From: Verrucomicrobiota bacterium
GTDB taxonomy: Bacteria > Verrucomicrobiota > Kiritimatiellia > RFP12 > UBA1067
Assembly: GCA_023269675.1 (NCBI GenBank)
Contig: JAHFSX010000033.1
Location: 3,841 to 67,840 of the forward strand
Reading direction: 5' to 3'
Length of the DNA stretch: 64,000 nucleotides
How positions within the stretch are numbered: the stretch's first letter is position 1; each line of letters starts with the position of its first letter. The notes under the pieces are model-generated. The model worked only from the letters and a program-made list of their open reading frames with translations. It was not told the DNA's origin and searched no databases. Shown piece by piece: positions 1 through 64,000 of this stretch. A program made the position numbers and the translations under genes.

Positions 1-1710
1 CTCTTTCCCGCGGACGAGACGGTCGGCGGCTTCAAATACCCGAAGAGCGAGGCGCATCTGGTCGAGATCGCCGAGTACGTCAAGCAGCTCGTCACCCACT
101 TCAAGACCTTCCCCGCGCTCTACGGCTGGGTGCTGCAGAACGAGCCCGGCACCGGCGGTTCCTATCCGGACAACGACCTCTCGCGCCGCATCCGCAAAGA
201 GTGGCAGGCCGCGCGGCCGAAAGCCGAGTACTCCAGCAAGGGCTATAAGGAGGCGCACTTCGACTACGAGGAGTTCCAGCGCTACTACACCACCTGGTTC
301 CTCAGCTGGTACGCGCAGGAGGTTCTCAAATACGATCCGGGCCGCCACCTGCACGTGAACAACCACGCCATCTTCTCCAACTTCCCCGAATACGACTTCC
401 CCTCCTGGAGAAAGTTCCTCACCACGCTGGGCGCGTCCGCGCATCCGAGCTGGCACTTCAGCATGTTCCGCCGCGAGCAGTTCGCGCTCGCCATGTCCGC
501 CAACAACGAGATCATCCGCACCGGCGCGGGGCCGCTGCCCTTCTGGCTGACCGAGCTCCAAGGCGGCAACAACCTCTACAGCGGCGGCAAGCCCATCTGC
601 CCGACCAAGGAGGAGACCGGCCAATGGCTGTGGACGACCCTCGGCTGCGGCGCCAAGGGCGTGATCTTCTGGTCGCTCAACCCCCGCGCCGCCACGGACG
701 AGCCGGGCGAGTGGGCGCTCATCAATTTCCAGCGCGAAGCCTCCGACCGCCTGGCCGCCGCACACGACGTGATCCGCACGCTCAAGGCGAACAGCGACCT
801 TTTCGCCCATGCCAAACCCCTGCGCTCCGGCATCACGCTGCTGCTGGCGCGCGAGGCTTTCTGGACCGACAGGAAGCAGAAGCTCGGCGGCGCGGAACAG
901 TACGAGGCGCGCGCCGGCGGCGCGGTCATGAAGTCCGCCCTCGCCTGGTATGAGGCCCTCATGGAGAACGGCATCCCCGCCGATCTGGCCGAGATGGACG
1001 CTTTCGACTGGAGCCAGGAGAGCTACAAAGGCCAAGTCGTCATCCTCGCCCACCAGCTCGCGCTCCCTTCGCGTGACTGGTCCCGGCTCACGCGTTTTAC
1101 CGAACGCGGCGGCAAGCTGATCGTCGAGGGCGCGACCGGCTACTTCGACGAGCATCAGGTTTGCGTGATGCAGACCGGGTTCCCGCTGGCCGACCTGCTC
1201 GGCGGCAGCATCAGCGAGTTCAAGGCGCTCGGCGAGCGGTTCGATGTGAAATTCCATGACGGAGCGGTTCTGCCCGCGCATCTTTGGCGCGGCACCATCA
1301 AGAACGCCACCGGCACACCGCTCGCGGCCGAGGATAACGACGTGTTCGCCACACGGCACACGTTCGGCCAAGGCGAGACGCTCTGGATACCCTCGCTGGT
1401 CGGCATGGGCGCGTGGCAGCGCGACAACACGGCGCTCGCACGTCTGGCGCGCCGCGAGACGCTCGGCGCCATCCCCGCGCTACCGGTACTCTTCAAGCGG
1501 CAGGAGAAGCTGGCGCTGCTGAAAACGCTCACATGCGGCGATGCGCTCATCACCGTCATGATCAACAAGGACAAGGCCCCCAAGAAGATCCCGCTCCTGG
1601 TGAAGAAGGGTCTGAAACCTCAGGTGCTCTTCGCCGACAAGGGCGGACACGTCACGGCGTCCTCGGCGGCCCTGTCGCCCGAAGAGACCCTTGTGACACT
1701 TTGGCGCTGA
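1..1710 (+). CDS. GH42-like beta-galactosidase / clan GH-A glycoside hydrolase (5' truncated by window edge)
   Basis: Frame is open from base 1 (LFPADETVGG...). WVLQNEP acid/base motif and FWLTELQGG nucleophile motif; C-terminal GH42 trimerisation-like region. Confidence 0.75.
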   Translation, partial: LFPADETVGGFKYPKSEAHLVEIAEYVKQLVTHFKTFPALYGWVLQNEPGTGGSYPDNDLSRRIRKEWQAARPKAEYSSKGYKEAHFDYEEFQRYYTTWFLSWYAQEVLKYDPGRHLHVNNHAIFSNFPEYDFPSWRKFLTTLGASAHPSWHFSMFRREQFALAMSANNEIIRTGAGPLPFWLTELQGGNNLYSGGKPICPTKEETGQWLWTTLGCGAKGVIFWSLNPRAATDEPGEWALINFQREASDRLAAAHDVIRTLKANSDLFAHAKPLRSGITLLLAREAFWTDRKQKLGGAEQYEARAGGAVMKSALAWYEALMENGIPADLAEMDAFDWSQESYKGQVVILAHQLALPSRDWSRLTRFTERGGKLIVEGATGYFDEHQVCVMQTGFPLADLLGGSISEFKALGERFDVKFHDGAVLPAHLWRGTIKNATGTPLAAEDNDVFATRHTFGQGETLWIPSLVGMGAWQRDNTALARLARRETLGAIPALPVLFKRQEKLALLKTLTCGDALITVMINKDKAPKKIPLLVKKGLKPQVLFADKGGHVTASSAALSPEETLVTLWR

Positions 1711-1839
1711 GGTTCGCGCAAGGCACGCCCGCGCGCAGACGGCCCGCACGCCCAAAGCATGGGCGGCACGCGGGCCTGACCCGCTTGAGCCCGCCTGTCG
1801 AACCCCGTGCTTGCCGTAACCGCGGTCAAGCGGTAAGCT

Positions 1840-2244
1840 ATGCCCATGTTTTTAACTGAACTCAGATACGACGGGTGCCGCGCAGCGCGCCTCTTGGCCG
1901 CGCTGCTCCTGCTCGCGGGCCTCTCCGGTTGCTACACGTCAAGGCCCGGCAAGACCCGCGAGTCAAATTTCATCAACATGGACTCGGAGGTCGTGCACGT
2001 CACCTACAGCGAGGAGAAACGTATCGAGACTTTGCCCAACGGGATCGTCTGCACCTTCGAAGGCAAAGTGCGACTGCACTTGCCCAGCGGCAAATCGGTG
2101 ACGCTCTATCAGACGATGACGGCATCCGGCGTGCGTTACATGTCGAAAAACAAAGATTACGAGTTTATCGAAAAAGGTCCCTGTTGCCGGCTCTTCTACA
2201 ACGGAGCCCAGATCTTCGAAGGCGTCTATTGCCGCAGCAAATGA
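1840..2244 (+). CDS. Lipoprotein with MliC/PliC-like lysozyme-inhibitor domain
   Basis: Lipobox LAGLSG-C; LYQTMTASGVRY...YEFIEKG resembles the MliC SxSGxxY...FxxKG signature. Start uncertain. Confidence 0.55.
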   Translation: MPMFLTELRYDGCRAARLLAALLLLAGLSGCYTSRPGKTRESNFINMDSEVVHVTYSEEKRIETLPNGIVCTFEGKVRLHLPSGKSVTLYQTMTASGVRYMSKNKDYEFIEKGPCCRLFYNGAQIFEGVYCRSK

Positions 2245-3257
2245 TCCGGCTTGCGCGCCGAGACCAGCCAGTGCGGCATGGGGGGCGGCACAGCACGTGT
2301 CGCGCACGCCTCGAAGCCCGCCTCACGCAGCCAGCCGTGCAGCTCGACATCTGAAAACACCCACCCGTTGTGCGTGGTCAGCGCCATGTTGACCGCGAAC
2401 AGCGCGGAAAAAGCGGGCCGCGTGTGCGTGGCATCGGTCATCATATCTAAGATATAGATCAGCCCCCCCGGCTTCAGCGCGTGACGAGCGCGCTTCAGAA
2501 TGGCGACGATCTGCTCGGGCGATTCCTGGTGCAGCGCGCCGAAGATGGTCACCGCGTCGAACGCCTCGGCCTCATACGTGTCCGTATGGTAGTCGCCCGG
2601 CCTGCAGACCACCCGCGCGGACAGGCCCGCTTCGCCGACCAGTTCCGTGGCCACAGCGGAAACCGCAGGCAAATCGACGGTGACGGCCGTCAGTTCCGGA
2701 CAGGCCTGCGCCATCAGGACCGCGTAGGTGCCGGGACCGCCTGCCATGTCGAGCAGCCGGCGGCAGCCGCGCAAGTCCAGCAGCGGCACGACCGTGCGCC
2801 CGATACCCATGGCGCGCCCGTGCATCGCGAGCACAAAACGCCGCGTCCGTCCGGCATCCTCACCCAAATGGACCTCCGGCGCCTCCACCGGTTTCCCGCT
2901 CTTCACCAATTCCGCCAGCCGCCCCCACGCCGGATACACATCGCGGTTGTAGCGCACGGCGCGGGTCAGGTCTTGCGGGGCCCCCGCCACGAGCGTGCTC
3001 GCGGCCGCAGGCGTATTGGTGTAACATGCCCCGTCCTTGAGCAGCAGGCCCACCGCCACGCAGGCATCCAGCAGCAAACGCAAGCCGCGCGGGTCAAGCC
3101 CAGCACCCCGGGCCAGGTCCTCGCCCGAAATCCGGTTACCCTCGCGCTGGATCAGGGTAAACAGGCCGATGTCCAGCGCGGCGAACAACACCGCCGAACC
3201 GTAGTACGCGCTGGCCAACTCGACAACCCCCTGCACAGATAGCGTCTGCTCACTCAT
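2226..3257 (-). CDS. SAM-dependent O-methyltransferase (Methyltransf_2 with N-terminal dimerisation domain)
   Basis: N-terminal AALDIGLFT...LLDACVAVGLL dimerisation wHTH; SAM motif LLDMAGGPG. Confidence 0.85.
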   Translation of the reverse strand: MSEQTLSVQGVVELASAYYGSAVLFAALDIGLFTLIQREGNRISGEDLARGAGLDPRGLRLLLDACVAVGLLLKDGACYTNTPAAASTLVAGAPQDLTRAVRYNRDVYPAWGRLAELVKSGKPVEAPEVHLGEDAGRTRRFVLAMHGRAMGIGRTVVPLLDLRGCRRLLDMAGGPGTYAVLMAQACPELTAVTVDLPAVSAVATELVGEAGLSARVVCRPGDYHTDTYEAEAFDAVTIFGALHQESPEQIVAILKRARHALKPGGLIYILDMMTDATHTRPAFSALFAVNMALTTHNGWVFSDVELHGWLREAGFEACATRAVPPPMPHWLVSARKPDHLLRQ

Positions 3258-3370
3258 TTCGCTCTCTCCATCCTCAACCGTTTTTTGCTATGGTACCGGC
3301 TCGCGGCGTTTGTTCCGCCCCCGACCGCACCCGACCTCTAACGTGAAACCTCTACGCGGACACCGCTTCC

Positions 3371-4027
3371 ATGAAACCCTTTCCCATCCGGACCGCTTGC
3401 CTGCTGACGCTCGTGCTGCTCGCCATCATCGTGCCGTTCTGCCTGTTCGGCACGTCGGTCAACGCCTGGACCGACCGCCTGATCGCTCAGGCCAGCACCC
3501 ACCGCCTCACGGCCGGCGCGCTGCTCACCGCGCTGCTGGCCGTCGACATCGTCATGCCCGTGCCGTCCAGTCTGGTCAGCACCGCCTGCGGCCTCGCGCT
3601 CGGCTTTCTCGGCGGAACCCTGGCCTCCTTCATCGGCATGACGATCAGCGCCACCGCGGGCTATTTCATCGGACGCTACGCGGCCGCCCCGGCGGAAACC
3701 CTGATCGGCAAAGATGAGGTCGCCCTGCTGAACTCTTTTACCGCGCGCCACGGCGTCTGGGTGCTCTTGGCCCTGCGTCCGGTGCCGGTACTGGCCGAGG
3801 CCTCGGTGCTGTTCAGCGGGCTCTCGCGCCAACCTCTGCCCCGCGTGCTCGCCGTGACCGCACTCGGCAACCTGGCGGTGTCCGCCGTCTATGCGGCCGT
3901 CGGCGTGTGGGGCCGCCTCTCCGACTCCTTCCTGCTGGCGTTCGGAGCCTCCATGCTGCTGTCGGGCCTGCTGATGCTGTGGCTGCGCCGCACGCGCCCT
4001 ACGTCTCCCGCTTCTCCTGCTGCGTAA
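3371..4027 (+). CDS. DedA/VTT (SNARE-associated) membrane protein
   Basis: Hydrophobic; motifs MPVPSSLV, GYFIGR, LRPVPVLAE. Confidence 0.85.
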   Translation: MKPFPIRTACLLTLVLLAIIVPFCLFGTSVNAWTDRLIAQASTHRLTAGALLTALLAVDIVMPVPSSLVSTACGLALGFLGGTLASFIGMTISATAGYFIGRYAAAPAETLIGKDEVALLNSFTARHGVWVLLALRPVPVLAEASVLFSGLSRQPLPRVLAVTALGNLAVSAVYAAVGVWGRLSDSFLLAFGASMLLSGLLMLWLRRTRPTSPASPAA

Positions 4028-5048
4028 TATACGCACTCAGGTGTTCGCGGGCGTCCTCCAGCATGGCGAGGCGCTCACGCCGCACCATTTTGAACGGCAG
4101 AAACTCGCCGAGCGGCCGCAACAGATTGGCCATCCGGTCCGTCGAAATCTCGATCATGGCGGGGCACCCCCCGAGACGGTCGAAAATCTCCAGCAGCCGC
4201 TCAGGGATCTGCGCCCACATGTGGGCAATCCCCTCCGTCGCCTGCAACAACTCGCCCGCCAGGATGAAGCCGCTCTGCGCATCGACCGCCAGCAAGACAT
4301 AGGCCGTCTGCGGACGCTGACCGTCCGGCATAATCTGGAGCGGAGTGAACAGCAGGTCGAGTTGCATCGTGACCGGCTTCAGCGGCAAGGCCCGGATCGT
4401 CTGCAGCCGCTTGGACTCGATCCTGACTTCCACCTCCTCATCGCCGACCTCTTTCACAGGCGACCACGTATCCGACCACACGCCATGCGCGTCCGCCCTG
4501 CGCATCAGGATTTCGCGCGGGAAACGGGCCTTCAACAACTGGCCGTCCGCCTCCACGCGCATCGCCATCCCGTACGCCTGATACAAAACGGCCTCCAGCA
4601 GGTCCCGCTCCCGCTCCTCCGGCAGCCACGGATGATACCCCGGAATGATCGAGCGGAAAACAGGCGTGGCACAGGCGGCGTCCGCCGGCCGCTTGAGTAT
4701 CTTGAGAAGCGCCTGCTCATGCTCAAACAACAGGTCGGCGCTGACGAACAGGAGCTCGATCATGCGGATTTCCAGCAGCCAGGTGGGCACTTGCTTGGTG
4801 GCATCCGCCAGCCGCGTCACCAGATCATAAAACGCCTTCCAGCCCAAAAGGAAACGGACGTTCCGGAACGATTTCGACTGGCCCCCGAAAACCACAAAGC
4901 ACGGCTCGTCCCACCCCGGCACCTCGATGCCGAAGCAGTCCGCGACGCCCATCCACTGCCATGGATCGAGCTGGTCCAAACGCTCGGCCATGGCATAGAG
5001 CCGCTGCCACTGCGCCTTCTCTTGACTGGTCCTGTTGTTACTGGCCAT
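3999..5048 (-). CDS. Conserved hypothetical protein (DUF7309/DUF6930-like)
   Basis: Start set at MASNNRT; WQRLY...PWQWM...FRSIIPGYHPW pattern of a widespread uncharacterised family; lies directly downstream of pyrE. Confidence 0.55.
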   Translation of the reverse strand: MASNNRTSQEKAQWQRLYAMAERLDQLDPWQWMGVADCFGIEVPGWDEPCFVVFGGQSKSFRNVRFLLGWKAFYDLVTRLADATKQVPTWLLEIRMIELLFVSADLLFEHEQALLKILKRPADAACATPVFRSIIPGYHPWLPEERERDLLEAVLYQAYGMAMRVEADGQLLKARFPREILMRRADAHGVWSDTWSPVKEVGDEEVEVRIESKRLQTIRALPLKPVTMQLDLLFTPLQIMPDGQRPQTAYVLLAVDAQSGFILAGELLQATEGIAHMWAQIPERLLEIFDRLGGCPAMIEISTDRMANLLRPLGEFLPFKMVRRERLAMLEDAREHLSAYITQQEKRET

Positions 5049-5073
5049 TGAATCTACCCTGTCGCTTTCACCG

Positions 5074-5649
5074 TTAGGACCCCGGATGCACAAAGGGCTT
5101 CTTCTGCGCGCAGAGCGGACACAGGGCGGGCTCCCACACCTCGGGCGCCATCTGCAGCAGCGCGAAGGTGGGATAGTCAAACCTGGCCTGCCCGGCGCTG
5201 CGGTCCACCAGCACCAGCACGGCTGCCACCTCGGCACCCGCCGCCTTGACGAGATCAATCGTTTCCTGCACGCGGCCGCCGCGCGTGATCACGTCCTCCG
5301 CCACCACATACCGCTCGCCCGGCTTCATGCCGAAGCGGCGCATCACCAGTTTATTGTCCTGCTTTTCAGCGAAGATGCACTTCACGTCCATCGCGCGCGC
5401 AACCTCATGCCCCACAAGGATGCCGCCCAGGGCGGGCGAGATCACGCCATCGACCGCACCGATCTCCATCGCCGCGCGCATGCGCTTCACGAGTTCGTCG
5501 CAGAGTTGTCCCGCGATGCGCGGATAACGCAGCACGTTGGCGCATTGGAAAAAGCGGTTGCTGTGCAGCCCCGACCGCAGTTCGAAATGGCCGCTCAACA
5601 ACGCGCCCGTATCCTCAAGCATCTTCAGAATGTCCGGCTCTGTCATCAT
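5074..5649 (-). CDS. pyrE: Orotate phosphoribosyltransferase
   Basis: GHFELRSGLHS and PRPP-binding VVAEDVITRGG; C-terminal CPLC...PGS. Confidence 0.93.
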   Translation of the reverse strand: MMTEPDILKMLEDTGALLSGHFELRSGLHSNRFFQCANVLRYPRIAGQLCDELVKRMRAAMEIGAVDGVISPALGGILVGHEVARAMDVKCIFAEKQDNKLVMRRFGMKPGERYVVAEDVITRGGRVQETIDLVKAAGAEVAAVLVLVDRSAGQARFDYPTFALLQMAPEVWEPALCPLCAQKKPFVHPGS

Positions 5650-5717
5650 CGTTCCCTTTCTCAGTCTGTCACTTCTCTCACCACTCACGCACACCCGCGG
5701 ATGGGGCGGCGTCTTTC

Positions 5718-6398
5718 TCACCCGACAAATCGTCCATCGCGCAGGGACACCTGCCGTCCCATGCGCTGCGCGCACGCCTCCGCATGGGTCACCACGATCA
5801 GGGTGGTCCTCTCTTCGGCGTTGAGCTCCAGCAGGAGATCCACCAGCGCCCGCGCCGACGTCTGATCCAGCGCGCCGGTCGGCTCATCGGCCAGCACCAG
5901 GCAGGGGTTCATCACCAGCGCCCGCGCCACCGCCACCCGCTGCCGCTCGCCACCGGAAAGCTGTCCCGGAAAATGGGCCAGCCGCGCACCCAGCCCCACC
6001 CGCTGCAGCAGGTGGGCGGCACGTTCTTGCCGCTCCTCGCGCACCGCCGCGCCCCACGACGGCACCAGCACGTTCTCGAGGGCGGTCAGTTGCGGCAGCA
6101 GGTGGTGCGCTTGAAAAACGAAACCGACCTCCCGGTTCCGGAACTGCGCGCGCGCCGCCTCATCCAGTCCGCCCAGCTCGCGCCCGTTGATCCGCACCTC
6201 GCCGCTGTCTGGCCGGTCCATCGCGCCGATGATCTGCAGCAGCGTCGTCTTGCCTGACCCCGACGGCCCGGTCACCGCCAAACTCTCGCCCGCCGCCACA
6301 TGCAGGGACACGCCGCACAGCACCGCCACCGGCACGCCGTCCGGAACTTGAAACGTCCGGACAACGCCCTCGACTCTCACATCCGCGCCTGCGCTCAT
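5718..6398 (-). CDS. ABC transporter ATP-binding protein, LolD/MacB-like
   Basis: Walker A GPSGSGKT, signature [25 protein letters not shown] overlap with the upstream gene. Confidence 0.92.
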
Positions 6399-7501
6399 CT
6401 GCCGCCTCCCTTCAAACACACCACCGCCTGGTCGGCCACGCAGGCCAGCCTGCCGCCGCGCCCGACCACCGGGCCGCGCACCTCATCGCCCAAGGCCAGC
6501 CGCGCCGTCAACCGGCTCGCGGCGTCATACACGCTCACGCCTCCGCCCGCCAGCACGTAAAGCCGTCCCTCGTCAAAAAGCAGACCGCTCACTGCCGCGC
6601 CGACCGCCACGCGCCCGGACGGCTTCTCGCCCGCGCGCCAGAATACCACCTCGCCCTCCTGCGTGCCAATCGCGATCAGGCCTCCGAAAGCCTCGACCGG
6701 TTTAACGAACGCTTCGCTGGGTGAAACGTTGACCAGCGCCTCGCGTGTCAGCGTCTCGGCATTCACAGCCACCAGATTGCCCTGGCGCGTGCCGGCCACC
6801 AAACGCCCGCCCGCCGTCGCCAGCACGCCCCCGGCCATCTGATCGTCCGATCCCACCGCCACGGACCCGCGCAGCGCCCCGTTCGCTGCATCGAACACGT
6901 AGATCGCGCCGTCGCAGTTCCCGTACGCGATGCGCCCCTGCCACGCGACCGCCTCACCGTCGCACCGGTTGGTCGCCTCGCTCTGCCACACGACGGCGCC
7001 ATCGCCGGCCCGCAAACAGAAGAGGCGCCCGTCCTCCTGCGACATCAGCCAGATCACCGTCTCGGACCCCCGCACGCCCGTCAGCGGCGCATGCTGGAAA
7101 CGTCCTTCCGTCTCGCGCGTCCAAACCACCTCGCCCGTGGAGACCTTCAATCCGGTCACGCGTCCCTGCTGCGACGCGACCACCGCCAATCCGCCGACCA
7201 CCGACGCGGCGCACTCGAAAACCTGGTTGGAAAAGCCGGTCTGCCACACGCGCCGACCTTCGGACGACAGGGCGGTCACCCCGCCGGCCGCATCCGTGAC
7301 GATCCAGCCGTCCGCACTCGCGCACGGCAGATTCGGCTTCGCCGCCATCTGCACCCGCCAAGCCACGCTTAACGCAGTCTGGCGCGCGCGGCCGGCTTCG
7401 GACGACCGCGCCCCCCCCCCCGCGAACATGACCGCCAAGGCCCCGGCGCAGGCCAGGGCGAACGCGCACGGCAAAACCCAGTTGACCCACCGCATTTTCA
7501 T
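6395..7501 (-). CDS. PQQ-like beta-propeller repeat protein (BamB-like)
   Basis: Repeated GxxxW propeller motifs (STGEVVWT, GDGAVVWQ); N-terminal hydrophobic anchor. Confidence 0.8.
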   Translation of the reverse strand: MKMRWVNWVLPCAFALACAGALAVMFAGGGARSSEAGRARQTALSVAWRVQMAAKPNLPCASADGWIVTDAAGGVTALSSEGRRVWQTGFSNQVFECAASVVGGLAVVASQQGRVTGLKVSTGEVVWTRETEGRFQHAPLTGVRGSETVIWLMSQEDGRLFCLRAGDGAVVWQSEATNRCDGEAVAWQGRIAYGNCDGAIYVFDAANGALRGSVAVGSDDQMAGGVLATAGGRLVAGTRQGNLVAVNAETLTREALVNVSPSEAFVKPVEAFGGLIAIGTQEGEVVFWRAGEKPSGRVAVGAAVSGLLFDEGRLYVLAGGGVSVYDAASRLTARLALGDEVRGPVVGRGGRLACVADQAVVCLKGGGR

Positions 7502-8229
7502 GGCTTTGTATAATTCCAGTACAGGTCCACGAAGCCGCGCGCCGCGCCGCGCGCCCTCCCTCGCAGCAGCGCCTGTTCAAACACCGCCACAGCCTCCGTC
7601 CGGGGCGAAAGCAGGAGCATGTGCGCCATCGTGCCGTCCGCCTCCGTCTCAACATAATACCGGCAATGTCCGCTGCGCTCCGGCACGTGATTCTTAGGCA
7701 CGGGGAACACGAAAGCCGCCGCCGACAAAGCCTGATCCAAAACCGCGCGGACCCCTTGCGGCGGCAGCGGCCACGCGGCGGACGCGGACGCGTCACCCGC
7801 CAACGGCACATTCATCTCGGGCAGGCGCTGCGCCAAAGGCTCGACCGCCGACGGCTGCCACACGCCCGGATAGCGGGCCCCCTGCTCCAAAAACTCGGGA
7901 GGTGGCAGCGCGTGATCCAACTCCGCCAGGGCGACGTCCATGCCGGGCGAGAGCTTCTCGCCGGTGCTGCCCAGCGTCCACGCCATCATGGTCTTTTTGA
8001 AAACCTGCGCGGCGTAAGCCGGATCCAGCGTGACATACGCCGCGTGGGGTTCGGACAAGGGCGGCACGACGCGCGCCTCGAACAGCACCGCCGCCACCGG
8101 CAAGAGGCTCCACAGAAAAAGAATGGCGGCGAGCAACAGAAAAGCCTGCCACCAGAACAAGATCGGCCGCCGCGCCGCCTTGGCCCGATAACGCTGTCCT
8201 CCCGCCGCTGTCGCTTCCACGTTCATCAT
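7498..8229 (-). CDS. Membrane-anchored Pro-rich protein, putative divergent TonB-like energy transducer
   Basis: One N-terminal TM, Pro-rich linker, C-terminal GHCRYYVETEADGT...; follows exbB-exbD. Confidence 0.45.
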   Translation of the reverse strand: MMNVEATAAGGQRYRAKAARRPILFWWQAFLLLAAILFLWSLLPVAAVLFEARVVPPLSEPHAAYVTLDPAYAAQVFKKTMMAWTLGSTGEKLSPGMDVALAELDHALPPPEFLEQGARYPGVWQPSAVEPLAQRLPEMNVPLAGDASASAAWPLPPQGVRAVLDQALSAAAFVFPVPKNHVPERSGHCRYYVETEADGTMAHMLLLSPRTEAVAVFEQALLRGRARGAARGFVDLYWNYTKP

Positions 8230-8245
8230 AACCGACGCGCCCCGA

Positions 8246-8740
8246 TCACTCCGGTTTCTCGGCAACGTTCACCCGCTGCACCCCAGCCTCGCGCACCGCA
8301 TTGACAAAGCGCATCACGTCGCCGTGCGGCACCCGCTTGTCCGCTAAAAGCAACAGCTCGTTGCGTGCGCCCAGCGCCACGCGGCTCTTCACGCGCTCGG
8401 TCAAGACCGCCATCTGCTCCCCGTCTTGCGTTTCGTAGCGGTCATCGTCAAAGAAGATGAGCGTCTCCTCTCCGCCCGGCGTGTCGCGCGCGACAGTGAT
8501 CATCAGCGCGGTCAAGCCCACGTACATGCCCTCACGGAAGGTCGCGCGCGGCAGGTCGAAAACCACGCCGGGACTGATCACGGTCCGCCGGTTCACCATC
8601 AGCATCAAAAACACGATGATCACGCAGTCGATCCAAGGCACCATCGACAGCAGCGCCTGCGCCCAGACACCGCCAAACCGGTACACCGTCCGGTGCTTCC
8701 GGACCAGCTTGCTCCACCCCTCGCGTTGTCCCGTCATCAT
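8246..8740 (-). CDS. exbD: ExbD/TolR biopolymer transport protein
   Basis: MVPWIDCV TM with conserved Asp; LLADKRVPHGDVMRFVNAVREAG. Confidence 0.85.
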   Translation of the reverse strand: MMTGQREGWSKLVRKHRTVYRFGGVWAQALLSMVPWIDCVIIVFLMLMVNRRTVISPGVVFDLPRATFREGMYVGLTALMITVARDTPGGEETLIFFDDDRYETQDGEQMAVLTERVKSRVALGARNELLLLADKRVPHGDVMRFVNAVREAGVQRVNVAEKPE

Positions 8741-8750
8741 GCGTCACCCC

Positions 8751-9368
8751 TCACAGCATCGACGTGTCCTGCTTGGTCAGATAGGCCACGATCTCGGATG
8801 CCGAGGCCTCCATGTCCAACACGATCCGTTCAATGCGCACCATCAGCATCGCGTACATGACGTGGCACGGGATCGCCACCAGAAGCCCCGCCACCGTGGT
8901 CACCAGCGCCTGCATCAGCCCCGCGGTCAGGCTCGTGTTCTGCACCACCGGCGCCTGCTCGTTCACCGCCAGCACCACCTGGATCACGCCCAGCAAGGTG
9001 CCGAGCAGCCCCAAGAGCGGCGCGATCTGACAGGTGATCGCCAGAGACGCCAGCCGCCGCTCCAGCCGCGAAATCTCCGCGCGCCCGGTGTTGTCCACCG
9101 CCTCCCGTATCGCTTCGAGCGTCCCCTGCCTGTGCCGGATCGCCGTCAGCACCACCGCCGCCACAGGTCCCGGCGTCTCTTCGCAGATCATCATCGCCTC
9201 TTCGCGGTTGCCGTTCTCGAGCACGTTGCACACGCCCTTCAGGAAGTCGCCGTAATCGATCTGCGCGCGCCGCAGGTGCAGCAGGCGCTCAAAGAAGACC
9301 GCCACCGCCGCGACCCCCAAAAGCACAATCACCCAGAACACAGGCCCGCCTTGCATGATGAATGTCAT
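8751..9368 (-). CDS. exbB: MotA/TolQ/ExbB proton channel protein
   Basis: APLLGLLGT and ALVTTVAGLLVAIP motifs. Confidence 0.92.
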   Translation of the reverse strand: MTFIMQGGPVFWVIVLLGVAAVAVFFERLLHLRRAQIDYGDFLKGVCNVLENGNREEAMMICEETPGPVAAVVLTAIRHRQGTLEAIREAVDNTGRAEISRLERRLASLAITCQIAPLLGLLGTLLGVIQVVLAVNEQAPVVQNTSLTAGLMQALVTTVAGLLVAIPCHVMYAMLMVRIERIVLDMEASASEIVAYLTKQDTSML

Positions 9369-11854
9369 GAACCACCCGCCTTTTTCTTCCGCAACCGTTC
9401 GATCCGCTGACGGGCCTCCTCTTCGCCGGGCACGCCCGCCTGAACCACCCGCTGCAAGATCCGCACCGCCTGCTCGGGCTGACCCTTTTGCTCATACAAC
9501 TCCGCCACGTTGAGCGCCGCACGCACGAACAGGCTGGTGCTGGTCTCGTCATACCACACCCCGCGGGCACGCTCCTCCTGATAACGGATCATCACTTCCG
9601 AATAGTACTGGTCGATCGCATCGTCGATCCTTTTCATCTTCTCTAAACAGCGCCCCGCCTTGAACTGGAGCTGCAGGGTCAGCGCCGGAGTCAGGACCCC
9701 CTGTTCCAGCATCGCCCGATAAGCCACCAGCGCCTCCTGATAACGCGCGCCGTTATCCGCCCCCAGCGCAAAGAGACAATCCCCTTTGCGCATCAGCGCC
9801 ATCCGGCTCCATTCGCTGTCCGGCGCCTGGCCGCTGACCTGGTCCAACAGCAGGACCGCCTCGTCGAAGCGCGCCAGCTCCATCAAGGCGTCGGCCTGCA
9901 CCAGCAGCGCCTCCGGGACCCGCGGACTCAGGGGATACGCCCGCACCAGCCGCGTCACCAGTTCGACCGTGCCGGTGAAATCAGCCCCGCCGAACGCCGC
10001 GCGCGCCGCCCACAACAGGGCCGCATCCGCCCAGCGGTTCGCCGGCCACCGCGTGACGTATTCCAGGAAGAAACGCCGCGCGTCCTCGAACTTCCCGCGG
10101 TTGAAATCGAACTTCCCCAACCACAGCATCATGTCGGACAGCCGCGCCGACTCGGGAAAATCGAGCAGGAACGAGGCCGCCGCCGCCCGCGCCTCCTTGT
10201 CCCGGCCCAGGCCGTACAGGCACAGGGTCAGCAGAAAGCGCGCCTCGTCGCGCCGCGCCGGGTCGCTCTCAGCCACCGAGGCGAAGTCCTGCATGGCGGC
10301 GTCAAAGCGGTACGTCCGGTAATAGACTTTGCCGCGGCCCATAAACGCGTCGACGCGCACCGCCTTCTGGTTGAACGCGGCCAGCACCGCGGCATACGTC
10401 TTCACCGCCTCGTCGAAATCCCCCGCCTCGGACTGCACCGCGGCCAGGCGCAGCAACGCCTTGGGCGCGACGTCCCGGTCCGGATACGTGTCCGCCACCT
10501 TGCGGTACTGCACCCCTGCCTCCGCGCGCTTGCCCGCACGCTCCAGGCAGTCCGCGCTCTGAAACAAGGCCCGGTCGGCGAAGAGGCTCTGCGGATAGGC
10601 CTTCGCCAATTTCGCGTAGACCTGCGACGCCTCCGCGAAACACGCGTCCGCCAGCAGCGCGTCGCCCTGCTTGAACAGGCACTCGGCTTTCTCCGACATG
10701 TTCGTGGCCACCTCCGCAGCCCGCTGAAACGATCCGCCCGCCTCTGTAAAACGACCCAGCTGCATGAGCGCCCAGCCGCGGCCCTGCAGCACCGCCGCGT
10801 CCAGCGACGACGCGGGGTAGGTCTCCAGAAAGATGCGGTACTCCGCCGCAGCCCGTTCCGGACGTTTGGCCTGCAGCAGCGAATCCGCCAGCTTCAACTG
10901 AGCCTGCATCGAGGCCGGATGTTCAGGAAATTCGCGCACCAGCGCCTTGACCAGACTTTCCCCCTCGTCGATGGTCGCCGCATCCGCCGCGAGCAGGTCG
11001 CCCAAACGGAAGCCGGCCAGCCGGCGCGTTTCGGGAAGCTGCGCGCGCTCGAACGCGGAGCGCGCATAAGCGACGGCCTCGTTGGTCTTCCCGCCGTTCA
11101 TCGTGAAGACGCTCATCTCCACCAGGGCCTGCACGCGGGCCGCTTCAGCCACGCGCTCGCTCATCGCGAGCTGGTTGAACACCATCGTCGCCTCGGCCGT
11201 CTTGCCCAGCCTCATCAGGATCCGCCCGCGCAGCAGCGCGCCGTCGCTCACCGCGACACCCGATACCGACAGCTCGGCCTGCATCTTCAGCACTTCCAGG
11301 GCCGCGTCGGAACGTCCGGACCGGTCCAGCGCCATGGCCCATTCCAGCGCGTTCTCCGCGCGCGTCAGCAGGTTGGTCGACCGCTTGTCCACGTCTGCGA
11401 AAAGGGCGAGCGCACCCGGCAGATCCCCCATCGACTGCTTCGCCCGCGCGCCGATGCGCCGCATCGCATCGGCATACACGGGCGGCGCGTTGGTGGCCGC
11501 CTCTGCGAGCTGAAGCGCTTCCGCCGGCTGTCCGGCATTCAAAAGGGCCAGCGCCCGCCAATACCCGAAGGCCTCCGGACGCGGTGCCAGCCTCACCACT
11601 TCGCCGAACGCGTCGAACCGGTTCAGCATCTCCGCATACAGCCCCTGCCCGGCCAAAGCCTCCAGCAACACCAGCAACGCCTGCGCCGGATCCGCGGCCC
11701 CGCCCCGCAGCGCCGTCTCGGCGTGCGTCTGCGCGATCGGGTATAGCTTGTCCTGCAGGGCGGCACGCGCCGTCTCCACATCACCCGGCAGCGCCACGCA
11801 CGGCGGCAACAGGGCCAGCACGCACACACATGTTCTGAAGCAGGTCTTCAACAC
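9365..11854 (-). CDS. Large secreted tetratricopeptide-repeat protein
   Basis: Signal peptide; many TPR units ending YP/FP (e.g. LVREFPEHP, AYPQSLFADRALF). Confidence 0.85.
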   Translation of the reverse strand: MLKTCFRTCVCVLALLPPCVALPGDVETARAALQDKLYPIAQTHAETALRGGAADPAQALLVLLEALAGQGLYAEMLNRFDAFGEVVRLAPRPEAFGYWRALALLNAGQPAEALQLAEAATNAPPVYADAMRRIGARAKQSMGDLPGALALFADVDKRSTNLLTRAENALEWAMALDRSGRSDAALEVLKMQAELSVSGVAVSDGALLRGRILMRLGKTAEATMVFNQLAMSERVAEAARVQALVEMSVFTMNGGKTNEAVAYARSAFERAQLPETRRLAGFRLGDLLAADAATIDEGESLVKALVREFPEHPASMQAQLKLADSLLQAKRPERAAAEYRIFLETYPASSLDAAVLQGRGWALMQLGRFTEAGGSFQRAAEVATNMSEKAECLFKQGDALLADACFAEASQVYAKLAKAYPQSLFADRALFQSADCLERAGKRAEAGVQYRKVADTYPDRDVAPKALLRLAAVQSEAGDFDEAVKTYAAVLAAFNQKAVRVDAFMGRGKVYYRTYRFDAAMQDFASVAESDPARRDEARFLLTLCLYGLGRDKEARAAAASFLLDFPESARLSDMMLWLGKFDFNRGKFEDARRFFLEYVTRWPANRWADAALLWAARAAFGGADFTGTVELVTRLVRAYPLSPRVPEALLVQADALMELARFDEAVLLLDQVSGQAPDSEWSRMALMRKGDCLFALGADNGARYQEALVAYRAMLEQGVLTPALTLQLQFKAGRCLEKMKRIDDAIDQYYSEVMIRYQEERARGVWYDETSTSLFVRAALNVAELYEQKGQPEQAVRILQRVVQAGVPGEEEARQRIERLRKKKAGGS

Positions 11855-11875
11855 TCAGCCCTCACCGAACCCCAT

Positions 11876-13225
11876 TTATTGAACCGGACGCACGACATAG
11901 GCATGCGCCACCGGCTGGCGTGCGGCAAAAAGCTGCTGCTCCAGCGCCGCCACCTTCGCCGTCACCTCGCCACGCTTCGGCCAACTCGTCAGATAATCGG
12001 CCACTTTGCCCTCGTAGAAACCGGTCTTGCTCATCTTCGTCTCCGCGAAAACCTTCACGGCGGCCAGGTCGTCGGGATTCACCTGACGGTGCTTGAGGAA
12101 CCAGCGCACCGCCGCGTAGTTGCGCAGCGCGCCCTCGGTCGCACGCCGCGTCTCGTTCAGCCGCGCCACCGCCTGCGCCTGCTTGTACTGCGGCGCGGCC
12201 GCATTGAAGGCGAGGTTGACGCCCGACGTCAACACCTCCGCGGTGTACCGGCCCACCGCCTCGCCGTCGATCAGCAGCTCGTACGCGCCGGACGCAAGCC
12301 CCGTCACCGCAACGGTCTCCTGATCCAGCTCGCGCTCGATCGGCAACAGCGCCAAAATCGGCTTCGCACCCTCGTCCACGGGAAACGGCAAGGCCTTCTC
12401 CAGCACGGTGAAACCCCACGCGCCCCCCGTCTTCGCGACCGCGGTCACCGTCGCGTTGGCGCTCTCCGTCACCCTTCCGGCCGAGGCGTCGAAAACGATC
12501 CGTGAGACCAGCGCGGGCGCGCCCTGCGCCTTGAGGAACAGCCACGCCATCATCAGGTACCCCGGCGCGCCCGGATGCACGCGGTCCGGCCCGACGATCG
12601 TGTAGGCCGGGTCAGCCTTCTGCCGCTCGAGATTGAACGCCGTCATGGGGCCGTGAAAATCCACCACCGTCGCGCCATTTTTTGCGGCCAGCGCCTTCAC
12701 GACCTCCGCGCACCGGCCCAGACCGTCGTTGCAGCCGGGCTGGTTGTTGGTCCGGTCGTTGACCCCGGTCTGATCGAACGGCGAGGGCGTGATAAACAGC
12801 AGACGCGGCTCCCCCGCCTCGCTGCGGATACGCCCCGCCAGCAGCTCCATGTTCTTCCGGTAAGCGTCCAGCGCCCCCTGCTGCGCCGCCTTCTTCTGAG
12901 CGTCGGGATCAGCCACATAGCTGCCGCGGTTCACGTCGTTCATGCCGAACATCACCGCCACCGAGGTCGGCTTCCGCTCGGTCACATCCTCGGCCAGTCG
13001 CCCCTGCGCGCCGCCCGCCGAATCCCCGGAGACGCCCGCGTTGACGAAACGGACGGTCCGCTCGGGAAAACGCGTCAGATAATAGTCGTAGACGAAGCTG
13101 TGGAAGCGGCCGCCGTGCGTGATGCTGTCGCCGAGAAAAACAACGGTCTCGCCGTCCTTGAACACGTCCCCGCACGCCAGTTGCGCCAGGATCAACAGCG
13201 AGACAAAAAAAGACCCTCTTTTCAT
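11876..13225 (-). CDS. Secreted SGNH/GDSL hydrolase
   Basis: FLGDSIT, NAGVSGD, FGMND, DRVHP: all four blocks present. Start at MKRGSFF. Confidence 0.92.
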   Translation of the reverse strand: MKRGSFFVSLLILAQLACGDVFKDGETVVFLGDSITHGGRFHSFVYDYYLTRFPERTVRFVNAGVSGDSAGGAQGRLAEDVTERKPTSVAVMFGMNDVNRGSYVADPDAQKKAAQQGALDAYRKNMELLAGRIRSEAGEPRLLFITPSPFDQTGVNDRTNNQPGCNDGLGRCAEVVKALAAKNGATVVDFHGPMTAFNLERQKADPAYTIVGPDRVHPGAPGYLMMAWLFLKAQGAPALVSRIVFDASAGRVTESANATVTAVAKTGGAWGFTVLEKALPFPVDEGAKPILALLPIERELDQETVAVTGLASGAYELLIDGEAVGRYTAEVLTSGVNLAFNAAAPQYKQAQAVARLNETRRATEGALRNYAAVRWFLKHRQVNPDDLAAVKVFAETKMSKTGFYEGKVADYLTSWPKRGEVTAKVAALEQQLFAARQPVAHAYVVRPVQ

Positions 13226-13347
13226 ACGTGAACTCCCCCGGTGGGACGGACGCTTCCGCGCCGCCAAACAGCCTTCAAAAATCGATTTTTCATTTTGCCA
13301 CGTTATCCTGCCCCGGTCGATACCAAAGGAGGAACAATCTCGAGGGC

Positions 13348-13626
13348 GGGGTGATTCAACTTTGTTTGAATCCACACCCGAAGGAGGCGTTAGAATTTCG
13401 GAGTTGGGAGTTGCAATACCATGAAAGTGAACGTGTTCGCGCGATGCGCGCGAGGCCGTGTTTGTGATTTCAAAATGAAGTCACACGTGGGGCTCCAAAA
13501 TACGGTTCCTCGCGGAAAGGCTCATCCTTGTCAAACGCCTCTTTTCACGGCCTTTTTGCGCTACCAACGCCTAACTCCTAAATTATCCTTGGTGCGCCTC
13601 AGTTTCAACGAAACTGAATCGCACCC
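13348..13626. mobile_element. Non-autonomous ~280-bp MITE-like element, copy 1
   Basis: Imperfect terminal inverted repeats GGGGTGATTCA...TGAATCGCACCC; direct repeat CTCGAGGGC at 13339-13347 and 13627-13635; homologous to 28207-28492. Confidence 0.8.
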
Positions 13627-13666
13627 CTCGAGGGCGCGCCGATGCCGCTCGCCACGGGAGCCCGAC

Positions 13667-14188
13667 TTATAACCGATACCCCACCGTGAACATGAATATA
13701 TCCATTCCGTCGTTAGGCTCTTCGATCGACCCGTTGGAATAGTGCATATACCGGATATTGAAATCGACCGTCTTCATCCTGACGCCGACCCCGGCCCGGT
13801 CTTCAAACTGAAAGCGGGTCGAAAAATCACGACCTCCGATATCACTTTCGGAAAGATACGCGGCCCCGATGCCGGCCTCGATGTAGGGATGGACGGCATC
13901 AGCCGGGTCTCCAAAGAAGTAGATGAATACGGGCGAAAAGGCGCCGCCGTACACCTCGTCGCCGCCGTGTTTCCAATCCGACAGGGAGGCTTCGCAATAC
14001 AACGACAGCCAACCGACGTCGCTGGGGAACATGCGCAAGGTCGAATCCTTTTGCACGCCCAAACGATAGACGTCGATCCCATCGCAGGCTTGCCCCGCGC
14101 CCAAAGTAATGGCGCTGAGGAGGGGTTCGCCCTCGGCGCAACCATAAAATCCGGCTAGGCAGACACAGGCCAGATAGTATATTTTCAT
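13667..14188 (-). CDS. pagL: Lipid A 3-O-deacylase (acyloxyacyl hydrolase, PagL family)
   Basis: PYIEAGIG, FQFED, catalytic HYSNG...PNDG, beta-barrel C-terminus VGYRL. Confidence 0.88.
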   Translation of the reverse strand: MKIYYLACVCLAGFYGCAEGEPLLSAITLGAGQACDGIDVYRLGVQKDSTLRMFPSDVGWLSLYCEASLSDWKHGGDEVYGGAFSPVFIYFFGDPADAVHPYIEAGIGAAYLSESDIGGRDFSTRFQFEDRAGVGVRMKTVDFNIRYMHYSNGSIEEPNDGMDIFMFTVGYRL

Positions 14189-14267
14189 GCTTACCCTCTT
14201 TCAATACACAGAACACAAGCTACAATAAACTCTATCTTTTGTATGTAAACAGAATTTTACGCGGGCG

Positions 14268-17200
14268 TCAAGTTTCTATTTCCGCAGCCACATCCGGATC
14301 GGGTATCCTCGCGAGGTCATCCTTGATCTTCCGGCTCTGGGATTTGTCCGACTGGCCGACCACCAGATAAACGGCCGGAATAAAGTAGAGCGACAGCAGC
14401 GACGAAACCAGGATGCCGCCGACGGAGCCGATGCCGATGCTGGCCCGCAGTTCGGAGCCCAGGCCCGTACCGGTCGCCATCGGCAACATGCCGAACAGCG
14501 CCGCCACGCACGACATGAGGATCGGTCGGAACTTCCGCTCCGACGCCATCATCAGCGCATCGCGCTTGTGGAACCCCTGGGTACGCCGCAGCGTGTTCAC
14601 CTCGTCGATGATCAGGATCGCCGCGTTGACCACCACCCCCACCAGCATGATGCCCGCCAACAGGCCGAAGATGGAAAGGGTCGAGCCGGAGTGGTAGATC
14701 GCCATGTACAGGCCGAGGTAGCTGAACGGCACGGTCAGCAGAATGATGAACGGCTGCGTCCAGGACTCCATCATCGCGGCCAGCAGCAGGTAGGTGAGCA
14801 AGATGGCCACGATCGTAACCAGCTTGAACTCGGTGAACGCCTCCGCCATTTTTTCGGCCATGCCTGAAAAGGTCATCCGGTACCCGGCGGGCAGCAGTTT
14901 CTTCAGAGTTCCCGCTTCGTGCGCCATGGCCGTGCCCATGCCGAACCCCTTGGCCGCGTTCGCGTAAAGGGTCACTGACCGGGTCTTCTCGAACCGGATG
15001 ATCTGCGTGGGCTGAAGGCGGTCAGCCACGTCGGCCACCGCACTGATCAACACGGGGCGCCCGTCCGGTCCCGGCAGATTCAGCCTCTCGATCTGGTCGC
15101 GGCCCGACTCTTGCGCGTAACGCACCCGGATGTCATACGAGCGGTCCCCCTTCTTGTAGGTCGAAGTCTTGATTCCCGCAATGTCCGCCCGCAACGTGAG
15201 GCCGAGGTCGGAAGCCGAGAGGTTCATGTCGTGCAGCACCGCGCGCTTAGGGCTGATGCGCACTTCGGGCCGCCCCGGCCGCACGGAATGGGTCACGTCC
15301 GTGCTGGCGGGATCCGCGCGCATCTGCGCCACCGCCGCGATGCCGATCCGGTTCAGTTCGTCCAGGTCGGACCCGCTGACCATGATGACGATGTCTTGCG
15401 ACGCGCCGCCGCCCGCCGCGCTCGGGATCATCACCGACCAGATGCAGTCGGGCTCGTTGACCAGTCCACGCCGGACGCGCTGCATGATCGTTTTGATGTT
15501 GTCCGTCGTCCGCTCGACCTTGGACGACAAGCGGATGCTGATCTGGGCCAGATAGGTGCCCTCCGCCACCTGCCCGATGACGCCCTGCACCTTGCCGCAC
15601 GCCACCGTCACATGCCTGACCGCCGGATCATTGCCGATCCGCGCGGCGACCTCCTGCGCACGCGCGGCCGTCTGCTCGAGGTTGAAGTCGGCGGGGTACT
15701 CCAGCCGAACGGACAGGTCTCCCATGTCGGCCTGCGACACGAAGTCCATCTGCACGCGCGGCGCGTAATAATACAAACCCCACCCGCAGACCAGGGCGGT
15801 GACGGCGACAAACAGGACGGACACGTTCAACACCCCGTGCAGCGAACGCACGTAACCCCGCTCGATCGCCCGGTAGACCACGTTCCAGGGCGTGAGCAGC
15901 CAACCCAGGAACCGGTTGACCGTGTGGCCGTACGCGTAGGTCTGCACCGCCAAGATCGGCGTGAGCGTAAAGCTGATCAGCAACGAGGCGAAGGTCGCCG
16001 CCGTCACCGTCACCGCGAACGGCGCGAGAAACTGCCCGGTGACGGTCTGCATCGACGCGATCGGCAGGAAAACCACGATGTTGGTGAGGGCGCTGGCTGC
16101 CACCGCCAAGCCGACCTGCGAAGCGGCGCGCTCGACAACCGGCCCGACTTCGAAGGCCTCCCCCTTGCGCGTTTCAAACACGTGTGCGATGTTCTCAAGC
16201 ACCACGATCGAGTTCGCCACGAGAATGCCCACCGAGATGCCGAAAGCGCTCATGGTGATCACGTTCATCGTGTATCCGAACCACGTGAAGGTCATCAACG
16301 CGATCACCATCGTGACCGGTATGCTCACGAACGCGATAAAGGCGGTGCGGATGTCCGCCAAAAAAAGCAGCAGCACGAGGCCCGTGAGAATCACGCCGTC
16401 GCGGATGCTGTTCAGGCCCTCCCGCACCGTGGCCTTCACGAAGTCGCCATCGTCGCGGAACCACACCAACTCCATGCCGCCGGGCAGATGGCCCCTCACC
16501 GCGTCAAAGGCTTTCCGCACGCGGTCCACCACGGCCACCGCGTTGGCCTCCCCCTTTTTGGTGACTTTCAGAATCACGCACGGCTCGCCGTCGTAAAAAG
16601 CTTTGCTTTTCGGCCGTTCCGTGCCGAACCTGAACGTGGCCACGTCGCGCAGATAAACCCGCTCGCCGTTGACGACGCCGATCTGAATCTCCCCCAAATC
16701 CGGGATCTCCTCAGCCTCGGCATCAAACATCAGAGAGATCTCGCGCTGGCCGTCGTCGATCTGCCCCACCGGCACCTTGAGGTTTTCCCGGCCGAGAGCG
16801 GCCACGATCTGGCCGAGCGCAAGTCCCCTGACGACCAGCAGCCTGCGATCCACCTCCACGATCACTTCACGCTCTTGCCCGCCGATGAGTTCCACCTTCG
16901 CCACGCCGCCCAAGGCTGAAAAACGGTCGGCCAGCGTGTCTTCCGCGTAGTCGTAGAGCTCATCGATCGGCAAGGTGCCCTTCAGCGCGACGGTCACCAC
17001 CGGCGTGGCGTTGATGTCGAATTTCAGGATCTGCGGCTCTTCGGCCTCGTCCGGCAGATCTTCCCGGATCAGATCCACTTTCTCGCGCACGTCCGTAGCC
17101 GCCACATCCACGTTGCGCTTCAGCTCGAATTCGATCAGGACCTGGCAGAAATTGTTCAGGCAGGTGGTGGTCAGATGCTTGATGCCATCCACCTGCACCA

Positions 17201-17411
17201 CCGCATCCTCGATCTTCTTGGCGACCGTGGTCTCGATCTCGTCCGGCGACGCGCCCGGGTAGACGACCGTGATCGTCACATAGGGCACATCGACCTGCGG
17301 CAACAAATCCACGCCGATGTTGCGGTACGCCAAGATGCCGAAAATCATCAGGCAGAGGATCAGCGTCGTCATGGCGATCGGACGCCGGATGGAAGCTTTT
17401 GCTAAAAACAT
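14268..17411 (-). CDS. RND efflux permease (AcrB/MdtB family)
   Basis: 1047 aa; SIRRPI start, GILVANSIVVLENI, FRPILM, GVVVNAAIL motifs. Confidence 0.95.
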   Translation of the reverse strand: MFLAKASIRRPIAMTTLILCLMIFGILAYRNIGVDLLPQVDVPYVTITVVYPGASPDEIETTVAKKIEDAVVQVDGIKHLTTTCLNNFCQVLIEFELKRNVDVAATDVREKVDLIREDLPDEAEEPQILKFDINATPVVTVALKGTLPIDELYDYAEDTLADRFSALGGVAKVELIGGQEREVIVEVDRRLLVVRGLALGQIVAALGRENLKVPVGQIDDGQREISLMFDAEAEEIPDLGEIQIGVVNGERVYLRDVATFRFGTERPKSKAFYDGEPCVILKVTKKGEANAVAVVDRVRKAFDAVRGHLPGGMELVWFRDDGDFVKATVREGLNSIRDGVILTGLVLLLFLADIRTAFIAFVSIPVTMVIALMTFTWFGYTMNVITMSAFGISVGILVANSIVVLENIAHVFETRKGEAFEVGPVVERAASQVGLAVAASALTNIVVFLPIASMQTVTGQFLAPFAVTVTAATFASLLISFTLTPILAVQTYAYGHTVNRFLGWLLTPWNVVYRAIERGYVRSLHGVLNVSVLFVAVTALVCGWGLYYYAPRVQMDFVSQADMGDLSVRLEYPADFNLEQTAARAQEVAARIGNDPAVRHVTVACGKVQGVIGQVAEGTYLAQISIRLSSKVERTTDNIKTIMQRVRRGLVNEPDCIWSVMIPSAAGGGASQDIVIMVSGSDLDELNRIGIAAVAQMRADPASTDVTHSVRPGRPEVRISPKRAVLHDMNLSASDLGLTLRADIAGIKTSTYKKGDRSYDIRVRYAQESGRDQIERLNLPGPDGRPVLISAVADVADRLQPTQIIRFEKTRSVTLYANAAKGFGMGTAMAHEAGTLKKLLPAGYRMTFSGMAEKMAEAFTEFKLVTIVAILLTYLLLAAMMESWTQPFIILLTVPFSYLGLYMAIYHSGSTLSIFGLLAGIMLVGVVVNAAILIIDEVNTLRRTQGFHKRDALMMASERKFRPILMSCVAALFGMLPMATGTGLGSELRASIGIGSVGGILVSSLLSLYFIPAVYLVVGQSDKSQSRKIKDDLARIPDPDVAAEIET

Positions 17412-17493
17412 GGCTACCTCACACGTGCGACTGGAAACTCAAAAATGGACAATCGAAAGCGCATCGGGCGGTCCCTCGTCACCAGTTTCGGGT

Positions 17494-18657
17494 CTACAAT
17501 TTCCGGGGCCCTTCTTTCAAAACCCGGACGCCGTCACCTTCGTTCAACAGCAGCATGCCGTCCGTCACGATGTCCGCCTCCTTGAGCGTCTCGGGATTCC
17601 TGACCTCCGTGCGCCCCTGCCACTCGAGACCGATGTCCACCGGAACGCCGACCACCGTCCCGTCCCGCACCACGAACACCAGATGCTTGCCGCCGCGCAA
17701 TCCGACCGCCTGGGACGGCACCGCTGCAGCCATGTACTGGCGAAAAAGCACACGCGCATCGCGGATCATGCCCGGCGCCATGTCCGGCGCGTGTTCGACC
17801 GTCGTGCGGATCTCGAACGTCCGCGTCACCGGATGCACCGAAGGGGCCTTATACGTGACCGCAACCTCTTTTCCGTTCTCGAAACGCAGCAGGGTCTTGC
17901 CGGCTTCGACCCGATCGTAGTGTTCGGCGTTCATGGTGAAACTCACTTCATAAACGGTCGGGTCATCCATCTCGAACACCGGCGTGCCCGCATTGACGTA
18001 CTCGCCCCTGTCCTTGAGTTTCCGGGTGATGACCCCCCCGAACGGGGCCACGCCCTGCGAGTCGCCCAGATTCTTCTGCGCCACCGACTGCGCGGTCTCG
18101 GCCTGCTCGATGCGCACGCGGGCGGTTTCGACCGCGGCCAGCACGCGCTGCACGTGCGCGCCCGCGGCTGTGTGCTGAAGCTCGGCCTTCTCCAGCGTAT
18201 CTTTCGTCACCGCCTTGTCCTTCTCGTAGAGCGTCTGCATGCGCGTGACATCGATCAGGGCCTTATCGTAAGCGGCCTGCGCCTCCGCCCGCGCGGCTTC
18301 AGCCTCTTTGAATGCCGCCCGCGCCACGTTCAGATCGTCCTGCGCCAGCCGCACCCGGTTCTCGAGATTGATCTTGTCCACCTGGAACAGCGGCTGTCCG
18401 GCCCGCACCGTCAGACCTTCATCGGCCTGCAACGCATCGATGGTGCCGGACACACGCGCGGCCACAGCCGCAGAGTATTTTGTGCGGACCGTCCCCTGCA
18501 CGCCGACGCCGTCCGTGAACGCAAAGGACGGCGTCAACCGGCCCACTTTCACCAGAGGACGCATATCCGCGGACACCGCCTGCGTTTCCGCTTTTTTGCA
18601 ACCGCAGACGGCCGCCCATGCGGCCAGCACACCCACCGTCAAGACCGATTTTTTCAT
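17494..18657 (-). CDS. RND membrane fusion (periplasmic adaptor) lipoprotein
   Basis: Lipobox AVCG-C, ARVSGTI...GQPLFQVD lipoyl motif, coiled hairpin, APFGGVI. Confidence 0.92.
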   Translation of the reverse strand: MKKSVLTVGVLAAWAAVCGCKKAETQAVSADMRPLVKVGRLTPSFAFTDGVGVQGTVRTKYSAAVAARVSGTIDALQADEGLTVRAGQPLFQVDKINLENRVRLAQDDLNVARAAFKEAEAARAEAQAAYDKALIDVTRMQTLYEKDKAVTKDTLEKAELQHTAAGAHVQRVLAAVETARVRIEQAETAQSVAQKNLGDSQGVAPFGGVITRKLKDRGEYVNAGTPVFEMDDPTVYEVSFTMNAEHYDRVEAGKTLLRFENGKEVAVTYKAPSVHPVTRTFEIRTTVEHAPDMAPGMIRDARVLFRQYMAAAVPSQAVGLRGGKHLVFVVRDGTVVGVPVDIGLEWQGRTEVRNPETLKEADIVTDGMLLLNEGDGVRVLKEGPRKL

Positions 18658-18667
18658 AGCCGTCCTC

Positions 18668-20182
18668 TCACTTCGAACCGCGGAGCAAACCGCCGAAAAC
18701 ACGCTCCCTGCCCGAATCCTCGGCAGCCTGCCGCTCCATAACCCGCTCCGCATGCAGGCCGGCTCCGGCCGCATCGCGCAACACGATCTCGGCCAGCGCG
18801 GCGGCGTATTCTGCGGTTACCGCCTGGACGCGCGCAGCCTCCATCAGCGCCAGCCTGTCGAGCACGTCGGAGAGCGTCTCCTGAGCCTGCTCATACCGCG
18901 CCTTGGTCTCGGCGTAATCCATCTCGGCCGCTTTGCGCGCCTGCGCCGCCACCGCACGCTGCTCGTCCGCGCGGCACCAGTTCTGATACGCCTCGTAGGT
19001 GGACACCACAAGCGCCAGCGCGCGGTCCTCCTGCAGCTGGAACTCCGCCGCGCGCCGCGCCTTCGCCTCGCGGTACGCGTTCACCGTCAGGAAGCCGTTG
19101 AACAGGGATAGCGTCGCGTTCAGCCCACCCGCCCAGTACTGACTGGGCGACTGCAAAATCTCGGAGGTGTAGTTTCCGGAGGCGGACCCGTAGAGCGTGG
19201 GCAGGAAGCCCGTCAAAGCCCGCAGGACCTCCGTTTTACGGATCTCGATCATCTGATCCCCCGCCCACAGTTCTTTGCGGTTGACCAGGGTCTGCCACAA
19301 CCACTCCTCGGCGGTGAGCGTCCGAACCTGCGCGCGCGCGACACGCTGCGCGCCGCCGTCCTCGGCCGTCAAAACCCAGTCGCGCGCCAACACGCCGAGC
19401 ATCGACGCGCCCTCCAGCGGCACCTGCTCCGTAGGCCAGAACCGCAGGATCTCAAAGAGCTTCGCCCGCGTCAGCGCCAAGTTGTCATTCGCGAGCCGCA
19501 CGTTGTAGCGGTCCGACAGGAGCCGCGCCTGCGCCCGCTCGCGTTGCGCCGCCAGGACGTAGCCCTCGCGCGCGAGCGCCACGGTCTGGTCAACCAGCAC
19601 CCGGGTCGCCTCTTGCTGCCGCTCGTAGGTCCGCAGCAGGCTCTCGGCCACGGCCGCCTGATAGAACAGGGCGGCCACCTGCACGTCGAGCAACTCGCCG
19701 GCCCGCGCGCGCACCAGTTCCTGGGCGCGCACCGCATGCTTGGATTCGACAAACAACAGCCACGCGCCTGGCGTGAAGATCGGCTGGGTCAACGCGATCG
19801 ACGCCTCGCTCACATATTTGCTGCTCATCTGAACCGATTGGGCGCCGAACGACCGCATGAGCGGCACGTCGGTTCCGCTCCGCGTGAAGGTCGCCTCCAC
19901 CTGCGGCAGGAAAGCGGAGAAGGCCGTCGCACGCTGAATCTTCGCCAGCTGCAGGTCCAGCTGCGCCTGCGTCAGCTTCAAGGTGCGCGCGCGCGCCAAC
20001 TCCAGCGAAAACGCCAAGGTCAGGGGCCCGCTGTTCGTCTCAAAAAACGCGCGCGTCTCCTCCTGCAGCGAAGCGCGGAACTGCACGGCGCCTCGCGCGC
20101 GCTCCTCGAAGCCGGGCATCCGGCACCCGCCCAGCACCAGCGGCAGAACGGCCAGGGCGACGACTCTCACAGCAGGTCTCAT
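18668..20182 (-). CDS. TolC-family outer membrane efflux lipoprotein
   Basis: Lipobox VLGG-C, AFLPQV...LTQPIF and FLPTL...LSLFNG OEP repeats; operon context. Confidence 0.88.
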   Translation of the reverse strand: MRPAVRVVALAVLPLVLGGCRMPGFEERARGAVQFRASLQEETRAFFETNSGPLTLAFSLELARARTLKLTQAQLDLQLAKIQRATAFSAFLPQVEATFTRSGTDVPLMRSFGAQSVQMSSKYVSEASIALTQPIFTPGAWLLFVESKHAVRAQELVRARAGELLDVQVAALFYQAAVAESLLRTYERQQEATRVLVDQTVALAREGYVLAAQRERAQARLLSDRYNVRLANDNLALTRAKLFEILRFWPTEQVPLEGASMLGVLARDWVLTAEDGGAQRVARAQVRTLTAEEWLWQTLVNRKELWAGDQMIEIRKTEVLRALTGFLPTLYGSASGNYTSEILQSPSQYWAGGLNATLSLFNGFLTVNAYREAKARRAAEFQLQEDRALALVVSTYEAYQNWCRADEQRAVAAQARKAAEMDYAETKARYEQAQETLSDVLDRLALMEAARVQAVTAEYAAALAEIVLRDAAGAGLHAERVMERQAAEDSGRERVFGGLLRGSK

Positions 20183-20307
20183 AAACGCTTTTGCCCTTTC
20201 TACCCAGCACGCGCGTGTGCCGACGGCCTCTTCCGGAAACGGGGACCGGCGCGCCTCGGTCGGCCCGACGGTCCGGCGCCTCCCCGGGCTGCATCCGCCA
20301 CACCGGC

Positions 20308-20973
20308 CTAATCGACCGTCCGCTGAAAAGACAACCGGCAGAAGATCCCGCCGCAAATATGGTCGGCCACCTTGTCCAGCCAAACTTCCATATCCAGTTG
20401 CGGCGGGCAAAAGCGCGTGGCCCAGCCAGGCTTGGCGATCGCATAGACAACGGACTGCGCATGCACCGTGCTGCACCAGAGACTGACCTGCACCGGATCG
20501 TCATCAGGCAGCGCCATGCGGATCAGCCGCATGAAACAGCGGCGCATCGGAATCGCGAATTTCTGTTCGATGTCCTGCGCCATGTCCGACGGCACGCACT
20601 CCTCCATGCCCATCAACCGCGCCATCCAGAACTCCGGCGGCTTGAGCGCCGCGCAAATCGCCAGCGACCTGCGGACCCACATCCGCATCGCCGCTCTCCA
20701 GGTCTTATCGTCGCGCACCGTGTCGGGAATCGACATCATCGGTTTGGCGACATCCTCGAACAGCGCGCCGATCACCGCCTTGTAGAGTTCGGCTTTCGAA
20801 CGGAAATAGTAATTCACCAGGGCCACGTTCACCTGCGCCTCCGAGCAGATCATGCGCGTGGTCGCGTCTTTATAGCCGTGCTCCGCGAAGACTTTGGTGG
20901 CGGCCTGCAGGATCTTATCCTGCGTGTTCTTCGGATTCGCATCCGCCTTCTTGACCCGTGGTTTCGTTTTCAT
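20308..20973 (-). CDS. TetR-family regulator (CecR/DUF1956-type C-terminus)
   Basis: HTH ILQAATKVFAEHGYKDATTRMICSEAQVNVALVNYYFRSKAELY. Confidence 0.9.
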   Translation of the reverse strand: MKTKPRVKKADANPKNTQDKILQAATKVFAEHGYKDATTRMICSEAQVNVALVNYYFRSKAELYKAVIGALFEDVAKPMMSIPDTVRDDKTWRAAMRMWVRRSLAICAALKPPEFWMARLMGMEECVPSDMAQDIEQKFAIPMRRCFMRLIRMALPDDDPVQVSLWCSTVHAQSVVYAIAKPGWATRFCPPQLDMEVWLDKVADHICGGIFCRLSFQRTVD

Positions 20974-20980
20974 AGGCGCC

Positions 20981-20999
20981 TCATGTATTAAACACATGA
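20981..20999. promoter_or_regulatory. Palindromic putative TetR operator
   Basis: TCATGTATTAAACACATGA near-perfect inverted repeat just upstream of the TetR start, in an AT-rich patch. Confidence 0.55.
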
Positions 21000-21145
21000 T
21001 TAAAATATGCGCTCGAGCCCAGGAAGTCAAAACAAAACGCGGCGCAAACCATGGTGAGGAAACTGGAACCCACAGGCGCTGCCGAAGCCGGGTCCTGTTT
21101 GCGGCAGCACGCCAACCCGCGACGCGCCCGCGCACGCAGGACGGA

Positions 21146-22765
21146 TCAGCTCAACAGATAGGCCACAAGGGTTGCGACGGTACAGTACAGGACCGTCGGC
21201 AAGACATTCATCAGAATGATCCGTCCCTCCTCGCCATTGACTCCGGTGGTTGTGCAGACCGCCACCACATTGTTGATACACGTCATGTTCCCGATCGCAC
21301 CCCCGACGGATTGAAGGGCGACCACCAGAACCGGGCTAAGGGCCAGCAGGTTCGCCGTGTCGAACTGCAACGCGGCAAAAAGGGTGTTTGAAACCGTGTT
21401 TGATCCGGAGACGAAGGCGCCGAGAACACCGATGTAGGGCGAGACAAACAAATAGCCCGTCCCGAAGGCGCTTCTCAGCGACAGGGCAATCTCATTGAGC
21501 ATGCTCCCCTGGCCGGATGCATTCACGTTCGAATAACGCATCAGCTGGACCAGGGCGACACCGGTCGTCAAAGCGACCACCGCATTCTTAAGCGATTTCG
21601 CGGTCGAAAGCCACGTGGCCCCGACTTCCTTTCCGGTCAACTTAAAGTGAAAAGCCGATCCCAGCGCGACGAGCATAAACACGAGCCCCGGATTGTTCAG
21701 GTATTTCCATGCCCAATTGAGGTGCTCGACCCCCATGATGTTGGTTACGCCCACCGTGATGCCCGTCACAGCCGCCTTGACGCCGAGCTGCGGGATGCGG
21801 GTGACGATCAACGTGAGCGCAATGACGACATACGGCATCCAAGCCGCCACCAAACCGATGTTGCCAGACCGGCCACTCCGCACCGCCGACGGCGCGGCAC
21901 CCGCGCCGTCGGCATCAAACCCCCAGACCTTTTTCGGAACAAGAAAACCGGCTTTCACCGCCGGCACGGTCACCGCCAGCCCGATGGCCGCGCCGAGCAG
22001 CGACGGCAGTTCCGGCCCGGCGAAGCGCGCAATTAAATAATAAGGGACGGTGAATGCCAGGCCCGAAAAAAAGGCAAACGGCAAGATCTCGAGCGCCGGC
22101 TTGAACGAAAACGGCTTCTTGCCTCTGAAGAACAGCGTCATCATGAGAACCGCGACAAACGGCATCCATGTTCCGGCGACGCCGTGAATGATGGCGGTCG
22201 TCAAGGTCAGCGCGTCTTTAAACGCGTCCGGCGCCAGATGGTTGGCCTCAAGCGATTTCTCCAGCACCGCGACGGCTGTCAGGGTCGGTGTCCCGACTGC
22301 CCCAAAACTCACCGGCGTGCTGTTGCAGATCAGCGCTACGGTCGCCGCCGCGACCGCGGGAAAACCAAGCCCCACCAGCAGCGGGGCCGCAAGCGCGGCG
22401 GGCGTGCCAAAGCCGGCGGCGCCTTCAATGAACGCGCCAAACAGCCAGGCGATGATGATGACTTGTATCCTGCGGTCTTTCGTAACCCCCGAAAATCCGT
22501 CACTGATGACCGCAATCGTACCGGCCCGCTGAAGCGTATTGAGCAGAATGATCGCCCCGAAAATAACGAGCAGGATATCGAGGGTGGACAGGCATCCGAG
22601 CATGGAATAAGCCGCGATATGGAGCACGTCCATCTTCCAGACGGTCAGACAGAGAACGACGGCAAGCCCCCAGGAAAAAAGCAACGCTCGGCCGGACGGT
22701 TGCTTCGCGATGAGCATCAGCGTCAACGCAATAATAATGGGCGAAAGCGCCAAAAACGTGTGCAT
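21146..22765 (-). CDS. lctP: L-lactate permease
   Basis: [37 protein letters not shown] motifs. Confidence 0.92.
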
Positions 22766-22817
22766 TTAAAACCTTTCGGCAGTCGCCCCGCTTCATGAAC
22801 GCGCGCCGGCTTTGAGC

Positions 22818-23756
22818 TCAGAGGGCTTCGCACCCCACGCCGCGCCGGAGGACGGCGACGCGCTTGAGGTCCAGGTCGGCCGGCGTCAAGCTCTCGACAT
22901 TGGCGCTGCCGCACGCCAGCCCGTAACGCACCGCCTCGCGCAACGGCTTGCCGGTGAGCACCGCATGGACAATACCCGCCGTCGTGCAATCGCCGCTGCC
23001 GATGGGGTTCACGTGCCGCGCGACCGGCGGGGGCGCGAAACGCCAGCCCCGCTTCGGCGTGACCAGATACGCGGGTTTGGCGCCGTGCGTGACAAAGACG
23101 TTCTGCGCCCCCATGGCCTGCAAATCCCGCATGCCGCGCAGAATGCTTTTCTCGCTAGTCATCGGCTCCCGCAAGGTGGCCGCCAGCTCACGCACCGTGA
23201 GCTTGGCCAGCAGCGGGCGCTCGAAAAGCACGTTGACCAAGGCCTCCTTCTGCGAGTCGATCACGACCGGCACGTCCGCCTCGGCCGCCGCCCGCACGAA
23301 GCCCACATAGAAATCGTCACCGGCGTAGGGCGGCAGCGTCCCGCTGATGACCAGCATCGCCGCCGCGCGCGTCCGCTTGAGATTGTCCCGCACAAACCGC
23401 GCCACGGCCGCGCGTCCGGGCTCGCGCGCCTCCTCGACCAGCTCGGTCACCGTGCCGGAGGCCGCAACGATCAGCGTGGAGCAGATGCGCGTGCCAGCCT
23501 GCATCGGGGTCAGGGCCGACTCCACGCCGTACGCCTTCAAATAGCCGGCAATCTTGCGCCCGGTCTGCCCGCCGTTAAAGCCCGCGGTCTGCGCCGGGGT
23601 CCCCAACGTCACCAGCGCGCGGGCGGTGTTCAGCGCCTTGCCCGCCGCCGACTCCACAACCTGCCGCGCCCGGTTGACCTCGTCGATCTCCAGGCCCTCA
23701 AACACCAGCGTGCGCTGCAGCGCGGGCGTCAGCCCCAGACACAAAACTTTTTTCAT
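22818..23756 (-). CDS. 1-phosphofructokinase/LacC-type PfkB sugar kinase
   Basis: AGKALNTARAL, ISGTLP, NPIGSGD. Confidence 0.88.
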   Translation of the reverse strand: MKKVLCLGLTPALQRTLVFEGLEIDEVNRARQVVESAAGKALNTARALVTLGTPAQTAGFNGGQTGRKIAGYLKAYGVESALTPMQAGTRICSTLIVAASGTVTELVEEAREPGRAAVARFVRDNLKRTRAAAMLVISGTLPPYAGDDFYVGFVRAAAEADVPVVIDSQKEALVNVLFERPLLAKLTVRELAATLREPMTSEKSILRGMRDLQAMGAQNVFVTHGAKPAYLVTPKRGWRFAPPPVARHVNPIGSGDCTTAGIVHAVLTGKPLREAVRYGLACGSANVESLTPADLDLKRVAVLRRGVGCEAL

Positions 23757-23848
23757 ACGTTCACTCCTGTTCCGGTCAGCCTCGTCACGCCCGGGGACGG
23801 GCGCGGCGCATGAGAATGGGCCCAGCGCATCCCTGCGCAGGGAAGGCG

Positions 23849-24487
23849 TTACACAAAGCCGTTCTCGGCCAGCATCTGCTCGGTGATGCTGCGCCGCTCG
23901 CCCGCACCCAGCAGCCGCGCCACGTATTTCCCGAGGAGATCGCCTTCGAGATTCAGCGCGTCGCCGGCCTTGCGGTCACCCAGACTCGTCTCCCGAAGGG
24001 TGTGCGGTATCAGGTTCACTTCGATCCAGTCGTCGCCCAATCCCGACACGGTCAGGCTCACTCCGTCGATCGTGACAGAACCCTTCAGCACCGTCTGCCG
24101 GGCAAGCTCCGGCGAGCAGGTCACCCGCCACACGAAATCGCGCCCGCGCTCCCCGACCGATGCCAGCGTCCCGGTCTCATCCACATGCCCGCTGACCATG
24201 TGCCCGCCCAGACGGTCACCCAAAGCCAAGGCGCGCTCGAGGTTCAGCCGCGCGCCTTCGCGGGCCTGACGCAACGCGGTGCACCGCAAGGTTTCGTCCA
24301 ACAGGTCCGCCGTGAAAAAGCCGTCGCTGACCGCCGTCACGGTCAGGCACGCGCCCTCCACGGCCACGCTCTCGCCCAGCACCAGCGCATCCGGCCACGG
24401 CGTATGCGCCAGTGTCAGCGACCAGCCGCCCTGGCCCTGCGCCAGCCGCTTCAACACGCCCACTTTTTGCACGAGTCCCGTAAACAT
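23849..24487 (-). CDS. ribE: Riboflavin synthase (alpha chain)
   Basis: MFTGLV start, GACLT, NLERAL, GGHMVSGHVD, GVSLT. Confidence 0.96.
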   Translation of the reverse strand: MFTGLVQKVGVLKRLAQGQGGWSLTLAHTPWPDALVLGESVAVEGACLTVTAVSDGFFTADLLDETLRCTALRQAREGARLNLERALALGDRLGGHMVSGHVDETGTLASVGERGRDFVWRVTCSPELARQTVLKGSVTIDGVSLTVSGLGDDWIEVNLIPHTLRETSLGDRKAGDALNLEGDLLGKYVARLLGAGERRSITEQMLAENGFV

Positions 24488-24491
24488 TTTC

Positions 24492-25592
24492 TCACGCTTT
24501 CCGCACGCGCATCATCACGTCTTCGCCGAACCGCTTGAGCTCGACACAGCGCAGGCGCGGCATTTTACCCAGCAGAAAACCCTGCCCTGCCACGCTGCTG
24601 ACAGCCCGCACATCGCCCAAAACCGCAGGCGCGTAAAAGAGACAGTATTCGTCAACCAGCCCCGCGTCGTTCAAACCGCCCACCAGCCGCCCGCCGCCTT
24701 CGCACAGCACCTGCAGATAGCCCGCGTCGCCCAGCTTCTTCAAAACCCGCCTCAGCGGCACGCGCCCCGTTTTATCCGGCGCGAACGTCCATACCTGCGC
24801 GCCGTGTTTCGACCAGGCCGCCGCCTTTTTCGCGGCCGCCGCCGGCGTCGTCGCCACAATCGTCCGCGCCGCCGCGTCATCGGTATAGACCTGCGCCTGG
24901 GCCGGGGTCCGTCCCGCGGCGTCCACAATCACGCGCATCAGCTGGCCGCCGCCCGGCAGACGGCACAGGAGCGAGGGGTCATCCGCGCACACGGTTCCTG
25001 CCCCCACAAGCATCACGTCCGCGCGCCGGCGCATCCGCTGCACCTCGGCGCGCGCGGCCGCCCCGGTGATCCACTTCGCACGGCAGGTGCGGTCGGCGAT
25101 GCGCCCGTCCAGCGTCAGGGCGAGCTTGACCGTCACGAAGGGATAGCCGGTCACAATGTGCTTGGTGAAGGGCCGCACGAGATCAACGGCCTCGGCCTCG
25201 CACACGCCGCAAACCACCTCGACGCCCTGCTTCATCAACAAATCCAAACCGCGGCCGCTATGCCGGCCGTTGGCATCCCGGCAGCCAACGACGACACGGC
25301 CGATCCCGTCGCGCACGATGCGGTCTGTGCAGGGCGGCGTGCGTCCCGTCGTGCAACAGGGCTCCAGCGTCACATACAGCGTGGCGCCCGCAACCGGTGC
25401 GCGGCAGGCGTTCAGCGCCTCGACTTCCGCGTGCGCGCCGCCCGCGCACAGGTGGCGGCCCTCGCCGAGCTTGCGCCCGCCGCCGACCACCACGGCGCCG
25501 ACGGGCGGATTGGGCCGCGTGTGTCCCTCGCTCAAGCGCGCCAGCGCGATCGCCCGCCGCATCCACTTCCTGTCTTCCGCCGCTAGCGTCAT
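24492..25592 (-). CDS. ribD: Diaminohydroxyphosphoribosylaminopyrimidine deaminase/reductase
   Basis: PNPPVGAV, HAE, TLEPC, TLDGRIA, EGGG. Confidence 0.96.
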   Translation of the reverse strand: MTLAAEDRKWMRRAIALARLSEGHTRPNPPVGAVVVGGGRKLGEGRHLCAGGAHAEVEALNACRAPVAGATLYVTLEPCCTTGRTPPCTDRIVRDGIGRVVVGCRDANGRHSGRGLDLLMKQGVEVVCGVCEAEAVDLVRPFTKHIVTGYPFVTVKLALTLDGRIADRTCRAKWITGAAARAEVQRMRRRADVMLVGAGTVCADDPSLLCRLPGGGQLMRVIVDAAGRTPAQAQVYTDDAAARTIVATTPAAAAKKAAAWSKHGAQVWTFAPDKTGRVPLRRVLKKLGDAGYLQVLCEGGGRLVGGLNDAGLVDEYCLFYAPAVLGDVRAVSSVAGQGFLLGKMPRLRCVELKRFGEDVMMRVRKA

Positions 25593-25606
25593 TGTGCCCT
25601 GCCGTC

Positions 25607-26098
25607 CTACGTCCGCTTGATCTCTTTGTTCAGCCGGTCGAGCACGCCGTTCACGAAACGGCCCGCATCGGCGTTACTGAAATACTTGGCGAGGTCGATC
25701 GCCTCGTTCAACACCACCGCCGGCGGCACATCGGTGCAGTAAATCATTTCAAAGAACGCCAGCCGCAAGACGTTACGCTCCACCGATCCCATGCGGTGCA
25801 ACGGCCAGTTCTGCGTGTAGGACTGCACCTTCGCGTCCAGTTCCGGCAAGTGCCCGAGCACCCCCCGCACCAGCTTCTCGGTGAAAATCCGGATCTTCGG
25901 AGGCGCCACGCGGTCTTCCACCGACTTGGCCTCATCCGACACGACCGCCGTATCCTTGGCCTCCGCATCCTCCATCTGGCAGGTCCACTGCTGACGCCAG
26001 AACTTCGGGATGGCCATATCGATGTCCAACCCGGGATTCAGGTCCGCCTGAAACAGCATTTGCAGCGCCCATTCGCGCCCTTGTCTGCGAGTCGCCAT
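25607..26098 (-). CDS. nusB: Transcription antitermination factor NusB
   Basis: RRQGREWALQMLFQ, ERNVLRLA, NEAIDLAK, FVNGVLD. Confidence 0.95.
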   Translation of the reverse strand: MATRRQGREWALQMLFQADLNPGLDIDMAIPKFWRQQWTCQMEDAEAKDTAVVSDEAKSVEDRVAPPKIRIFTEKLVRGVLGHLPELDAKVQSYTQNWPLHRMGSVERNVLRLAFFEMIYCTDVPPAVVLNEAIDLAKYFSNADAGRFVNGVLDRLNKEIKRT

Positions 26099-26219
26099 GC
26101 TTCGTATTCCTTCTTTGAACAAAACCTCATATGGGAAAGCCGGAATCCAGGTTTCGGCGGAATGCCGACGGTGACTTGCACCCGACTGACCTCTGGAGTC
26201 CGTCCTCTCCGGCGACCGC

Positions 26220-26681
26220 TCAGATCGCCTTGAGCACAGCGACCGTTTCGATCGCGGACATCACCGCGTCCCAGCCCTTGTTGCCCTGCTTGGTGCCCGC
26301 GCGTTCGATCGCCTGCTCCAGATTCTGCGCGCAAACAATGCCGTTCAAGACCGGCACCTGCGTGTCCAGCGCGATCTTCGACAACGCCCGCGCCACCGTC
26401 CCGTTGATCAGGTCGGCATGCGGGGTCGCGCCCTGGATCACCGCGCCCAACGCCACCACGGCATCGACCTTGCCCGAGGCCGCCAGCTTCTGCGCAACCT
26501 GCGGAATCTCATTCGCGCCCGGCACACGCACCAGCGTCAGGTCGCCATCCTTGCCGCCGTGCCGCACAAAACAGTCCGCCGCGCCCTTCACCAACTGCTC
26601 GGTGAAGAAACTGTTGAAGCGGCTCACCACGATGGCCATCTTCATCCCCGTCGCATCCAGATTTCCAGCGATCTCTTTCAT
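26220..26681 (-). CDS. ribH: 6,7-dimethyl-8-ribityllumazine synthase
   Basis: VSRFN, VPGANEIP, IQGATPH, GNKGWDA. Confidence 0.96.
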   Translation of the reverse strand: MKEIAGNLDATGMKMAIVVSRFNSFFTEQLVKGAADCFVRHGGKDGDLTLVRVPGANEIPQVAQKLAASGKVDAVVALGAVIQGATPHADLINGTVARALSKIALDTQVPVLNGIVCAQNLEQAIERAGTKQGNKGWDAVMSAIETVAVLKAI

Positions 26682-26735
26682 CTCATGTCTCCTCTCGCTT
26701 ATGCCGAATCCTATTTCCCGACTTCCTACTTCCAC

Positions 26736-27944
26736 TTAAATCAAATGACCCATCTTGGTCTTCTTGGTCTCCAGGTAGCGGCGGTTGAAATCGCCCGGCT
26801 CAAACATGACCGGCACGCGCTCGACGATTTCCAAGCCGTACCCTTGCAGGCCGACCAGCTTCTTGGGGTTGTTCGTCATCAGCCGGATGCGCTTAAGTCC
26901 GATATCCGCGAGAATCTGCGCACCCACGCCGTAATCGCGCATGTCCGCCGGGAAGCCCAGCTTGATGTTGGCCTCGACGGTGTCCAGGCCGCCCTCCTGC
27001 AATTTGTAGGCGTGCAGCTTGTTGGCGAGGCCGATGCCGCGCCCCTCCTGACGCATATAGAGGATCACGCCGCACCCCTCCTTCTCCACCATGCGCATGG
27101 CCGCGTGCAGCTGGTTGCCGCAGTCGCAGCGCGCCGAGCCGAACACGTCGCCCGTGAGGCATTCGCTGTGGACGCGCACCAAAGGCGCCGGACACTCGGT
27201 CACGTTGCCTTTGATCAGCGCCAGATGGTCCATGCCGTCGGGGGACGACGTGTAGAGCCGCAATTTGAAATGCCCGTACGAGGTCGGCAGCTCAACCTCC
27301 TCGATGAAGTCGATCAGCCGTTCGCGCCGCCGCCGGTATTGGATCAGGTCGGCGATCGACAGCATCTTGAGGCCGTGTTGCGTGGCGAAGGCCCGCAGGT
27401 CAGGCAGCCGCGCCATCGTGCCGTCCGCCAGCATGATCTCGCAGATCACGCCCGCCGGCTTGAGCGCCGCCAGCTTGGCGAGATCCACCGCCGCCTCGGT
27501 ATGGCCGGCGCGCACCAGCACCCCGCCCTCGCGCGCCTCCAGCGGGAAGATGTGCCCAGGGCTCACGACAGAGTGGGGTCCCGAAGCCTCGTCGATCAGC
27601 ACCTGCACCGTGTGCGCGCGGTCGGCCGCGCTGATGCCGGTGCTCACGCCCTCGGCCGCGTCCACCGAATGGGTGAAGGCCGTCGCGAACTTGTCGCCGC
27701 GGTTGCGGCTCGGGGCGCGCTCCACGCCGACCTGCCGCAGACGCGCACCCGTCATCGGCACGCAGACCAGCCCGCGCGCGTTCATGACCATGAAGTTGAT
27801 CGCCTCGGGGGTCACCTTCTCCGCCGCGATGATCAGATCACCCTCGTTCTCGCGGCTCTCGTCATCCGCGACGATCACCATCTGCCCCTGCCGGAACGCC
27901 TCCACGCACGTTTCCACGGGATCGAACACCGATTCAGTTTCCAT
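26736..27944 (-). CDS. ribBA: Bifunctional DHBP synthase / GTP cyclohydrolase II
   Basis: DDESRENEGD, RAGHTEA, RVHSECLTGD...RCDCG, QEGRGIGL. Confidence 0.97.
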   Translation of the reverse strand: METESVFDPVETCVEAFRQGQMVIVADDESRENEGDLIIAAEKVTPEAINFMVMNARGLVCVPMTGARLRQVGVERAPSRNRGDKFATAFTHSVDAAEGVSTGISAADRAHTVQVLIDEASGPHSVVSPGHIFPLEAREGGVLVRAGHTEAAVDLAKLAALKPAGVICEIMLADGTMARLPDLRAFATQHGLKMLSIADLIQYRRRRERLIDFIEEVELPTSYGHFKLRLYTSSPDGMDHLALIKGNVTECPAPLVRVHSECLTGDVFGSARCDCGNQLHAAMRMVEKEGCGVILYMRQEGRGIGLANKLHAYKLQEGGLDTVEANIKLGFPADMRDYGVGAQILADIGLKRIRLMTNNPKKLVGLQGYGLEIVERVPVMFEPGDFNRRYLETKKTKMGHLI

Positions 27945-27955
27945 ACCTGTTCCCC

Positions 27956-27988
27956 AAAACAAAAACCCCGGCCAAAGCGGAGCCGGGG
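27956..27988 (-). terminator. Intrinsic terminator (riboswitch expression platform)
   Basis: Minus strand CCCCGGC-TCCGCTTTG-GCCGGGG followed by TTTTTGTTTT, between the aptamer and ribBA. Confidence 0.85.
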
Positions 27989-28007
27989 CAATGCAAAACA
28001 CGCAACC

Positions 28008-28148
28008 GCATCTTCTAACATCCAGACTGTACTGTCGGCCACGGAATCGAACCGTGTCAGTGGCAGGCAGGAACAGCTTGCCAGTCGCGGGCTTTACCGC
28101 CGGTCAGGAATTTCCCGCTCGCGCAGGATCACCTTGCCCCGAAGACGC
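28008..28148 (-). ncRNA. FMN riboswitch (RFN element)
   Basis: Minus strand GUCUUCGGGGCAAGGUGA...AAUUCCUGACCGGCGGUAAAGCCCGCGA...CUGACACGGUUCGAUUCCGUGGCCGACAGUACAGUCUGGAUG..AGAAGAU matches the RFN consensus; upstream of the rib operon. Confidence 0.95.
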
Positions 28149-28161
28149 ATGAATGAGAGAC

Positions 28162-28190
28162 AGTTTAGTGCTTTCTGACCGGATTGGCAA
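28162..28190 (-). promoter_or_regulatory. Sigma70-type promoter of the rib operon
   Basis: Minus strand TTGCCA (28190-28185), 17-bp spacer, TAAACT (28167-28162), ~14 nt upstream of the riboswitch P1. Confidence 0.7.
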
Positions 28191-28206
28191 GCCGCCATCC
28201 GGCACG

Positions 28207-28492
28207 GGGTGCGATTCAACTTTGTTGAATCCGCACCCGAAGGAGGAGTTAGGATTTAGGAGTTAGGAGTTGCAATGCCCTGAAAGTGAACGCGCTCGCG
28301 CGATGCACAAGAGTCCGTGTTCGTGTCTTCAAAATGAAGTCACGCGCATGGCTCCAAGAAACGGTTCTTCGCGGAGGGGTTCCTCCTAGTCTTACGCCCG
28401 GTTCTCAAGGTTTTGTGAGCTTCCAACTCCTAAATCCTAACTCCTAAATTCTCCTTGGCGCGACTCAGTTTCACCGAAACTGAATCGCACCC
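28207..28492. mobile_element. Non-autonomous ~280-bp MITE-like element, copy 2
   Basis: Perfect 12-bp TIR GGGTGCGATTCA...TGAATCGCACCC; direct repeat TCCGGCACG at 28198-28206 and 28493-28501. Confidence 0.85.
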
Positions 28493-28600
28493 TCCGGCAC
28501 GGCGAAGCGCAAAATGAAATGCGCCCTTTTGAAAAACGGGGAGTCTGCGGGAGTGCCGCTCGCGCGGACGACCTCAGGCAGGACACGGCAACCGCGTCTT

Positions 28601-29242
28601 TTATTCCGGCAACCCGCCGCACTTGACGCACAGCGCACGGATCGCTTCCGCCAGCTTCTCGATGCCGTCATCGTTGGGCATATACCGGTAAACCCGCGTA
28701 GAGGCGTCGCTCAGCACGGCGCGCACGATCGCCGTTTCGATCGGCACGCGCTTTTCGCGCGCAACCTCTTCGAAAACCGGGTCGGGTTTGGGCAGCAGCC
28801 GATTGAGATCAGGCATGGCGAGCATCACCACCTGGGCGTTTCGCTTGCGCGCGAGGTCAATCATGGCGCCGAGGCTGGCCTTCAGCTGCGCCCGGTCCGT
28901 TTTTTTCCACAGGTCCATCGCGCCGTAGCCCAGGATCACCAGATCCGGGGCGCACCCATCCAGCGCGGCGGGCAAACGCTTCAGGGCCGCTTCACTGAAC
29001 TCGCCGCCCTGTCCCAGGCTGACGACTTTACGTTTCATCACCCTGGCGAAGGTCTCGTCAATCTGGTTGGCCCGGAACAAGTCGCCCTCCTCGGTGACGC
29101 CGCCGGCGTAGATCAGAATGACTGCGTCCTGCGCCAGCGGCGTCATGCGGGGCACAGGCGCTTTCCTGCCGCATCCGGCCAGCCCCAGCGCAAGCACCGC
29201 CACGCCCAGCCACGCGCATCTCGTAAGTGGATTCTTATTCAT
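28601..29242 (-). CDS. TesA-like SGNH-fold lipoprotein with degenerate catalytic motifs
   Basis: Lipobox LGLAG-C; PDLVILGYGAMD and TesA-like layout, but GDS is replaced by AGG and DxxHPN by RYMPN. Confidence 0.65.
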   Translation of the reverse strand: MNKNPLTRCAWLGVAVLALGLAGCGRKAPVPRMTPLAQDAVILIYAGGVTEEGDLFRANQIDETFARVMKRKVVSLGQGGEFSEAALKRLPAALDGCAPDLVILGYGAMDLWKKTDRAQLKASLGAMIDLARKRNAQVVMLAMPDLNRLLPKPDPVFEEVAREKRVPIETAIVRAVLSDASTRVYRYMPNDDGIEKLAEAIRALCVKCGGLPE

Positions 29243-29263
29243 GGCTTCGACCTTGCTCCTCTC

Positions 29264-31108
29264 TTACTTGTTAACCGCCTTGAGGTGCTCCAGCAGGATG
29301 CGGCGAACCTCTTCGATCGTGAGGGGGTTCCCCTGGCAGCTGTGTTCGCTGGGCACGACGAATTCGGAAGCGACTCCCTCCAGATGGGCACTCGCGTATT
29401 TGACCACACCGTCATCGCCGTCCGGCGCCTTCATGCCCTCTCTGACTGAGATGATCGAGTGTGCCGTGACGGTCGGCGGTGTCGGGAGATCCGCTATGGC
29501 CGTCAGGAGCGGGTTGCCGGGGGCCATGCTGTCGATGCTGGTCGGAATGTCGTCAGAGAGTGTGCCGGGCAGCTTGATGCGCTTGGTGATCGTCAGCATT
29601 TCGGAACCGGTCTTCAGCACGTCCTGCGGCAACCGGATGAACCGGCGCGCGAGCCTCCGGGCGAACGAGCCCGCGAGGAAACTGCCGCGGTGGGGCGTGG
29701 AGATGAAGATGACGCGTTTGACCTGCGGCATGGGCGTAAAGATCGCGTACCGCTGGATGAGCGCTTGCTCTTCCGGCGCGAGATGCAGTTCCTGGAGCGT
29801 CTTGCCGGTCACCTTCCGGATGAGCGTCTCGCCGGTGTCCGTCGAGACCAGACGGGTCAGGAGACCGCCCTGACTGTGGCCGATGACCACCAGGTTCTTC
29901 AGGGCTGGGTCGACACCCTGCGGATCGCACTTCTGGAGCTGGGCGTCGAGCGCCTCGCGGAAGTTGCGGGCGGAGTAGACGATGGGCTTGCCGCTGTCGT
30001 ACAGGTAGAGCCAGAACTGGAAGTTCTCTCTGACGCGTGGATCGGCCGAGAGCGTGTTCAGCATCTCCGCCCACCAGACCGGACTGCTCATGGTGCCGTG
30101 CACCAGAACGACCGGGATCTTGCCGCGCTCGTAGGGCTGCGGGCTGTAGATGCCCGGGGGAAACGGCATCTGACCCAGCCGGAACATCTGCAGGCCAAGG
30201 CTCCAGAGGGCGGGGTTCTCGAGCACGTAGGCCAGCTGCGCGGTCAGGTCCGTTTCAAGGGGCACGGTCTGGCCATTAACAAGAATAGTGTGGCGGGTCA
30301 GCGGCGAGTAGATGTCCAGCACGCCCCGGCAGGAACCCTCGGAAAGTTCACGCAGCCCGCCTTCCACGCGCAGAAAGAGCGTGGCTGCGCTGGCCTTGCC
30401 GCCAGGGGCATCCGGTTGGCGCTTGCGCGAAGCCACAAGCGGTGCGCCCAGGCCGCCGCCGCGGTTGCGGACGCTCAGTCCCCGGATCAGAAAATCATCG
30501 GCCGGCGTGAAGGCCTCGTACGAGTCGACGGGCAAAGGCAGGTCGCTGACACCCCACCCGAGCGTGATCTTGCCGGCTGGCAGGACGACCGGAAGCGTCC
30601 CGAGTGTCGGTGGCTGGCGCCGCGCGAGCAGCGCCAGCGCCAGGCTCCGGTTGTAGACGTCGCACGCGACGCGAAACTGGCGGTCGAACGGGCTGGGCGG
30701 CGGTTCAGTGCCGGGCCCCAACAGGTAGAGGTAGGCGTAAAACGCGGAGGCGACATACATGTTCAACGGGCCGATGCGCTCGCCGCCGTTTTTAAAATAG
30801 ACGCCCCGCCGGCCCTGGTGAAAGCAGAGTTCCGAAAGGGCCAGCAGCGTGTCGCGCCGGTCATCGCGGCTGGCGATCGCGTGAAGCTCGCGGATACAGC
30901 CCAACGGGTCGCGGCTAACGGCCTTGTCGAAGTTGTAGCGGTGCACGACGGCCAGCGTCTGGCTGCTGTAGGTGCCGGAGTTCAGCGAGCTCCGGTTGAT
31001 CTGCTCATAGGCGACCCTCTCGCCGAGGCGGTTCACGCCCACCGGGGTCAGCGTGGCGCAACCGCCCGCCAGCAGAAGGACAACGGCAAGTCCGAATGAA
31101 CGGTTCAT
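29264..31108 (-). CDS. Alpha/beta-hydrolase (lipase/esterase) lipoprotein
   Basis: Lipobox LAGG-C; VLVHG, GHSQGG nucleophile, STPHRGS, DGVV, EHS. Confidence 0.88.
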   Translation of the reverse strand: MNRSFGLAVVLLLAGGCATLTPVGVNRLGERVAYEQINRSSLNSGTYSSQTLAVVHRYNFDKAVSRDPLGCIRELHAIASRDDRRDTLLALSELCFHQGRRGVYFKNGGERIGPLNMYVASAFYAYLYLLGPGTEPPPSPFDRQFRVACDVYNRSLALALLARRQPPTLGTLPVVLPAGKITLGWGVSDLPLPVDSYEAFTPADDFLIRGLSVRNRGGGLGAPLVASRKRQPDAPGGKASAATLFLRVEGGLRELSEGSCRGVLDIYSPLTRHTILVNGQTVPLETDLTAQLAYVLENPALWSLGLQMFRLGQMPFPPGIYSPQPYERGKIPVVLVHGTMSSPVWWAEMLNTLSADPRVRENFQFWLYLYDSGKPIVYSARNFREALDAQLQKCDPQGVDPALKNLVVIGHSQGGLLTRLVSTDTGETLIRKVTGKTLQELHLAPEEQALIQRYAIFTPMPQVKRVIFISTPHRGSFLAGSFARRLARRFIRLPQDVLKTGSEMLTITKRIKLPGTLSDDIPTSIDSMAPGNPLLTAIADLPTPPTVTAHSIISVREGMKAPDGDDGVVKYASAHLEGVASEFVVPSEHSCQGNPLTIEEVRRILLEHLKAVNK

Positions 31109-32166
31109 GGCAGATGCTCCTTGGATGTCGACGGATGAACTCCGGGAAGCCCCTCCCTGATAAGTTCCGAAAACGCCGGCGAGTCGCCGGCCGCGCGCGC
31201 GCGCTCATTGACAATGCTGCGTTGGCGCAGTTCGTCGAAAGGCAGAGAGGTGTCCAGCGCGCCGTTCTCGTAGGCGTGGCGGTCGGCATAGCCGTTGAGG
31301 ATGACGGACCAGTGCCAGCGGCCGCGCCCCTTGACGGCGTGCTGGCGCGCGATCTGAAAGAACCCGACCATGCAGTTCTCGGTCACGGCGTTGTACCACT
31401 CCGGTTTGCGGTTGAGCCCGTTGATCCGGTTCATGTAGTCCATAAAAACACCGCGCACGGCCTGGGACGGCGCCTTCACCATCCGGTAGAGCCGCACGGT
31501 CTCGCCTTGGCGGAAATTGGTGCGCAGGCCGACCAGATCGCGCTCGTCGCCGGCGATGAAGAGCACCTCGTACTGGCGGAAGAGCCCCTTGAAGGCCGAG
31601 TAGCTTTCTCCGACCTCTTTGCGGGTCTCGATCGAAAAGCAGAGGTACTGCCCATCGTCAAAGCCGAAGCTGAGCATGGTGTGGGCCACCTTATGCAGGC
31701 CCCAGTCGACCAGGAAAATGTCGGCGGTGCGCAGCTTGGCGAGGTCGTAACGCCGCGTCTCGAAGGCGGCGGTGAAGTTGGTCTCCGAGTGGTACGTGCA
31801 GTTGCGCACATTGTGGACCGTCACCTGATCGCCGCTGATCTCGGCGTAGGGCTGCTGCGCGACGTCCGGCTGCCACGCGCGGTCGTTCGAGGGCCGCATC
31901 AGATGGAAACAGAGCAAAGGGAGCAGAAAACACGCGGCGCCCTGCGGCACCAGCCAGCGGGGCGACGAGCGCACGCAGATGGCGAGATGGGCCGCACCGT
32001 ACAGCACCGCCAGCGCCACGCAGACCCCCTGCGGCCAACTGCCGTAATAGAGCGCGAAGATGCCCCACAGCCAGATCGGAAGGCAAAGCAGAAAAAAAAC
32101 CAAGCGGCACAGAACCGACCGGCCGGTCTTGGGGCGAATTTCGGACATAAGCGGGTTCTGCTGCAT
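31105..32166 (-). CDS. DUF4105 (Lnb N-terminal-like) membrane protein
   Basis: Three N-terminal TMs; VHNVRN, AHTMLSFGF, SIETRKE, DERDLVGLRT, YNAVTENC. Confidence 0.8.
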   Translation of the reverse strand: MQQNPLMSEIRPKTGRSVLCRLVFFLLCLPIWLWGIFALYYGSWPQGVCVALAVLYGAAHLAICVRSSPRWLVPQGAACFLLPLLCFHLMRPSNDRAWQPDVAQQPYAEISGDQVTVHNVRNCTYHSETNFTAAFETRRYDLAKLRTADIFLVDWGLHKVAHTMLSFGFDDGQYLCFSIETRKEVGESYSAFKGLFRQYEVLFIAGDERDLVGLRTNFRQGETVRLYRMVKAPSQAVRGVFMDYMNRINGLNRKPEWYNAVTENCMVGFFQIARQHAVKGRGRWHWSVILNGYADRHAYENGALDTSLPFDELRQRSIVNERARAAGDSPAFSELIREGLPGVHPSTSKEHLP

Positions 32167-32263
32167 CTCGCTCCCTTCACGGCCCCTTCGGCTGCAGGGG
32201 GCTCGCGTGAACGTTCACCCGGCGGTGTCTGAACAGGCGCAACCGTTGGCCATGATCGTCACG

Positions 32264-33298
32264 TTACTTGGCGTCAGAGGTCATGCTGGCGCGCAGACGC
32301 AGCAACCGGTCCTGATGGAACTGCGCGCGTTTCTGGGCCTCGTTTCTTTCGGCCACCAGCTGCTGGAACTTGCGGAAGTCGCTCTGCAGGTCGAGCGTCA
32401 TCTCCGCCAGCATCTTGTCGATCTCGAAAGCGGCTTTGCCGCTGAGCGGCTTGGTGTTCGGCGCGTTGGCGGTCAACAGCTCTTCCGCTTGCTGACGGCG
32501 CTCGGCGATGCGGTCCTGCTTCTCTTCGATCTCGTTTTTGATCTGCGCTTGGCGCTTCGGATCAGAGGTGGTCTTGAGCATCTCCCGAAGACCTTCGAGC
32601 TCGCGGGTCTGTTTGTCGATACCGGCCTTCAGATCCTGGACAAGCTCGGCTTTAATCTTGGCCGATCCGCCGACATCCTTCTCAAACCGCTTGAACTCCT
32701 TGGTCTCGGCGCTGTAATCGTATTCGTCATTGCGGTAACGCTCGTACCGGTTGAACTCCTCGTTTTGCGTCAGCGAGTTGGCCAAAGCCGAGATCTGACC
32801 GATGCGTTTCTCGATCCGCGCATCGAGGACTTTTGCGTCCTTCGCCAAACTCTCTTTCGAAACGGCGACGTTCGCTTCCGGCGCGACCAAAGCCTGGTCG
32901 CGTTTGTCGCGCTCCCGCACATAGAAGGCGATGCTGTTCTTAAGTCCCTCGATCGCCTTGTCCTTGGAGCGGCGGACCCGGCCACGCGAGTCGGTTGAAT
33001 CCTTGACGGTTGCGAGAAGTTTCACGATTCTGTCCACGCGGGACTCGATGTCGCCGTCCAGCGCGCGCAGCTGTTGGCTGATCGCGTCCAGCCGCTCTTG
33101 GCTCTTGGCCGCCTCGGCCGCCAGAACGTCGGCGTACTGCTGGCGCTGCGCGCGCTCAGACGCATCCGTTGCGCCGACCGCGGCAGGCGCCGGTTCCGCC
33201 GCGCGGTCAGCCGCCGCATCTGCCGCCATCGACTCCCCTGCCTTCAGCACCCCGGAGAGGACTGCCGCCACCATCCACATGCCCCTGTCGCGCTTCAA
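32264..33298 (-). CDS. Secreted coiled-coil hypothetical protein (paralog of 59456-60451)
   Basis: Charged helical sequence; TTG start chosen 5 nt after AAGGAGG; clear homology to the second copy. Confidence 0.7.
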   Translation of the reverse strand: MKRDRGMWMVAAVLSGVLKAGESMAADAAADRAAEPAPAAVGATDASERAQRQQYADVLAAEAAKSQERLDAISQQLRALDGDIESRVDRIVKLLATVKDSTDSRGRVRRSKDKAIEGLKNSIAFYVRERDKRDQALVAPEANVAVSKESLAKDAKVLDARIEKRIGQISALANSLTQNEEFNRYERYRNDEYDYSAETKEFKRFEKDVGGSAKIKAELVQDLKAGIDKQTRELEGLREMLKTTSDPKRQAQIKNEIEEKQDRIAERRQQAEELLTANAPNTKPLSGKAAFEIDKMLAEMTLDLQSDFRKFQQLVAERNEAQKRAQFHQDRLLRLRASMTSDAK

Positions 33299-33397
33299 AT
33301 CGACCTCCTTCATGCGTCGCCATCGCAACGCCGTTTTCATGTATGACTCGACCAACCCACACACAGCACTCACGCCGCGGCATCAGGATTACGTCCC

Positions 33398-33997
33398 CTA
33401 CCGCACGACCGTCGCGCTCCCGGCATCGGGATTGATGCGCGTGATCTTCGAGCCCTGAATGCCGATGCCCGCCATCAGACCCTTCTGGCTGAAAATAAAC
33501 GCGTAAACGTCTTTTTTCGCCGTCGTGGTCGTGAGCGTTTTGGCGAGCCCTTCATCGACGAGCACCACGCTGGGGCCGACGCCGACCTCCCAGCCCTCTG
33601 ACTTCTTCATGTACTCGATCGCCTCGTCGGACATCACGAACAGCGCATAGCTGAACTGCTGGGCGCCCGCCTGCAGCCCGTAAGACGCGGCGCTGATGTT
33701 GAAGTAGCCGAGGGGCCTGCCGTCGGGTGCCAGCGCCACGCCGTTACCGGACTGGCCGCCGATGATGAAGCCGGCCTTGTACACCTGCGGGAAAACCAAG
33801 ATCGCCTTGGCCTTGGAAACCAGCGTCCGGGAAAAAGGCATGGTTCTGTAGAGCTCTTGCAGAGCCGTGGCCGCGCTCTGGTTGATTTCCGCTTGCGTGG
33901 CCCGCCGGGGAAGCTTGACATCCGAGCTGGAGCTCTCGCACCCGGCGTTGACCAGCATGAGACCAACCAAAAAAAGACACGACACGACACGTTTCAT
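33398..33997 (-). CDS. YSC84/SYLF lipid-binding domain lipoprotein
   Basis: Lipobox VNAG-C; AILVFP..KAGFIIGGQ.G.G, SYGLQAG, KGLMAGIGIQGSKIT. Confidence 0.88.
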   Translation of the reverse strand: MKRVVSCLFLVGLMLVNAGCESSSSDVKLPRRATQAEINQSAATALQELYRTMPFSRTLVSKAKAILVFPQVYKAGFIIGGQSGNGVALAPDGRPLGYFNISAASYGLQAGAQQFSYALFVMSDEAIEYMKKSEGWEVGVGPSVVLVDEGLAKTLTTTTAKKDVYAFIFSQKGLMAGIGIQGSKITRINPDAGSATVVR

Positions 33998-34317
33998 AAC
34001 AGACCTCCTTGCATTGTTTACGCGACCCACAACAGGTAACAAAACACTTTGTGATGCATATTAGCAAAAACACTTCCTGCGGACTATACACTTCTCACAA
34101 ACTTCGACATGTTGTTTTCGAGACCCTAGCGCCGCATGCCGGTGACTGCGCGCGCGACAGCGGACGGAGCCGGGCGAGTTCCAACGTGAACAGAAAGACC
34201 TATGGGAACGGGAGGCGCTTCGTTCATTCCTGTTCGGATTGACGCTGAAAATCGCGGGCCGCCTCACGTGGGAAGGCAGCCCGCGCGGTTCACGAGCGAA
34301 CGCGCGTGTCAATTGGC

Positions 34318-36768
34318 TTACTGCCGCCCCAGGGCCGCGCCGATGGCGTCCTCCGGCTTGACCAGATGATCCGCATTGTTCGGGTCGTCCGCGATAGAAA
34401 GCTGCACGCCCTTGACCTCGCCGTTGAAACCGTTTCCGACAGGGCCGTAGTCCGGCGATACCGCGGAGCCCGAGTCCTCGCCGACATCGGTGCCGTCGTC
34501 GGCGGAGAAGATCACCGCCAGCGTCGCCGTGACGTCCCCTTCTCCGACCTTCTTGCCGTCGGTGTACAGGGTCACCTTGCCGCCCTTGCCGGGGCCGCCG
34601 CCGGCGTAGGCGAACTCCATGCGCACCTGGTGCTGGCCCGCGGGCAGCGGGTCTTTCGCCTCGGCAAAGAAGGTCTTGAAGCCGCCCCAGTTGTAGCAGT
34701 ACTTCAGCTTGCCGTTCTTGGCGTAAAGGCTCCAGCCGCCGATGTTCGCCCCCTGGCAGACGATGACCCCCTCGGCGCCCTTCTCCGGCACCACGATCTC
34801 GGCGGTGACGGCGTGCGACTTGTTCTTGATGTTCAGAACGCAATTCTCGCTCAAGCGCCCCATGCCGCCGAACAGGAGCTGGGTCTTGCCCTTGATCAGC
34901 ACCGGCCGGCCGGCGAGGTCCGGGTTTAGCTTCTCCATCATCCGGTCGTCCAGGGGCAGCACCTTGTAGCGCACGGCCTCGATCAGGAACAGGCGCTGCA
35001 GCTCGTGGAGCTTCTCCGGCATCTGCTTGGCAAGGTCGTGCGCCTGGCTCCAATCCTTGCCCGTGTCGTAGAGCTCCCACACATCGTCGTCGAAGGCGGG
35101 CCTCGCGGTCATGATCCAGGGCGTGTAGTGTTTCGTGACCGCGGTCCACCCCTTGTGGTAGATGCCGCGGTTGCCCATGATCTCGAAGTACTGCGTCTCG
35201 TGCCTTTCCGCCGCTTGGGCGTCGTTGAAGGCGTAGAGCATGCTGGTGCCCTCGATCGGGTCCTGCTGGATGCCGTTCACCGACTCCGGCTGCGGGAGCC
35301 CCGCCGCCTCGAGGACGGTCGGTGCCACGTCAATGACGTGGGTGAACTGGGAGCGGATCTCGCCCTTGGCCTTGATGCCCTTGGGCCAGTGGACGACGGT
35401 GGCGTTGCGCGTGCCGCCCCAGTGGGAGGCGACCTGCTTGGTCCACTGGTAAGGCGTGTTCATCGCCAGCGCCCAGCCGACCGCGTAGTGGTTGTAGGAC
35501 TCGGGCCCGCCGAGCTTGTCGATCCGCTCGGTCAGGTACTGGGCCGTCTCGAAGCCTTGCAGCCCGTTGAAGTAGCTCATCTCGTTGAAGGCCCCGTTGA
35601 CCCCGCCCTCGGCCGAGGCGCCGTTGTCGCCGACGATGTAGTAAATGAGCGTGTCATCGAGGATGTTCAGCTTCGCCAACGTCTCCACGACGCGGCCGAC
35701 CTCGTGGTCGGTGTACTCCATGAAGCCGGCGTAAACTTCCATCTCCCGGCGCAGCACGGGCTTGAACTCTTCGGGCATCGCGTCCCAGGCCGGCACCTCC
35801 TTGGGGCGCGCGGTGAGCTGGCAGTCCGCCGGGATGACTCCGAGCTTCTTCTGCCGGGCAAAGGTTTCCTCGCGCAGCTTGTCCCAGCCCTGGTCAAACT
35901 TGCCTTTGTACTTGTCGACCCAGTCCTTCGCCACATGATGCGGCGCGTGGGTGGCGCCGGGGGCGAAGTAGACAAAGAAGGGCTTGTCGGGTGCCAGCGC
36001 CTTCTGTTGGCCGATCCATTTGATGGCCTTGTCGGTCATGTCCGTCATGAGGTGGTAGCCTTGCTCGGGTGTCCTCTTGTTCTCCACCGGCGTGGTGCCC
36101 TCGTAGAGCGTCGGGTACCACTGGTTGGCCTCGCCGCCGAGGAAGCCGTAGAAGTACTCGAAGCCGCCGCCGCCCGTGGGCCAGGCGTCGAAGGGGCCGA
36201 CGGGGCTGGTCTGCCACACGGGGACTTCGTGGTTCTTGCCGAACTGCGCCGTGGAGTAGCCGTTGAGTTTGAGCGTCATCGCCAGGGGCGACATGGATTT
36301 CGGCAGCACCGAGCAGTAACCCGGCGCGCCGGTCGCGATTTCAGTGATCCCCGCCATGCCGCATGAGTGGTGGTTGCGCCCGGTGAGCAGCGCCTGACGG
36401 GTCGGCGAGCAAATGGCGGTGGTGTGGAAACGATTGAACTTCAGGCCGCCCGCGGCCAGCTTCTCCAGCGCCGGCGTCTGGCAGGGACCGCCGAAGGTGC
36501 TGGACGAGCCGAACCCGGCGTCGTCGATGAGGATGAGCAGAACGTTGGGCGCGCCCTGGGGCGGGCGCAGCTGCTCGATGGGCGGGAACTTGCTGTCCGG
36601 GTTCTTCGCGTCGTAAGTGGTCAGGGTAGGCGGCGGCGTGTTCGGCATGGGCAGGTGTGCCCGGTTTCTGACCGCGGCCGCACCGGAGGTTTGCTGCGCG
36701 CTCGCGGGACTCACAAACGTCGCGCCTAAAGCCAGGCCGAGCAGGAGCATGATGCTGCTTGTTTTCAT
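34318..36768 (-). CDS. Arylsulfatase (Cys-type) with C-terminal LamG-like domain
   Basis: PNVLLILIDD, CSPTRQALLTGR, FGKNH, DNG; signal peptide. Confidence 0.93.
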   Translation of the reverse strand: MKTSSIMLLLGLALGATFVSPASAQQTSGAAAVRNRAHLPMPNTPPPTLTTYDAKNPDSKFPPIEQLRPPQGAPNVLLILIDDAGFGSSSTFGGPCQTPALEKLAAGGLKFNRFHTTAICSPTRQALLTGRNHHSCGMAGITEIATGAPGYCSVLPKSMSPLAMTLKLNGYSTAQFGKNHEVPVWQTSPVGPFDAWPTGGGGFEYFYGFLGGEANQWYPTLYEGTTPVENKRTPEQGYHLMTDMTDKAIKWIGQQKALAPDKPFFVYFAPGATHAPHHVAKDWVDKYKGKFDQGWDKLREETFARQKKLGVIPADCQLTARPKEVPAWDAMPEEFKPVLRREMEVYAGFMEYTDHEVGRVVETLAKLNILDDTLIYYIVGDNGASAEGGVNGAFNEMSYFNGLQGFETAQYLTERIDKLGGPESYNHYAVGWALAMNTPYQWTKQVASHWGGTRNATVVHWPKGIKAKGEIRSQFTHVIDVAPTVLEAAGLPQPESVNGIQQDPIEGTSMLYAFNDAQAAERHETQYFEIMGNRGIYHKGWTAVTKHYTPWIMTARPAFDDDVWELYDTGKDWSQAHDLAKQMPEKLHELQRLFLIEAVRYKVLPLDDRMMEKLNPDLAGRPVLIKGKTQLLFGGMGRLSENCVLNIKNKSHAVTAEIVVPEKGAEGVIVCQGANIGGWSLYAKNGKLKYCYNWGGFKTFFAEAKDPLPAGQHQVRMEFAYAGGGPGKGGKVTLYTDGKKVGEGDVTATLAVIFSADDGTDVGEDSGSAVSPDYGPVGNGFNGEVKGVQLSIADDPNNADHLVKPEDAIGAALGRQ

Positions 36769-36848
36769 GGTTGATAATTTCCGTTTAAGGACGTTTGGAC
36801 GTTAGAACAGGATTGGTCTTTAACCCCAGACGAAATCGCCTTCGCGAC

Positions 36849-37724
36849 TCACTTGGGCGGGGCCACGGTCAGCCGCTGACCGAACAGCACACAGTTGAAC
36901 AGCGCCCGGCTGACCTCGTAGCGGGTCAGGAAGCGATTGCTGCCCGGCGCTTCCTCGTGCGACACCACCACTTGCTGATCGAGGTCGTAAATGCGCGCCA
37001 GCAACGTTTCATGTTCCCAGACCGCGGGATTCGCCAGATCAATGTCAGATGCGAAACTGAACAGCTTGCGGCCGGCCTCCCAAAACACCCAGATCTCGTT
37101 CGCGACCGGTGACAGCGGCGCGATGTGGACGATCTTATCACCTGCAAAATCATTGGTGGCGAGGATCCCCTCTCTGGAAGCCTCTTTGCGGAGCGCCTGC
37201 TGCAGCCGCGCGACCAGCGCCGGGTCGGGATAATCATGCTGGGCGCGGGTGCGGAAGAGGTAGTCGCGCAGCTCCTGCATATCGACCTCGACCACTTCCG
37301 CGCCTTGGGGCGCACCCTCGGGCAAATCCCCGCGGATCACCTGGGTTATCCTGAAGTTCGCGCTTTTGACCTCCGTGCCCAACTCCTCGATGCGGTAGTC
37401 CGCCTTTTTGACCCTCACGCGCAGGCCGACCTGCGGCAGGAGAATCTCAGCCACGGCGCTGCGGTCGCCCGGGTCGAGAGGAAGATCCAGACGCCTGACC
37501 CAAAACACCACTTTTTTGGCGCCGACCATGCGGTCCACTTCAGCCTCGTCGAGCTGCCAGCGGTAAAGATAGCGGACGATCTCGAACAGGTACGGTTGCC
37601 GGACCAGTTCCGAAGGCACAGACGCGGCGCGCGCGGGCTTGGCCGGGGCCACGCTCTGACAGGCGGACAACAGAACGACCAGCGTCAGGGACAAGACCGC
37701 GGCGCATGCTTTGAATCTGCTCAT
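36849..37724 (-). CDS. Hypothetical lipoprotein
   Basis: Start MSRFKACAA, lipobox LLSA-C; ATGA overlap with the upstream gene. Confidence 0.7.
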   Translation of the reverse strand: MSRFKACAAVLSLTLVVLLSACQSVAPAKPARAASVPSELVRQPYLFEIVRYLYRWQLDEAEVDRMVGAKKVVFWVRRLDLPLDPGDRSAVAEILLPQVGLRVRVKKADYRIEELGTEVKSANFRITQVIRGDLPEGAPQGAEVVEVDMQELRDYLFRTRAQHDYPDPALVARLQQALRKEASREGILATNDFAGDKIVHIAPLSPVANEIWVFWEAGRKLFSFASDIDLANPAVWEHETLLARIYDLDQQVVVSHEEAPGSNRFLTRYEVSRALFNCVLFGQRLTVAPPK

Positions 37725-38419
37725 TTCGGAACCTTTCTCAACGTGAAGAAACGATTGCCAGCCAAGGATCCATCCTGGGGGGAAGGGATCGCGACGAAAT
37801 TGCCGCCGGGATGATAGGAGCCCACGTCCGTCATCCAGGAGTAGGCCCGCCCCGTGACCTCCGTTTTGCCCACGCGTTTCAGTCCCGCAAAGCGGTCGGC
37901 ACCCTCGATGCCCTCTTTCAAATAGGCCCGCGAAAGTCCCTGCGCGTAGTTTAAAAGACCGGCAAAGCGTCCGGGCTTGTCGCCGCGGTTGGCGATGCTG
38001 AGCAGGTTGTCGATCCGCTCCTCCACGCGGGGCGCGGCCACAAACTTGCCGGCCGCATTGAGGTAGAAGCCCTCGCACTGCCGCTTGCCGCCTGCGCCGG
38101 TGATGACGTCAATGATATTCGAGGAGCGGACGCCTGCGATCTGCACCTGCCGGTACCCTTGCGGAATATGCTGGATGCGCGCATGCAGCACCCAGAGAAC
38201 AGCGAGCATGGAGCCCTTCGAGTCGGCTTCGCTGAGGAACCCCCGCTCGCCAGGGAACGCCGTTTCGTTAACCAGCAGCCGGGCCAGATAGCCGGAGGGT
38301 GAGTCCCGACGGTCAAGTTCCGCAAAGCTCGGCGCCGCCTGCGCCAGCCGCGCAAACAGAGCGATGCTTAGCGTCAACGCAAGCTTCAGACTGGGCATCT
38401 GCAAGAGGTGTCGTAGCAT
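37721..38419 (-). CDS. Secreted protein, putative divergent SleB/Hydrolase_2 cell-wall hydrolase
   Basis: Signal peptide; LARLLVNE...LAVLWVLHAR...IIDVI...QCEGF...LAGNRFF parallels the SleB LAxxxxxE...AVxxVxxNR...VI..QF...IGxHxF pattern. Confidence 0.5.
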   Translation of the reverse strand: MLRHLLQMPSLKLALTLSIALFARLAQAAPSFAELDRRDSPSGYLARLLVNETAFPGERGFLSEADSKGSMLAVLWVLHARIQHIPQGYRQVQIAGVRSSNIIDVITGAGGKRQCEGFYLNAAGKFVAAPRVEERIDNLLSIANRGDKPGRFAGLLNYAQGLSRAYLKEGIEGADRFAGLKRVGKTEVTGRAYSWMTDVGSYHPGGNFVAIPSPQDGSLAGNRFFTLRKVPK

Positions 38420-38530
38420 GGATCTCTCTTTTTAACACAGCTTACCGCGAGTTGTCACGGGCTCACCGAAATAATCGGGACATCTTTGATTTCGCAAGGG
38501 CGCGGCACCCGCTTAATCATCGCCAAATCG

Positions 38531-38565
38531 AAAAACGCCCCGCCGCCTTTCGTGGCGGCGAAGCG
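38531..38565 (-). terminator. Intrinsic terminator after the DUF3313 gene
   Basis: Minus strand CGCTTCGCCGCC-ACGAAA-GGCGGCGGGGCG-TTTTT. Confidence 0.7.
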
Positions 38566-38597
38566 TCCGGATGAATCCGTGCACAGGCAGGGCCGGT

Positions 38598-39314
38598 TCA
38601 GCGGGCTGCCGGAGCCTTGCCCCTCTTCTCGACCAGCCGGTCATGGAGTTGCTCGGCCCAGAAATCGCAGGCGTCCTCGACCGCATGCCACCGGCTGAAC
38701 TTGTCGAATTTGAGGGTGATCTTACGTCCGACGCGGGCATCCACCGCCGCGAAGAGCCGCCGGTTGGTCATCGAATCCAAGCCCTCGCACTCGGCACCGA
38801 TCGTGCCCACATTGAGGTGCTCGCCGGTGGCAATCGCCTTGACGCTGCTGAGCGCGAGGCCGATCGGCAAAATGGTCGAGACCGTGTCCAGCACGACTTT
38901 GGAACCTGTCGCCTCGGTGAGGGCCACCCGCACGCGCATCACGCCGGGGCCGGGTTGGCTGACCAGCGCGTAATCTTTCTTAAGCTGCTCGCGCAACGCG
39001 GCGTCGAAGTAATTCAGCAGCTGCTGCTGTTTCTCTTTGGAGAGCTTGGCCATGCTGCTGTCCTTGTTCGCCGCATAGGCGCGGACAGGCTCAAGCAGGA
39101 TCTTGTTGTAGGCGCGGAAGTTCGCTTGAGGGTCGATATAGCTCAGCATCGCCGTATCTCCGCCCCGCTCCTTCAGCTGGCTGTAGTCGCTCAGGAACCC
39201 GGACCCTTTCACCGAGCGCTGCTGATAGGTCGATGCACATCCGCCCAACAACAGCGTACCTAGGAGTGCCACACCCGCGGCGCAGACTATGGATGCGAAT
39301 TTATTCTTGTTCAT
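38598..39314 (-). CDS. DUF3313 family lipoprotein
   Basis: Lipobox LLGG-C; SGFLSDYSQL, PGPGVMRVRVALT, DS.T...L.AAVD.R. Confidence 0.85.
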   Translation of the reverse strand: MNKNKFASIVCAAGVALLGTLLLGGCASTYQQRSVKGSGFLSDYSQLKERGGDTAMLSYIDPQANFRAYNKILLEPVRAYAANKDSSMAKLSKEKQQQLLNYFDAALREQLKKDYALVSQPGPGVMRVRVALTEATGSKVVLDTVSTILPIGLALSSVKAIATGEHLNVGTIGAECEGLDSMTNRRLFAAVDARVGRKITLKFDKFSRWHAVEDACDFWAEQLHDRLVEKRGKAPAAR

Positions 39315-39344
39315 TGCTTCCTCCTTCTTTGTGCGTTGCTAAAA

Positions 39345-39959
39345 CTAAGGCTTCTCGACGAGAACCGCATGGGTCTCGGTATATCGGATTACAATCTCCT
39401 CACCAATCTTGCGTTGGGAGAGATCGACATCTTGACGAACGGTAAAGGTCTTGGTCGTGCCATCCGGCAACTGAATCATCGCTTTACGGCTCTTTCTGTC
39501 CAGTCCGACGACTTTGGCGGTGATCTGCGTGGTTTCCGCCATGAGTACCCCGGGCTTGTCGCCTTCCGCAGCCAAGGCCACGACCGCGCGCTTCCCGTCG
39601 GGCAACGTCAGAACGTCCTTGGCCATGGAAACGACCAGTTCCGAGGCGACCGTGACCTTCACCTGATCGCCGATACGGATCTGATTGAAATTGGCGACTT
39701 CCGGACCCGCTTTGATAACCCGCTGTTTGCCATCCGGGGTGACGACGGTCACTTTGCGATTCGCCGCATCGACAGAGGTTACGGTGGCTGTGATTTTGGT
39801 GGTTTCCACCGCGTACATGCCGGGTTCGCTCCCCTTCGTGACGATCCGTTGCTCCGTTTGCCCTTTGGGCAGAGAGGAGCAGGCTGCGGTCATCAGCAAG
39901 GCCAATGACAGGGCCGCAGGCGTCGCGAGTTTCAGCAATTTCAGGCTCTTGGTATCCAT
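39345..39959 (-). CDS. Lipoprotein with two OB-fold-like repeats (paralog of 54389-55003)
   Basis: Lipobox TAA-C; internal duplication TATVTSVD..NRKVTV...IGDQV / TAKVVGLD..SRKAMI...IGEEI. Confidence 0.75.
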   Translation of the reverse strand: MDTKSLKLLKLATPAALSLALLMTAACSSLPKGQTEQRIVTKGSEPGMYAVETTKITATVTSVDAANRKVTVVTPDGKQRVIKAGPEVANFNQIRIGDQVKVTVASELVVSMAKDVLTLPDGKRAVVALAAEGDKPGVLMAETTQITAKVVGLDRKSRKAMIQLPDGTTKTFTVRQDVDLSQRKIGEEIVIRYTETHAVLVEKP

Positions 39960-40050
39960 CGTTTCTCCTTTTGTTGTGGGTTCATTCCCGCTCCGACTCC
40001 GTCTGCAAGGGTCGGCTCATAAGTTCTGGTTGCGCTGAAAAAGCCGATCA

Positions 40051-40135
40051 TGGAGGGTCGGGACGAAGCCCGACCCTCCAGAATGCCAGAAAAACACACC
40101 TCTGTGCGCGTGGAGGGACGACCTCCGTGTCGTCC
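40051..40135. repeat. Pair of GGAG-tailed REP-like hairpins
   Basis: TGGAGGGTCGGG-ACGAAG-CCCGACCCTCCA (40051-40080) and TGGAG-GGACGAC-CTCCGT-GTCGTCC (40111-40135). Confidence 0.6.
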
Positions 40136-40387
40136 ACCGACTTTTAAGCGCACCTACGTTCTGACTTGTTTTACGGCCACGCAGGCCTTGCCGACATTGT
40201 CCTTGGTTACCGCATGACATCATCACTGGCGTTATTCCAAAACGCATCCCTAGCGTTACGCTCTACCGAACATCGTTTTGATCATAGCATTTCGATCAGG
40301 CCGATCCCATCCCTATTTTATTACACACTGACGGCAAGGGACCGTCCGGAAGCGTGATCGTTTTCGGGTGAACCGGGACGGGCCGCA

Positions 40388-41482
40388 TCACTGCGCCGGA
40401 ATGGTGATCAGCGGCAGTTTCTCGGGGCTGCCGGTATCTGCCAGCGTGAAGAAGAACATCACGACCGTGAGCGCGCGCTTGGTTTGCAGGTCGCCATTGT
40501 CAACCCAATACCAATAGTCGCGGTACCGCACGGCGGCAAAGGCGCCGGTCGGCTTCTCCTTGCCGCTGTAAATCCGAGGTGCGGGCCTGAGGCTGTCCGC
40601 CGCAGAGGTGTTGACAGGAGCGGGCCACGCGCTGTGCTCCTTGAGATGGGCCTCGGGCACGTCCAGCCTGCTGGCGAAGGCCTGCATGATCTGCAACATG
40701 GAACGGCTGTTCACAGCCAACTCATTCTCCGCGCCGCGCATCGGCGAATAGGTGAGAGTAAATTTCTGCTGGTCCGCAGGCAACTTGAGCAACTGCCGGA
40801 TTTCAGCCCCTTTTGCGAAGATCTCGGCATTGACATCGTCACGCCGGAAGAACACCACGCCGGTGGAGCCTTTGGACTTGTCCTCCTCGACGCGCATCCC
40901 GAAGGCCCCAGCCGCCTGCACCTCGCGCAGCAAGTCCAGCGCGCGGATAAACTCCGGGTCCGCCTCCCTCACCGTGCCGCCTGCCGTCGAGCGGTTGCGC
41001 ACCCCGTTGAGCGACTCGACGGACAGGCTCAGAATGAAGTCCGCCGCATAACCGGACTGCAGCATGAAGAATATGCTTTTGGGATCAATCGGCGTGATCA
41101 GGCCGCGCAGGAACTTTTCCCCGGTCATCGGAACATAGGTGATGGTGGGCCGGTCTGTGAACCGGGACGAGCCTCCCAGCGAGAGCATGCTGCCGCCCAG
41201 CGCGTCAGTCTCCGGCCATGTTTTTCCGGCCGTGAGCGCGGTTTCCATCGAGTACCCGCTGACGATGGATGCCACGTCCACGAAGACGGGCAAATCCATG
41301 TAGCGCATTTTGACGATGTTGAGCAGCGTCTGCTGTTTCCACGAGTCGGCGATGGCGGAACTGTAGTCGAAACGATCCATCGACACGGTCTTCGGCCCCA
41401 GGTGCGAACAGCCGGCCGGAGCCAGTCCACAGGCCAGCGCGAGGCTGAGGGGGAGGAGAAGGGATGCGGCTTGATTATTCAT
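40388..41482 (-). CDS. Hypothetical lipoprotein
   Basis: Lipobox APAG-C; LLNIVKMRY.D.P.F.DV, PTITYVP motifs typical of an uncharacterised lipoprotein family. Confidence 0.75.
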   Translation of the reverse strand: MNNQAASLLLPLSLALACGLAPAGCSHLGPKTVSMDRFDYSSAIADSWKQQTLLNIVKMRYMDLPVFVDVASIVSGYSMETALTAGKTWPETDALGGSMLSLGGSSRFTDRPTITYVPMTGEKFLRGLITPIDPKSIFFMLQSGYAADFILSLSVESLNGVRNRSTAGGTVREADPEFIRALDLLREVQAAGAFGMRVEEDKSKGSTGVVFFRRDDVNAEIFAKGAEIRQLLKLPADQQKFTLTYSPMRGAENELAVNSRSMLQIMQAFASRLDVPEAHLKEHSAWPAPVNTSAADSLRPAPRIYSGKEKPTGAFAAVRYRDYWYWVDNGDLQTKRALTVVMFFFTLADTGSPEKLPLITIPAQ

Positions 41483-41515
41483 GGTTGCTTCCGTCGTTTC
41501 ATGGTCGTTCGATTT

Positions 41516-42724
41516 TTAGAACAGGAGCTTCAGCAGCCGCTCGAGTAGATCCTCCAGCGGCATCATCGTCAACAGCAGCGGCGTCACGGGGAGCAGCGTG
41601 GTCACGGCCAACTGCAGCACGGTCCGCAAGGTGAAAGGCATCAGCTTCATGCCCTTCACGACGTTGAAGCTGTTGCCGAGATCGGCCAGCGACTGGATGT
41701 CCCCGCTGCCGATCAGAGGCGCGTCAGCCGACGCGCCGCCGCGCAGCCATTTGTTGTCGAACTCGCGCACGTAACGCTGCGCCAGCGTGCCGTACTCGCG
41801 CAGGCCTGTACGCCGGACCGCTTCGAGTTTCGGAACGAACACCAGCAGCGGCCCGAGGATAGCGAACACCATCACCGCCACTAACCCGACGACTTCCATC
41901 TTGAAATCGGGGAGTTTCGCACCCGCGTAAAAAATCCGGTTGGCCATCACCCCGGCGAGCAGCGTGCCCTGGGCCAGCAGCACGGGGGAAAAGGCCTGTA
42001 TGGTTCCCGCCAGAAAGCCGAGACCCCCGCAATCGTCCGGATGCGTCGGCACGAGTTGCAGCTCGATGCGCGAGACCTGCCACAGGAAGCGCGCCCAGAT
42101 GAACAGGCGGAAATACCAGCGCAGGAGCAGAAACTGAAACAACGGCAGGCTCACGCAGCCCAGCCACCAGCCGGCCAGCGTCGGCTGCAGCTTTCCGTCC
42201 ACCGCCACGCCATACCAGCTCGACACGTCGAGCGCCGCCGTCATCCGCCAGACGAACAGCACGCCGACTCCATAGACAACGGCGATCAGGAGTGCTTCCG
42301 CCGTGGTCGAATTGCGCAGGCTCACAGCCGAGGCGATGGCCGCGTCGAATTTCGCCCGCGCCGCGTCCGGGATCAGTCCGCGGTCCAGAAACTGCCGCAC
42401 CACCGGCCGCATCCGCCGGTGAACCACCAGCTCCGCCAAGACCAGCAGGGGCAACGCGAGCAACAGACGAACGTGAATCTCCGCATCGAGGAGAAACGGC
42501 AGCTTGACGCCCCCACCCCACGCATGTTCTTCCGCAACCGACAACACCAACAACGGCAGCCACGCAAGGACGGACAGGATGACCACGCGTCGCATGAGCA
42601 GCTCTAGCGCATCTTCGCCCGCCAGATGTGTGCGGCGGAAGAGCTGATAGAGCGGCCCGCCCAAGACGAGGGAAAAGTCCGGCGGATTCTGGAGCGGATT
42701 TAAATCCTCGGTATTCTTTAACAT
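41516..42724 (-). CDS. Multi-pass hypothetical membrane protein
   Basis: Several TM segments; conserved-looking HPDDCGGLGFL and DIQSLADL motifs. Confidence 0.75.
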   Translation of the reverse strand: MLKNTEDLNPLQNPPDFSLVLGGPLYQLFRRTHLAGEDALELLMRRVVILSVLAWLPLLVLSVAEEHAWGGGVKLPFLLDAEIHVRLLLALPLLVLAELVVHRRMRPVVRQFLDRGLIPDAARAKFDAAIASAVSLRNSTTAEALLIAVVYGVGVLFVWRMTAALDVSSWYGVAVDGKLQPTLAGWWLGCVSLPLFQFLLLRWYFRLFIWARFLWQVSRIELQLVPTHPDDCGGLGFLAGTIQAFSPVLLAQGTLLAGVMANRIFYAGAKLPDFKMEVVGLVAVMVFAILGPLLVFVPKLEAVRRTGLREYGTLAQRYVREFDNKWLRGGASADAPLIGSGDIQSLADLGNSFNVVKGMKLMPFTLRTVLQLAVTTLLPVTPLLLTMMPLEDLLERLLKLLF

Positions 42725-42750
42725 AGATCAGGCACCTTACTGCATGTCCT

Positions 42751-44225
42751 TTAATTCAGGGATAGCGTAAAAACGTGGTACCCCCAAGGGGGCAGGTCCA
42801 AATAGAGGCCGCCTGACAGGAGGTCGACGCCTGCACGCTCATATTCGGCCGCCCCCATCATATCCTTCAGCCGCACAGTCCGGCCAGCCAATTCAGGAAA
42901 GGGCAGCCGGACGTAGCATTGGCTCGTTTGGGGAGCATAATTGACCGTCACCAGCAAGCGGTCTCCAGCTGCCTTTTCCCAAGCAAAAGCCAAGAAGCAG
43001 TCCCACGTCCAGTTGCCCTCCCAGGCCGGTGCACAGTCGAGCAGACGCCACCGGCCGTCACGAACCTGCGGTTGCCGGAGCACGTCCAGCAGCCCGTCAT
43101 AGAATTCCTGAAGCCTTTCGTCGGCAGGCTCGGCCGGAGCACGGACCAGGTGCGGGGAAATGCGCTTTCGCCGGCCCGCGAACTGGCCCTGATGGAAGAA
43201 CCGCAGTCCGGGTGACAAATACGTGATGACCGCCGCCGCCTTGTGGATTTCCAGCGGGAACGCGGCCGCCGCACGCGGCTCGTCATGGTTCTCCAGAAAC
43301 CGTGCCAGCTTGTTTTGATATTCGATACCGGCACGGAAATGGTCGCGGACCTGATGGGCTGCGCCCGCGGTCAGCCGGTCATAAAGCCGCTTGTCGTACG
43401 TATAATCAAATCCCTGCTGCTGCAGCGTCCATTCCAGATCCCAATAGACCTCGGCCATAAATAAAAAGCCGGGATGCTCCTTCCGGACCTGCCGCGTAAC
43501 GTTCGGCCAGAACGCCTCCACCCGGCGCCCCCAGGTGCGTTCGAAAACGTCCGGAAGCACAAGCATGGCCATATCGCATCTCACACCGTCGCACCGGGCG
43601 GCAATTTGCCGCAACTCTCCCAGCATGGCCGCCCGCGTGGCCGGATTGCCGTAGTCGAGTTGCAGCGTATCCGGCCATCCGGGGTAGGAGGGGTCCCGTC
43701 CATGAGCCAAAACCAAGTCGCCCTCGGCCCGCCTGACCCGCATGTAATTTTGCGGCTCCCGCGCCAGGTCAGCCTCTGTCCCGATCACATAATATTCAGG
43801 ATGCTGCTCGACCCAAGGGTGATCCACTCCCGTGTGGTTGGGGACAAAATCGAGCATCAGCTTCAGGCCGCGTTTTTGGAGTCGCGCGCGCAGGCGCGCA
43901 AGCGCCTCATCCCCTCCCAGGCCGGGATGCGTCATATAGGCCGTGATCGCGAAACCCGACCCTGCGATATCCTCCTCACGCAGGTCCGGCAAGGTCTCCT
44001 CGAACTCCTCGCGCCACTCGCGCCGGCCGCGCGAGATCCGCTGCCCGGCGATCCCGGTACACCACACGCTCAGAAACCAAACCCAGTCGAATCCCGTCGC
44101 GGCCAGACGGTCCAACTCGGCGTCCGGCAGGTCGTCCAGCGTCGCCGGATGGCCCAGTGCCTGGGACAATTCCGTGAGCCAGACGCGCGTGTTGACTTGA
44201 ATCAGCGAGGGATAACGATCGTTCG

Positions 44226-44229
<4 letters not shown>
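42751..44229 (-). CDS. Alpha-amylase family (GH13) glycosidase
   Basis: LDFVPNH, DGVRCDMA, FMAEVYW, FLENHDE catalytic regions. Confidence 0.9.
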
Positions 44230-46958
<2,729 letters not shown>

Positions 46959-46975
46959 GCCATCCTCCTTGTTTT

Positions 46976-49498
46976 TCAAGCGTCGACCGGCGACTGCGCT
47001 CCGACGGCCACGGGCTTCACGTGCCACACGCGCGCGCAGTAGTCGCGAATGGAGCGGTCCGAGGAGAACTTGCCCATGCGCGCCGCGTTGAGGATGGACT
47101 TACGGGTCCAAGCCTGCGGGTCACGCCAGAGCGCGCTGACCTGGTCTTGGGCCTCCACGTAGGCCTGATAGTCGGCCAGCACGAGAAACGGGTCGTGCGC
47201 CAGCAGGTTCTCCGCGAGCGGGCGGAAGAGATTCGTGTCGCCGCCGGCCAGCACACCGGAGGCGATGAAGTCCAGCACCTCGCGCAGGGCCGCATTCCGC
47301 TCGTAGAAAGCGGCGGGCCTGTAACCGCGGGCTATTACGGCCTCGACCTGGTCGGCCGTCAGACCAAAGAGGAAGAAGTTCTCCATTCCGACTTCCTCGC
47401 GTATTTCGACATTGGCGCCGTCGAGGGTGCCGATGGTGAGCGCCCCGTTCATGGCGAACTTCATGTTGCCGGTGCCGGAAGCCTCCTTGCCCGCGGTGGA
47501 TATCTGCTCGCTCAGGTCGGCGGCAGGAAAGACGTGCTGGGCGTTCTTCACGTTGTAGTCCGGGAAGAACACGACCTTCAGACGGCCGCGGACTGCGGGG
47601 TCGTTGTTCACGACTTCCGCCACCGAGCCGATCAGCTTGATGATCAGCTTGGCCAGATAGTAGCCCGGCGCGGCCTTGGCGCCGAAGATGAAGGTGCGCG
47701 CCGGCACGTCGGCCTGCGGATCGCGCTTGAGGCGCAGATAGAGCGTGAGGATGTGGAGCACGTTGAGGTGCTGCCGCTTGTACTCGTGGAGACGCTTGAC
47801 CTGGACGTCGAACAGCGACTCGGGATTGACCGTGATGCCGGTGCGCTGCCCGATGAGGGCCGCAAGGTCGCGCTTGGCCAAAAGCTTCACGGCGCGCCAC
47901 TGTTGCTGGAATTCCGCGTCCGCCGCCAACGGCTCCAATTGTCGGAGCTGGGCGAGATCGCGAAGCCAGCCATCGCCGATGCGCCCGGTGATGAGCTCGG
48001 CGAGCGGCGGATTGCTGACGGCGATGAAGCGGCGCGGCGTGACACCGTTGGTCACATTGGTGAACCTGTCCGGCCACATCTCGGCAAAGTCGCGCATGAC
48101 GGTCCTGACCAGCAGGTCAGAATGGAGTTCCGCGACGCCGTTGACCCGGTGGCTGCCCACCGTCGCCAAATGGGCCATGCGCACGTAACGTTCGCCGCTT
48201 TCGTCAATCAGTGACATTCGGCGCAGGCGGGCGTCATCGCCCGGGAATTTCGCACGCACGGCGTCGAGGAAGTGGCGGTTGATCTCATAAATGATTTCGA
48301 GGTGCCGCGGCAGCAGCTTGCCGAACAAGCCGACCGGCCATTTCTCCAGGGCCTCAGGCAGCAGCGTGTGGTTGGTGTAACCGAAGGTGTTTTGCGTCAC
48401 GTTCCAGGCGGTGGCCCAGTCCATCTGGTGCTCATCCACCAGCAGGCGCATCAGCTCCGCCACCGCGATGGACGGGTGGGTGTCGTTGAGCTGGACGGCC
48501 CACTTCTCGTGGAATGCGCCGAGCGGCCTTTTCAGCAACAGATGCACGCGGATCATGTCCTGCAGCGAGCAGGTGACGAAAAAGAACTGCTGCTGCAGCC
48601 GGAGGTTCTTGCCCTCGATCATCTCGTCGTTCGGGTAGAGCACCTTGGTGATGTTCTCAGAAAACATCTTGTCCTCGACGGCGCGGTAGTACTGGCCGTG
48701 GTTGAAAGCCGCAAAATCGAAGGACTCGACCGCCTCGGCCTTCCACAGCCGGAGCGGGTTGCAGGTGCCCACCCGGTAGCCGAGGATCGGCGTGTCATAA
48801 GCGACGCCTCTGACCACGGTCTCCGGAATCCAACGCACCCGGAAACGCCCCTGGTCGTCCACGCCGGCCTCGGTGCGTCCGCCAAAGCTCACATTGTACG
48901 CGATTTCGGGCCGGAGAATTTCCCACGGGTTGCCTAAGCGCAGCCACTTGTCCGTGATCTCCACCTGCCAGCCGTCTCGGATGGTCTGATCGAAGATGCC
49001 GAATTCATAGCGGATGCCATAGCCGATCGCGGGGATTTCGCAGCTGGCCAGCGAATCCTGGAAACAGGAAGCCAAGCGCCCCAACCCGCCGTTACCTAGA
49101 CCCGGCTCCTCCTCCTGCTCGATCAACTCGTCGAGGTTTAACCCGAGTTCAGACATCGCCTGCCGGGCCTGATCGACGATGCCAAGGCTGAGCAGGTTGT
49201 TCATCAGATGCGGTCCGGGCAGAAATTCAGCGGAAAGGTACGCCACCACCCGGGCGTTCAGCTCACCGTAGGCTTCCAGCGTGTGGACGCCCTGTTTGAG
49301 CACCCGGTCACGGACGGAAAGCGCCAGCGCCGTGTAGGCATCGTTGCGCGTCGCCCCGGCGGGGACGCGTCCCAAGCCGCAAAAGAGGTTGTCGAGGAAC
49401 GACTGTTTAATGTCCGCGACACTCAGACCGGTGCGAACCCCGGCGGCGGGAGAGAGCTTGGTCGACTGCGTCGCGGATTTCTCTTTTGTTGTGCGCAT
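46976..49498 (-). CDS. glgP: Glycogen/starch phosphorylase
   Basis: GLGNGGLGRLA, QLNDTHP, KRLHEYKRQ, PLP site EASGTGNMKFAMNG. Confidence 0.97.
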   Translation of the reverse strand: MRTTKEKSATQSTKLSPAAGVRTGLSVADIKQSFLDNLFCGLGRVPAGATRNDAYTALALSVRDRVLKQGVHTLEAYGELNARVVAYLSAEFLPGPHLMNNLLSLGIVDQARQAMSELGLNLDELIEQEEEPGLGNGGLGRLASCFQDSLASCEIPAIGYGIRYEFGIFDQTIRDGWQVEITDKWLRLGNPWEILRPEIAYNVSFGGRTEAGVDDQGRFRVRWIPETVVRGVAYDTPILGYRVGTCNPLRLWKAEAVESFDFAAFNHGQYYRAVEDKMFSENITKVLYPNDEMIEGKNLRLQQQFFFVTCSLQDMIRVHLLLKRPLGAFHEKWAVQLNDTHPSIAVAELMRLLVDEHQMDWATAWNVTQNTFGYTNHTLLPEALEKWPVGLFGKLLPRHLEIIYEINRHFLDAVRAKFPGDDARLRRMSLIDESGERYVRMAHLATVGSHRVNGVAELHSDLLVRTVMRDFAEMWPDRFTNVTNGVTPRRFIAVSNPPLAELITGRIGDGWLRDLAQLRQLEPLAADAEFQQQWRAVKLLAKRDLAALIGQRTGITVNPESLFDVQVKRLHEYKRQHLNVLHILTLYLRLKRDPQADVPARTFIFGAKAAPGYYLAKLIIKLIGSVAEVVNNDPAVRGRLKVVFFPDYNVKNAQHVFPAADLSEQISTAGKEASGTGNMKFAMNGALTIGTLDGANVEIREEVGMENFFLFGLTADQVEAVIARGYRPAAFYERNAALREVLDFIASGVLAGGDTNLFRPLAENLLAHDPFLVLADYQAYVEAQDQVSALWRDPQAWTRKSILNAARMGKFSSDRSIRDYCARVWHVKPVAVGAQSPVDA

Positions 49499-49681
49499 GG
49501 TTAGATTCCTTGCAGCGTTTTTGGATGGTATCGCGTCCGGTCTCGGTTTTGAATCCCCTCTGGGTAGCCTTGCGTGCCGCTCGTGTGGCGGGCTGCGTTG
49601 GCTTGATTGTGTCGATATGCAGCGCCGTGTTTGCGTCGTGTTGACCGTCAGCGTGTTCTCCGACGGTTTGTTGCAGATTAT

Positions 49682-50944
49682 TTACTCGAACCGCTCCGGC
49701 TGTCCCGTCGCGGCCAAAACGGCGCTCCAAACGAAGCTGTCCGGATCCAGACATTTCTTCCGGGCGGCCAGCAGTTCGATGGGCACGTGGATGAATTGGT
49801 TGTGGAGGTAACCGATCACCAGCCCGGTCTTGCCGGCCATGGCGGCATGGACGGCATGCCGCGCGAAAAGGTCGCACAGGATCGAGTCCTCAGCGTTGGC
49901 CGGGCTACTGCGGATAATGTAGTTCGGATCGAAGTAACGCATGACCATCGGGATCTTCTCGGCTTTGAAATCGGCCTCGATGCGTTCGCGCAGGAACGGG
50001 CCAATGTCCTTGAGCTTGACGTTGCCCGAGGCATCGCGCTCCCCGCCGCTCGCCGCCAGCAGATCCTGTCCGGCACCTTCGGCGACCACCACGACCGCAT
50101 GCCCGCGATGAAGGATCCGCTGCCTGAGCGCGGCGAGGAAGCCGCGTTCGCCGTCCAGCCGGAAGGGCACCTCCGGGATCAGCGTGAAGTTCACGTCCTG
50201 ACTGGCCACCGTGGCGCCCGCCGCAATGAAGCCGGCGTGTCTGCCCATCAGTTTCACCAGCGAGATGCCGTTCTGGACACTTCGGGCTTCGATGTGCGCG
50301 CGGTCGAGAACCATCTGCGCCTCCTGCACGGCGGTCAGGTAGCCGAAGCTGCGGGTCACAAAGGCGATGTCGTTGTCCACCGTCTTCGGGATGCCCACCA
50401 CGGCCAAGGCGTGGCCGCGCCTTTTCGCTTCCTGATAGAGATCGTTCCCGCCGCGCTGCGTGCCGTCGCCGCCGATGGTGAAGAGCATGTTGACGCGGCG
50501 CGCGATCAGGTTGTCCACGGCCACCTGGATGTCCACGGGACCACGTGAAGTCCCGAGAATCGTTCCACCTTTCTTGTGGATGTCGTCCACGACGTCCGCT
50601 GTCAGCGCGATGGGCTCTGCGCCGCGCATCGGATCCAAGCCCTGGTAGCCGCCGCGGAACCCCAGCACGTCGCTGACCCCATAGGCGTGATAAAGCTGCA
50701 GGAACACGGAACGGATGACGTCGTTCAGCCCGGGGCAGAGGCCGCCGCAGGTGACGATGCCGGCCCGTGTCTGCTTCGGATCGAAGAAGAGCTTCGCCCG
50801 GGGGCCGGCCAGCTCGAACAACAACCCCTCGTCTAGGGGCACGCTCACCTTCCGCACAATCCGCTCAGGCACGAACAGGTCGTCGCCAATGGTGCGCCTG
50901 ACAGGCGACGGATAAGTCGCTTCACCCAGTTTCATGATCTGCAT
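49682..50944 (-). CDS. pfkA: ATP-dependent 6-phosphofructokinase (group II, clade X-like)
   Basis: TCGGLCPGLN, GGDGT, PKTVDND, MGR. Confidence 0.92.
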   Translation of the reverse strand: MQIMKLGEATYPSPVRRTIGDDLFVPERIVRKVSVPLDEGLLFELAGPRAKLFFDPKQTRAGIVTCGGLCPGLNDVIRSVFLQLYHAYGVSDVLGFRGGYQGLDPMRGAEPIALTADVVDDIHKKGGTILGTSRGPVDIQVAVDNLIARRVNMLFTIGGDGTQRGGNDLYQEAKRRGHALAVVGIPKTVDNDIAFVTRSFGYLTAVQEAQMVLDRAHIEARSVQNGISLVKLMGRHAGFIAAGATVASQDVNFTLIPEVPFRLDGERGFLAALRQRILHRGHAVVVVAEGAGQDLLAASGGERDASGNVKLKDIGPFLRERIEADFKAEKIPMVMRYFDPNYIIRSSPANAEDSILCDLFARHAVHAAMAGKTGLVIGYLHNQFIHVPIELLAARKKCLDPDSFVWSAVLAATGQPERFE

Positions 50945-51086
50945 AGAGACGTCCTCAATAAACTCATCAAATTGATGTGATTGTATTGTTTGAGAAGAAC
51001 AAATGCAAACGGAATCAAATCGCAGGAAATATGTGCGTGAGCAACTGTCGAACGGGCGAGCGGATGGGCCCAGCAGGAGGCTCCTT

Positions 51087-52436
51087 CTAACCGTGATCGG
51101 CGCTGCCGTGACACAGGATTTGGATCCGCTGAGCCAGCCGCGTGATCGGAGCCCAGTCGTATGTGGTGATGTCTTGTCCGTGGGCCAGATTGTTGCGCAG
51201 CGACTCCAGTTCCTTCATCGCCTTCTTCGCCGCGCCCGCGGAGGGGAAGCCCGCCTGTGAGACGAACAGCGGGTCGTTGATGAGAAGCTGGAACTTGTCG
51301 GAAAACTGCAGGCAGTCGAGCAGCTCGGACGCGAGTCCGCGGCGGCGGCGCTCGTCCTGGAGCTGGCGGGCCTTTTCGAGGCGGCCGTCGCTGACGAGGC
51401 GGACCCATGTTTCGTCCTGCCACCGGCTGCGGATATCGCCGACCACGAACATCTCAAACAGGATGATGATGCCGAACAGCCACATTCTCACCACGGGTTT
51501 CTCGAGTTCGGTCCGCGTGATGACGCCGACGATCACGCCGTTCAACGTCGCGAAACAGCAGGTGTAACGCGACAGGGCAGAAATGACATCGGTCAGCGGG
51601 GCATCGACAGGAAGCTTCTGCAAGGCATCGATCGGCCGGACAGCGCCCACCGTCCCCGCCTCCACGTCCTCAGGGAGCAGGTAACCGGTGACCCGCCCGC
51701 AGGCGCGCACGCCGATGACAGGCGCGCCGGCCACCTCCGTCACGCAGGCGGGTCGGCGCACGAGCGATTCGTAGTCGAACGAGGAGAGGGGTTCCAGAAT
51801 GTCGCGGGCCGAAAAGGCCTCGGTAAAGAGGCGCATGCTCTGTTCCCCGTGGGCCGCGGCGATAAGCGGCCCGGCTTCTGTGGGTATAGCGCCGCCACCG
51901 GTCAAGGCTGACGCGTCGAGCTTGGCGGCGCACATTTGCAGGGTGTTCTCGGCCGTTTCGAGCAGGTGCGGATCGCCCTCCCGGAGCACATCGAGGAGTT
52001 CCCTCGCCTCCATTAGGTAGACGCGTCCGAACTTGGGGTCATGACTGCAGATGTCCTCGCAGTTGTCGATGATGTCAGCCAGTTTGACGGTCTTCGCGCG
52101 GACCGAGGCGGCTGCGAGGTGCTGCCGGTCGAGAGCCTTCCGCGCGGCGCGATTGCCGTCGCTGGGCTTACTGACGTCGGTGAGGTCCTTGACCAGCGCG
52201 GCCACGTCGGGGCCAAACTCGCGATCGATCTCCTCGAAAGTCGCCGGGGTGTCCTCGACGATGTCATGCAACCAGGCGGCCGCGATCACCGCAGGGTCTT
52301 TGCAGACCGTGGCCACGCGGCTGGCAACCGCCCGGAGATGCACGTCATAGGCCTGCCGCGTGTATTTGCGGAGCTGGTGGATTCTGGCATGGGCCGATGT
52401 CGCGTAGTCGCTCGCGTGGGCAACGAGATCTTCCAT
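51087..52436 (-). CDS. HD-domain (RelA/SpoT hydrolase-like) - CBS pair - HEPN-like fusion protein
   Basis: AH...Q.RK....Y..H...LHDIVEDT...VKLAD..DN; CBS-like DAPLTDV...GVIVGVITRTEL; C-terminal LRNNLAH (Rx4H). Start at MEDLVAH after GAGG. Confidence 0.75.
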   Translation of the reverse strand: MEDLVAHASDYATSAHARIHQLRKYTRQAYDVHLRAVASRVATVCKDPAVIAAAWLHDIVEDTPATFEEIDREFGPDVAALVKDLTDVSKPSDGNRAARKALDRQHLAAASVRAKTVKLADIIDNCEDICSHDPKFGRVYLMEARELLDVLREGDPHLLETAENTLQMCAAKLDASALTGGGAIPTEAGPLIAAAHGEQSMRLFTEAFSARDILEPLSSFDYESLVRRPACVTEVAGAPVIGVRACGRVTGYLLPEDVEAGTVGAVRPIDALQKLPVDAPLTDVISALSRYTCCFATLNGVIVGVITRTELEKPVVRMWLFGIIILFEMFVVGDIRSRWQDETWVRLVSDGRLEKARQLQDERRRRGLASELLDCLQFSDKFQLLINDPLFVSQAGFPSAGAAKKAMKELESLRNNLAHGQDITTYDWAPITRLAQRIQILCHGSADHG

Positions 52437-52480
52437 GGATCGGGATCCTCTCTGTCTACGGAAAGCAGTCACGTGCGCCG

Positions 52481-52554
52481 GCTCGTATGCTACCGCCAAA
52501 ATGGCTATGCCTGAGTCAGTGTTTACAATTCCGTCTTGCGGCGGTACTACGGAC
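52481..52554. repeat. Degenerate GTAG-type REP doublet
   Basis: TTCCGTCTTGCGGCGGTACTACGGAC (52529-52554) inverted against CTCGTATGCTACCGCC; same family as 53821-53895. Confidence 0.45.
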
Positions 52555-52607
52555 GCGTTCACCCCCGCAAAAAAACGAGCATGCGCCGTTATTAAAGGGA
52601 CACGGCA

Positions 52608-53195
52608 CTAGGGCTTCGGATAGTGACGCAGCAACTCGTTGACGGCGGCGTCACAGCGCTCCTGCTTGCGTTCCTCCGGCCACGACAGGTCGATCTCGGC
52701 CATGATCGCGCCGCGCCAGAGCAGGTGTTTGGACTTCCTCTCCACCACATCCAGAATCAGCACGCCGCGCTTGTAATGCAGCGATGTCTCGGCAACGTCA
52801 ACCGGCGTCGCCAGCAGTTCGCCGTAGGCCTTGTTCAGATCGGTCTCGTCGATGGCCGCGTCGCTGGCCAACGCATAGCTGACCAGCAGGTCCGGCTCCG
52901 TTTCCGTGTAGGCGAGGCCTTTGCCGGTCAACGACGCGAGCAGCGCGCGTTGCAACCGTTCGCCGAGCGTGCCGAGTTGGTTGCCCGGCTGCCGGGCGAC
53001 CCGGAACAGGCAGTAGCCCCAGCCGAACGAGCCGGTCACCGGCAACGCTCTCGACTGATCCGCGAGAATGTGGATCGAGGGGTTTTTGAGGCCGGCCAAC
53101 TCCGACGGCTGGAAGGTCAGCGTTTTCCGGGAGCACCCGATCAGGCAGATGGCAGCCGTCGCCGCCGCGAACAGACCCAAGATGTTGCGTTTCAC
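52608..53195 (-). CDS. DUF4136 family lipoprotein
   Basis: Lipobox LIG-C; PDLLVSY, Y.RGVLILDVV...LLWRG, YP C-terminus. Confidence 0.8.
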   Translation of the reverse strand: MKRNILGLFAAATAAICLIGCSRKTLTFQPSELAGLKNPSIHILADQSRALPVTGSFGWGYCLFRVARQPGNQLGTLGERLQRALLASLTGKGLAYTETEPDLLVSYALASDAAIDETDLNKAYGELLATPVDVAETSLHYKRGVLILDVVERKSKHLLWRGAIMAEIDLSWPEERKQERCDAAVNELLRHYPKP

Positions 53196-53746
53196 CGTTT
53201 CTCCTCCTGTGCGTTGGCCGGCGAGGGGGCCGCCGGATTAGCCGGCTTAGGCTTCGGCAGCTCCCTCTCGATGAGGCTGCCGATCAGCTCCGCGGTTTTT
53301 AGATCGCCTTTCACGCCGACGCGGATCCGCACCTCGGTGCCGCGCGACTCCGCGACCCGCAGTTTGATCGCAACGCCGACACTTTCGCGGGTCTTCGCCG
53401 TCAATTCGCCGGAGAGCACATCAAAGGTGCCTTTGATGTCATCGAAGCCGGCCTTCTTCAGCGCGAGATTCGATGCCAGCCAGATGGTGCGCACGTCGAA
53501 GGGGTACTCGACTTTCAGCTCACCGTTGACATAGATGACGGTTGCGACCGACTTGGAGCCGGAGACAATCGCCTCGCCGGCTTTGCCGACTCCCGTGACG
53601 GCGGCATCGCCGGTCTTGTAGATCACATAGCCGGTGATTCCGATGGCCGCGGCCACAGTGATGACGCCAAATTTGATGATACGGCAACCGGCTATGAGCG
53701 TAGAGACAGCAACCAATAATAACGGTGTCAGGTTGGGCCTGTGCAT
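53192..53746 (-). CDS. DUF3568 family lipoprotein
   Basis: Lipobox LIAG-C; Y.NGELK..Y, TEVRIRVG..GD. Confidence 0.75.
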   Translation of the reverse strand: MHRPNLTPLLLVAVSTLIAGCRIIKFGVITVAAAIGITGYVIYKTGDAAVTGVGKAGEAIVSGSKSVATVIYVNGELKVEYPFDVRTIWLASNLALKKAGFDDIKGTFDVLSGELTAKTRESVGVAIKLRVAESRGTEVRIRVGVKGDLKTAELIGSLIERELPKPKPANPAAPSPANAQEEKR

Positions 53747-53820
53747 GGAATCCTTCCGTGCCTAGTGTGGAGTGTCCCGCAAATGACAGGACAGGTAAGT
53801 TTTTGATTGTGGATGCACAC

Positions 53821-53895
53821 GTTCGCAGTACCGCCTTCGGGCGGAATCTCCGGTCAATCCGGCCGCTCTTTCCGCCTAAAGGCGGTGCAACAAAC
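53821..53895. repeat. GTAG-type REP doublet (inverted pair)
   Basis: GTTCGCAGTACCGCCTTCGGGCGGAA ... TTCCGCCTAAAGGCGGTGCAACAAAC; each half holds a CCGCC-N4-GGCGG hairpin. Confidence 0.65.
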
Positions 53896-53930
53896 CCTCA
53901 CTCAGATATAGCCAGTAAGGAGGCCTCACG

Positions 53931-54299
53931 CTAGGGTGTTTGGTTCAACCACAGGCGGGCCTTCGCCAGATCGCCCGTGGGAAAGAACTCAACGGCGGGA
54001 CGACGGATGCCTTGACACGCGAAGATGAGAGCCAAGCCTTCCCACTTCCGGTCGGCGACAATCGCGATCTTGCCGATGAACGGATCGTTTTCGATCTGGA
54101 AGGAGATATCTCCCCAGTCGCCTTCCTTCTCCCAGCCAGCAAACTGCGCGGCCAAGACGAGGATGCTCACGTTGCCGCGCTGGCGGATCACCTCGGCCGC
54201 TCCGCTCTGAACGGCCGACAGCTCCGCGCGCGACAGCTGGCCCTCCAAAGCCACGGTAATCACGCTACCATCCACCCCTGCTATCTTCGCACCCATCAT
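53931..54299 (-). CDS. STAS/SEC14 (SpoIIAA-like) domain protein
   Basis: FAGWE...W.D, KIAIVAD.KW, VEFF.....A..WL. Confidence 0.85.
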   Translation of the reverse strand: MMGAKIAGVDGSVITVALEGQLSRAELSAVQSGAAEVIRQRGNVSILVLAAQFAGWEKEGDWGDISFQIENDPFIGKIAIVADRKWEGLALIFACQGIRRPAVEFFPTGDLAKARLWLNQTP

Positions 54300-54388
54300 C
54301 GCTCTCCTTTCTCAGTCGCAGCATAAACTAGCGAGCCGCAGGGGACGCGCTTCGGCCCCCTGCTGCACAGTGTGTCTGCGGGCGCCGC

Positions 54389-55003
54389 TTACGGCTTCTC
54401 GACGCTGATGGCCACGGCTTCCGTGCAGCGGAACACGACCTCTTCGCCGAGCGAGCGCTTGGACAGATCCACGTCCGGTCGGACCGTGAAGGTCTTGGTC
54501 GTCCCGTCCGGCAACTGGAGCACGGCTTTGCGGCTCTTGCGGTCGATGCCAATGACCTTGGCGGTGACCTGGGAGGTTCCCGCAATCAGCACGCCGGGCT
54601 TGGCGCCGATCGGGGCCAGGGCCACCAAGGCCGCGGTGCCATCAGGGTACGGAACCCCCTCATGAGCCATGTAGACGACCAGCTCTTCGGCTGCGGTGAC
54701 GACAATCTGGTCACCGACGCGGATCTGAGCGAAATTGGCGACCTCCGGGCCTGCCTTAAAGACCTGCTTCTTACCTTCCTTGCTGACGACGGTGATTTTG
54801 CGGTTGGCAGCGTCAATGCCGGTCACCGTGGCAGTGGTCTTGTAGGTTTCGATGGAATACACGCCGGGCACGCCTTCCTTGGTGATCACTTGCTTGCTCG
54901 TTTCACCTTTGGGCAGGGACGAGCACGAGGTGTTCATCAGTAACGCGGCGGGGAGGGCGGCCAGCGCTACGAGTTTGAGGGTGTTCGGGTTGAGGGCGTT
55001 CAT
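54389..55003 (-). CDS. Lipoprotein with two OB-fold-like repeats (paralog of 39345-39959)
   Basis: NTS-CSSLPKG; near-colinear with the other copy to the VEKP end. Confidence 0.75.
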   Translation of the reverse strand: MNALNPNTLKLVALAALPAALLMNTSCSSLPKGETSKQVITKEGVPGVYSIETYKTTATVTGIDAANRKITVVSKEGKKQVFKAGPEVANFAQIRVGDQIVVTAAEELVVYMAHEGVPYPDGTAALVALAPIGAKPGVLIAGTSQVTAKVIGIDRKSRKAVLQLPDGTTKTFTVRPDVDLSKRSLGEEVVFRCTEAVAISVEKP

Positions 55004-55084
55004 TCGGATCTCCGTTTCTTGGTTTGGGTTGTGAAAGCCGCCGGCTCCGTCCGTAAGGGGCCTGCGGCCTGTGATGTGACTTAA

Positions 55085-55747
55085 TCAGCCGCCCAGCGCG
55101 ATGGCGAGCGCGACGAGCGCCGCGCCGATGAACACCATGCAGGTGCCCATCAGCCAAGGACGCGCCCCGATGAAGCGAGCGAGTCGGACGCCGAGCACAA
55201 ACAGAATGACAATGGCGATGCCGTTTGAGACGCGCAGGGCCAGGCTGGCCTGGTGCATGAAGAGGAACGGAACCACGATCGGAAACGTGGAGAGAAAGAC
55301 CAGCAGGAACACCCCGCATGCGCCGCGGAAATCGTCCCGCTTGATAGGGACCCGCGCAGGCGGCTCGCATTGCTCGATGATCCGCGCCCGCATGGCGTCC
55401 AGCTCGTCCGGTTTCAGAACGGCGGCGAGCAGCGGAGGCAGCGAGTCGGCGATGAGTTCACGGGCCTCCTGCGCGTCAGGCGTGTGGTGAACGCGGCGCA
55501 GGACGACCAGCCCGCGGCCGCGCTCGGAGACCGTATTGACCCAATACAGCAGCGCATCGATCAGCCCCCAAGCCAGATTGCAACCCAGCGCGCCGATCAG
55601 CATCGTACGGACATCTTCGCGTCCGGCCTCGGCCACGCTGAGTGAGCAGGTGAAGGTGAGCACCATGATCAACCCGAACAGGATTTCGGATACGCGGCTA
55701 ATGGGATCCAAGACGCGTTTGGAAGATTGAGTAGGTTTGTCAGACAT
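55085..55747 (-). CDS. VIT1/CCC1-family membrane protein
   Basis: SEILFGLIMVLTFT, GCNLAWG.ID, FPIVVPF, C-terminal IALGG. Confidence 0.75.
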   Translation of the reverse strand: MSDKPTQSSKRVLDPISRVSEILFGLIMVLTFTCSLSVAEAGREDVRTMLIGALGCNLAWGLIDALLYWVNTVSERGRGLVVLRRVHHTPDAQEARELIADSLPPLLAAVLKPDELDAMRARIIEQCEPPARVPIKRDDFRGACGVFLLVFLSTFPIVVPFLFMHQASLALRVSNGIAIVILFVLGVRLARFIGARPWLMGTCMVFIGAALVALAIALGG

Positions 55748-55775
55748 AAGCTGAGATGAGGTCGTAGAGTCATGG

Positions 55776-56744
55776 TCAATCGGGCGAGACCGTCCAGGTC
55801 TTGTCCGGGTCGTAGGCCTTCATGCCCGCCGCACTCTTGGCCGTGCCGGCACCCAGGTCTTTCTGATACACACGCCCCTGCTGGTTCACGATGAAGGTCA
55901 TGACGCCCGTCTCGCCGTAGCTCGCCGGCCAAGCCGCCAGCGCGAAACCACCGATCATGTTTCCGTTGATGATGTAGCCGTACTTGCCGCCGGGCGCGGA
56001 CTTGGCCTGCCGGGTGAGCACCTTGAAGAAATAGCCGTGGAACGGCTCAGGCGCCGCCCCTTCTCCCTTGGCCGCTACCCCGTACCCTTCGCTCTGCGCC
56101 TGCGCGGCGAGAGGTCCGAGCGGGCTGATCTCGCCGTCGAGTTCGGGCGGCCAGTAGAGGCCGTCCTTCAGGCCAGGCTTGCTGAAAAACTTCTGCGCGA
56201 ACTCCAGGACCTCGTCGCCGTCGCGGTCCTTGGCGGCGTACTCGCGCTGGGCCTCGACATAGGCGCGCACCGCGCTGAGCGTCATCAGCTCATTGCGGCC
56301 GACGCGCCGGTTGAGCAACTCGTCCTTGCCCGCCTCGGTGTCGAAGAACCACTTGCCGTCCCTCATCACAAGGGGGATCGGGAAGGGCCAGAACTCGGCC
56401 CCCACTTCCAGCGTGCAGCAGGTGGCCGAGTCGCGCGCGAGGCGCTTGGCCTGGCCGAGCGCCGCGGAAAAAGTCTGCAGCTCGTTCGTGGCCTGGACAC
56501 GGTCGGGGTTCTGCACCTCCTCGGCCGCCGGACCGAAAAGCGCGCGGAGCGCCTCGGCGTCACAGGCCCTGGCCGCACACGCGAGCGCCGCGACCGCCTC
56601 CTCGGGCGTAGCGAAGACCTTGCCCGTTTCCTCAGCGCTGACGGCGAAAGAGGCGTGGAGCGCCAGCGCCAGAGCCAGTCCGGCGCAGGGGAAGCAGCGG
56701 AACGTCCGCTGCAGGTGGATCGAATTATTCATAGTCGTTCTCAT
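55776..56744 (-). CDS. DUF2950 family protein
   Basis: F.TPEEA, WPFPIPLV, E...RR.GRNE, DGLYW, PFHGY.F, AWPA.YG.TGVMTF, YDPD..W. Confidence 0.9.
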   Translation of the reverse strand: MRTTMNNSIHLQRTFRCFPCAGLALALALHASFAVSAEETGKVFATPEEAVAALACAARACDAEALRALFGPAAEEVQNPDRVQATNELQTFSAALGQAKRLARDSATCCTLEVGAEFWPFPIPLVMRDGKWFFDTEAGKDELLNRRVGRNELMTLSAVRAYVEAQREYAAKDRDGDEVLEFAQKFFSKPGLKDGLYWPPELDGEISPLGPLAAQAQSEGYGVAAKGEGAAPEPFHGYFFKVLTRQAKSAPGGKYGYIINGNMIGGFALAAWPASYGETGVMTFIVNQQGRVYQKDLGAGTAKSAAGMKAYDPDKTWTVSPD

Positions 56745-56784
56745 GTCAGATGCTCGGATCTTTGGGTGCCGTACGATTCACAGT

Positions 56785-58098
56785 TTAACGGCGTCCGCCG
56801 CCGCCACGCCCGCCGCCGCCGCGGCTGCCGCCGTAACTCCCGCTGGAGCGGCTGGAGGAGCCGCGGCTGCTGTAACTGCGGGTGCCGGAGCCGCTGCTGA
56901 CCCCGCCGAAGGCGCTGCCGCCCGACGTGCTGCCGGGGCGGGCCGACGGGCTAGCGGGCCGGGAGGCACTCGGGGCGGTCGAAGGCCGCGTGTTCACGTT
57001 ACCCGTCGAGGGGCGCGTGTTCACGTAACCCGTCGAAGGGCGCGTGGCGACATTGCCGGTGGAAGGCGAGGGGCGGGTACCGGGCTGAGTGGACGGCCTG
57101 GCGCCGCCGGAAGAACTCCACCCCCGCGCCTCCATGGTGCTGGCCGCGCCTCTGGAACCCAACGTGCTCGATGAACTCAGCCGGTTCTGATCCGGTTTCC
57201 ACTTCTGCGAGCCCGTCGTTCCACTCCTGTTATTGGGAGTTGCCTGCGCGCCTCGGTTGCCCTGGTTGACGTTCACGTTGCGGTCGACGTTCACGTTGCG
57301 GTCGATGTCCACGTCGCCATGGTGATAGCCTCCGTTGCTCCAGACCACGGTTCCGTGATGGCCCACGTAAACGCCGCCGTGGTGCCAGTCGCAGTTGTTG
57401 GCGATGATGGCCCCTACCGCGATCCCCACGCCGAAGGTCACCAGCGGCGCGTACGGATCGTAGACGTAGCCCGGCGGCGGATAATAAACGTAAGCGGGGT
57501 TGTAAGTCGGCACATAGACCACTTCCGGATTGACCGGCTGGATCTGAACGACCGTGTTGGTCACCACCACCGCCCGCTGCTCGACGGTTTTCTCGACGAC
57601 CAGATTGGTGACCACGACGATCTGCTCCGGCGTCGTCCTCAGAGTGCCCGCGCCCTGGGCCTTGCCGCGGAGGCTTTGAACAGCGTCCAGCAGGTCTTTG
57701 TCCTGCGCAAGGAACGTCTCGCCGAGGGCAATCGTCCAAGTCAAATCATCGTTCATCATCTTGATCACAGCCGGCACGCTCGCCACGGCCTTCACGTTGT
57801 CGTCCCAAGGTTGCGCATCCAGCTTCGGCAGGTTGTTCGTGTCGGCCACGAAACGCGCCGCCTGGACGATCTCCAGGGGATAGACCGCGGCCGGCAGGAC
57901 GGTCGCGATCAGCGGGTCAGGATAGAGCGCGATGCGGGCGACAAGATTCTCCAGTTCCTTCGCGCTGCGTTTGGCCTGTGCGGCCGGCGGCGGAGCGGCC
58001 CGCGCGGGTGCGCCTGGCAGCGGCGCCGCCTCTTGCTGTGCACCCGCGGCCATGGATGCCAGGACGAGGGCGAGGAAGATCTGTGCTTTGGGTTTCAT
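56785..58098 (-). CDS. DUF3300 family protein with Gly/Ser/Arg-rich tail
   Basis: IALYPDPL, WD..VKA, LG..FL.Q..D..DAVQ.LR, VYVP.Y.P; typical pairing with DUF2950. Confidence 0.9.
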   Translation of the reverse strand: MKPKAQIFLALVLASMAAGAQQEAAPLPGAPARAAPPPAAQAKRSAKELENLVARIALYPDPLIATVLPAAVYPLEIVQAARFVADTNNLPKLDAQPWDDNVKAVASVPAVIKMMNDDLTWTIALGETFLAQDKDLLDAVQSLRGKAQGAGTLRTTPEQIVVVTNLVVEKTVEQRAVVVTNTVVQIQPVNPEVVYVPTYNPAYVYYPPPGYVYDPYAPLVTFGVGIAVGAIIANNCDWHHGGVYVGHHGTVVWSNGGYHHGDVDIDRNVNVDRNVNVNQGNRGAQATPNNRSGTTGSQKWKPDQNRLSSSSTLGSRGAASTMEARGWSSSGGARPSTQPGTRPSPSTGNVATRPSTGYVNTRPSTGNVNTRPSTAPSASRPASPSARPGSTSGGSAFGGVSSGSGTRSYSSRGSSSRSSGSYGGSRGGGGRGGGGRR

Positions 58099-58288
58099 GA
58101 ATTTCGGCTCTCCTGATAATAACTGCTGCGAAATCAGTTTTATTGTGCATGTAGCTTAACATGGCAATTTCACGCATACGATCCTTTTTTGATGCGATTG
58201 TGAGAACTCATGCAAGGAAGGTATTATGCGGCGTCGAACTCAAATACTCCTGCATTGCGGGGAATAGTCGGGCCGTCGTGCGCCAAGA

Positions 58289-59380
58289 CTAATGCGTCGG
58301 CATCGGCATCAGGTAGAACATCAGGGCGATGATCGCGTAAACCGTGATGAGCTGAACGCCTTTGTACCAGTTGGATTGGCCATCGCCCGAGACGACCGTG
58401 CCCAAGATCACGCCGAGGAACAGTGCGCCGACCTCGCCTCGTCCGAACGACAGTTGCAGCGGCTGCGGCGCGATGAAGTAGCTCGCGAGCACCAGCACAG
58501 GCGCGACGAACAGGGCGATCTGGATGGAGCTGCCCATGGCGATGCCGATGCTCAAATCGATTTTGTTCTTCCGCGCCATCACGATGGCCGAGCCGCTTTC
58601 GGCGGCGCCGCCGATAATCGCGAGAAAGACGATGCCGATGAAGATCTGGGTCATGCCCAACGCCTTGCCCGTCGCCTCAGCCGCACCCACGAGAATCTCG
58701 CTCATCCAGGCGGCGAGAAGCGATGCGGCAACCAGACTTCCCGCCGCGCGGCCCACACTCCAGCGCTGACCGGCATGGCATGATCCCTCTTCTGCCTCCA
58801 CGCTTTTGAACGCGTCAGGATGCGTCTTGAGCGAAAACAGCAGGTAGAGCCCATAGGCGAGCAGCAGCAGGAGCGCGATACCGATGTTGAGCGCATACTC
58901 CTGCCGGATCGGACCTTCGGTCGCGAAGAAGCGGTTAAATGTGCTCGGCACCAGCATGCTCGTGGCGGCCAGCAGCATCATGGTGCTGTAGGCGCGCGCG
59001 GCGACCGGGTTGAAGTTCTGCTCGTGGTATCGGAGCCCTCCGGCCAGATAGGAGGCTCCCAATGCCAGCAGCAGATTGGCCAAGATGGAGCCGATCAGCG
59101 AGGCCCGCACCATCTCCGGGTAACCGGCCCTCAAAGCCACCAGCGAAATGATCAGCTCCGGCGCGTTGCCGAAAGTGGCGTTGAGCAGCCCGCCGACGGC
59201 GTCTCCGGTACGGGAGGCCACCTGTTCAGTCGCCCGCACAATCAGCGCGGCGACCGGAATGATAGCCAGCGCAGCTGAAAAAAAGAGCACCGTCGGCGTC
59301 GCCTGAGCGTGTTCCAGCCCAAGGGTCACGGGAATGAAGACGAAGAGCCAATTCAGTGTGGGCTTACAGACCTGTATCAT
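58289..59380 (-). CDS. cax: Ca2+/H+ antiporter (CAX/ChaA family)
   Basis: GGLLNATFGNAPELI alpha-1 repeat, GSILANLLL, GSSIQIALFVAP. Confidence 0.92.
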   Translation of the reverse strand: MIQVCKPTLNWLFVFIPVTLGLEHAQATPTVLFFSAALAIIPVAALIVRATEQVASRTGDAVGGLLNATFGNAPELIISLVALRAGYPEMVRASLIGSILANLLLALGASYLAGGLRYHEQNFNPVAARAYSTMMLLAATSMLVPSTFNRFFATEGPIRQEYALNIGIALLLLLAYGLYLLFSLKTHPDAFKSVEAEEGSCHAGQRWSVGRAAGSLVAASLLAAWMSEILVGAAEATGKALGMTQIFIGIVFLAIIGGAAESGSAIVMARKNKIDLSIGIAMGSSIQIALFVAPVLVLASYFIAPQPLQLSFGRGEVGALFLGVILGTVVSGDGQSNWYKGVQLITVYAIIALMFYLMPMPTH

Positions 59381-59455
59381 AAAAGTGTGGCCTTTCCGGG
59401 CATAGTCACGCGAACCGAGGAAGATCCCGCTTGTCGCGGAAACCTTCGGATCGGC

Positions 59456-60451
59456 TTACGGAGCGGCAGCAGGCGATGCGAGTTCCGTATCCTTGAGGAG
59501 ACGAGCCAACCGTTCCTGATGGTTGCGGGCCCGGACCTGAGCGTCGCTGCGTTCCGCGGCCAGCTGCTGGAGCTTGCGGAAGTCGCTCTGCAGGTCAAGG
59601 GTCATGTCCGCCAGCAGCGCATCGATTTCGAACGCGCCCAGGTTGCTGACGGACCTCGCGTCGGGCCCCTCCGCGGAAAGCAGCGCTTCCACCTGTTTCC
59701 GGCGGCCGGCGACGATCTCCTCTTTCTCGTCGATCTGAGACCGGATACGCTCTTTTCGCTGAGCATCGTTCGTGATGAGCAGCTTATCGTGGAGATCCTT
59801 GATTTCGCTGCTCTGTTTGTCGATGGAGGCTTTCAGCTCCCGGATCACGTCGGCCTTGGTCTTGGCCGCGCCGTTGGAGTCCTTCTCAAACCTTTTGAAC
59901 TCCTTCGTCTCCGCGCTAGAGTCGTGCTCATCGTTGCGGTAGCGCTCATAGGCGTTGAACTCTTCCTGTTGCATCATCGAGATGGCGAGCGACAGAATCT
60001 GGCCGACGCGCTTTTCGATGCGCGTGTTGAGCGCTGTGACGTCTTCGGCGAGGCCCTCCTTGGAGACCGGCGAGCCGCCTGCCGCCAGGTCCTGGTTGCG
60101 GCGGTCGCGCTCCCGCACATAAAATGAGATGCTGTTGCGCAGTCCTTGGATCGCCTTGTCTTTGGAGCGCATGACCCGTCCGCGCGAGTCGGACGAGTCT
60201 TTGACGGCCGCCATCAGCGCGACAATGCGGTCCACGCGGGACTCGATGTCCTTGTCGAGCGCCTGCAACTGCGCGTTGACCGCATTCAGCCGTTCGCCGC
60301 TTTTCATCGCCTCGGCCGTGAGCACGTCGGCGTATTGTTTGCGCTGCTCGAGCAAGGGCGCGTGCGCATCGACGGCCGGTTGCGCCGATGCCGTGCCGAT
60401 AAGTCCCGCCAGGGCGACTGCCGCGAGCCGGACGACGATTTTCTGGTTCAT
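59456..60451 (-). CDS. Secreted coiled-coil hypothetical protein (paralog of 32264-33298)
   Basis: Signal peptide ASA-Q; shared DIESRVDRIV, DSRGRV.RSKDKAI, YERYRNDE, MTLDLQSDFRK blocks. Confidence 0.75.
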   Translation of the reverse strand: MNQKIVVRLAAVALAGLIGTASAQPAVDAHAPLLEQRKQYADVLTAEAMKSGERLNAVNAQLQALDKDIESRVDRIVALMAAVKDSSDSRGRVMRSKDKAIQGLRNSISFYVRERDRRNQDLAAGGSPVSKEGLAEDVTALNTRIEKRVGQILSLAISMMQQEEFNAYERYRNDEHDSSAETKEFKRFEKDSNGAAKTKADVIRELKASIDKQSSEIKDLHDKLLITNDAQRKERIRSQIDEKEEIVAGRRKQVEALLSAEGPDARSVSNLGAFEIDALLADMTLDLQSDFRKLQQLAAERSDAQVRARNHQERLARLLKDTELASPAAAP

Positions 60452-60528
60452 TCTGACGTTATCACTTTCTTCTGGATCATGCGTCTTCCTTTCTCAAGCG
60501 CCGCTGCGCGGGCGGCACGCGAGCGCCT

Positions 60529-61938
60529 TTACAGAGCGATCACCTCCAACAGATGGTCGCCCTCCGGGGAGCGCTCGGTCAGAATGGCAAAGTCGCCGGT
60601 GTGGTCGTGCCGACGCAGCCACTCCTTGATGTACAGGGGCCACGACGCGGGCCGGAGCGGTTCGTGGATGGGTTGCGCGCCGTAAGAGAACTGAAGGTCT
60701 TGACAGACCTTCGCGCTGGAGCTGACCGCGATGACGGGAACAGGCAGATGCAGGGAGGCCAACCGCCGGACCGTGGTTCCCGTCAGCGACGGCACCATGA
60801 TCGCGGCGGGCAGGAGATGTTCAAGGCAGGCCTCGATGCTGATCGCGATGAGGTGCTCCGGCCGGACTTGCCCGGACAGGTCCTGCCCCGCGAAGAGATC
60901 CCTCACCCCTACCCTGCGGCGGGTCGGCTCGACGGTCGCGGCGATTTTCGCGAGCATTTCGACGGCTTCCACCGGATACGCGCCCATCGCGGATTCGCCG
61001 GAAAGCATGACGCAGTCGGTGCCGTCGAGAATGGCGTTCGAGACGTCCGTCACCTCGGCGCGTGTCGGCAGCCGGTACGTGGTCATGGACTCGAGCATCT
61101 GGGTCGCGGTGATGACGGGCTTCGCCCGCTGATTGGCTCGCCGGATAATCTCCTTCTGAATGACCGCGATGCGCTCGATGGGCACCTCGACGCCGAGGTC
61201 GCCGCGGGCGATCATGATCCCGTCGGACACGTCTAAAATCTCATCCAAACGCTCCAGCGCCCGTGAGCGCTCGATCTTGGCGATCACGAAGGGGTCGTAG
61301 CCGAATTGGCGGGCCGCGTCGCGCACGGCGCGAAGGTCGGCCGCGCCTTCGACGAACGACTGGCTGACCGCGTCGACGCCGTTCTCGAGCGCAAAGCGCA
61401 AACACTCGCGGTCGCGGTCGGTGAACGCGCTGATGCCGAGATCGATGCCCGGCAGGTTCAGACCCTTCCGCGCGCGCAACTCGCCGCCGACTTTCACCAC
61501 ACAGTTGACGTCATTGCCGGCCACGCCGGTCACCTCAAGCTGGATGTAGCCGTCATTGAGCGAGAGCAGGTCGCCTTGCTTCACGACTTGAGGCAGACGC
61601 TTGAAGCTGACCGCCACCCGCGCCTGGCTGCCGACGATGTCGTCCGTGGTCAGCGTAAAGCCGTCGCCCGTCTTCAGCCGGAAACTGTCGACGTCCAAGT
61701 TGCCGATCCGCATCTTGGGGCCTGACAGGTCGGCCATGATGGCGACCGGGCGTCCGACCGCTTTCGATGCGGCCCGAATGTTCTCGATCACGCGCCGGTG
61801 CGCCTCGAACTCGCCGTGCGAGAAGTTCAGCCGCGCGACGGACATTCCCGCGCGGATCATCTGCGCGAGGGTCTCGGGCGCTTCGGATGCGGGCCCGATG
61901 GTGGCAACGATCTTCGTTCTCGAAATGCAAGGGTTCAT
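60529..61938 (-). CDS. pyk: Pyruvate kinase
   Basis: TKIVATIGP, RLNFSHG, IAKIE, MIARGDLGVE, TATQMLESM, MLSGESA. Confidence 0.96.
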   Translation of the reverse strand: MNPCISRTKIVATIGPASEAPETLAQMIRAGMSVARLNFSHGEFEAHRRVIENIRAASKAVGRPVAIMADLSGPKMRIGNLDVDSFRLKTGDGFTLTTDDIVGSQARVAVSFKRLPQVVKQGDLLSLNDGYIQLEVTGVAGNDVNCVVKVGGELRARKGLNLPGIDLGISAFTDRDRECLRFALENGVDAVSQSFVEGAADLRAVRDAARQFGYDPFVIAKIERSRALERLDEILDVSDGIMIARGDLGVEVPIERIAVIQKEIIRRANQRAKPVITATQMLESMTTYRLPTRAEVTDVSNAILDGTDCVMLSGESAMGAYPVEAVEMLAKIAATVEPTRRRVGVRDLFAGQDLSGQVRPEHLIAISIEACLEHLLPAAIMVPSLTGTTVRRLASLHLPVPVIAVSSSAKVCQDLQFSYGAQPIHEPLRPASWPLYIKEWLRRHDHTGDFAILTERSPEGDHLLEVIAL

Positions 61939-62036
61939 AAAACACTCTCCTAAGTGAACAGTGACGAGGCCCCGGTCCGTTTCAAGATCGCAGACCTCAC
62001 ATCAGACATGCGTGTTCTAACCTGTAACCTCAAACC

Positions 62037-62122
62037 GATTACGATTTAGAGCACGATTAAGATTATGAGGAACAGGGGACCTTTCGTAATCCTAATCGTA
62101 ATCCTAATCTTAATCTGAATCG
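62037..62122. repeat. Inverted arrays of GATTAN/NTAATC hexamers
   Basis: GATTAC GATTTA GAGCAC GATTAA GATTAT ... GTAATC CTAATC GTAATC CTAATC TTAATC TGAATC. Confidence 0.7.
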
Positions 62123-62175
62123 TTCAAAAAGTTACCCCTCCGTTTGCTCCCGCTCCGCTGGCGTCGGGATTGTCT

Positions 62176-63615
62176 TCAACTTCTTCCTTCTATTTCATCG
62201 CGCGTCAGTTTTCTCCGGGCGCTGCGGGGCAGACAGGCGGCAAGCAAGCGGTACAGCAAGGCGGCCAGAAGCACAATGGCCACGAAGAGGACGCCCCGCC
62301 AAAAAACGAAATCAGCGAGTTCCTTGCCACCGGCCTGCGCCTGTTGAACCACCGGGCCGATTTGCGCCGCCAGCTGCGCGCGGCTATTGGCGCCGAGCGT
62401 CTGATCGAAGGTTTGGAGCAGCTCGGTCAGCTGCCGGGCAGCCGCCTCCAGTTGCACCGCCACCTGCCCGTAGTCCTGGATGCGGAACGGTTCCGCATTC
62501 GTCTCGGACGCCCCCTCGCTCTCGGGCTCGCCGACACCCAGGCGCCTGAGAACCCCGTCGAAACTCGTCAGCGCCGTGTTCAGCGACGCGGACATCTGGG
62601 TGCCAGCGGCGAGCGTCTGGCGCGCCTCGCCGAGCACGGGCATCAGGGCGCTCTCCTGCGCCTGGAGCGCCTTGAGGATTTGTTCGCGCTCCGCAGCGAC
62701 CTGCGCCGGCAATTGCTCGGCCGCGCGGGTGAAACGGTCCACCGAAGCGGCGATCTGGGTGACATTGGTCGTCCATTGCCGCAAGGCGGGCTGCTCCATC
62801 GCATCGATGCTCAGAAGCTCCGCCTGCCACCGCAGCAGCGTCGGCATCTTTTGAGAGACGAAAAGCGCGCGCTCGGCAAACAGCCGCGTCTGAGCGATTT
62901 CGCGCCGGGTCGGGTCCAGCTCGGCCAGCGGGTCGAGCATGAGCAGGCTGAAGAGGCTGCCGGGCTTGGTGATGTCGGCCCGGTTCACCTGCGTCACCTG
63001 TATGGCGAGACCGACAGAGCGTGCCACCAGCAGGTTCTCCGGCATCGAGCTCTCCCGGTGCCACACCTGAATCGCCTCACGCAAGGCCGCCTGCTGCTCC
63101 GGTTTGAGGACCTTGTCGGTCGCCCGCCAGATCTCCGCCTCGGCCAGACGGCAGTAGTCGAGGAGGGTCTGAGCCGACGCGCCGAAGACCTTGGGCTGCC
63201 AATGCTCCTCCAGGGCCATCCGCGCTTCTGCGATAAAGACCGTCATGTCCAGCAGGTTGGCGACGGCGTTTGGCCCGGAGGCGATGGAACAGGTCGCGGT
63301 ACCGAACGCGATTTTCCACCGCAGGCTCTCGGCCTTATCCAGCGCGTTCGTGCCATGGCGGAGCTTTTCGACGCCGAGGGTCATGCGCGAGGCGAACTCG
63401 TCCGCGAAGCGCATCAAGGTCTGCTGCACCTCCACCGGATCAACCGCCGGTTCAGCCTTCGGTGCCGGCGTGATCGTGCGGACAGCCTGTCCCGGAACCT
63501 TGGCGGCGGTCTGGGCCGCGGTCTGGGCCATGCGGCACCCCGGGCCCGAGGCGAGGAGCAGGATGCCCACCCCCGCCCACCTGATGCTCGTTCTGTTATC
63601 CATGCTCTTTTTCAT
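62176..63615 (-). CDS. Hypothetical helical lipoprotein with C-terminal TM segment
   Basis: Possible lipobox GPG-C, long coiled-coil, LDPLAELDP...ERALF motif, C-terminal TM. Confidence 0.7.
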   Translation of the reverse strand: MKKSMDNRTSIRWAGVGILLLASGPGCRMAQTAAQTAAKVPGQAVRTITPAPKAEPAVDPVEVQQTLMRFADEFASRMTLGVEKLRHGTNALDKAESLRWKIAFGTATCSIASGPNAVANLLDMTVFIAEARMALEEHWQPKVFGASAQTLLDYCRLAEAEIWRATDKVLKPEQQAALREAIQVWHRESSMPENLLVARSVGLAIQVTQVNRADITKPGSLFSLLMLDPLAELDPTRREIAQTRLFAERALFVSQKMPTLLRWQAELLSIDAMEQPALRQWTTNVTQIAASVDRFTRAAEQLPAQVAAEREQILKALQAQESALMPVLGEARQTLAAGTQMSASLNTALTSFDGVLRRLGVGEPESEGASETNAEPFRIQDYGQVAVQLEAAARQLTELLQTFDQTLGANSRAQLAAQIGPVVQQAQAGGKELADFVFWRGVLFVAIVLLAALLYRLLAACLPRSARRKLTRDEIEGRS

Positions 63616-63717
63616 CCTGCCATCCAATTGACAGCGCCCCGGCATCCTTCAGCTCACATCCGGCAGTCCGCATCGCGGCTGACCCTCAGACCCTAAGCCA
63701 GGTCGTCCCGCCTCCAA

Positions 63718-63999
63718 CTACAGGGCTTCCAGCATCGCCTCCGCCCGGACCGTTTCCTTCACGCGATTGAGCAGCAGCCGGTAAGGCCGGCGCGCGATCT
63801 TAAGCAGCTGCACCTCATCGCGGCCCGATGCGCCAACGACGGCGTAAGCGTCAGCACGCACCAGGACGCCGTCATCGCCAAAAGGTTCCAGCGTCACTTC
63901 GACACGCATCTGCAGGCTCTCCTGATAACGCGCGTATTGCAGCCGGTCGTTCGGTGTCCCCTCCCGGACAAAGACGATCTCCCGCGGTTTGACCGAGTG
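63718..63999 (-). CDS. Hypothetical protein (5' part beyond window)
   Basis: Frame is open to the window edge (HSVKPREIVFVREG...LEAL*). Confidence 0.55.
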   Translation of the reverse strand, partial: HSVKPREIVFVREGTPNDRLQYARYQESLQMRVEVTLEPFGDDGVLVRADAYAVVGASGRDEVQLLKIARRPYRLLLNRVKETVRAEAMLEAL

Positions 64000-64000
64000 C

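Follow-up and report, generated by a model that had tools for sequence, protein, structure and literature searches.

The two stretches of DNA at positions 13348-13626 and 28207-28492 of the window are very probably copies of one 286-bp non-autonomous DDE transposon, a MITE, which is moved in trans by an ISKra4-like clade of insertion sequences (IS) and which inserts upstream of promoters. The window is the whole 64-kb stretch that was analysed (positions 3841-67840 of contig C22 of assembly G000). The assembly, a Kiritimatiellia-type MAG, comprises 6.33 Mb in 85 contigs, has 64.8% G+C and is 94.8% complete.

The two copies in the window

The first-pass annotation had noted a full-length homology of roughly 80% between the two copies, a different exact 9-bp direct repeat around each of them, and a common end with inverted termini. 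All of this is borne out. BLAST yields 81.0% identity over 289 columns (13348-13626 versus 28207-28492), and in a MAFFT alignment which includes the flanks the homology ends exactly at the direct repeats. Copy 1 is flanked by CTCGAGGGC at 13339-13347 and again at 13627-13635, copy 2 by TCCGGCACG at 28198-28206 and again at 28493-28501. Both copies terminate in ...CTGAATCGCACCC and begin with the inverted complement of that end, i.e., GGGGTGATTCAA in copy 1, which is one base short, and GGGTGCGATTCAA in copy 2. Both are therefore bounded by inverted ends, GGGTG...CACCC. The features are:

13339-13347, no strand: left target-site duplication of copy 1, 9 bp, CTCGAGGGC, identical to 13627-13635
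13348-13626, plus strand: MITE copy 1, 279 bp (G000:C22:17188-17466)
13348-13379, plus strand: left terminal palindrome of copy 1, the inverted-repeat tip and its inverted copy, slightly decayed
13591-13626, plus strand: right terminal palindrome of copy 1, ending in CTGAATCGCACCC
13627-13635, no strand: right target-site duplication of copy 1, 9 bp
28198-28206, no strand: left target-site duplication of copy 2, 9 bp, TCCGGCACG
28207-28492, plus strand: MITE copy 2, 286 bp, the modal length of the family
28207-28238, plus strand: left terminal palindrome of copy 2, GGGTGCGATTCAAC-TTTG-TTGAATCCGCACCC
28239-28271, plus strand: GAAGGAGG, then subterminal heptamer repeats AGTTAGG/ATTTAGG of copy 2, mirrored at about 28422-28456
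28457-28492, plus strand: right terminal palindrome of copy 2
28493-28501, no strand: right target-site duplication of copy 2, 9 bp

BLAST finds only these two copies in the window. Each occupies the interval from the 3' end of one gene to the promoter of its neighbour, and each has a GDSL-lipase-like gene close by (11876-13225 and 28601-29242). On the minus strand near copy 1 are genes for a PagL-like lipid A deacylase (13667-14188) and an AcrB-type efflux pump (14268-17411).

The left end of the element is a 32-nt palindrome, GGGTG(Y)GATTCAAC-N4-GTTGAATC(C)RCACCC. Next inward follow GAAGGAGG and an AGGAGTT/AGGATTT heptamer array, which recurs in mirror image in the right arm. This arm closes in a second, different palindrome, ...CAGTTTCAACGAAACTGAATCGCACCC; the terminal palindromes of the two ends measure 32-36 nt. 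The end sequence of the MITE is GGGTGYGATTCAAC, and in the family consensus both tips have a bipartite motif in common, GGGTGYGATTCA-N5-GTTGA.

The family in the genome

A BLASTN search of the whole genome with both copies, as proposed in the first-pass annotation, retrieved 50 full-length copies in which the query is covered to within 8 bases of both ends. At E<=1e-3 the same search hits 158 loci, many of which represent the heptamer-repeat part only. Besides the full-length copies there are truncated and nested variants, spread over many contigs. The family consensus is 286 bp long and individual copies range from 221 to 293 bp, a length which leaves no room for a transposase; the element has no coding capacity. 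The two tips are slightly asymmetric: the left one reads GGGTGTG in 30 of the 50 copies, the right one, in reverse complement, GGGTGCG in 42.

The 9-bp duplications are not confined to the copies in the window. When the flanks of all 50 copies were tabulated in strict register, the 9-mers agreed at 9/9 positions in 24 copies, at 8/9 in nine and at 7/9 in five. Thus 38/50 copies match at 7/9 or better, as against 0.6% of shuffled left/right flank pairs. With a boundary slide of up to 3 bases the respective counts are 26, 11 and 6, a total of 43/50, and these are biased upward because the best register was chosen for each copy.

The insertion sites are mostly non-coding, since an ORF of at least 200 aa runs across the reconstructed site in 15/50 cases compared to 411/499 random positions. 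The orientation of adjacent ORFs, outward in 46/50 on one side and 43/50 on the other, is uninformative at 65% G+C. Pairwise identity among the 50 copies averages 83% (range 61.5-96.7%) and no two are identical. This is an older family without sign of recent activity. Many copies sit at contig ends; such elements break MAG assemblies.

At least nine MITE copies harbour, within the heptamer array, a module of about 150 bp which has a GATTAAG/CTTAATC heptamer hairpin of its own (G000:C65:7841-8279, C85:230385-230817, C36:62885-63335, C36:38075-38423, C1:46545-46781, C39:152006-152266, C42:7388-7633, C20:251676-251935 and C85:331397-331824). At the last locus it occupies the other arm and is reversed, which suggests that the module inserts independently into heptamer arrays. 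Another copy, C36:167705-168132, holds a different nested palindromic element of about 140 bp, GTAGGGACGCCTCCC...GGGAGGCGTCCCTAC. Further, AGGAGTT/AACTCCT arrays resembling those of the MITE stand alone at dozens of sites in G000, e.g., C10:652-719 and C39:172868-173094.

Conserved ends and divergent cores in related genomes

The MITE has ends that are common to an entire bacterial order, and cores that differ. The BLASTN comparison with relatives, likewise suggested at the outset, was carried out with copy 2. Matches are present in 17/41 related genomes, G000 included, and in 13/24 genomes of the same family. In the relatives the match is limited to the initial 66-78 bases and the terminal portion of copy 2; the core does not match. 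A scan for the terminal pattern with one genome per species returned at least 94 stretches, and nearly all of those listed are from MAGs labelled Kiritimatiellia/Kiritimatiellae or Lentisphaerae. Among the matches listed, the other MAGs have the same terminal palindrome; next to it come heptamers specific to the lineage (GAATCCA, GGTAGGA, CAGGGTT and others) and then cores that differ. At least nine of the elements in other MAGs, 220-289 bp in length, have exact 9-bp duplications, and at least four more have duplications matching at 8/9.

Across a sample of 401 genomes of the class the palindrome, with at most one mismatch, is present in 13, of which 10 belong to the order of the host. With 72 matches, G000 stands far above all the others. 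In the near-complete relative G006 the pattern scan gave 16 tip matches and no long pair.

In other MAGs we also observed solo terminal palindromes of 31-32 bp and one 55-bp two-palindrome element, each flanked by direct repeats: L038 (minus strand, at about 2131 from that end; 9/9), L064:302-333 (8/9), L022:3800-3830 (8/9) and L037:1231-1285 (8/9). The terminal palindrome alone may be a complete minimal transposon. The solo left-end palindromes of G000 are truncated copies without duplications, not mini-elements.

The probable mobilising transposase

That the window contains no transposase for the element had been stated from the start; this is correct, and it applies to the whole 94.8%-complete assembly as well. 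A tblastn search of G000 with a protein of the clade introduced below gave a best E of 0.19. The only ISKra4 trace in G000 is a decayed C-terminal scrap at C4:98889-99098 (E 1.3e-3) with at least one in-frame stop, and no MITE end adjoins it. Pairs of MITE ends 330-6000 bp apart were considered as boundaries of an autonomous element in G000; no pair was associated with a duplication or enclosed a transposase. The most promising pair, C85:185800-191254, and the region C82:93882-95892, which holds a solo end, enclose ordinary genes (a PATR-repeat protein, a GFO/IDH/MocA oxidoreductase, a UDP-GlcNAc 2-epimerase).

ISKra4-like transposases (NF033572) are frequent in the class, with 84/401 genomes at E<=1e-20 and 40/401 above the curated cut-off. 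Where the ends of the corresponding IS can be defined, the inverted repeats start with GGGTG or GGGCG, and exact 9-bp duplications flank several of these IS. One ISKra4-like clade, with members in the same genus, family and order, has the MITE ends, GGGTGTGATTCAA..GTTGA, together with a 9-bp duplication. The IS at G029:C1 (L176, 1168-3128) is 1961 bp long and present in four identical copies in its genome; its ends are (A/G)GGTGTGATTCAAAATAG(C/T)TGAT and its duplication is GCGTCAAAG (9/9). In G454 the left end reads GGGTGTGATTCAATCTTGTTGAT and the duplication AACCTGGGA (9/9). The right end of the IS in G466 is ...CTGAATCGCACCC, as in the MITE, with the duplication ACAACAATC (9/9). The agreement with the MITE tip extends over the first 13 of 14 bases in G029, where in addition base 1 of the left end is A instead of G, over 21/23 bases in G454 and over 13 bases at the right end in G466. 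Homologues of this partner clade are found in G008 of the same family (70-73% identity) and in G003 of the same genus (65%), the latter cut by a contig end.

The best NCBIfam match of the partner protein is ISKra4 (NF033572; E 3e-49, 168 bits versus a curated cut-off of 205 bits), the second ISLre2 (NF033529, E 1.5e-9); Pfam gives no match. Proteins above the NF033572 cut-off share 33-42% identity with the partner protein over 240-340 aa. Among the IS found, none has ends which match the MITE beyond about 13-22 bases, and the full terminal palindrome is absent from all of them. The ISKra4-like loci of G006 and G020 lack a literal MITE 14-mer; their ends share GGGTGTG only. A transposase of the ISKra4-like clade, acting in trans, is the likely agent which moves the MITE. 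The proposed search for a transposase bounded by MITE ends gave a clade with matching tips in relatives and none in the element's own assembly.

IS256, IS1 and ISKra4 had been named as candidate families. ISKra4 is supported by ends, duplication length and target preference; for IS1 and IS256 we obtained no support. It is very unlikely that some other DDE family (IS1, IS256, IS1595, the IS903 group) moves the MITE. These families have 8-9-bp duplications, and GGGTGTG ends would fit the IS1-type pattern GGnnnTG and the IS1016-type GGGgctg; moreover, the genome contains no cognate transposase by which the partner could be directly identified. Yet IS1 (PF03400) is present neither in the own genome (0/1) nor in MITE-rich relatives (0/5). 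IS256 (PF00872) is absent from the own genome and present in 9/61 genomes of the family, where 0/13 loci have MITE termini; IS1595 (PF12762) occurs in 7/61 genomes, with MITE termini at 0/10 loci. These counts cover IS1, IS256 and IS1595. The ISKra4-like clade, on the other hand, fits on ends, on duplication length and on target spacing.

A peculiarity of the partner IS concerns its reading frame. In all eight partner-clade copies examined a short upstream frame of about 110-130 aa ends in a run of 7-10 A residues (L176:1674-1690 in G029; same place in L195, L192, L194, L191, L196, L198 and L197). In six of the eight a TGA follows within a few bases, and in the two translated copies, L176 and L195, the catalytic part continues in the -1 frame. 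The A-run and this frame relation suggest that the partner transposase is made via programmed -1 frameshifting or transcriptional slippage.

Promoter targeting

The MITE and the IS have the same target preference, in that a sigma-70-type promoter lies next to the insertion with its -35 box starting exactly 27 bp away from the element end. A TTGACA hexamer (at least 5/6) starts at offset 27 from the left end in 10/50 copies and in 0-2 copies at every other offset, at a random genome rate of 0.27% per offset for such a match. When a -10 box 16-18 bp further on is included, the best promoter-like site is at offset 27 in 12/50 left and 2/50 right flanks. A looser class at offsets 14-18 comprises five left and four right flanks of the 50 copies. 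The promoter rule is a crude match to the sigma-70-type consensus, and the offset-27 pattern holds for 12-14 of the 50 copies only. The same offset stands out elsewhere. Among the matches listed from other MAGs, offset 27 is found at 9-10 of 95 palindrome ends and any other offset at two or fewer. Of 15 autonomous IS copies with defined ends four have offset 27, one 26 and one 28; two more are similar by eye.

Both window copies face promoter-like sequences:

28162-28190, minus strand: predicted sigma-70-type promoter near copy 2; -35 TTGCCA 28185-28190, 17-bp spacer, -10 TAAACT 28162-28167
28006-28150, minus strand: FMN riboswitch (context), RF00050, 94.1 bits, E 6.4e-21
26736-28001, minus strand: ribBA gene (context), DHBP synthase and GTP cyclohydrolase II, riboswitch-controlled
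13292-13320, minus strand: weak promoter-like site near copy 1, predicted; -35 TCGACC 13315-13320, 17-bp spacer, -10 CAAAAT 13292-13297

The left end of copy 2 is 16 bp from the -35 box of the predicted FMN-riboswitch/ribBA promoter, and this promoter call is supported by its position just upstream of the riboswitch. At copy 1 the weak -35 box starts 27 bp from the left end (score 8 of 12); the site faces the GDSL-lipase-like gene on the minus strand (11876-13225, Pfam).

At three loci of one MAG (L036, L072, L079) the interval from the element end to the -35 box includes tandem duplications of 13-16 bp, in one of which the 9-bp target occurs for a third time. Previous rounds of insertion and excision at the same promoter may have left these duplications as footprints.

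Empty sites and mobility

Empty sites with a single 9-mer, which the first-pass annotation had called for, were found in part. For another copy, G000:C6:15315-15587, contig C401 of the congener G003 aligns to both flanks, lacks the element and carries one diverged 9-mer. For the two window copies no clean empty site exists in the three congeners G001-G003, where the flanks at the orthologous sites are rearranged or non-homologous. At the C34 copies the orthologous flanks are likewise rearranged, again with no clean empty site.

The four congeners cease to be homologous about 7 bp upstream of the -35 box of the riboswitch promoter. Judged by this break within a few bases of one point, the spot upstream of the FMN-riboswitch promoter appears to be an insertion hot spot. 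The stretch of G002:C246 orthologous to window positions 28150-28210 (L227) is occupied by an inverted-repeat element unrelated to the MITE, about 160 bp long (CAGCAATTCTAAATTTGGC...) and accompanied by a 10-bp direct repeat; L228 (G001:C392) is the empty site of that element.

Of the public runs listed, one DNA run and no RNA run contain this stretch; the DNA run may be the sample from which the window itself was assembled. Its contigs show no joint skipping either element, and contigs cannot exclude rare alleles. In the same contigs the summed depth over the repeats is 293 and 584 versus about 17-19, and repeat-mediated joints are seen.

Folding of the element

As a single strand, copy 2 is predicted to fold into a left hairpin, a long stem and a right hairpin at -71.2 kcal/mol (z -8.06), and none of 200 shuffled sequences folds as well. 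In the left hairpin one base pair is switched between genomes, T-A in 17/22 cases in G000 and C-G in 12/14 in other MAGs. RNAalifold and covariation analysis of the 50-copy alignment gave no sensible consensus because of indels in the heptamer arrays. As to the proposed comparison with Rfam, no family matches either copy at E<=1 (window positions 12000-30000 searched).

Such a structure, the switched base pair and the fixed position relative to promoters could speak for a host-selected cis-regulatory or small-RNA module with a merely secondary mobile appearance. A few short RNA-library contigs, too, touch 28208-28278, though with 2-4 mismatches, and so they derive from other copies. We consider this explanation highly improbable. 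Neither copy has an Rfam match, and the alignment of 50 copies gave no usable consensus. The cores differ between genomes and only the transposase-type ends are conserved. The copies decay freely, down to 62% identity, with nested insertions and truncations. Further, autonomous IS copies show the same spacing, and the position therefore reflects targeting, not function.

Least probable of all, and next to negligible, is a REP/REPIN-like origin, in which a RAYT (Y1/HUH) transposase would recognise hairpins in single-stranded DNA and so spread a palindromic repeat: the 32-36-nt palindromes at both ends, the stable fold and three weak Y1_Tnp matches in G000 (E 5e-5 to 3e-4) would suit it, yet no element termini lie within 1.5 kb of these three loci, a GTAG-type 5' tag is missing, the ends match a DDE IS clade, and the 9-bp duplications of variable sequence are to our knowledge not a feature of HUH transposition (IS200/IS605, RAYT).

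Proposed mechanism

A DDE transposon moved in trans remains the preferred reading. The original proposal of mobilisation in trans agrees with the inverted ends, the duplication of fixed length and variable sequence, the many non-coding copies, the lack of an own transposase and the one empty site. Each MITE end carries the bipartite recognition sequence, GGGTG(Y)GATTCA-N5-GTTGA, of an ISKra4-like (p-MULT 4) IS clade. The trans-supplied transposase would bind both ends, excise or copy the element, possibly via a circular intermediate by analogy with its IS256/ISLre2 relatives, and insert it through a 9-bp staggered cut. The cut would be aimed at DNA just upstream of sigma-70-type promoters. With the 9-bp target placed 18 bp upstream of the -35 hexamer, this hexamer starts 27 bp from the element end. 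In a minor class the distance is one helical turn shorter (14-18 bp), and it is usually the left, palindromic end that points toward the promoter. Insertion just upstream of promoters would spare genes and core promoters. As the partner IS is absent from the assembly, the copies are presumably either immobile now or served by an unassembled IS. Mobilisation by the partner-clade transposase, its chemistry and any effect on expression are inferred; the anatomy, copy number, duplications, the empty site, the end identity with the IS clade and the target spacing are direct observations.

One may go further and posit that the 32-nt palindrome, i.e., two 14-bp ends back to back, is a complete minimal transposon, and that the whole superfamily is a promoter-homing system whose transposase reads a promoter-bound protein (sigma-70, or RNA polymerase upstream contacts) rather than DNA sequence. 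We regard this as a rather unlikely idea. If true, the cut would fall at 27 bp, one helical turn beyond the distance of 16 bp established for TnGBS, ISLre2 and ISKra4. The elements, tens of them in fixed register ahead of promoters, would then be portable upstream modules, e.g., insulators or spacers which displace activator sites, and would reshape transcription across the order.

A high-copy MITE family which inherits promoter-homing provides about 50 natural insertion sites within a single genome, and a much larger number over an order that is uncultured. They allow the targeting rule to be deduced, here a sharp 27-bp register plus a minor class about one helical turn closer. This geometry bears on the way in which such transposases locate promoters, still an unsolved problem in the case of TnGBS, ISLre2 and ISKra4. 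In addition, MITE copies mark likely promoters in a phylum without genetics.

Comparison with known systems

The classical bacterial MITEs are Correia/NEMIS of Neisseria, RUP of pneumococcus and Nezha of cyanobacteria. They derive from IS630, IS1106 and similar families and have TA or short duplications. The present family resembles them: it is short and non-coding, has inverted ends and a fixed duplication, occurs in tens of intergenic copies and has a partner IS in trans. We know of no classical bacterial MITE that targets promoters at a fixed spacing. From ISLre2-type (NF033529) elements the family differs in distance (published 15-17 bp versus a dominant MITE spacing of 27 bp) and in transposase family, NF033529 matching the partner only at E 1.5e-9; further, the elements of that comparison system are autonomous or conjugative, not MITEs.

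The closest comparison is with the ISKra4 group, which Guerillot et al. (2014; PMC3942029) defined as part of the p-MULT 4 Mutator-like transposases. According to that paper, the group has inverted repeats of 18-39 bp ending in C and direct repeats of 8-9 bp; 13 IS of the group are inserted 13-17 bp from predicted sigma-A promoters, and the orientation of insertion was proposed to depend on end dissymmetry. In its text a -1 frameshift is reported for the ISMich2 group only, and MITEs are mentioned 0 times. The likeness is considerable: the MITE ends begin with G and finish with C, the inverted repeats (18-39 bp) and direct repeats (8-9 bp) agree in size, insertion is upstream of promoters and orientation is biased. 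The best NCBIfam match of the partner transposase is ISKra4 itself. There are differences, too. The MITE of the window has no transposase. Its dominant spacing, 27 bp to the -35 box, exceeds the 13-17 bp stated in that text by about one helical turn. Its ends are extended into palindromes and then heptamer arrays. The partner clade is longer (1.9-2.0 kb, with a frame of about 580-630 aa), lies below the curated family cut-off and, unlike the group as described in that text, appears to need a -1 shift at the run of 7-10 A residues.

At the level of titles and opening lines of abstracts, the literature on ISKra4 together with MITEs and on insertion sequences of Kiritimatiell* consists of incidental co-mentions, and within this material there is no published record of MITE derivatives, of a 27-bp spacing or of a terminal palindrome. 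As kinds of element, MITEs and Mutator-like IS that target promoters are already known. What looks undescribed is the 27-bp register, the palindromic ends, possibly minimal transposons in themselves, and the combination of conserved ends with lineage-specific heptamers and cores.

Follow-up and report, generated by a model that had tools for sequence, protein, structure and literature searches.

What kind of sequence has ends that fold back on themselves, inverted arrays of heptamers inside those ends and, around the whole, the short direct repeats of a transposon? Such a sequence lies beside a vitamin B2 operon in a 64,000-nucleotide stretch of the genome of a Verrucomicrobiota bacterium of the class Kiritimatiellia (contig JAHFSX010000033.1), which we refer to as the window and which holds a second copy elsewhere. 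An initial annotation of the window, made from its letters alone, read this architecture as the outcome of selection on the structure of RNA or single-stranded DNA, and considered a hybrid of REP/REPIN-like folding with DDE-type transposition, a mobile structured non-coding RNA or a new class of mini-element. The stretch from 28207 to 28492 is a non-autonomous DNA transposon (MITE) which encodes nothing. We consider it likely that a DDE transposase supplied in trans mobilises it, an enzyme that cuts with a 9-bp stagger and plausibly belongs to the Mutator-like ISKra4 group, and that the element's elaborate fold stems from the way its DNA ends are constructed.

Architecture of the element

The nested organisation of self-folding ends, inverted heptamer arms and a central palindrome, which had been proposed from the outset, was confirmed by direct inspection of the sequence together with Tandem Repeats Finder (Table 1). 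In the copy that we call copy 2, the outer arm of the left (L-type) palindrome is the terminal inverted repeat GGGTGCGATTCAAC and the inner arm is its complement; separated by the loop TTT, the two form a 14-bp stem on a 3-nt loop, with a single bulged C in the inner arm. The right (R-type) end shares its outer 12 nt with the left end and carries a symmetric 4-nt insertion in both arms. With both ends being palindromes, the 12-nt terminal motif occurs four times per element, just as the initial annotation had it. Further inside, Tandem Repeats Finder reported AGGAGTT with a period of 7 at 28244-28271 (4.0 copies, 90% matches) and TCCTAAA with the same period at 28428-28449 (3.1 copies). The left arm starts with a perfect AAGGAGG, the complement of which closes the right arm, and the two heptamer arms pair with each other both in the predicted fold and in an alignment across species.

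Table 1. Features of the two copies in the window and of the promoter region beside copy 2 (window coordinates)
Feature	Position	Strand	Remark
Copy 1, same MITE family	13348..13626	.	279 bp
Copy 1 target-site duplications CTCGAGGGC	13339-13347 and 13627-13635		9 bp, both sides
FMN riboswitch leading the ribBA-ribH-nusB operon	28006..28150	-	RF00050, 94.1 bits, E 2.3e-20; outside the element
Sigma70-type promoter-like site TTGCCA-17-TAAACT	28162..28190	-	Points away from the left end
Left 9-bp target-site duplication TCCGGCACG	28198..28206	.	Direct reading of the sequence
Copy 2 of the MITE	28207..28492	.	286 bp
Left terminal palindrome (L-type)	28207..28238	.	Conserved in other genomes
Left heptamer arm, AAGGAGG then TTAGGAG-like units	28239..28271	.	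Tandem Repeats Finder
Variable core	28272..28424	.	Differs among subfamilies; partial conservation across species; without coding signature
Central palindrome GTGTCTTCA-AAA-TGAAGTCAC	28323..28343	.	Cross-species consensus GTGTCYTCA-N3-TGARGACAC
Right heptamer arm, CTCCTAA-like units ending CTCCTT	28425..28456	.	Complementary to the left arm
Right terminal palindrome (R-type)	28457..28492	.	16-bp stem, 3-nt loop
Right 9-bp target-site duplication TCCGGCACG	28493..28501	.	Direct reading of the sequence

Copy 1 is 83-88% identical to copy 2 according to repeat finding in the window. The difference of 7 nt between them (279 against 286 bp) had rightly been put down to exactly one heptamer, which is absent from the right array of copy 1; their alignment additionally contains two 1-nt indels which cancel each other out.

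A dispersed family of non-coding elements

The genome that holds the window (6.3 Mb in 85 contigs) contains 49 full-length copies of the element and, when partial copies are included, 67 nhmmer matches that score 180 bits or more and are dispersed over many contigs. The identity of copy 2 with the other full-length copies lies at 70-93%, which implies that the family is old. All 49 begin and end with GGGTGYGATTCA as terminal inverted repeats, and most are flanked by the 9-bp duplications that the initial annotation had taken to be of the DDE type: the flanks match at all nine positions in 24 of the 49 copies, at eight in a further 8 and at seven in another 5, against a mean of 2.8 matches out of 9 in random flank pairs, and several of the remaining copies without matching flanks are explained by 1-nt register errors in the boundaries that we assigned. 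The copies fall into subfamilies according to their cores, and the number of heptamers changes in steps of 7 nt. The left array of 8 copies, some of them truncated, contains a nested second small element; among the three complete members of this composite subfamily, two have 9-bp repeats, matching at 9/9 and 8/9 positions. The second element also occurs by itself in the window, at about 62028-62165.

Could the core encode a protein? Two forward frames run through the core without a stop, one in 41 and the other in 36 of the 49 copies, and a candidate ATG is present in 38, but substitutions in the core are spread over the codon phases at rates of 0.161, 0.126 and 0.163, without the third-position bias of a coding sequence. 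Apart from an autonomous partner, which the search described below did not find, all the features by which a MITE can be tested are present, namely a short and non-coding unit, terminal inverted repeats, a target duplication of fixed length and many dispersed copies. A new class of mini-element, as had been suggested, is not needed to account for them; the behaviour of the family fits Mutator-like DDE transposition.

Distribution across Kiritimatiellia and Lentisphaerae

Some part of the element was found in 17 of 41 related genomes: the one under study, 13 of the 24 others in its family and 3 from outside the family. In these relatives it is mostly the terminal 66-78 bp that match, and the interior is mostly unconserved. 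A scan for the pattern of the left hairpin, with one genome per species, returned at least 97 stretches, nearly all of them from Kiritimatiellia or Lentisphaerae MAGs. Among the matches listed, the best repeat period after the hairpin was 7 in 51 of the 75 hairpins followed by enough sequence, and the type of heptamer varies by lineage (AGGAGTT and AGGATTT types, AATCCAG, AGGAGGT and others). In one lineage the inner stem of the right hairpin is wholly different and its outer bases are unchanged. There are also mini-elements of 96-116 bp which consist only of a hairpin, the arrays and a second hairpin.

Fourteen elements from other genomes are similar to the family in their interior as well. 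The central palindrome, with the consensus given in Table 1, is the best conserved interior motif across species, and in 4 of these 14 aligned elements (L033, L143, L128 and L113) it is present as its reverse complement.

Oriented insertion upstream of promoters

The element inserts close to promoters and in a preferred orientation. Measured outward from the left end, a TTGACA box (at least 5 of 6 bases) begins at an offset of exactly 27 in 11 of the 49 full-length copies, when about 0.3 would be expected per offset by our own arithmetic; the other 59 offsets of the left flank have 0-3 such boxes each (19 in total), and the right flank has one at offset 27 (1/49). A further 8 copies, copy 2 among them, have such a box at offsets 12-17, so that in 19 of the 49 the left end is separated from a near-consensus -35 box by either 12-17 or 27 bp. 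The -35 box is followed, 17 nt further on, by a -10-like box, and the promoters point away from the element. At offset 27, 14 copies match at 4 or more of the 6 bases, and in 12 of them the gene on that side is transcribed away from the element. The flanks are mutually unrelated (median identity 0.26, maximum 0.54). The same spacing recurs in other genomes: among the matches listed, 16 of 83 loci have TTG at offset 27, and each of the other offsets has it in 0-6.

The gene context of the copies agrees with this picture. According to a crude, home-made gene caller based on GC3, 27 of the 67 copies lie between divergent genes, 3 between convergent ones and 2 at contig ends, and between tandem genes the left end faces the downstream gene in 26 cases and the opposite way in 9. 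We attribute this bias to the choice of oriented, promoter-proximal targets; the other source that we considered, a promoter or terminator inside the element, was set aside, since neither a promoter nor a consistent terminator was found inside the element across copies.

Copy 2 is a case in point. From its left junction it is 16 bp to the start of the -35 box of the rib promoter, a spacing that promoter-directed insertion of the ISKra4 type would explain; one site of the form TTGCCA-17-TAAACT was found here, with 0.1 expected from shuffles. The operon behind this promoter and its riboswitch encodes Pfam domains DHBP_synthase and GTP_cyclohydro2, DMRL_synthase and NusB. In three genomes of the same genus homology ends at the insertion point of copy 2, and none of the three has a clean empty site, the neighbouring gene being a different one. 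One genome of the genus has a different small element at this very spot.

The likely source of the transposase

Under the explanation that we prefer, a DDE transposase making 9-bp staggered cuts would mobilise the element in trans. It would most likely be a prokaryotic Mutator-like enzyme of the ISKra4 group, and such enzymes would insert it in a set orientation a short way ahead of sigma70-type promoters. Each end would be composed of the terminal repeat and its own inverted copy, and inverted arrays of a lineage-specific heptamer would lengthen the inverted repeat to about 70 bp; the nested fold would then arise because the DNA ends are built from inverted repeats. The palindromes and arrays would accordingly serve transposition, as extra or structured sites for the transposase, rather than RNA.

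The search for an autonomous partner with the same ends gave no such element in the genome itself, nor, among the matches listed, in 80 loci of other species; in MAGs, insertion sequences are often missing from the assembly. A Pfam scan found a transposase domain in none of 110 ORFs near the hairpins, drawn from 185 within 1.2 kb, and clustering of the 185 yielded no recurrent neighbour protein. Several other families were considered and rejected. A search of 5 genomes for PF01609 (IS4/IS5-type) transposases led to two multi-copy insertion sequences of genome G006 and a single one of the genome under study, all with unrelated ends; PF03400 (IS1) occurs in none of the 24 family genomes; and the PF00872 (IS256) element of genome G004, with ends GGGGGGTGTAACC..., gave no convincing match. 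Likewise, apparent partners of 704-1700 bp in three loci turned out to be chance matches beside housekeeping genes, and four candidate pairs of ends in G006 enclose no transposase.

On the other hand, weak matches to an ISLre2 model led us to insertion sequences of related genomes that score best as members of the ISKra4 family. With the ISKra4 model NF033572, two of them reach 208 bits (L220; the cut-off is 205 bits) and 156 bits (L198). These elements are 1.7-2.0 kb long, their ends start with GGGCGCAT or GGGTGC, and 5 of the 9 examined have 9-bp duplications. Three of 8 have TTGACG, TTGGAT or TTGAAT at offset 27 of one flank, namely the one that adjoins the 3' end of the gene for the transposase, and a fourth has TTGAAG at offset 26. 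Within the family, 8 of the 13 genomes that carry some part of the element also have matches to ISKra4-group transposases, as does 1 of the 11 that lack it, a co-occurrence confounded by the relatedness of the genomes and the incompleteness of MAGs. In the genome under study, an 87-aa open frame with one internal TGA matches an ISKra4-group transposase weakly (E 4.8e-5); it is a broken remnant of such a gene. The ends agree less well: across 31 loci, only GGGYGC is common to GGGTGYGATTCA and to the GGGCGCAT.../GGGTGCAAC... ends of ISKra4-family members. Additionally, the main spacing to the promoter is 27 bp here against a published 13-17 bp, and only 8 of the 49 copies fall at 12-17.

The sections of Guerillot et al. 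2014 (PMC3942029) on which we draw describe prokaryotic Mutator-like elements that make repeats of 8-9 bp, the conjugative element TnGBS, whose insertions lie 15-17 bp ahead of sigmaA promoters and keep a conserved orientation, and ISLre2 together with several ISKra4-group members that behave like TnGBS in their insertion. Because the length of the repeats, the orientation and the promoter spacing match, the ISKra4 group is the best candidate for the source of the transposase, a designation in which our confidence is somewhat better than even. As regards the co-occurring transposase that the initial annotation had proposed to look for, an association with the ISKra4 group at the level of genomes was thus obtained and a partner with exactly matching ends was not found.

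Folding, covariation and the RNA alternative

One alternative to a fold that is a by-product of transposon ends is a mobile structured RNA or a cis-regulatory RNA module, in which the terminal and central hairpins and the pairing between Shine-Dalgarno-like GGAG and CTCC arrays would be selected at the RNA level and which might stabilise or insulate transcripts or control the translation of neighbouring genes. We consider this reading unlikely. Its first argument is the predicted fold itself, made of the two terminal hairpins, a long stem formed by the arrays and the central hairpin, which at -135.1 kcal/mol is far more stable than shuffled sequences (-83.2 +/- 5.2; z -9.97). The opposite strand, however, folds to -136.4 kcal/mol (z -10.5), and because both strands fold equally well there is no strand preference of the kind that selection on a transcript would favour.

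Covariation speaks in two voices. Within the genome it is negligible: among 31 copies, the covariation term of RNAalifold contributes -0.62 of -28.1 kcal/mol, and 3 of 50 pairs show double changes. Across species there is a modest excess, since an alignment of 21 elements from several species has 12 pairs changed on both sides, against 6.3 +/- 1.6 in shuffles (none of 500 reached 12) and 6-9 in slid controls. A weak excess of double changes is thus seen between species, and covariation is all but absent within the genome; the excess falls mainly in the terminal palindromes and arrays.

For the central hairpin, covariation between the two copies had been claimed and was not confirmed. The 3' arm TGAAGTCAC is identical in copies 1 and 2; the 5' arm is GTGATTTCA in copy 1 and GTGTCTTCA in copy 2, so that the difference between them is one-sided (T.G to C-G), and copy 2 has an extra T/T mismatch at the site of an A-T pair in copy 1. 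No pair of this hairpin shows a double change among the 31 copies, where one pair is U-A in 16 and U.G in 14. Across species, 82.5% of the cells of the central palindrome are paired and 2 of its 9 pairs are double-changed, in 1-2 sequences each. Its conservation across species could be held in favour of an RNA, but its reversal in 4 of the 14 foreign elements means that G.U pairs would lie on different strands in different lineages.

The terminal palindromes are a different matter. At position 6 and its unconstrained partner, the 75 listed hairpins from other genomes have C-G in 54 cases, T-A in 10 and a mismatch or wobble in 11. In the genome under study, position 6 is T/A in the left hairpin of 34 of the 49 copies and C(/G) in the right hairpin of 39; the arms agree within an end, and left T and right C differ in 39 of the 49. 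From these patterns, each terminal palindrome appears to be maintained, which could reflect a folded single strand, two inverted protein sites or local conversion. Nothing in these data points to RNA, and the 5 of 49 copies with a C/A mismatch in the left hairpin have multiplied nonetheless. Compensatory change in the ends is, on the other hand, not obviously predicted by a model of purely double-stranded protein sites, and a folded single strand, whether DNA or RNA, may play some part at the palindromic ends.

Further points in favour of an RNA come from the heptamers. The left arm opens with the perfect AAGGAGG noted above, matched by its complement at the end of the right arm. Beyond the element, 54 stand-alone arrays that read CTCC in the sense strand precede predicted starts, in 49 cases by no more than 25 nt, and 21 arrays that read GGAG follow stops at distances of -11 to 23 nt. 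The positions of arrays relative to ORFs are, however, partly forced, since the arrays hold stop codons in all frames, and the orientation bias of the element is already explained by its choice of targets. The element has no internal promoter or consistent terminator, and a search of Rfam gave no hit at the gathering score; the best match at E up to 1 was mir-652, with 19 bits (E 0.19) against a threshold of 73 bits. Taken together, the equal folding of both strands, the small covariation term within the genome and the empty Rfam search leave the proposed selection at the RNA level unsupported. Contigs from RNA libraries of two studies carry the left-end module, possibly through DNA carry-over, and one of them extends into the flank of the copy at C18:24969.

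A related idea combines parts of both views. The hairpin together with its heptamers could form a portable control cassette, carried across Kiritimatiellia by a Mutator-like transposase to a fixed position upstream of promoters, with stand-alone arrays adopted by the host and with ends and arrays under selection as folded single strands and not solely as sites for the transposase. GGAG and CTCC arrays after stops and before starts may, on this account, have been taken over to set the insulation of transcription or the initiation of translation. We regard this as speculative and rather improbable.

Origin of the fourfold terminal motif

A further alternative is compatible with our preferred explanation as far as mobility is concerned and differs from it on the origin of the fourfold terminal motif. 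It holds that the element is a composite built by nesting, in which palindromes of 31-36 bp, each containing both a left and a right end, inverted arrays and a core came together and the two outermost palindromes behave as the insertion sequences bordering a composite transposon do. Several observations are in line with such an origin: 98 of 190 heptamer arrays lie outside copies of the element, the hairpin-arrays-hairpin mini-elements of 96-116 bp exist, a second small element sits inside the left array of 8 copies and also stands alone, and the arms are alike within an end and unlike between ends, as would fit an origin of each end as a palindrome. In another genome, moreover, a solo palindrome of 31 bp is flanked by a 7/8 direct repeat (cGACAATC / aGACAATC). 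Sixteen arrays form convergent inverted pairs with spacers of 11-405 nt; a control with the reversed motif gives 20.

Against nesting, the order of hairpin, array, core, array and hairpin is kept across lineages despite the change of heptamer, which argues for one co-evolving unit. The solo ends examined in the genome under study look mostly like truncated copies, as 7 of 8 keep an AAGGAG-like remnant (for example GAAGGA) after the hairpin, the exception being C24, and only one solo palindrome has a convincing direct repeat, a second (L122) being without a clear one. We therefore hold it unlikely that nesting, rather than a single transposon with palindromic ends, accounts for the element.

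The weakest reading, in which a RAYT (HUH/Y1) transposase would spread the element as a doublet of REP palindromes akin to a REPIN, is very improbable: each end is indeed a palindrome of 32-36 nt and Y1_Tnp-domain genes are common (33 of 41 genomes), but 9-bp target duplications flank the whole unit, where a single-strand HUH mechanism leaves none, a hairpin is nearby at none of the 8 Y1 loci examined, Y1 does not track the element (it was not found in G012, G016 and G023, which have the element, and is present in element-free genomes), and the Y1 matches of the genome under study are weak only (best E 4.8e-5). The hybrid with REP/REPIN elements and HUH mobilisation that had been put forward is thus not borne out. 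As far as the parts of PMC3116915, PMC3733652 and PMC3184786 used here describe them, REP and REPIN sequences are likewise short, intergenic palindromes in inverted pairs; unlike them, the present unit is much longer, has arrays and a core, is flanked by duplications, has no linked Y1 gene and is without the GTAG/CGTC tags named in PMC3733652.

Discussion

Promoter-directed insertion has already been described for the conjugative TnGBS elements and for ISLre2 and ISKra4 insertion sequences. What our results add is a tiny non-coding passenger that appears to use the same targeting, with related copies spread across a little-studied bacterial class. Its insertion places a strongly self-pairing sequence rich in Shine-Dalgarno motifs where upstream promoter elements and regulators act, for instance at the promoter of a riboswitch-controlled vitamin B2 operon, and in this way copies of the family could generate regulatory variation in nature. 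Being so small, the element would also suit studies of the means by which Mutator-like transposases locate promoters, and its lineage-specific heptamers and self-complementary ends raise the question of what it is that the transposase or the host recognises. Three features make the element unusual, and no prior description of them was found in the literature searched: ends that are complementary to themselves, heptamer arrays that differ by lineage, and a passenger without coding capacity that is targeted, in one orientation, to sites near promoters.

How does it compare with known systems? Bacterial MITEs such as Correia/NEMIS, ERIC and Nezha are, in the portion of Delihas 2011 (PMC3184786) relevant here, likewise short, transposase-free, multi-copy and intergenic, with terminal inverted repeats, duplications and a long stem-loop on paper. 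Unlike them, as that portion presents them, our element has palindromic ends with a terminal motif repeated four times, a subterminal heptamer array whose sequence changes between lineages, and an oriented insertion at a fixed distance from -35 boxes. With TnGBS, ISLre2 and ISKra4 elements, as treated in the passages of PMC3942029 cited above, it has in common repeats of 8-9 bp and oriented insertion upstream of sigmaA-type promoters, and differs from the published group in its main spacing of 27 rather than 13-17 bp. The ISKra4-family elements of related genomes come closer still, with 9-bp repeats, GGGYGC starts and a TTG-type box at offset 27. Unlike these insertion sequences, our element carries no transposase and has ends in common with theirs only over the first 6 bases, and they in turn have neither terminal palindromes nor heptamer arrays.

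Two further comparisons concern the repeats themselves. Eukaryotic Foldback elements, which are linked to the Mutator superfamily, and Mutator-like elements have long inverted ends made of short tandem subrepeats, 9-bp duplications and a mostly non-coding content; they belong to another domain of life, and the likeness, being one of description, is a lead only. Tandem heptamers also have precedents within bacteria, such as the STRR repeats of cyanobacteria, which are tandem heptamer repeats. Heptameric repeats in general are abundant in bacteria (PMC4692102). Intergenic tandem heptamers of this kind are likewise of period 7 and differ between lineages; unlike them, the arrays reported here come in inverted pairs, belong to the end of a transposon and directly adjoin start and stop codons. 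One of the stand-alone arrays lies between trpB and trpA.

Heptamer arrays outside the MITE

Heptamer arrays lacking the terminal hairpins of the MITE are present in the same genome, where 98 of the 190 arrays lie outside MITE copies (examples in the table). In their usual layout, a TTAGGAG array directly follows a stop codon; a few bases 5' of the next start codon lies a CTCCTAA array that terminates in CTCCTT. Sixteen are arranged as inverted pairs, whose spacers measure 11-405 nt.

One such pair occupies the trpB-trpA junction, which we compared between this genome (L225, G000:C66:285300-286400) and loci of related genomes (L230 and L232-L236). The two genes overlap (ATGA) in G014. A solo CTCCTAA array abuts the trpA start in both G003 and G004. 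The junction carries a CCCTGAA-type array together with a GC-rich hairpin in G002, and an insertion of about 2.2 kb in G008.

Coordinates of hairpin-less arrays and of features in the window
Feature	Location	Strand	Remark
Heptamer array without terminal hairpins	G000:C66:285793-285908		own genome
Heptamer array without terminal hairpins	C85:142513-142604		own genome
Heptamer array without terminal hairpins	C39:172861-173094		own genome
Heptamer array without terminal hairpins	C10:72082-72546		own genome; inverted pair enclosing a small ORF
ribBA, ribH, nusB	window 25607-28001	-	led by FMN riboswitch
FMN riboswitch	window 28006-28150	-	94.1 bits
Promoter-like site TTGCCA-17-TAAACT	window 28190..28162		ahead of FMN riboswitch
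Second small element, stand-alone copy	window 62028-62165	-	

Terminal hairpins and candidate mobile units

Depth was compared over two stretches that take in the end modules of the MITE (window 28179-28265 and 28440-28526), using contigs of sequencing runs X1 and X2. In a groundwater and a wastewater metagenome alike, the summed contig depth of the end modules was ~100x that of flanking genes, and the module is thus highly repeated in both communities. The terminal motif also occurs in another MAG as a solo perfect palindrome of 31 bp (L073:2501-2531), flanked by a direct repeat matching at 7 of 8 positions (cGACAATC / aGACAATC); this palindrome may represent a minimal mobile unit. Open frames of ~350 aa with a Y1_Tnp domain are multi-copy in three related genomes (16 matches in G024, 33 in G032 and 22 in G038), which suggests that an HUH-transposase-like family has expanded in the order to which these genomes belong.

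Other small elements

At the rib operon, a same-genus genome (L173, G002:C246) carries a different small element upstream of the promoter, in the position taken here by the MITE (opposite window 28201). Its inverted ends read CAGCAATTCTAAATTTGGC, and its 8-bp repeat is TGTGCGTC; G001 provides the corresponding empty site. The second small element of the window has inverted hexamer arrays (ATTAAG/ATTACG types) and a GC-rich hairpin at one end, and eight MITE copies elsewhere in the genome carry this element nested within their left heptamer array.
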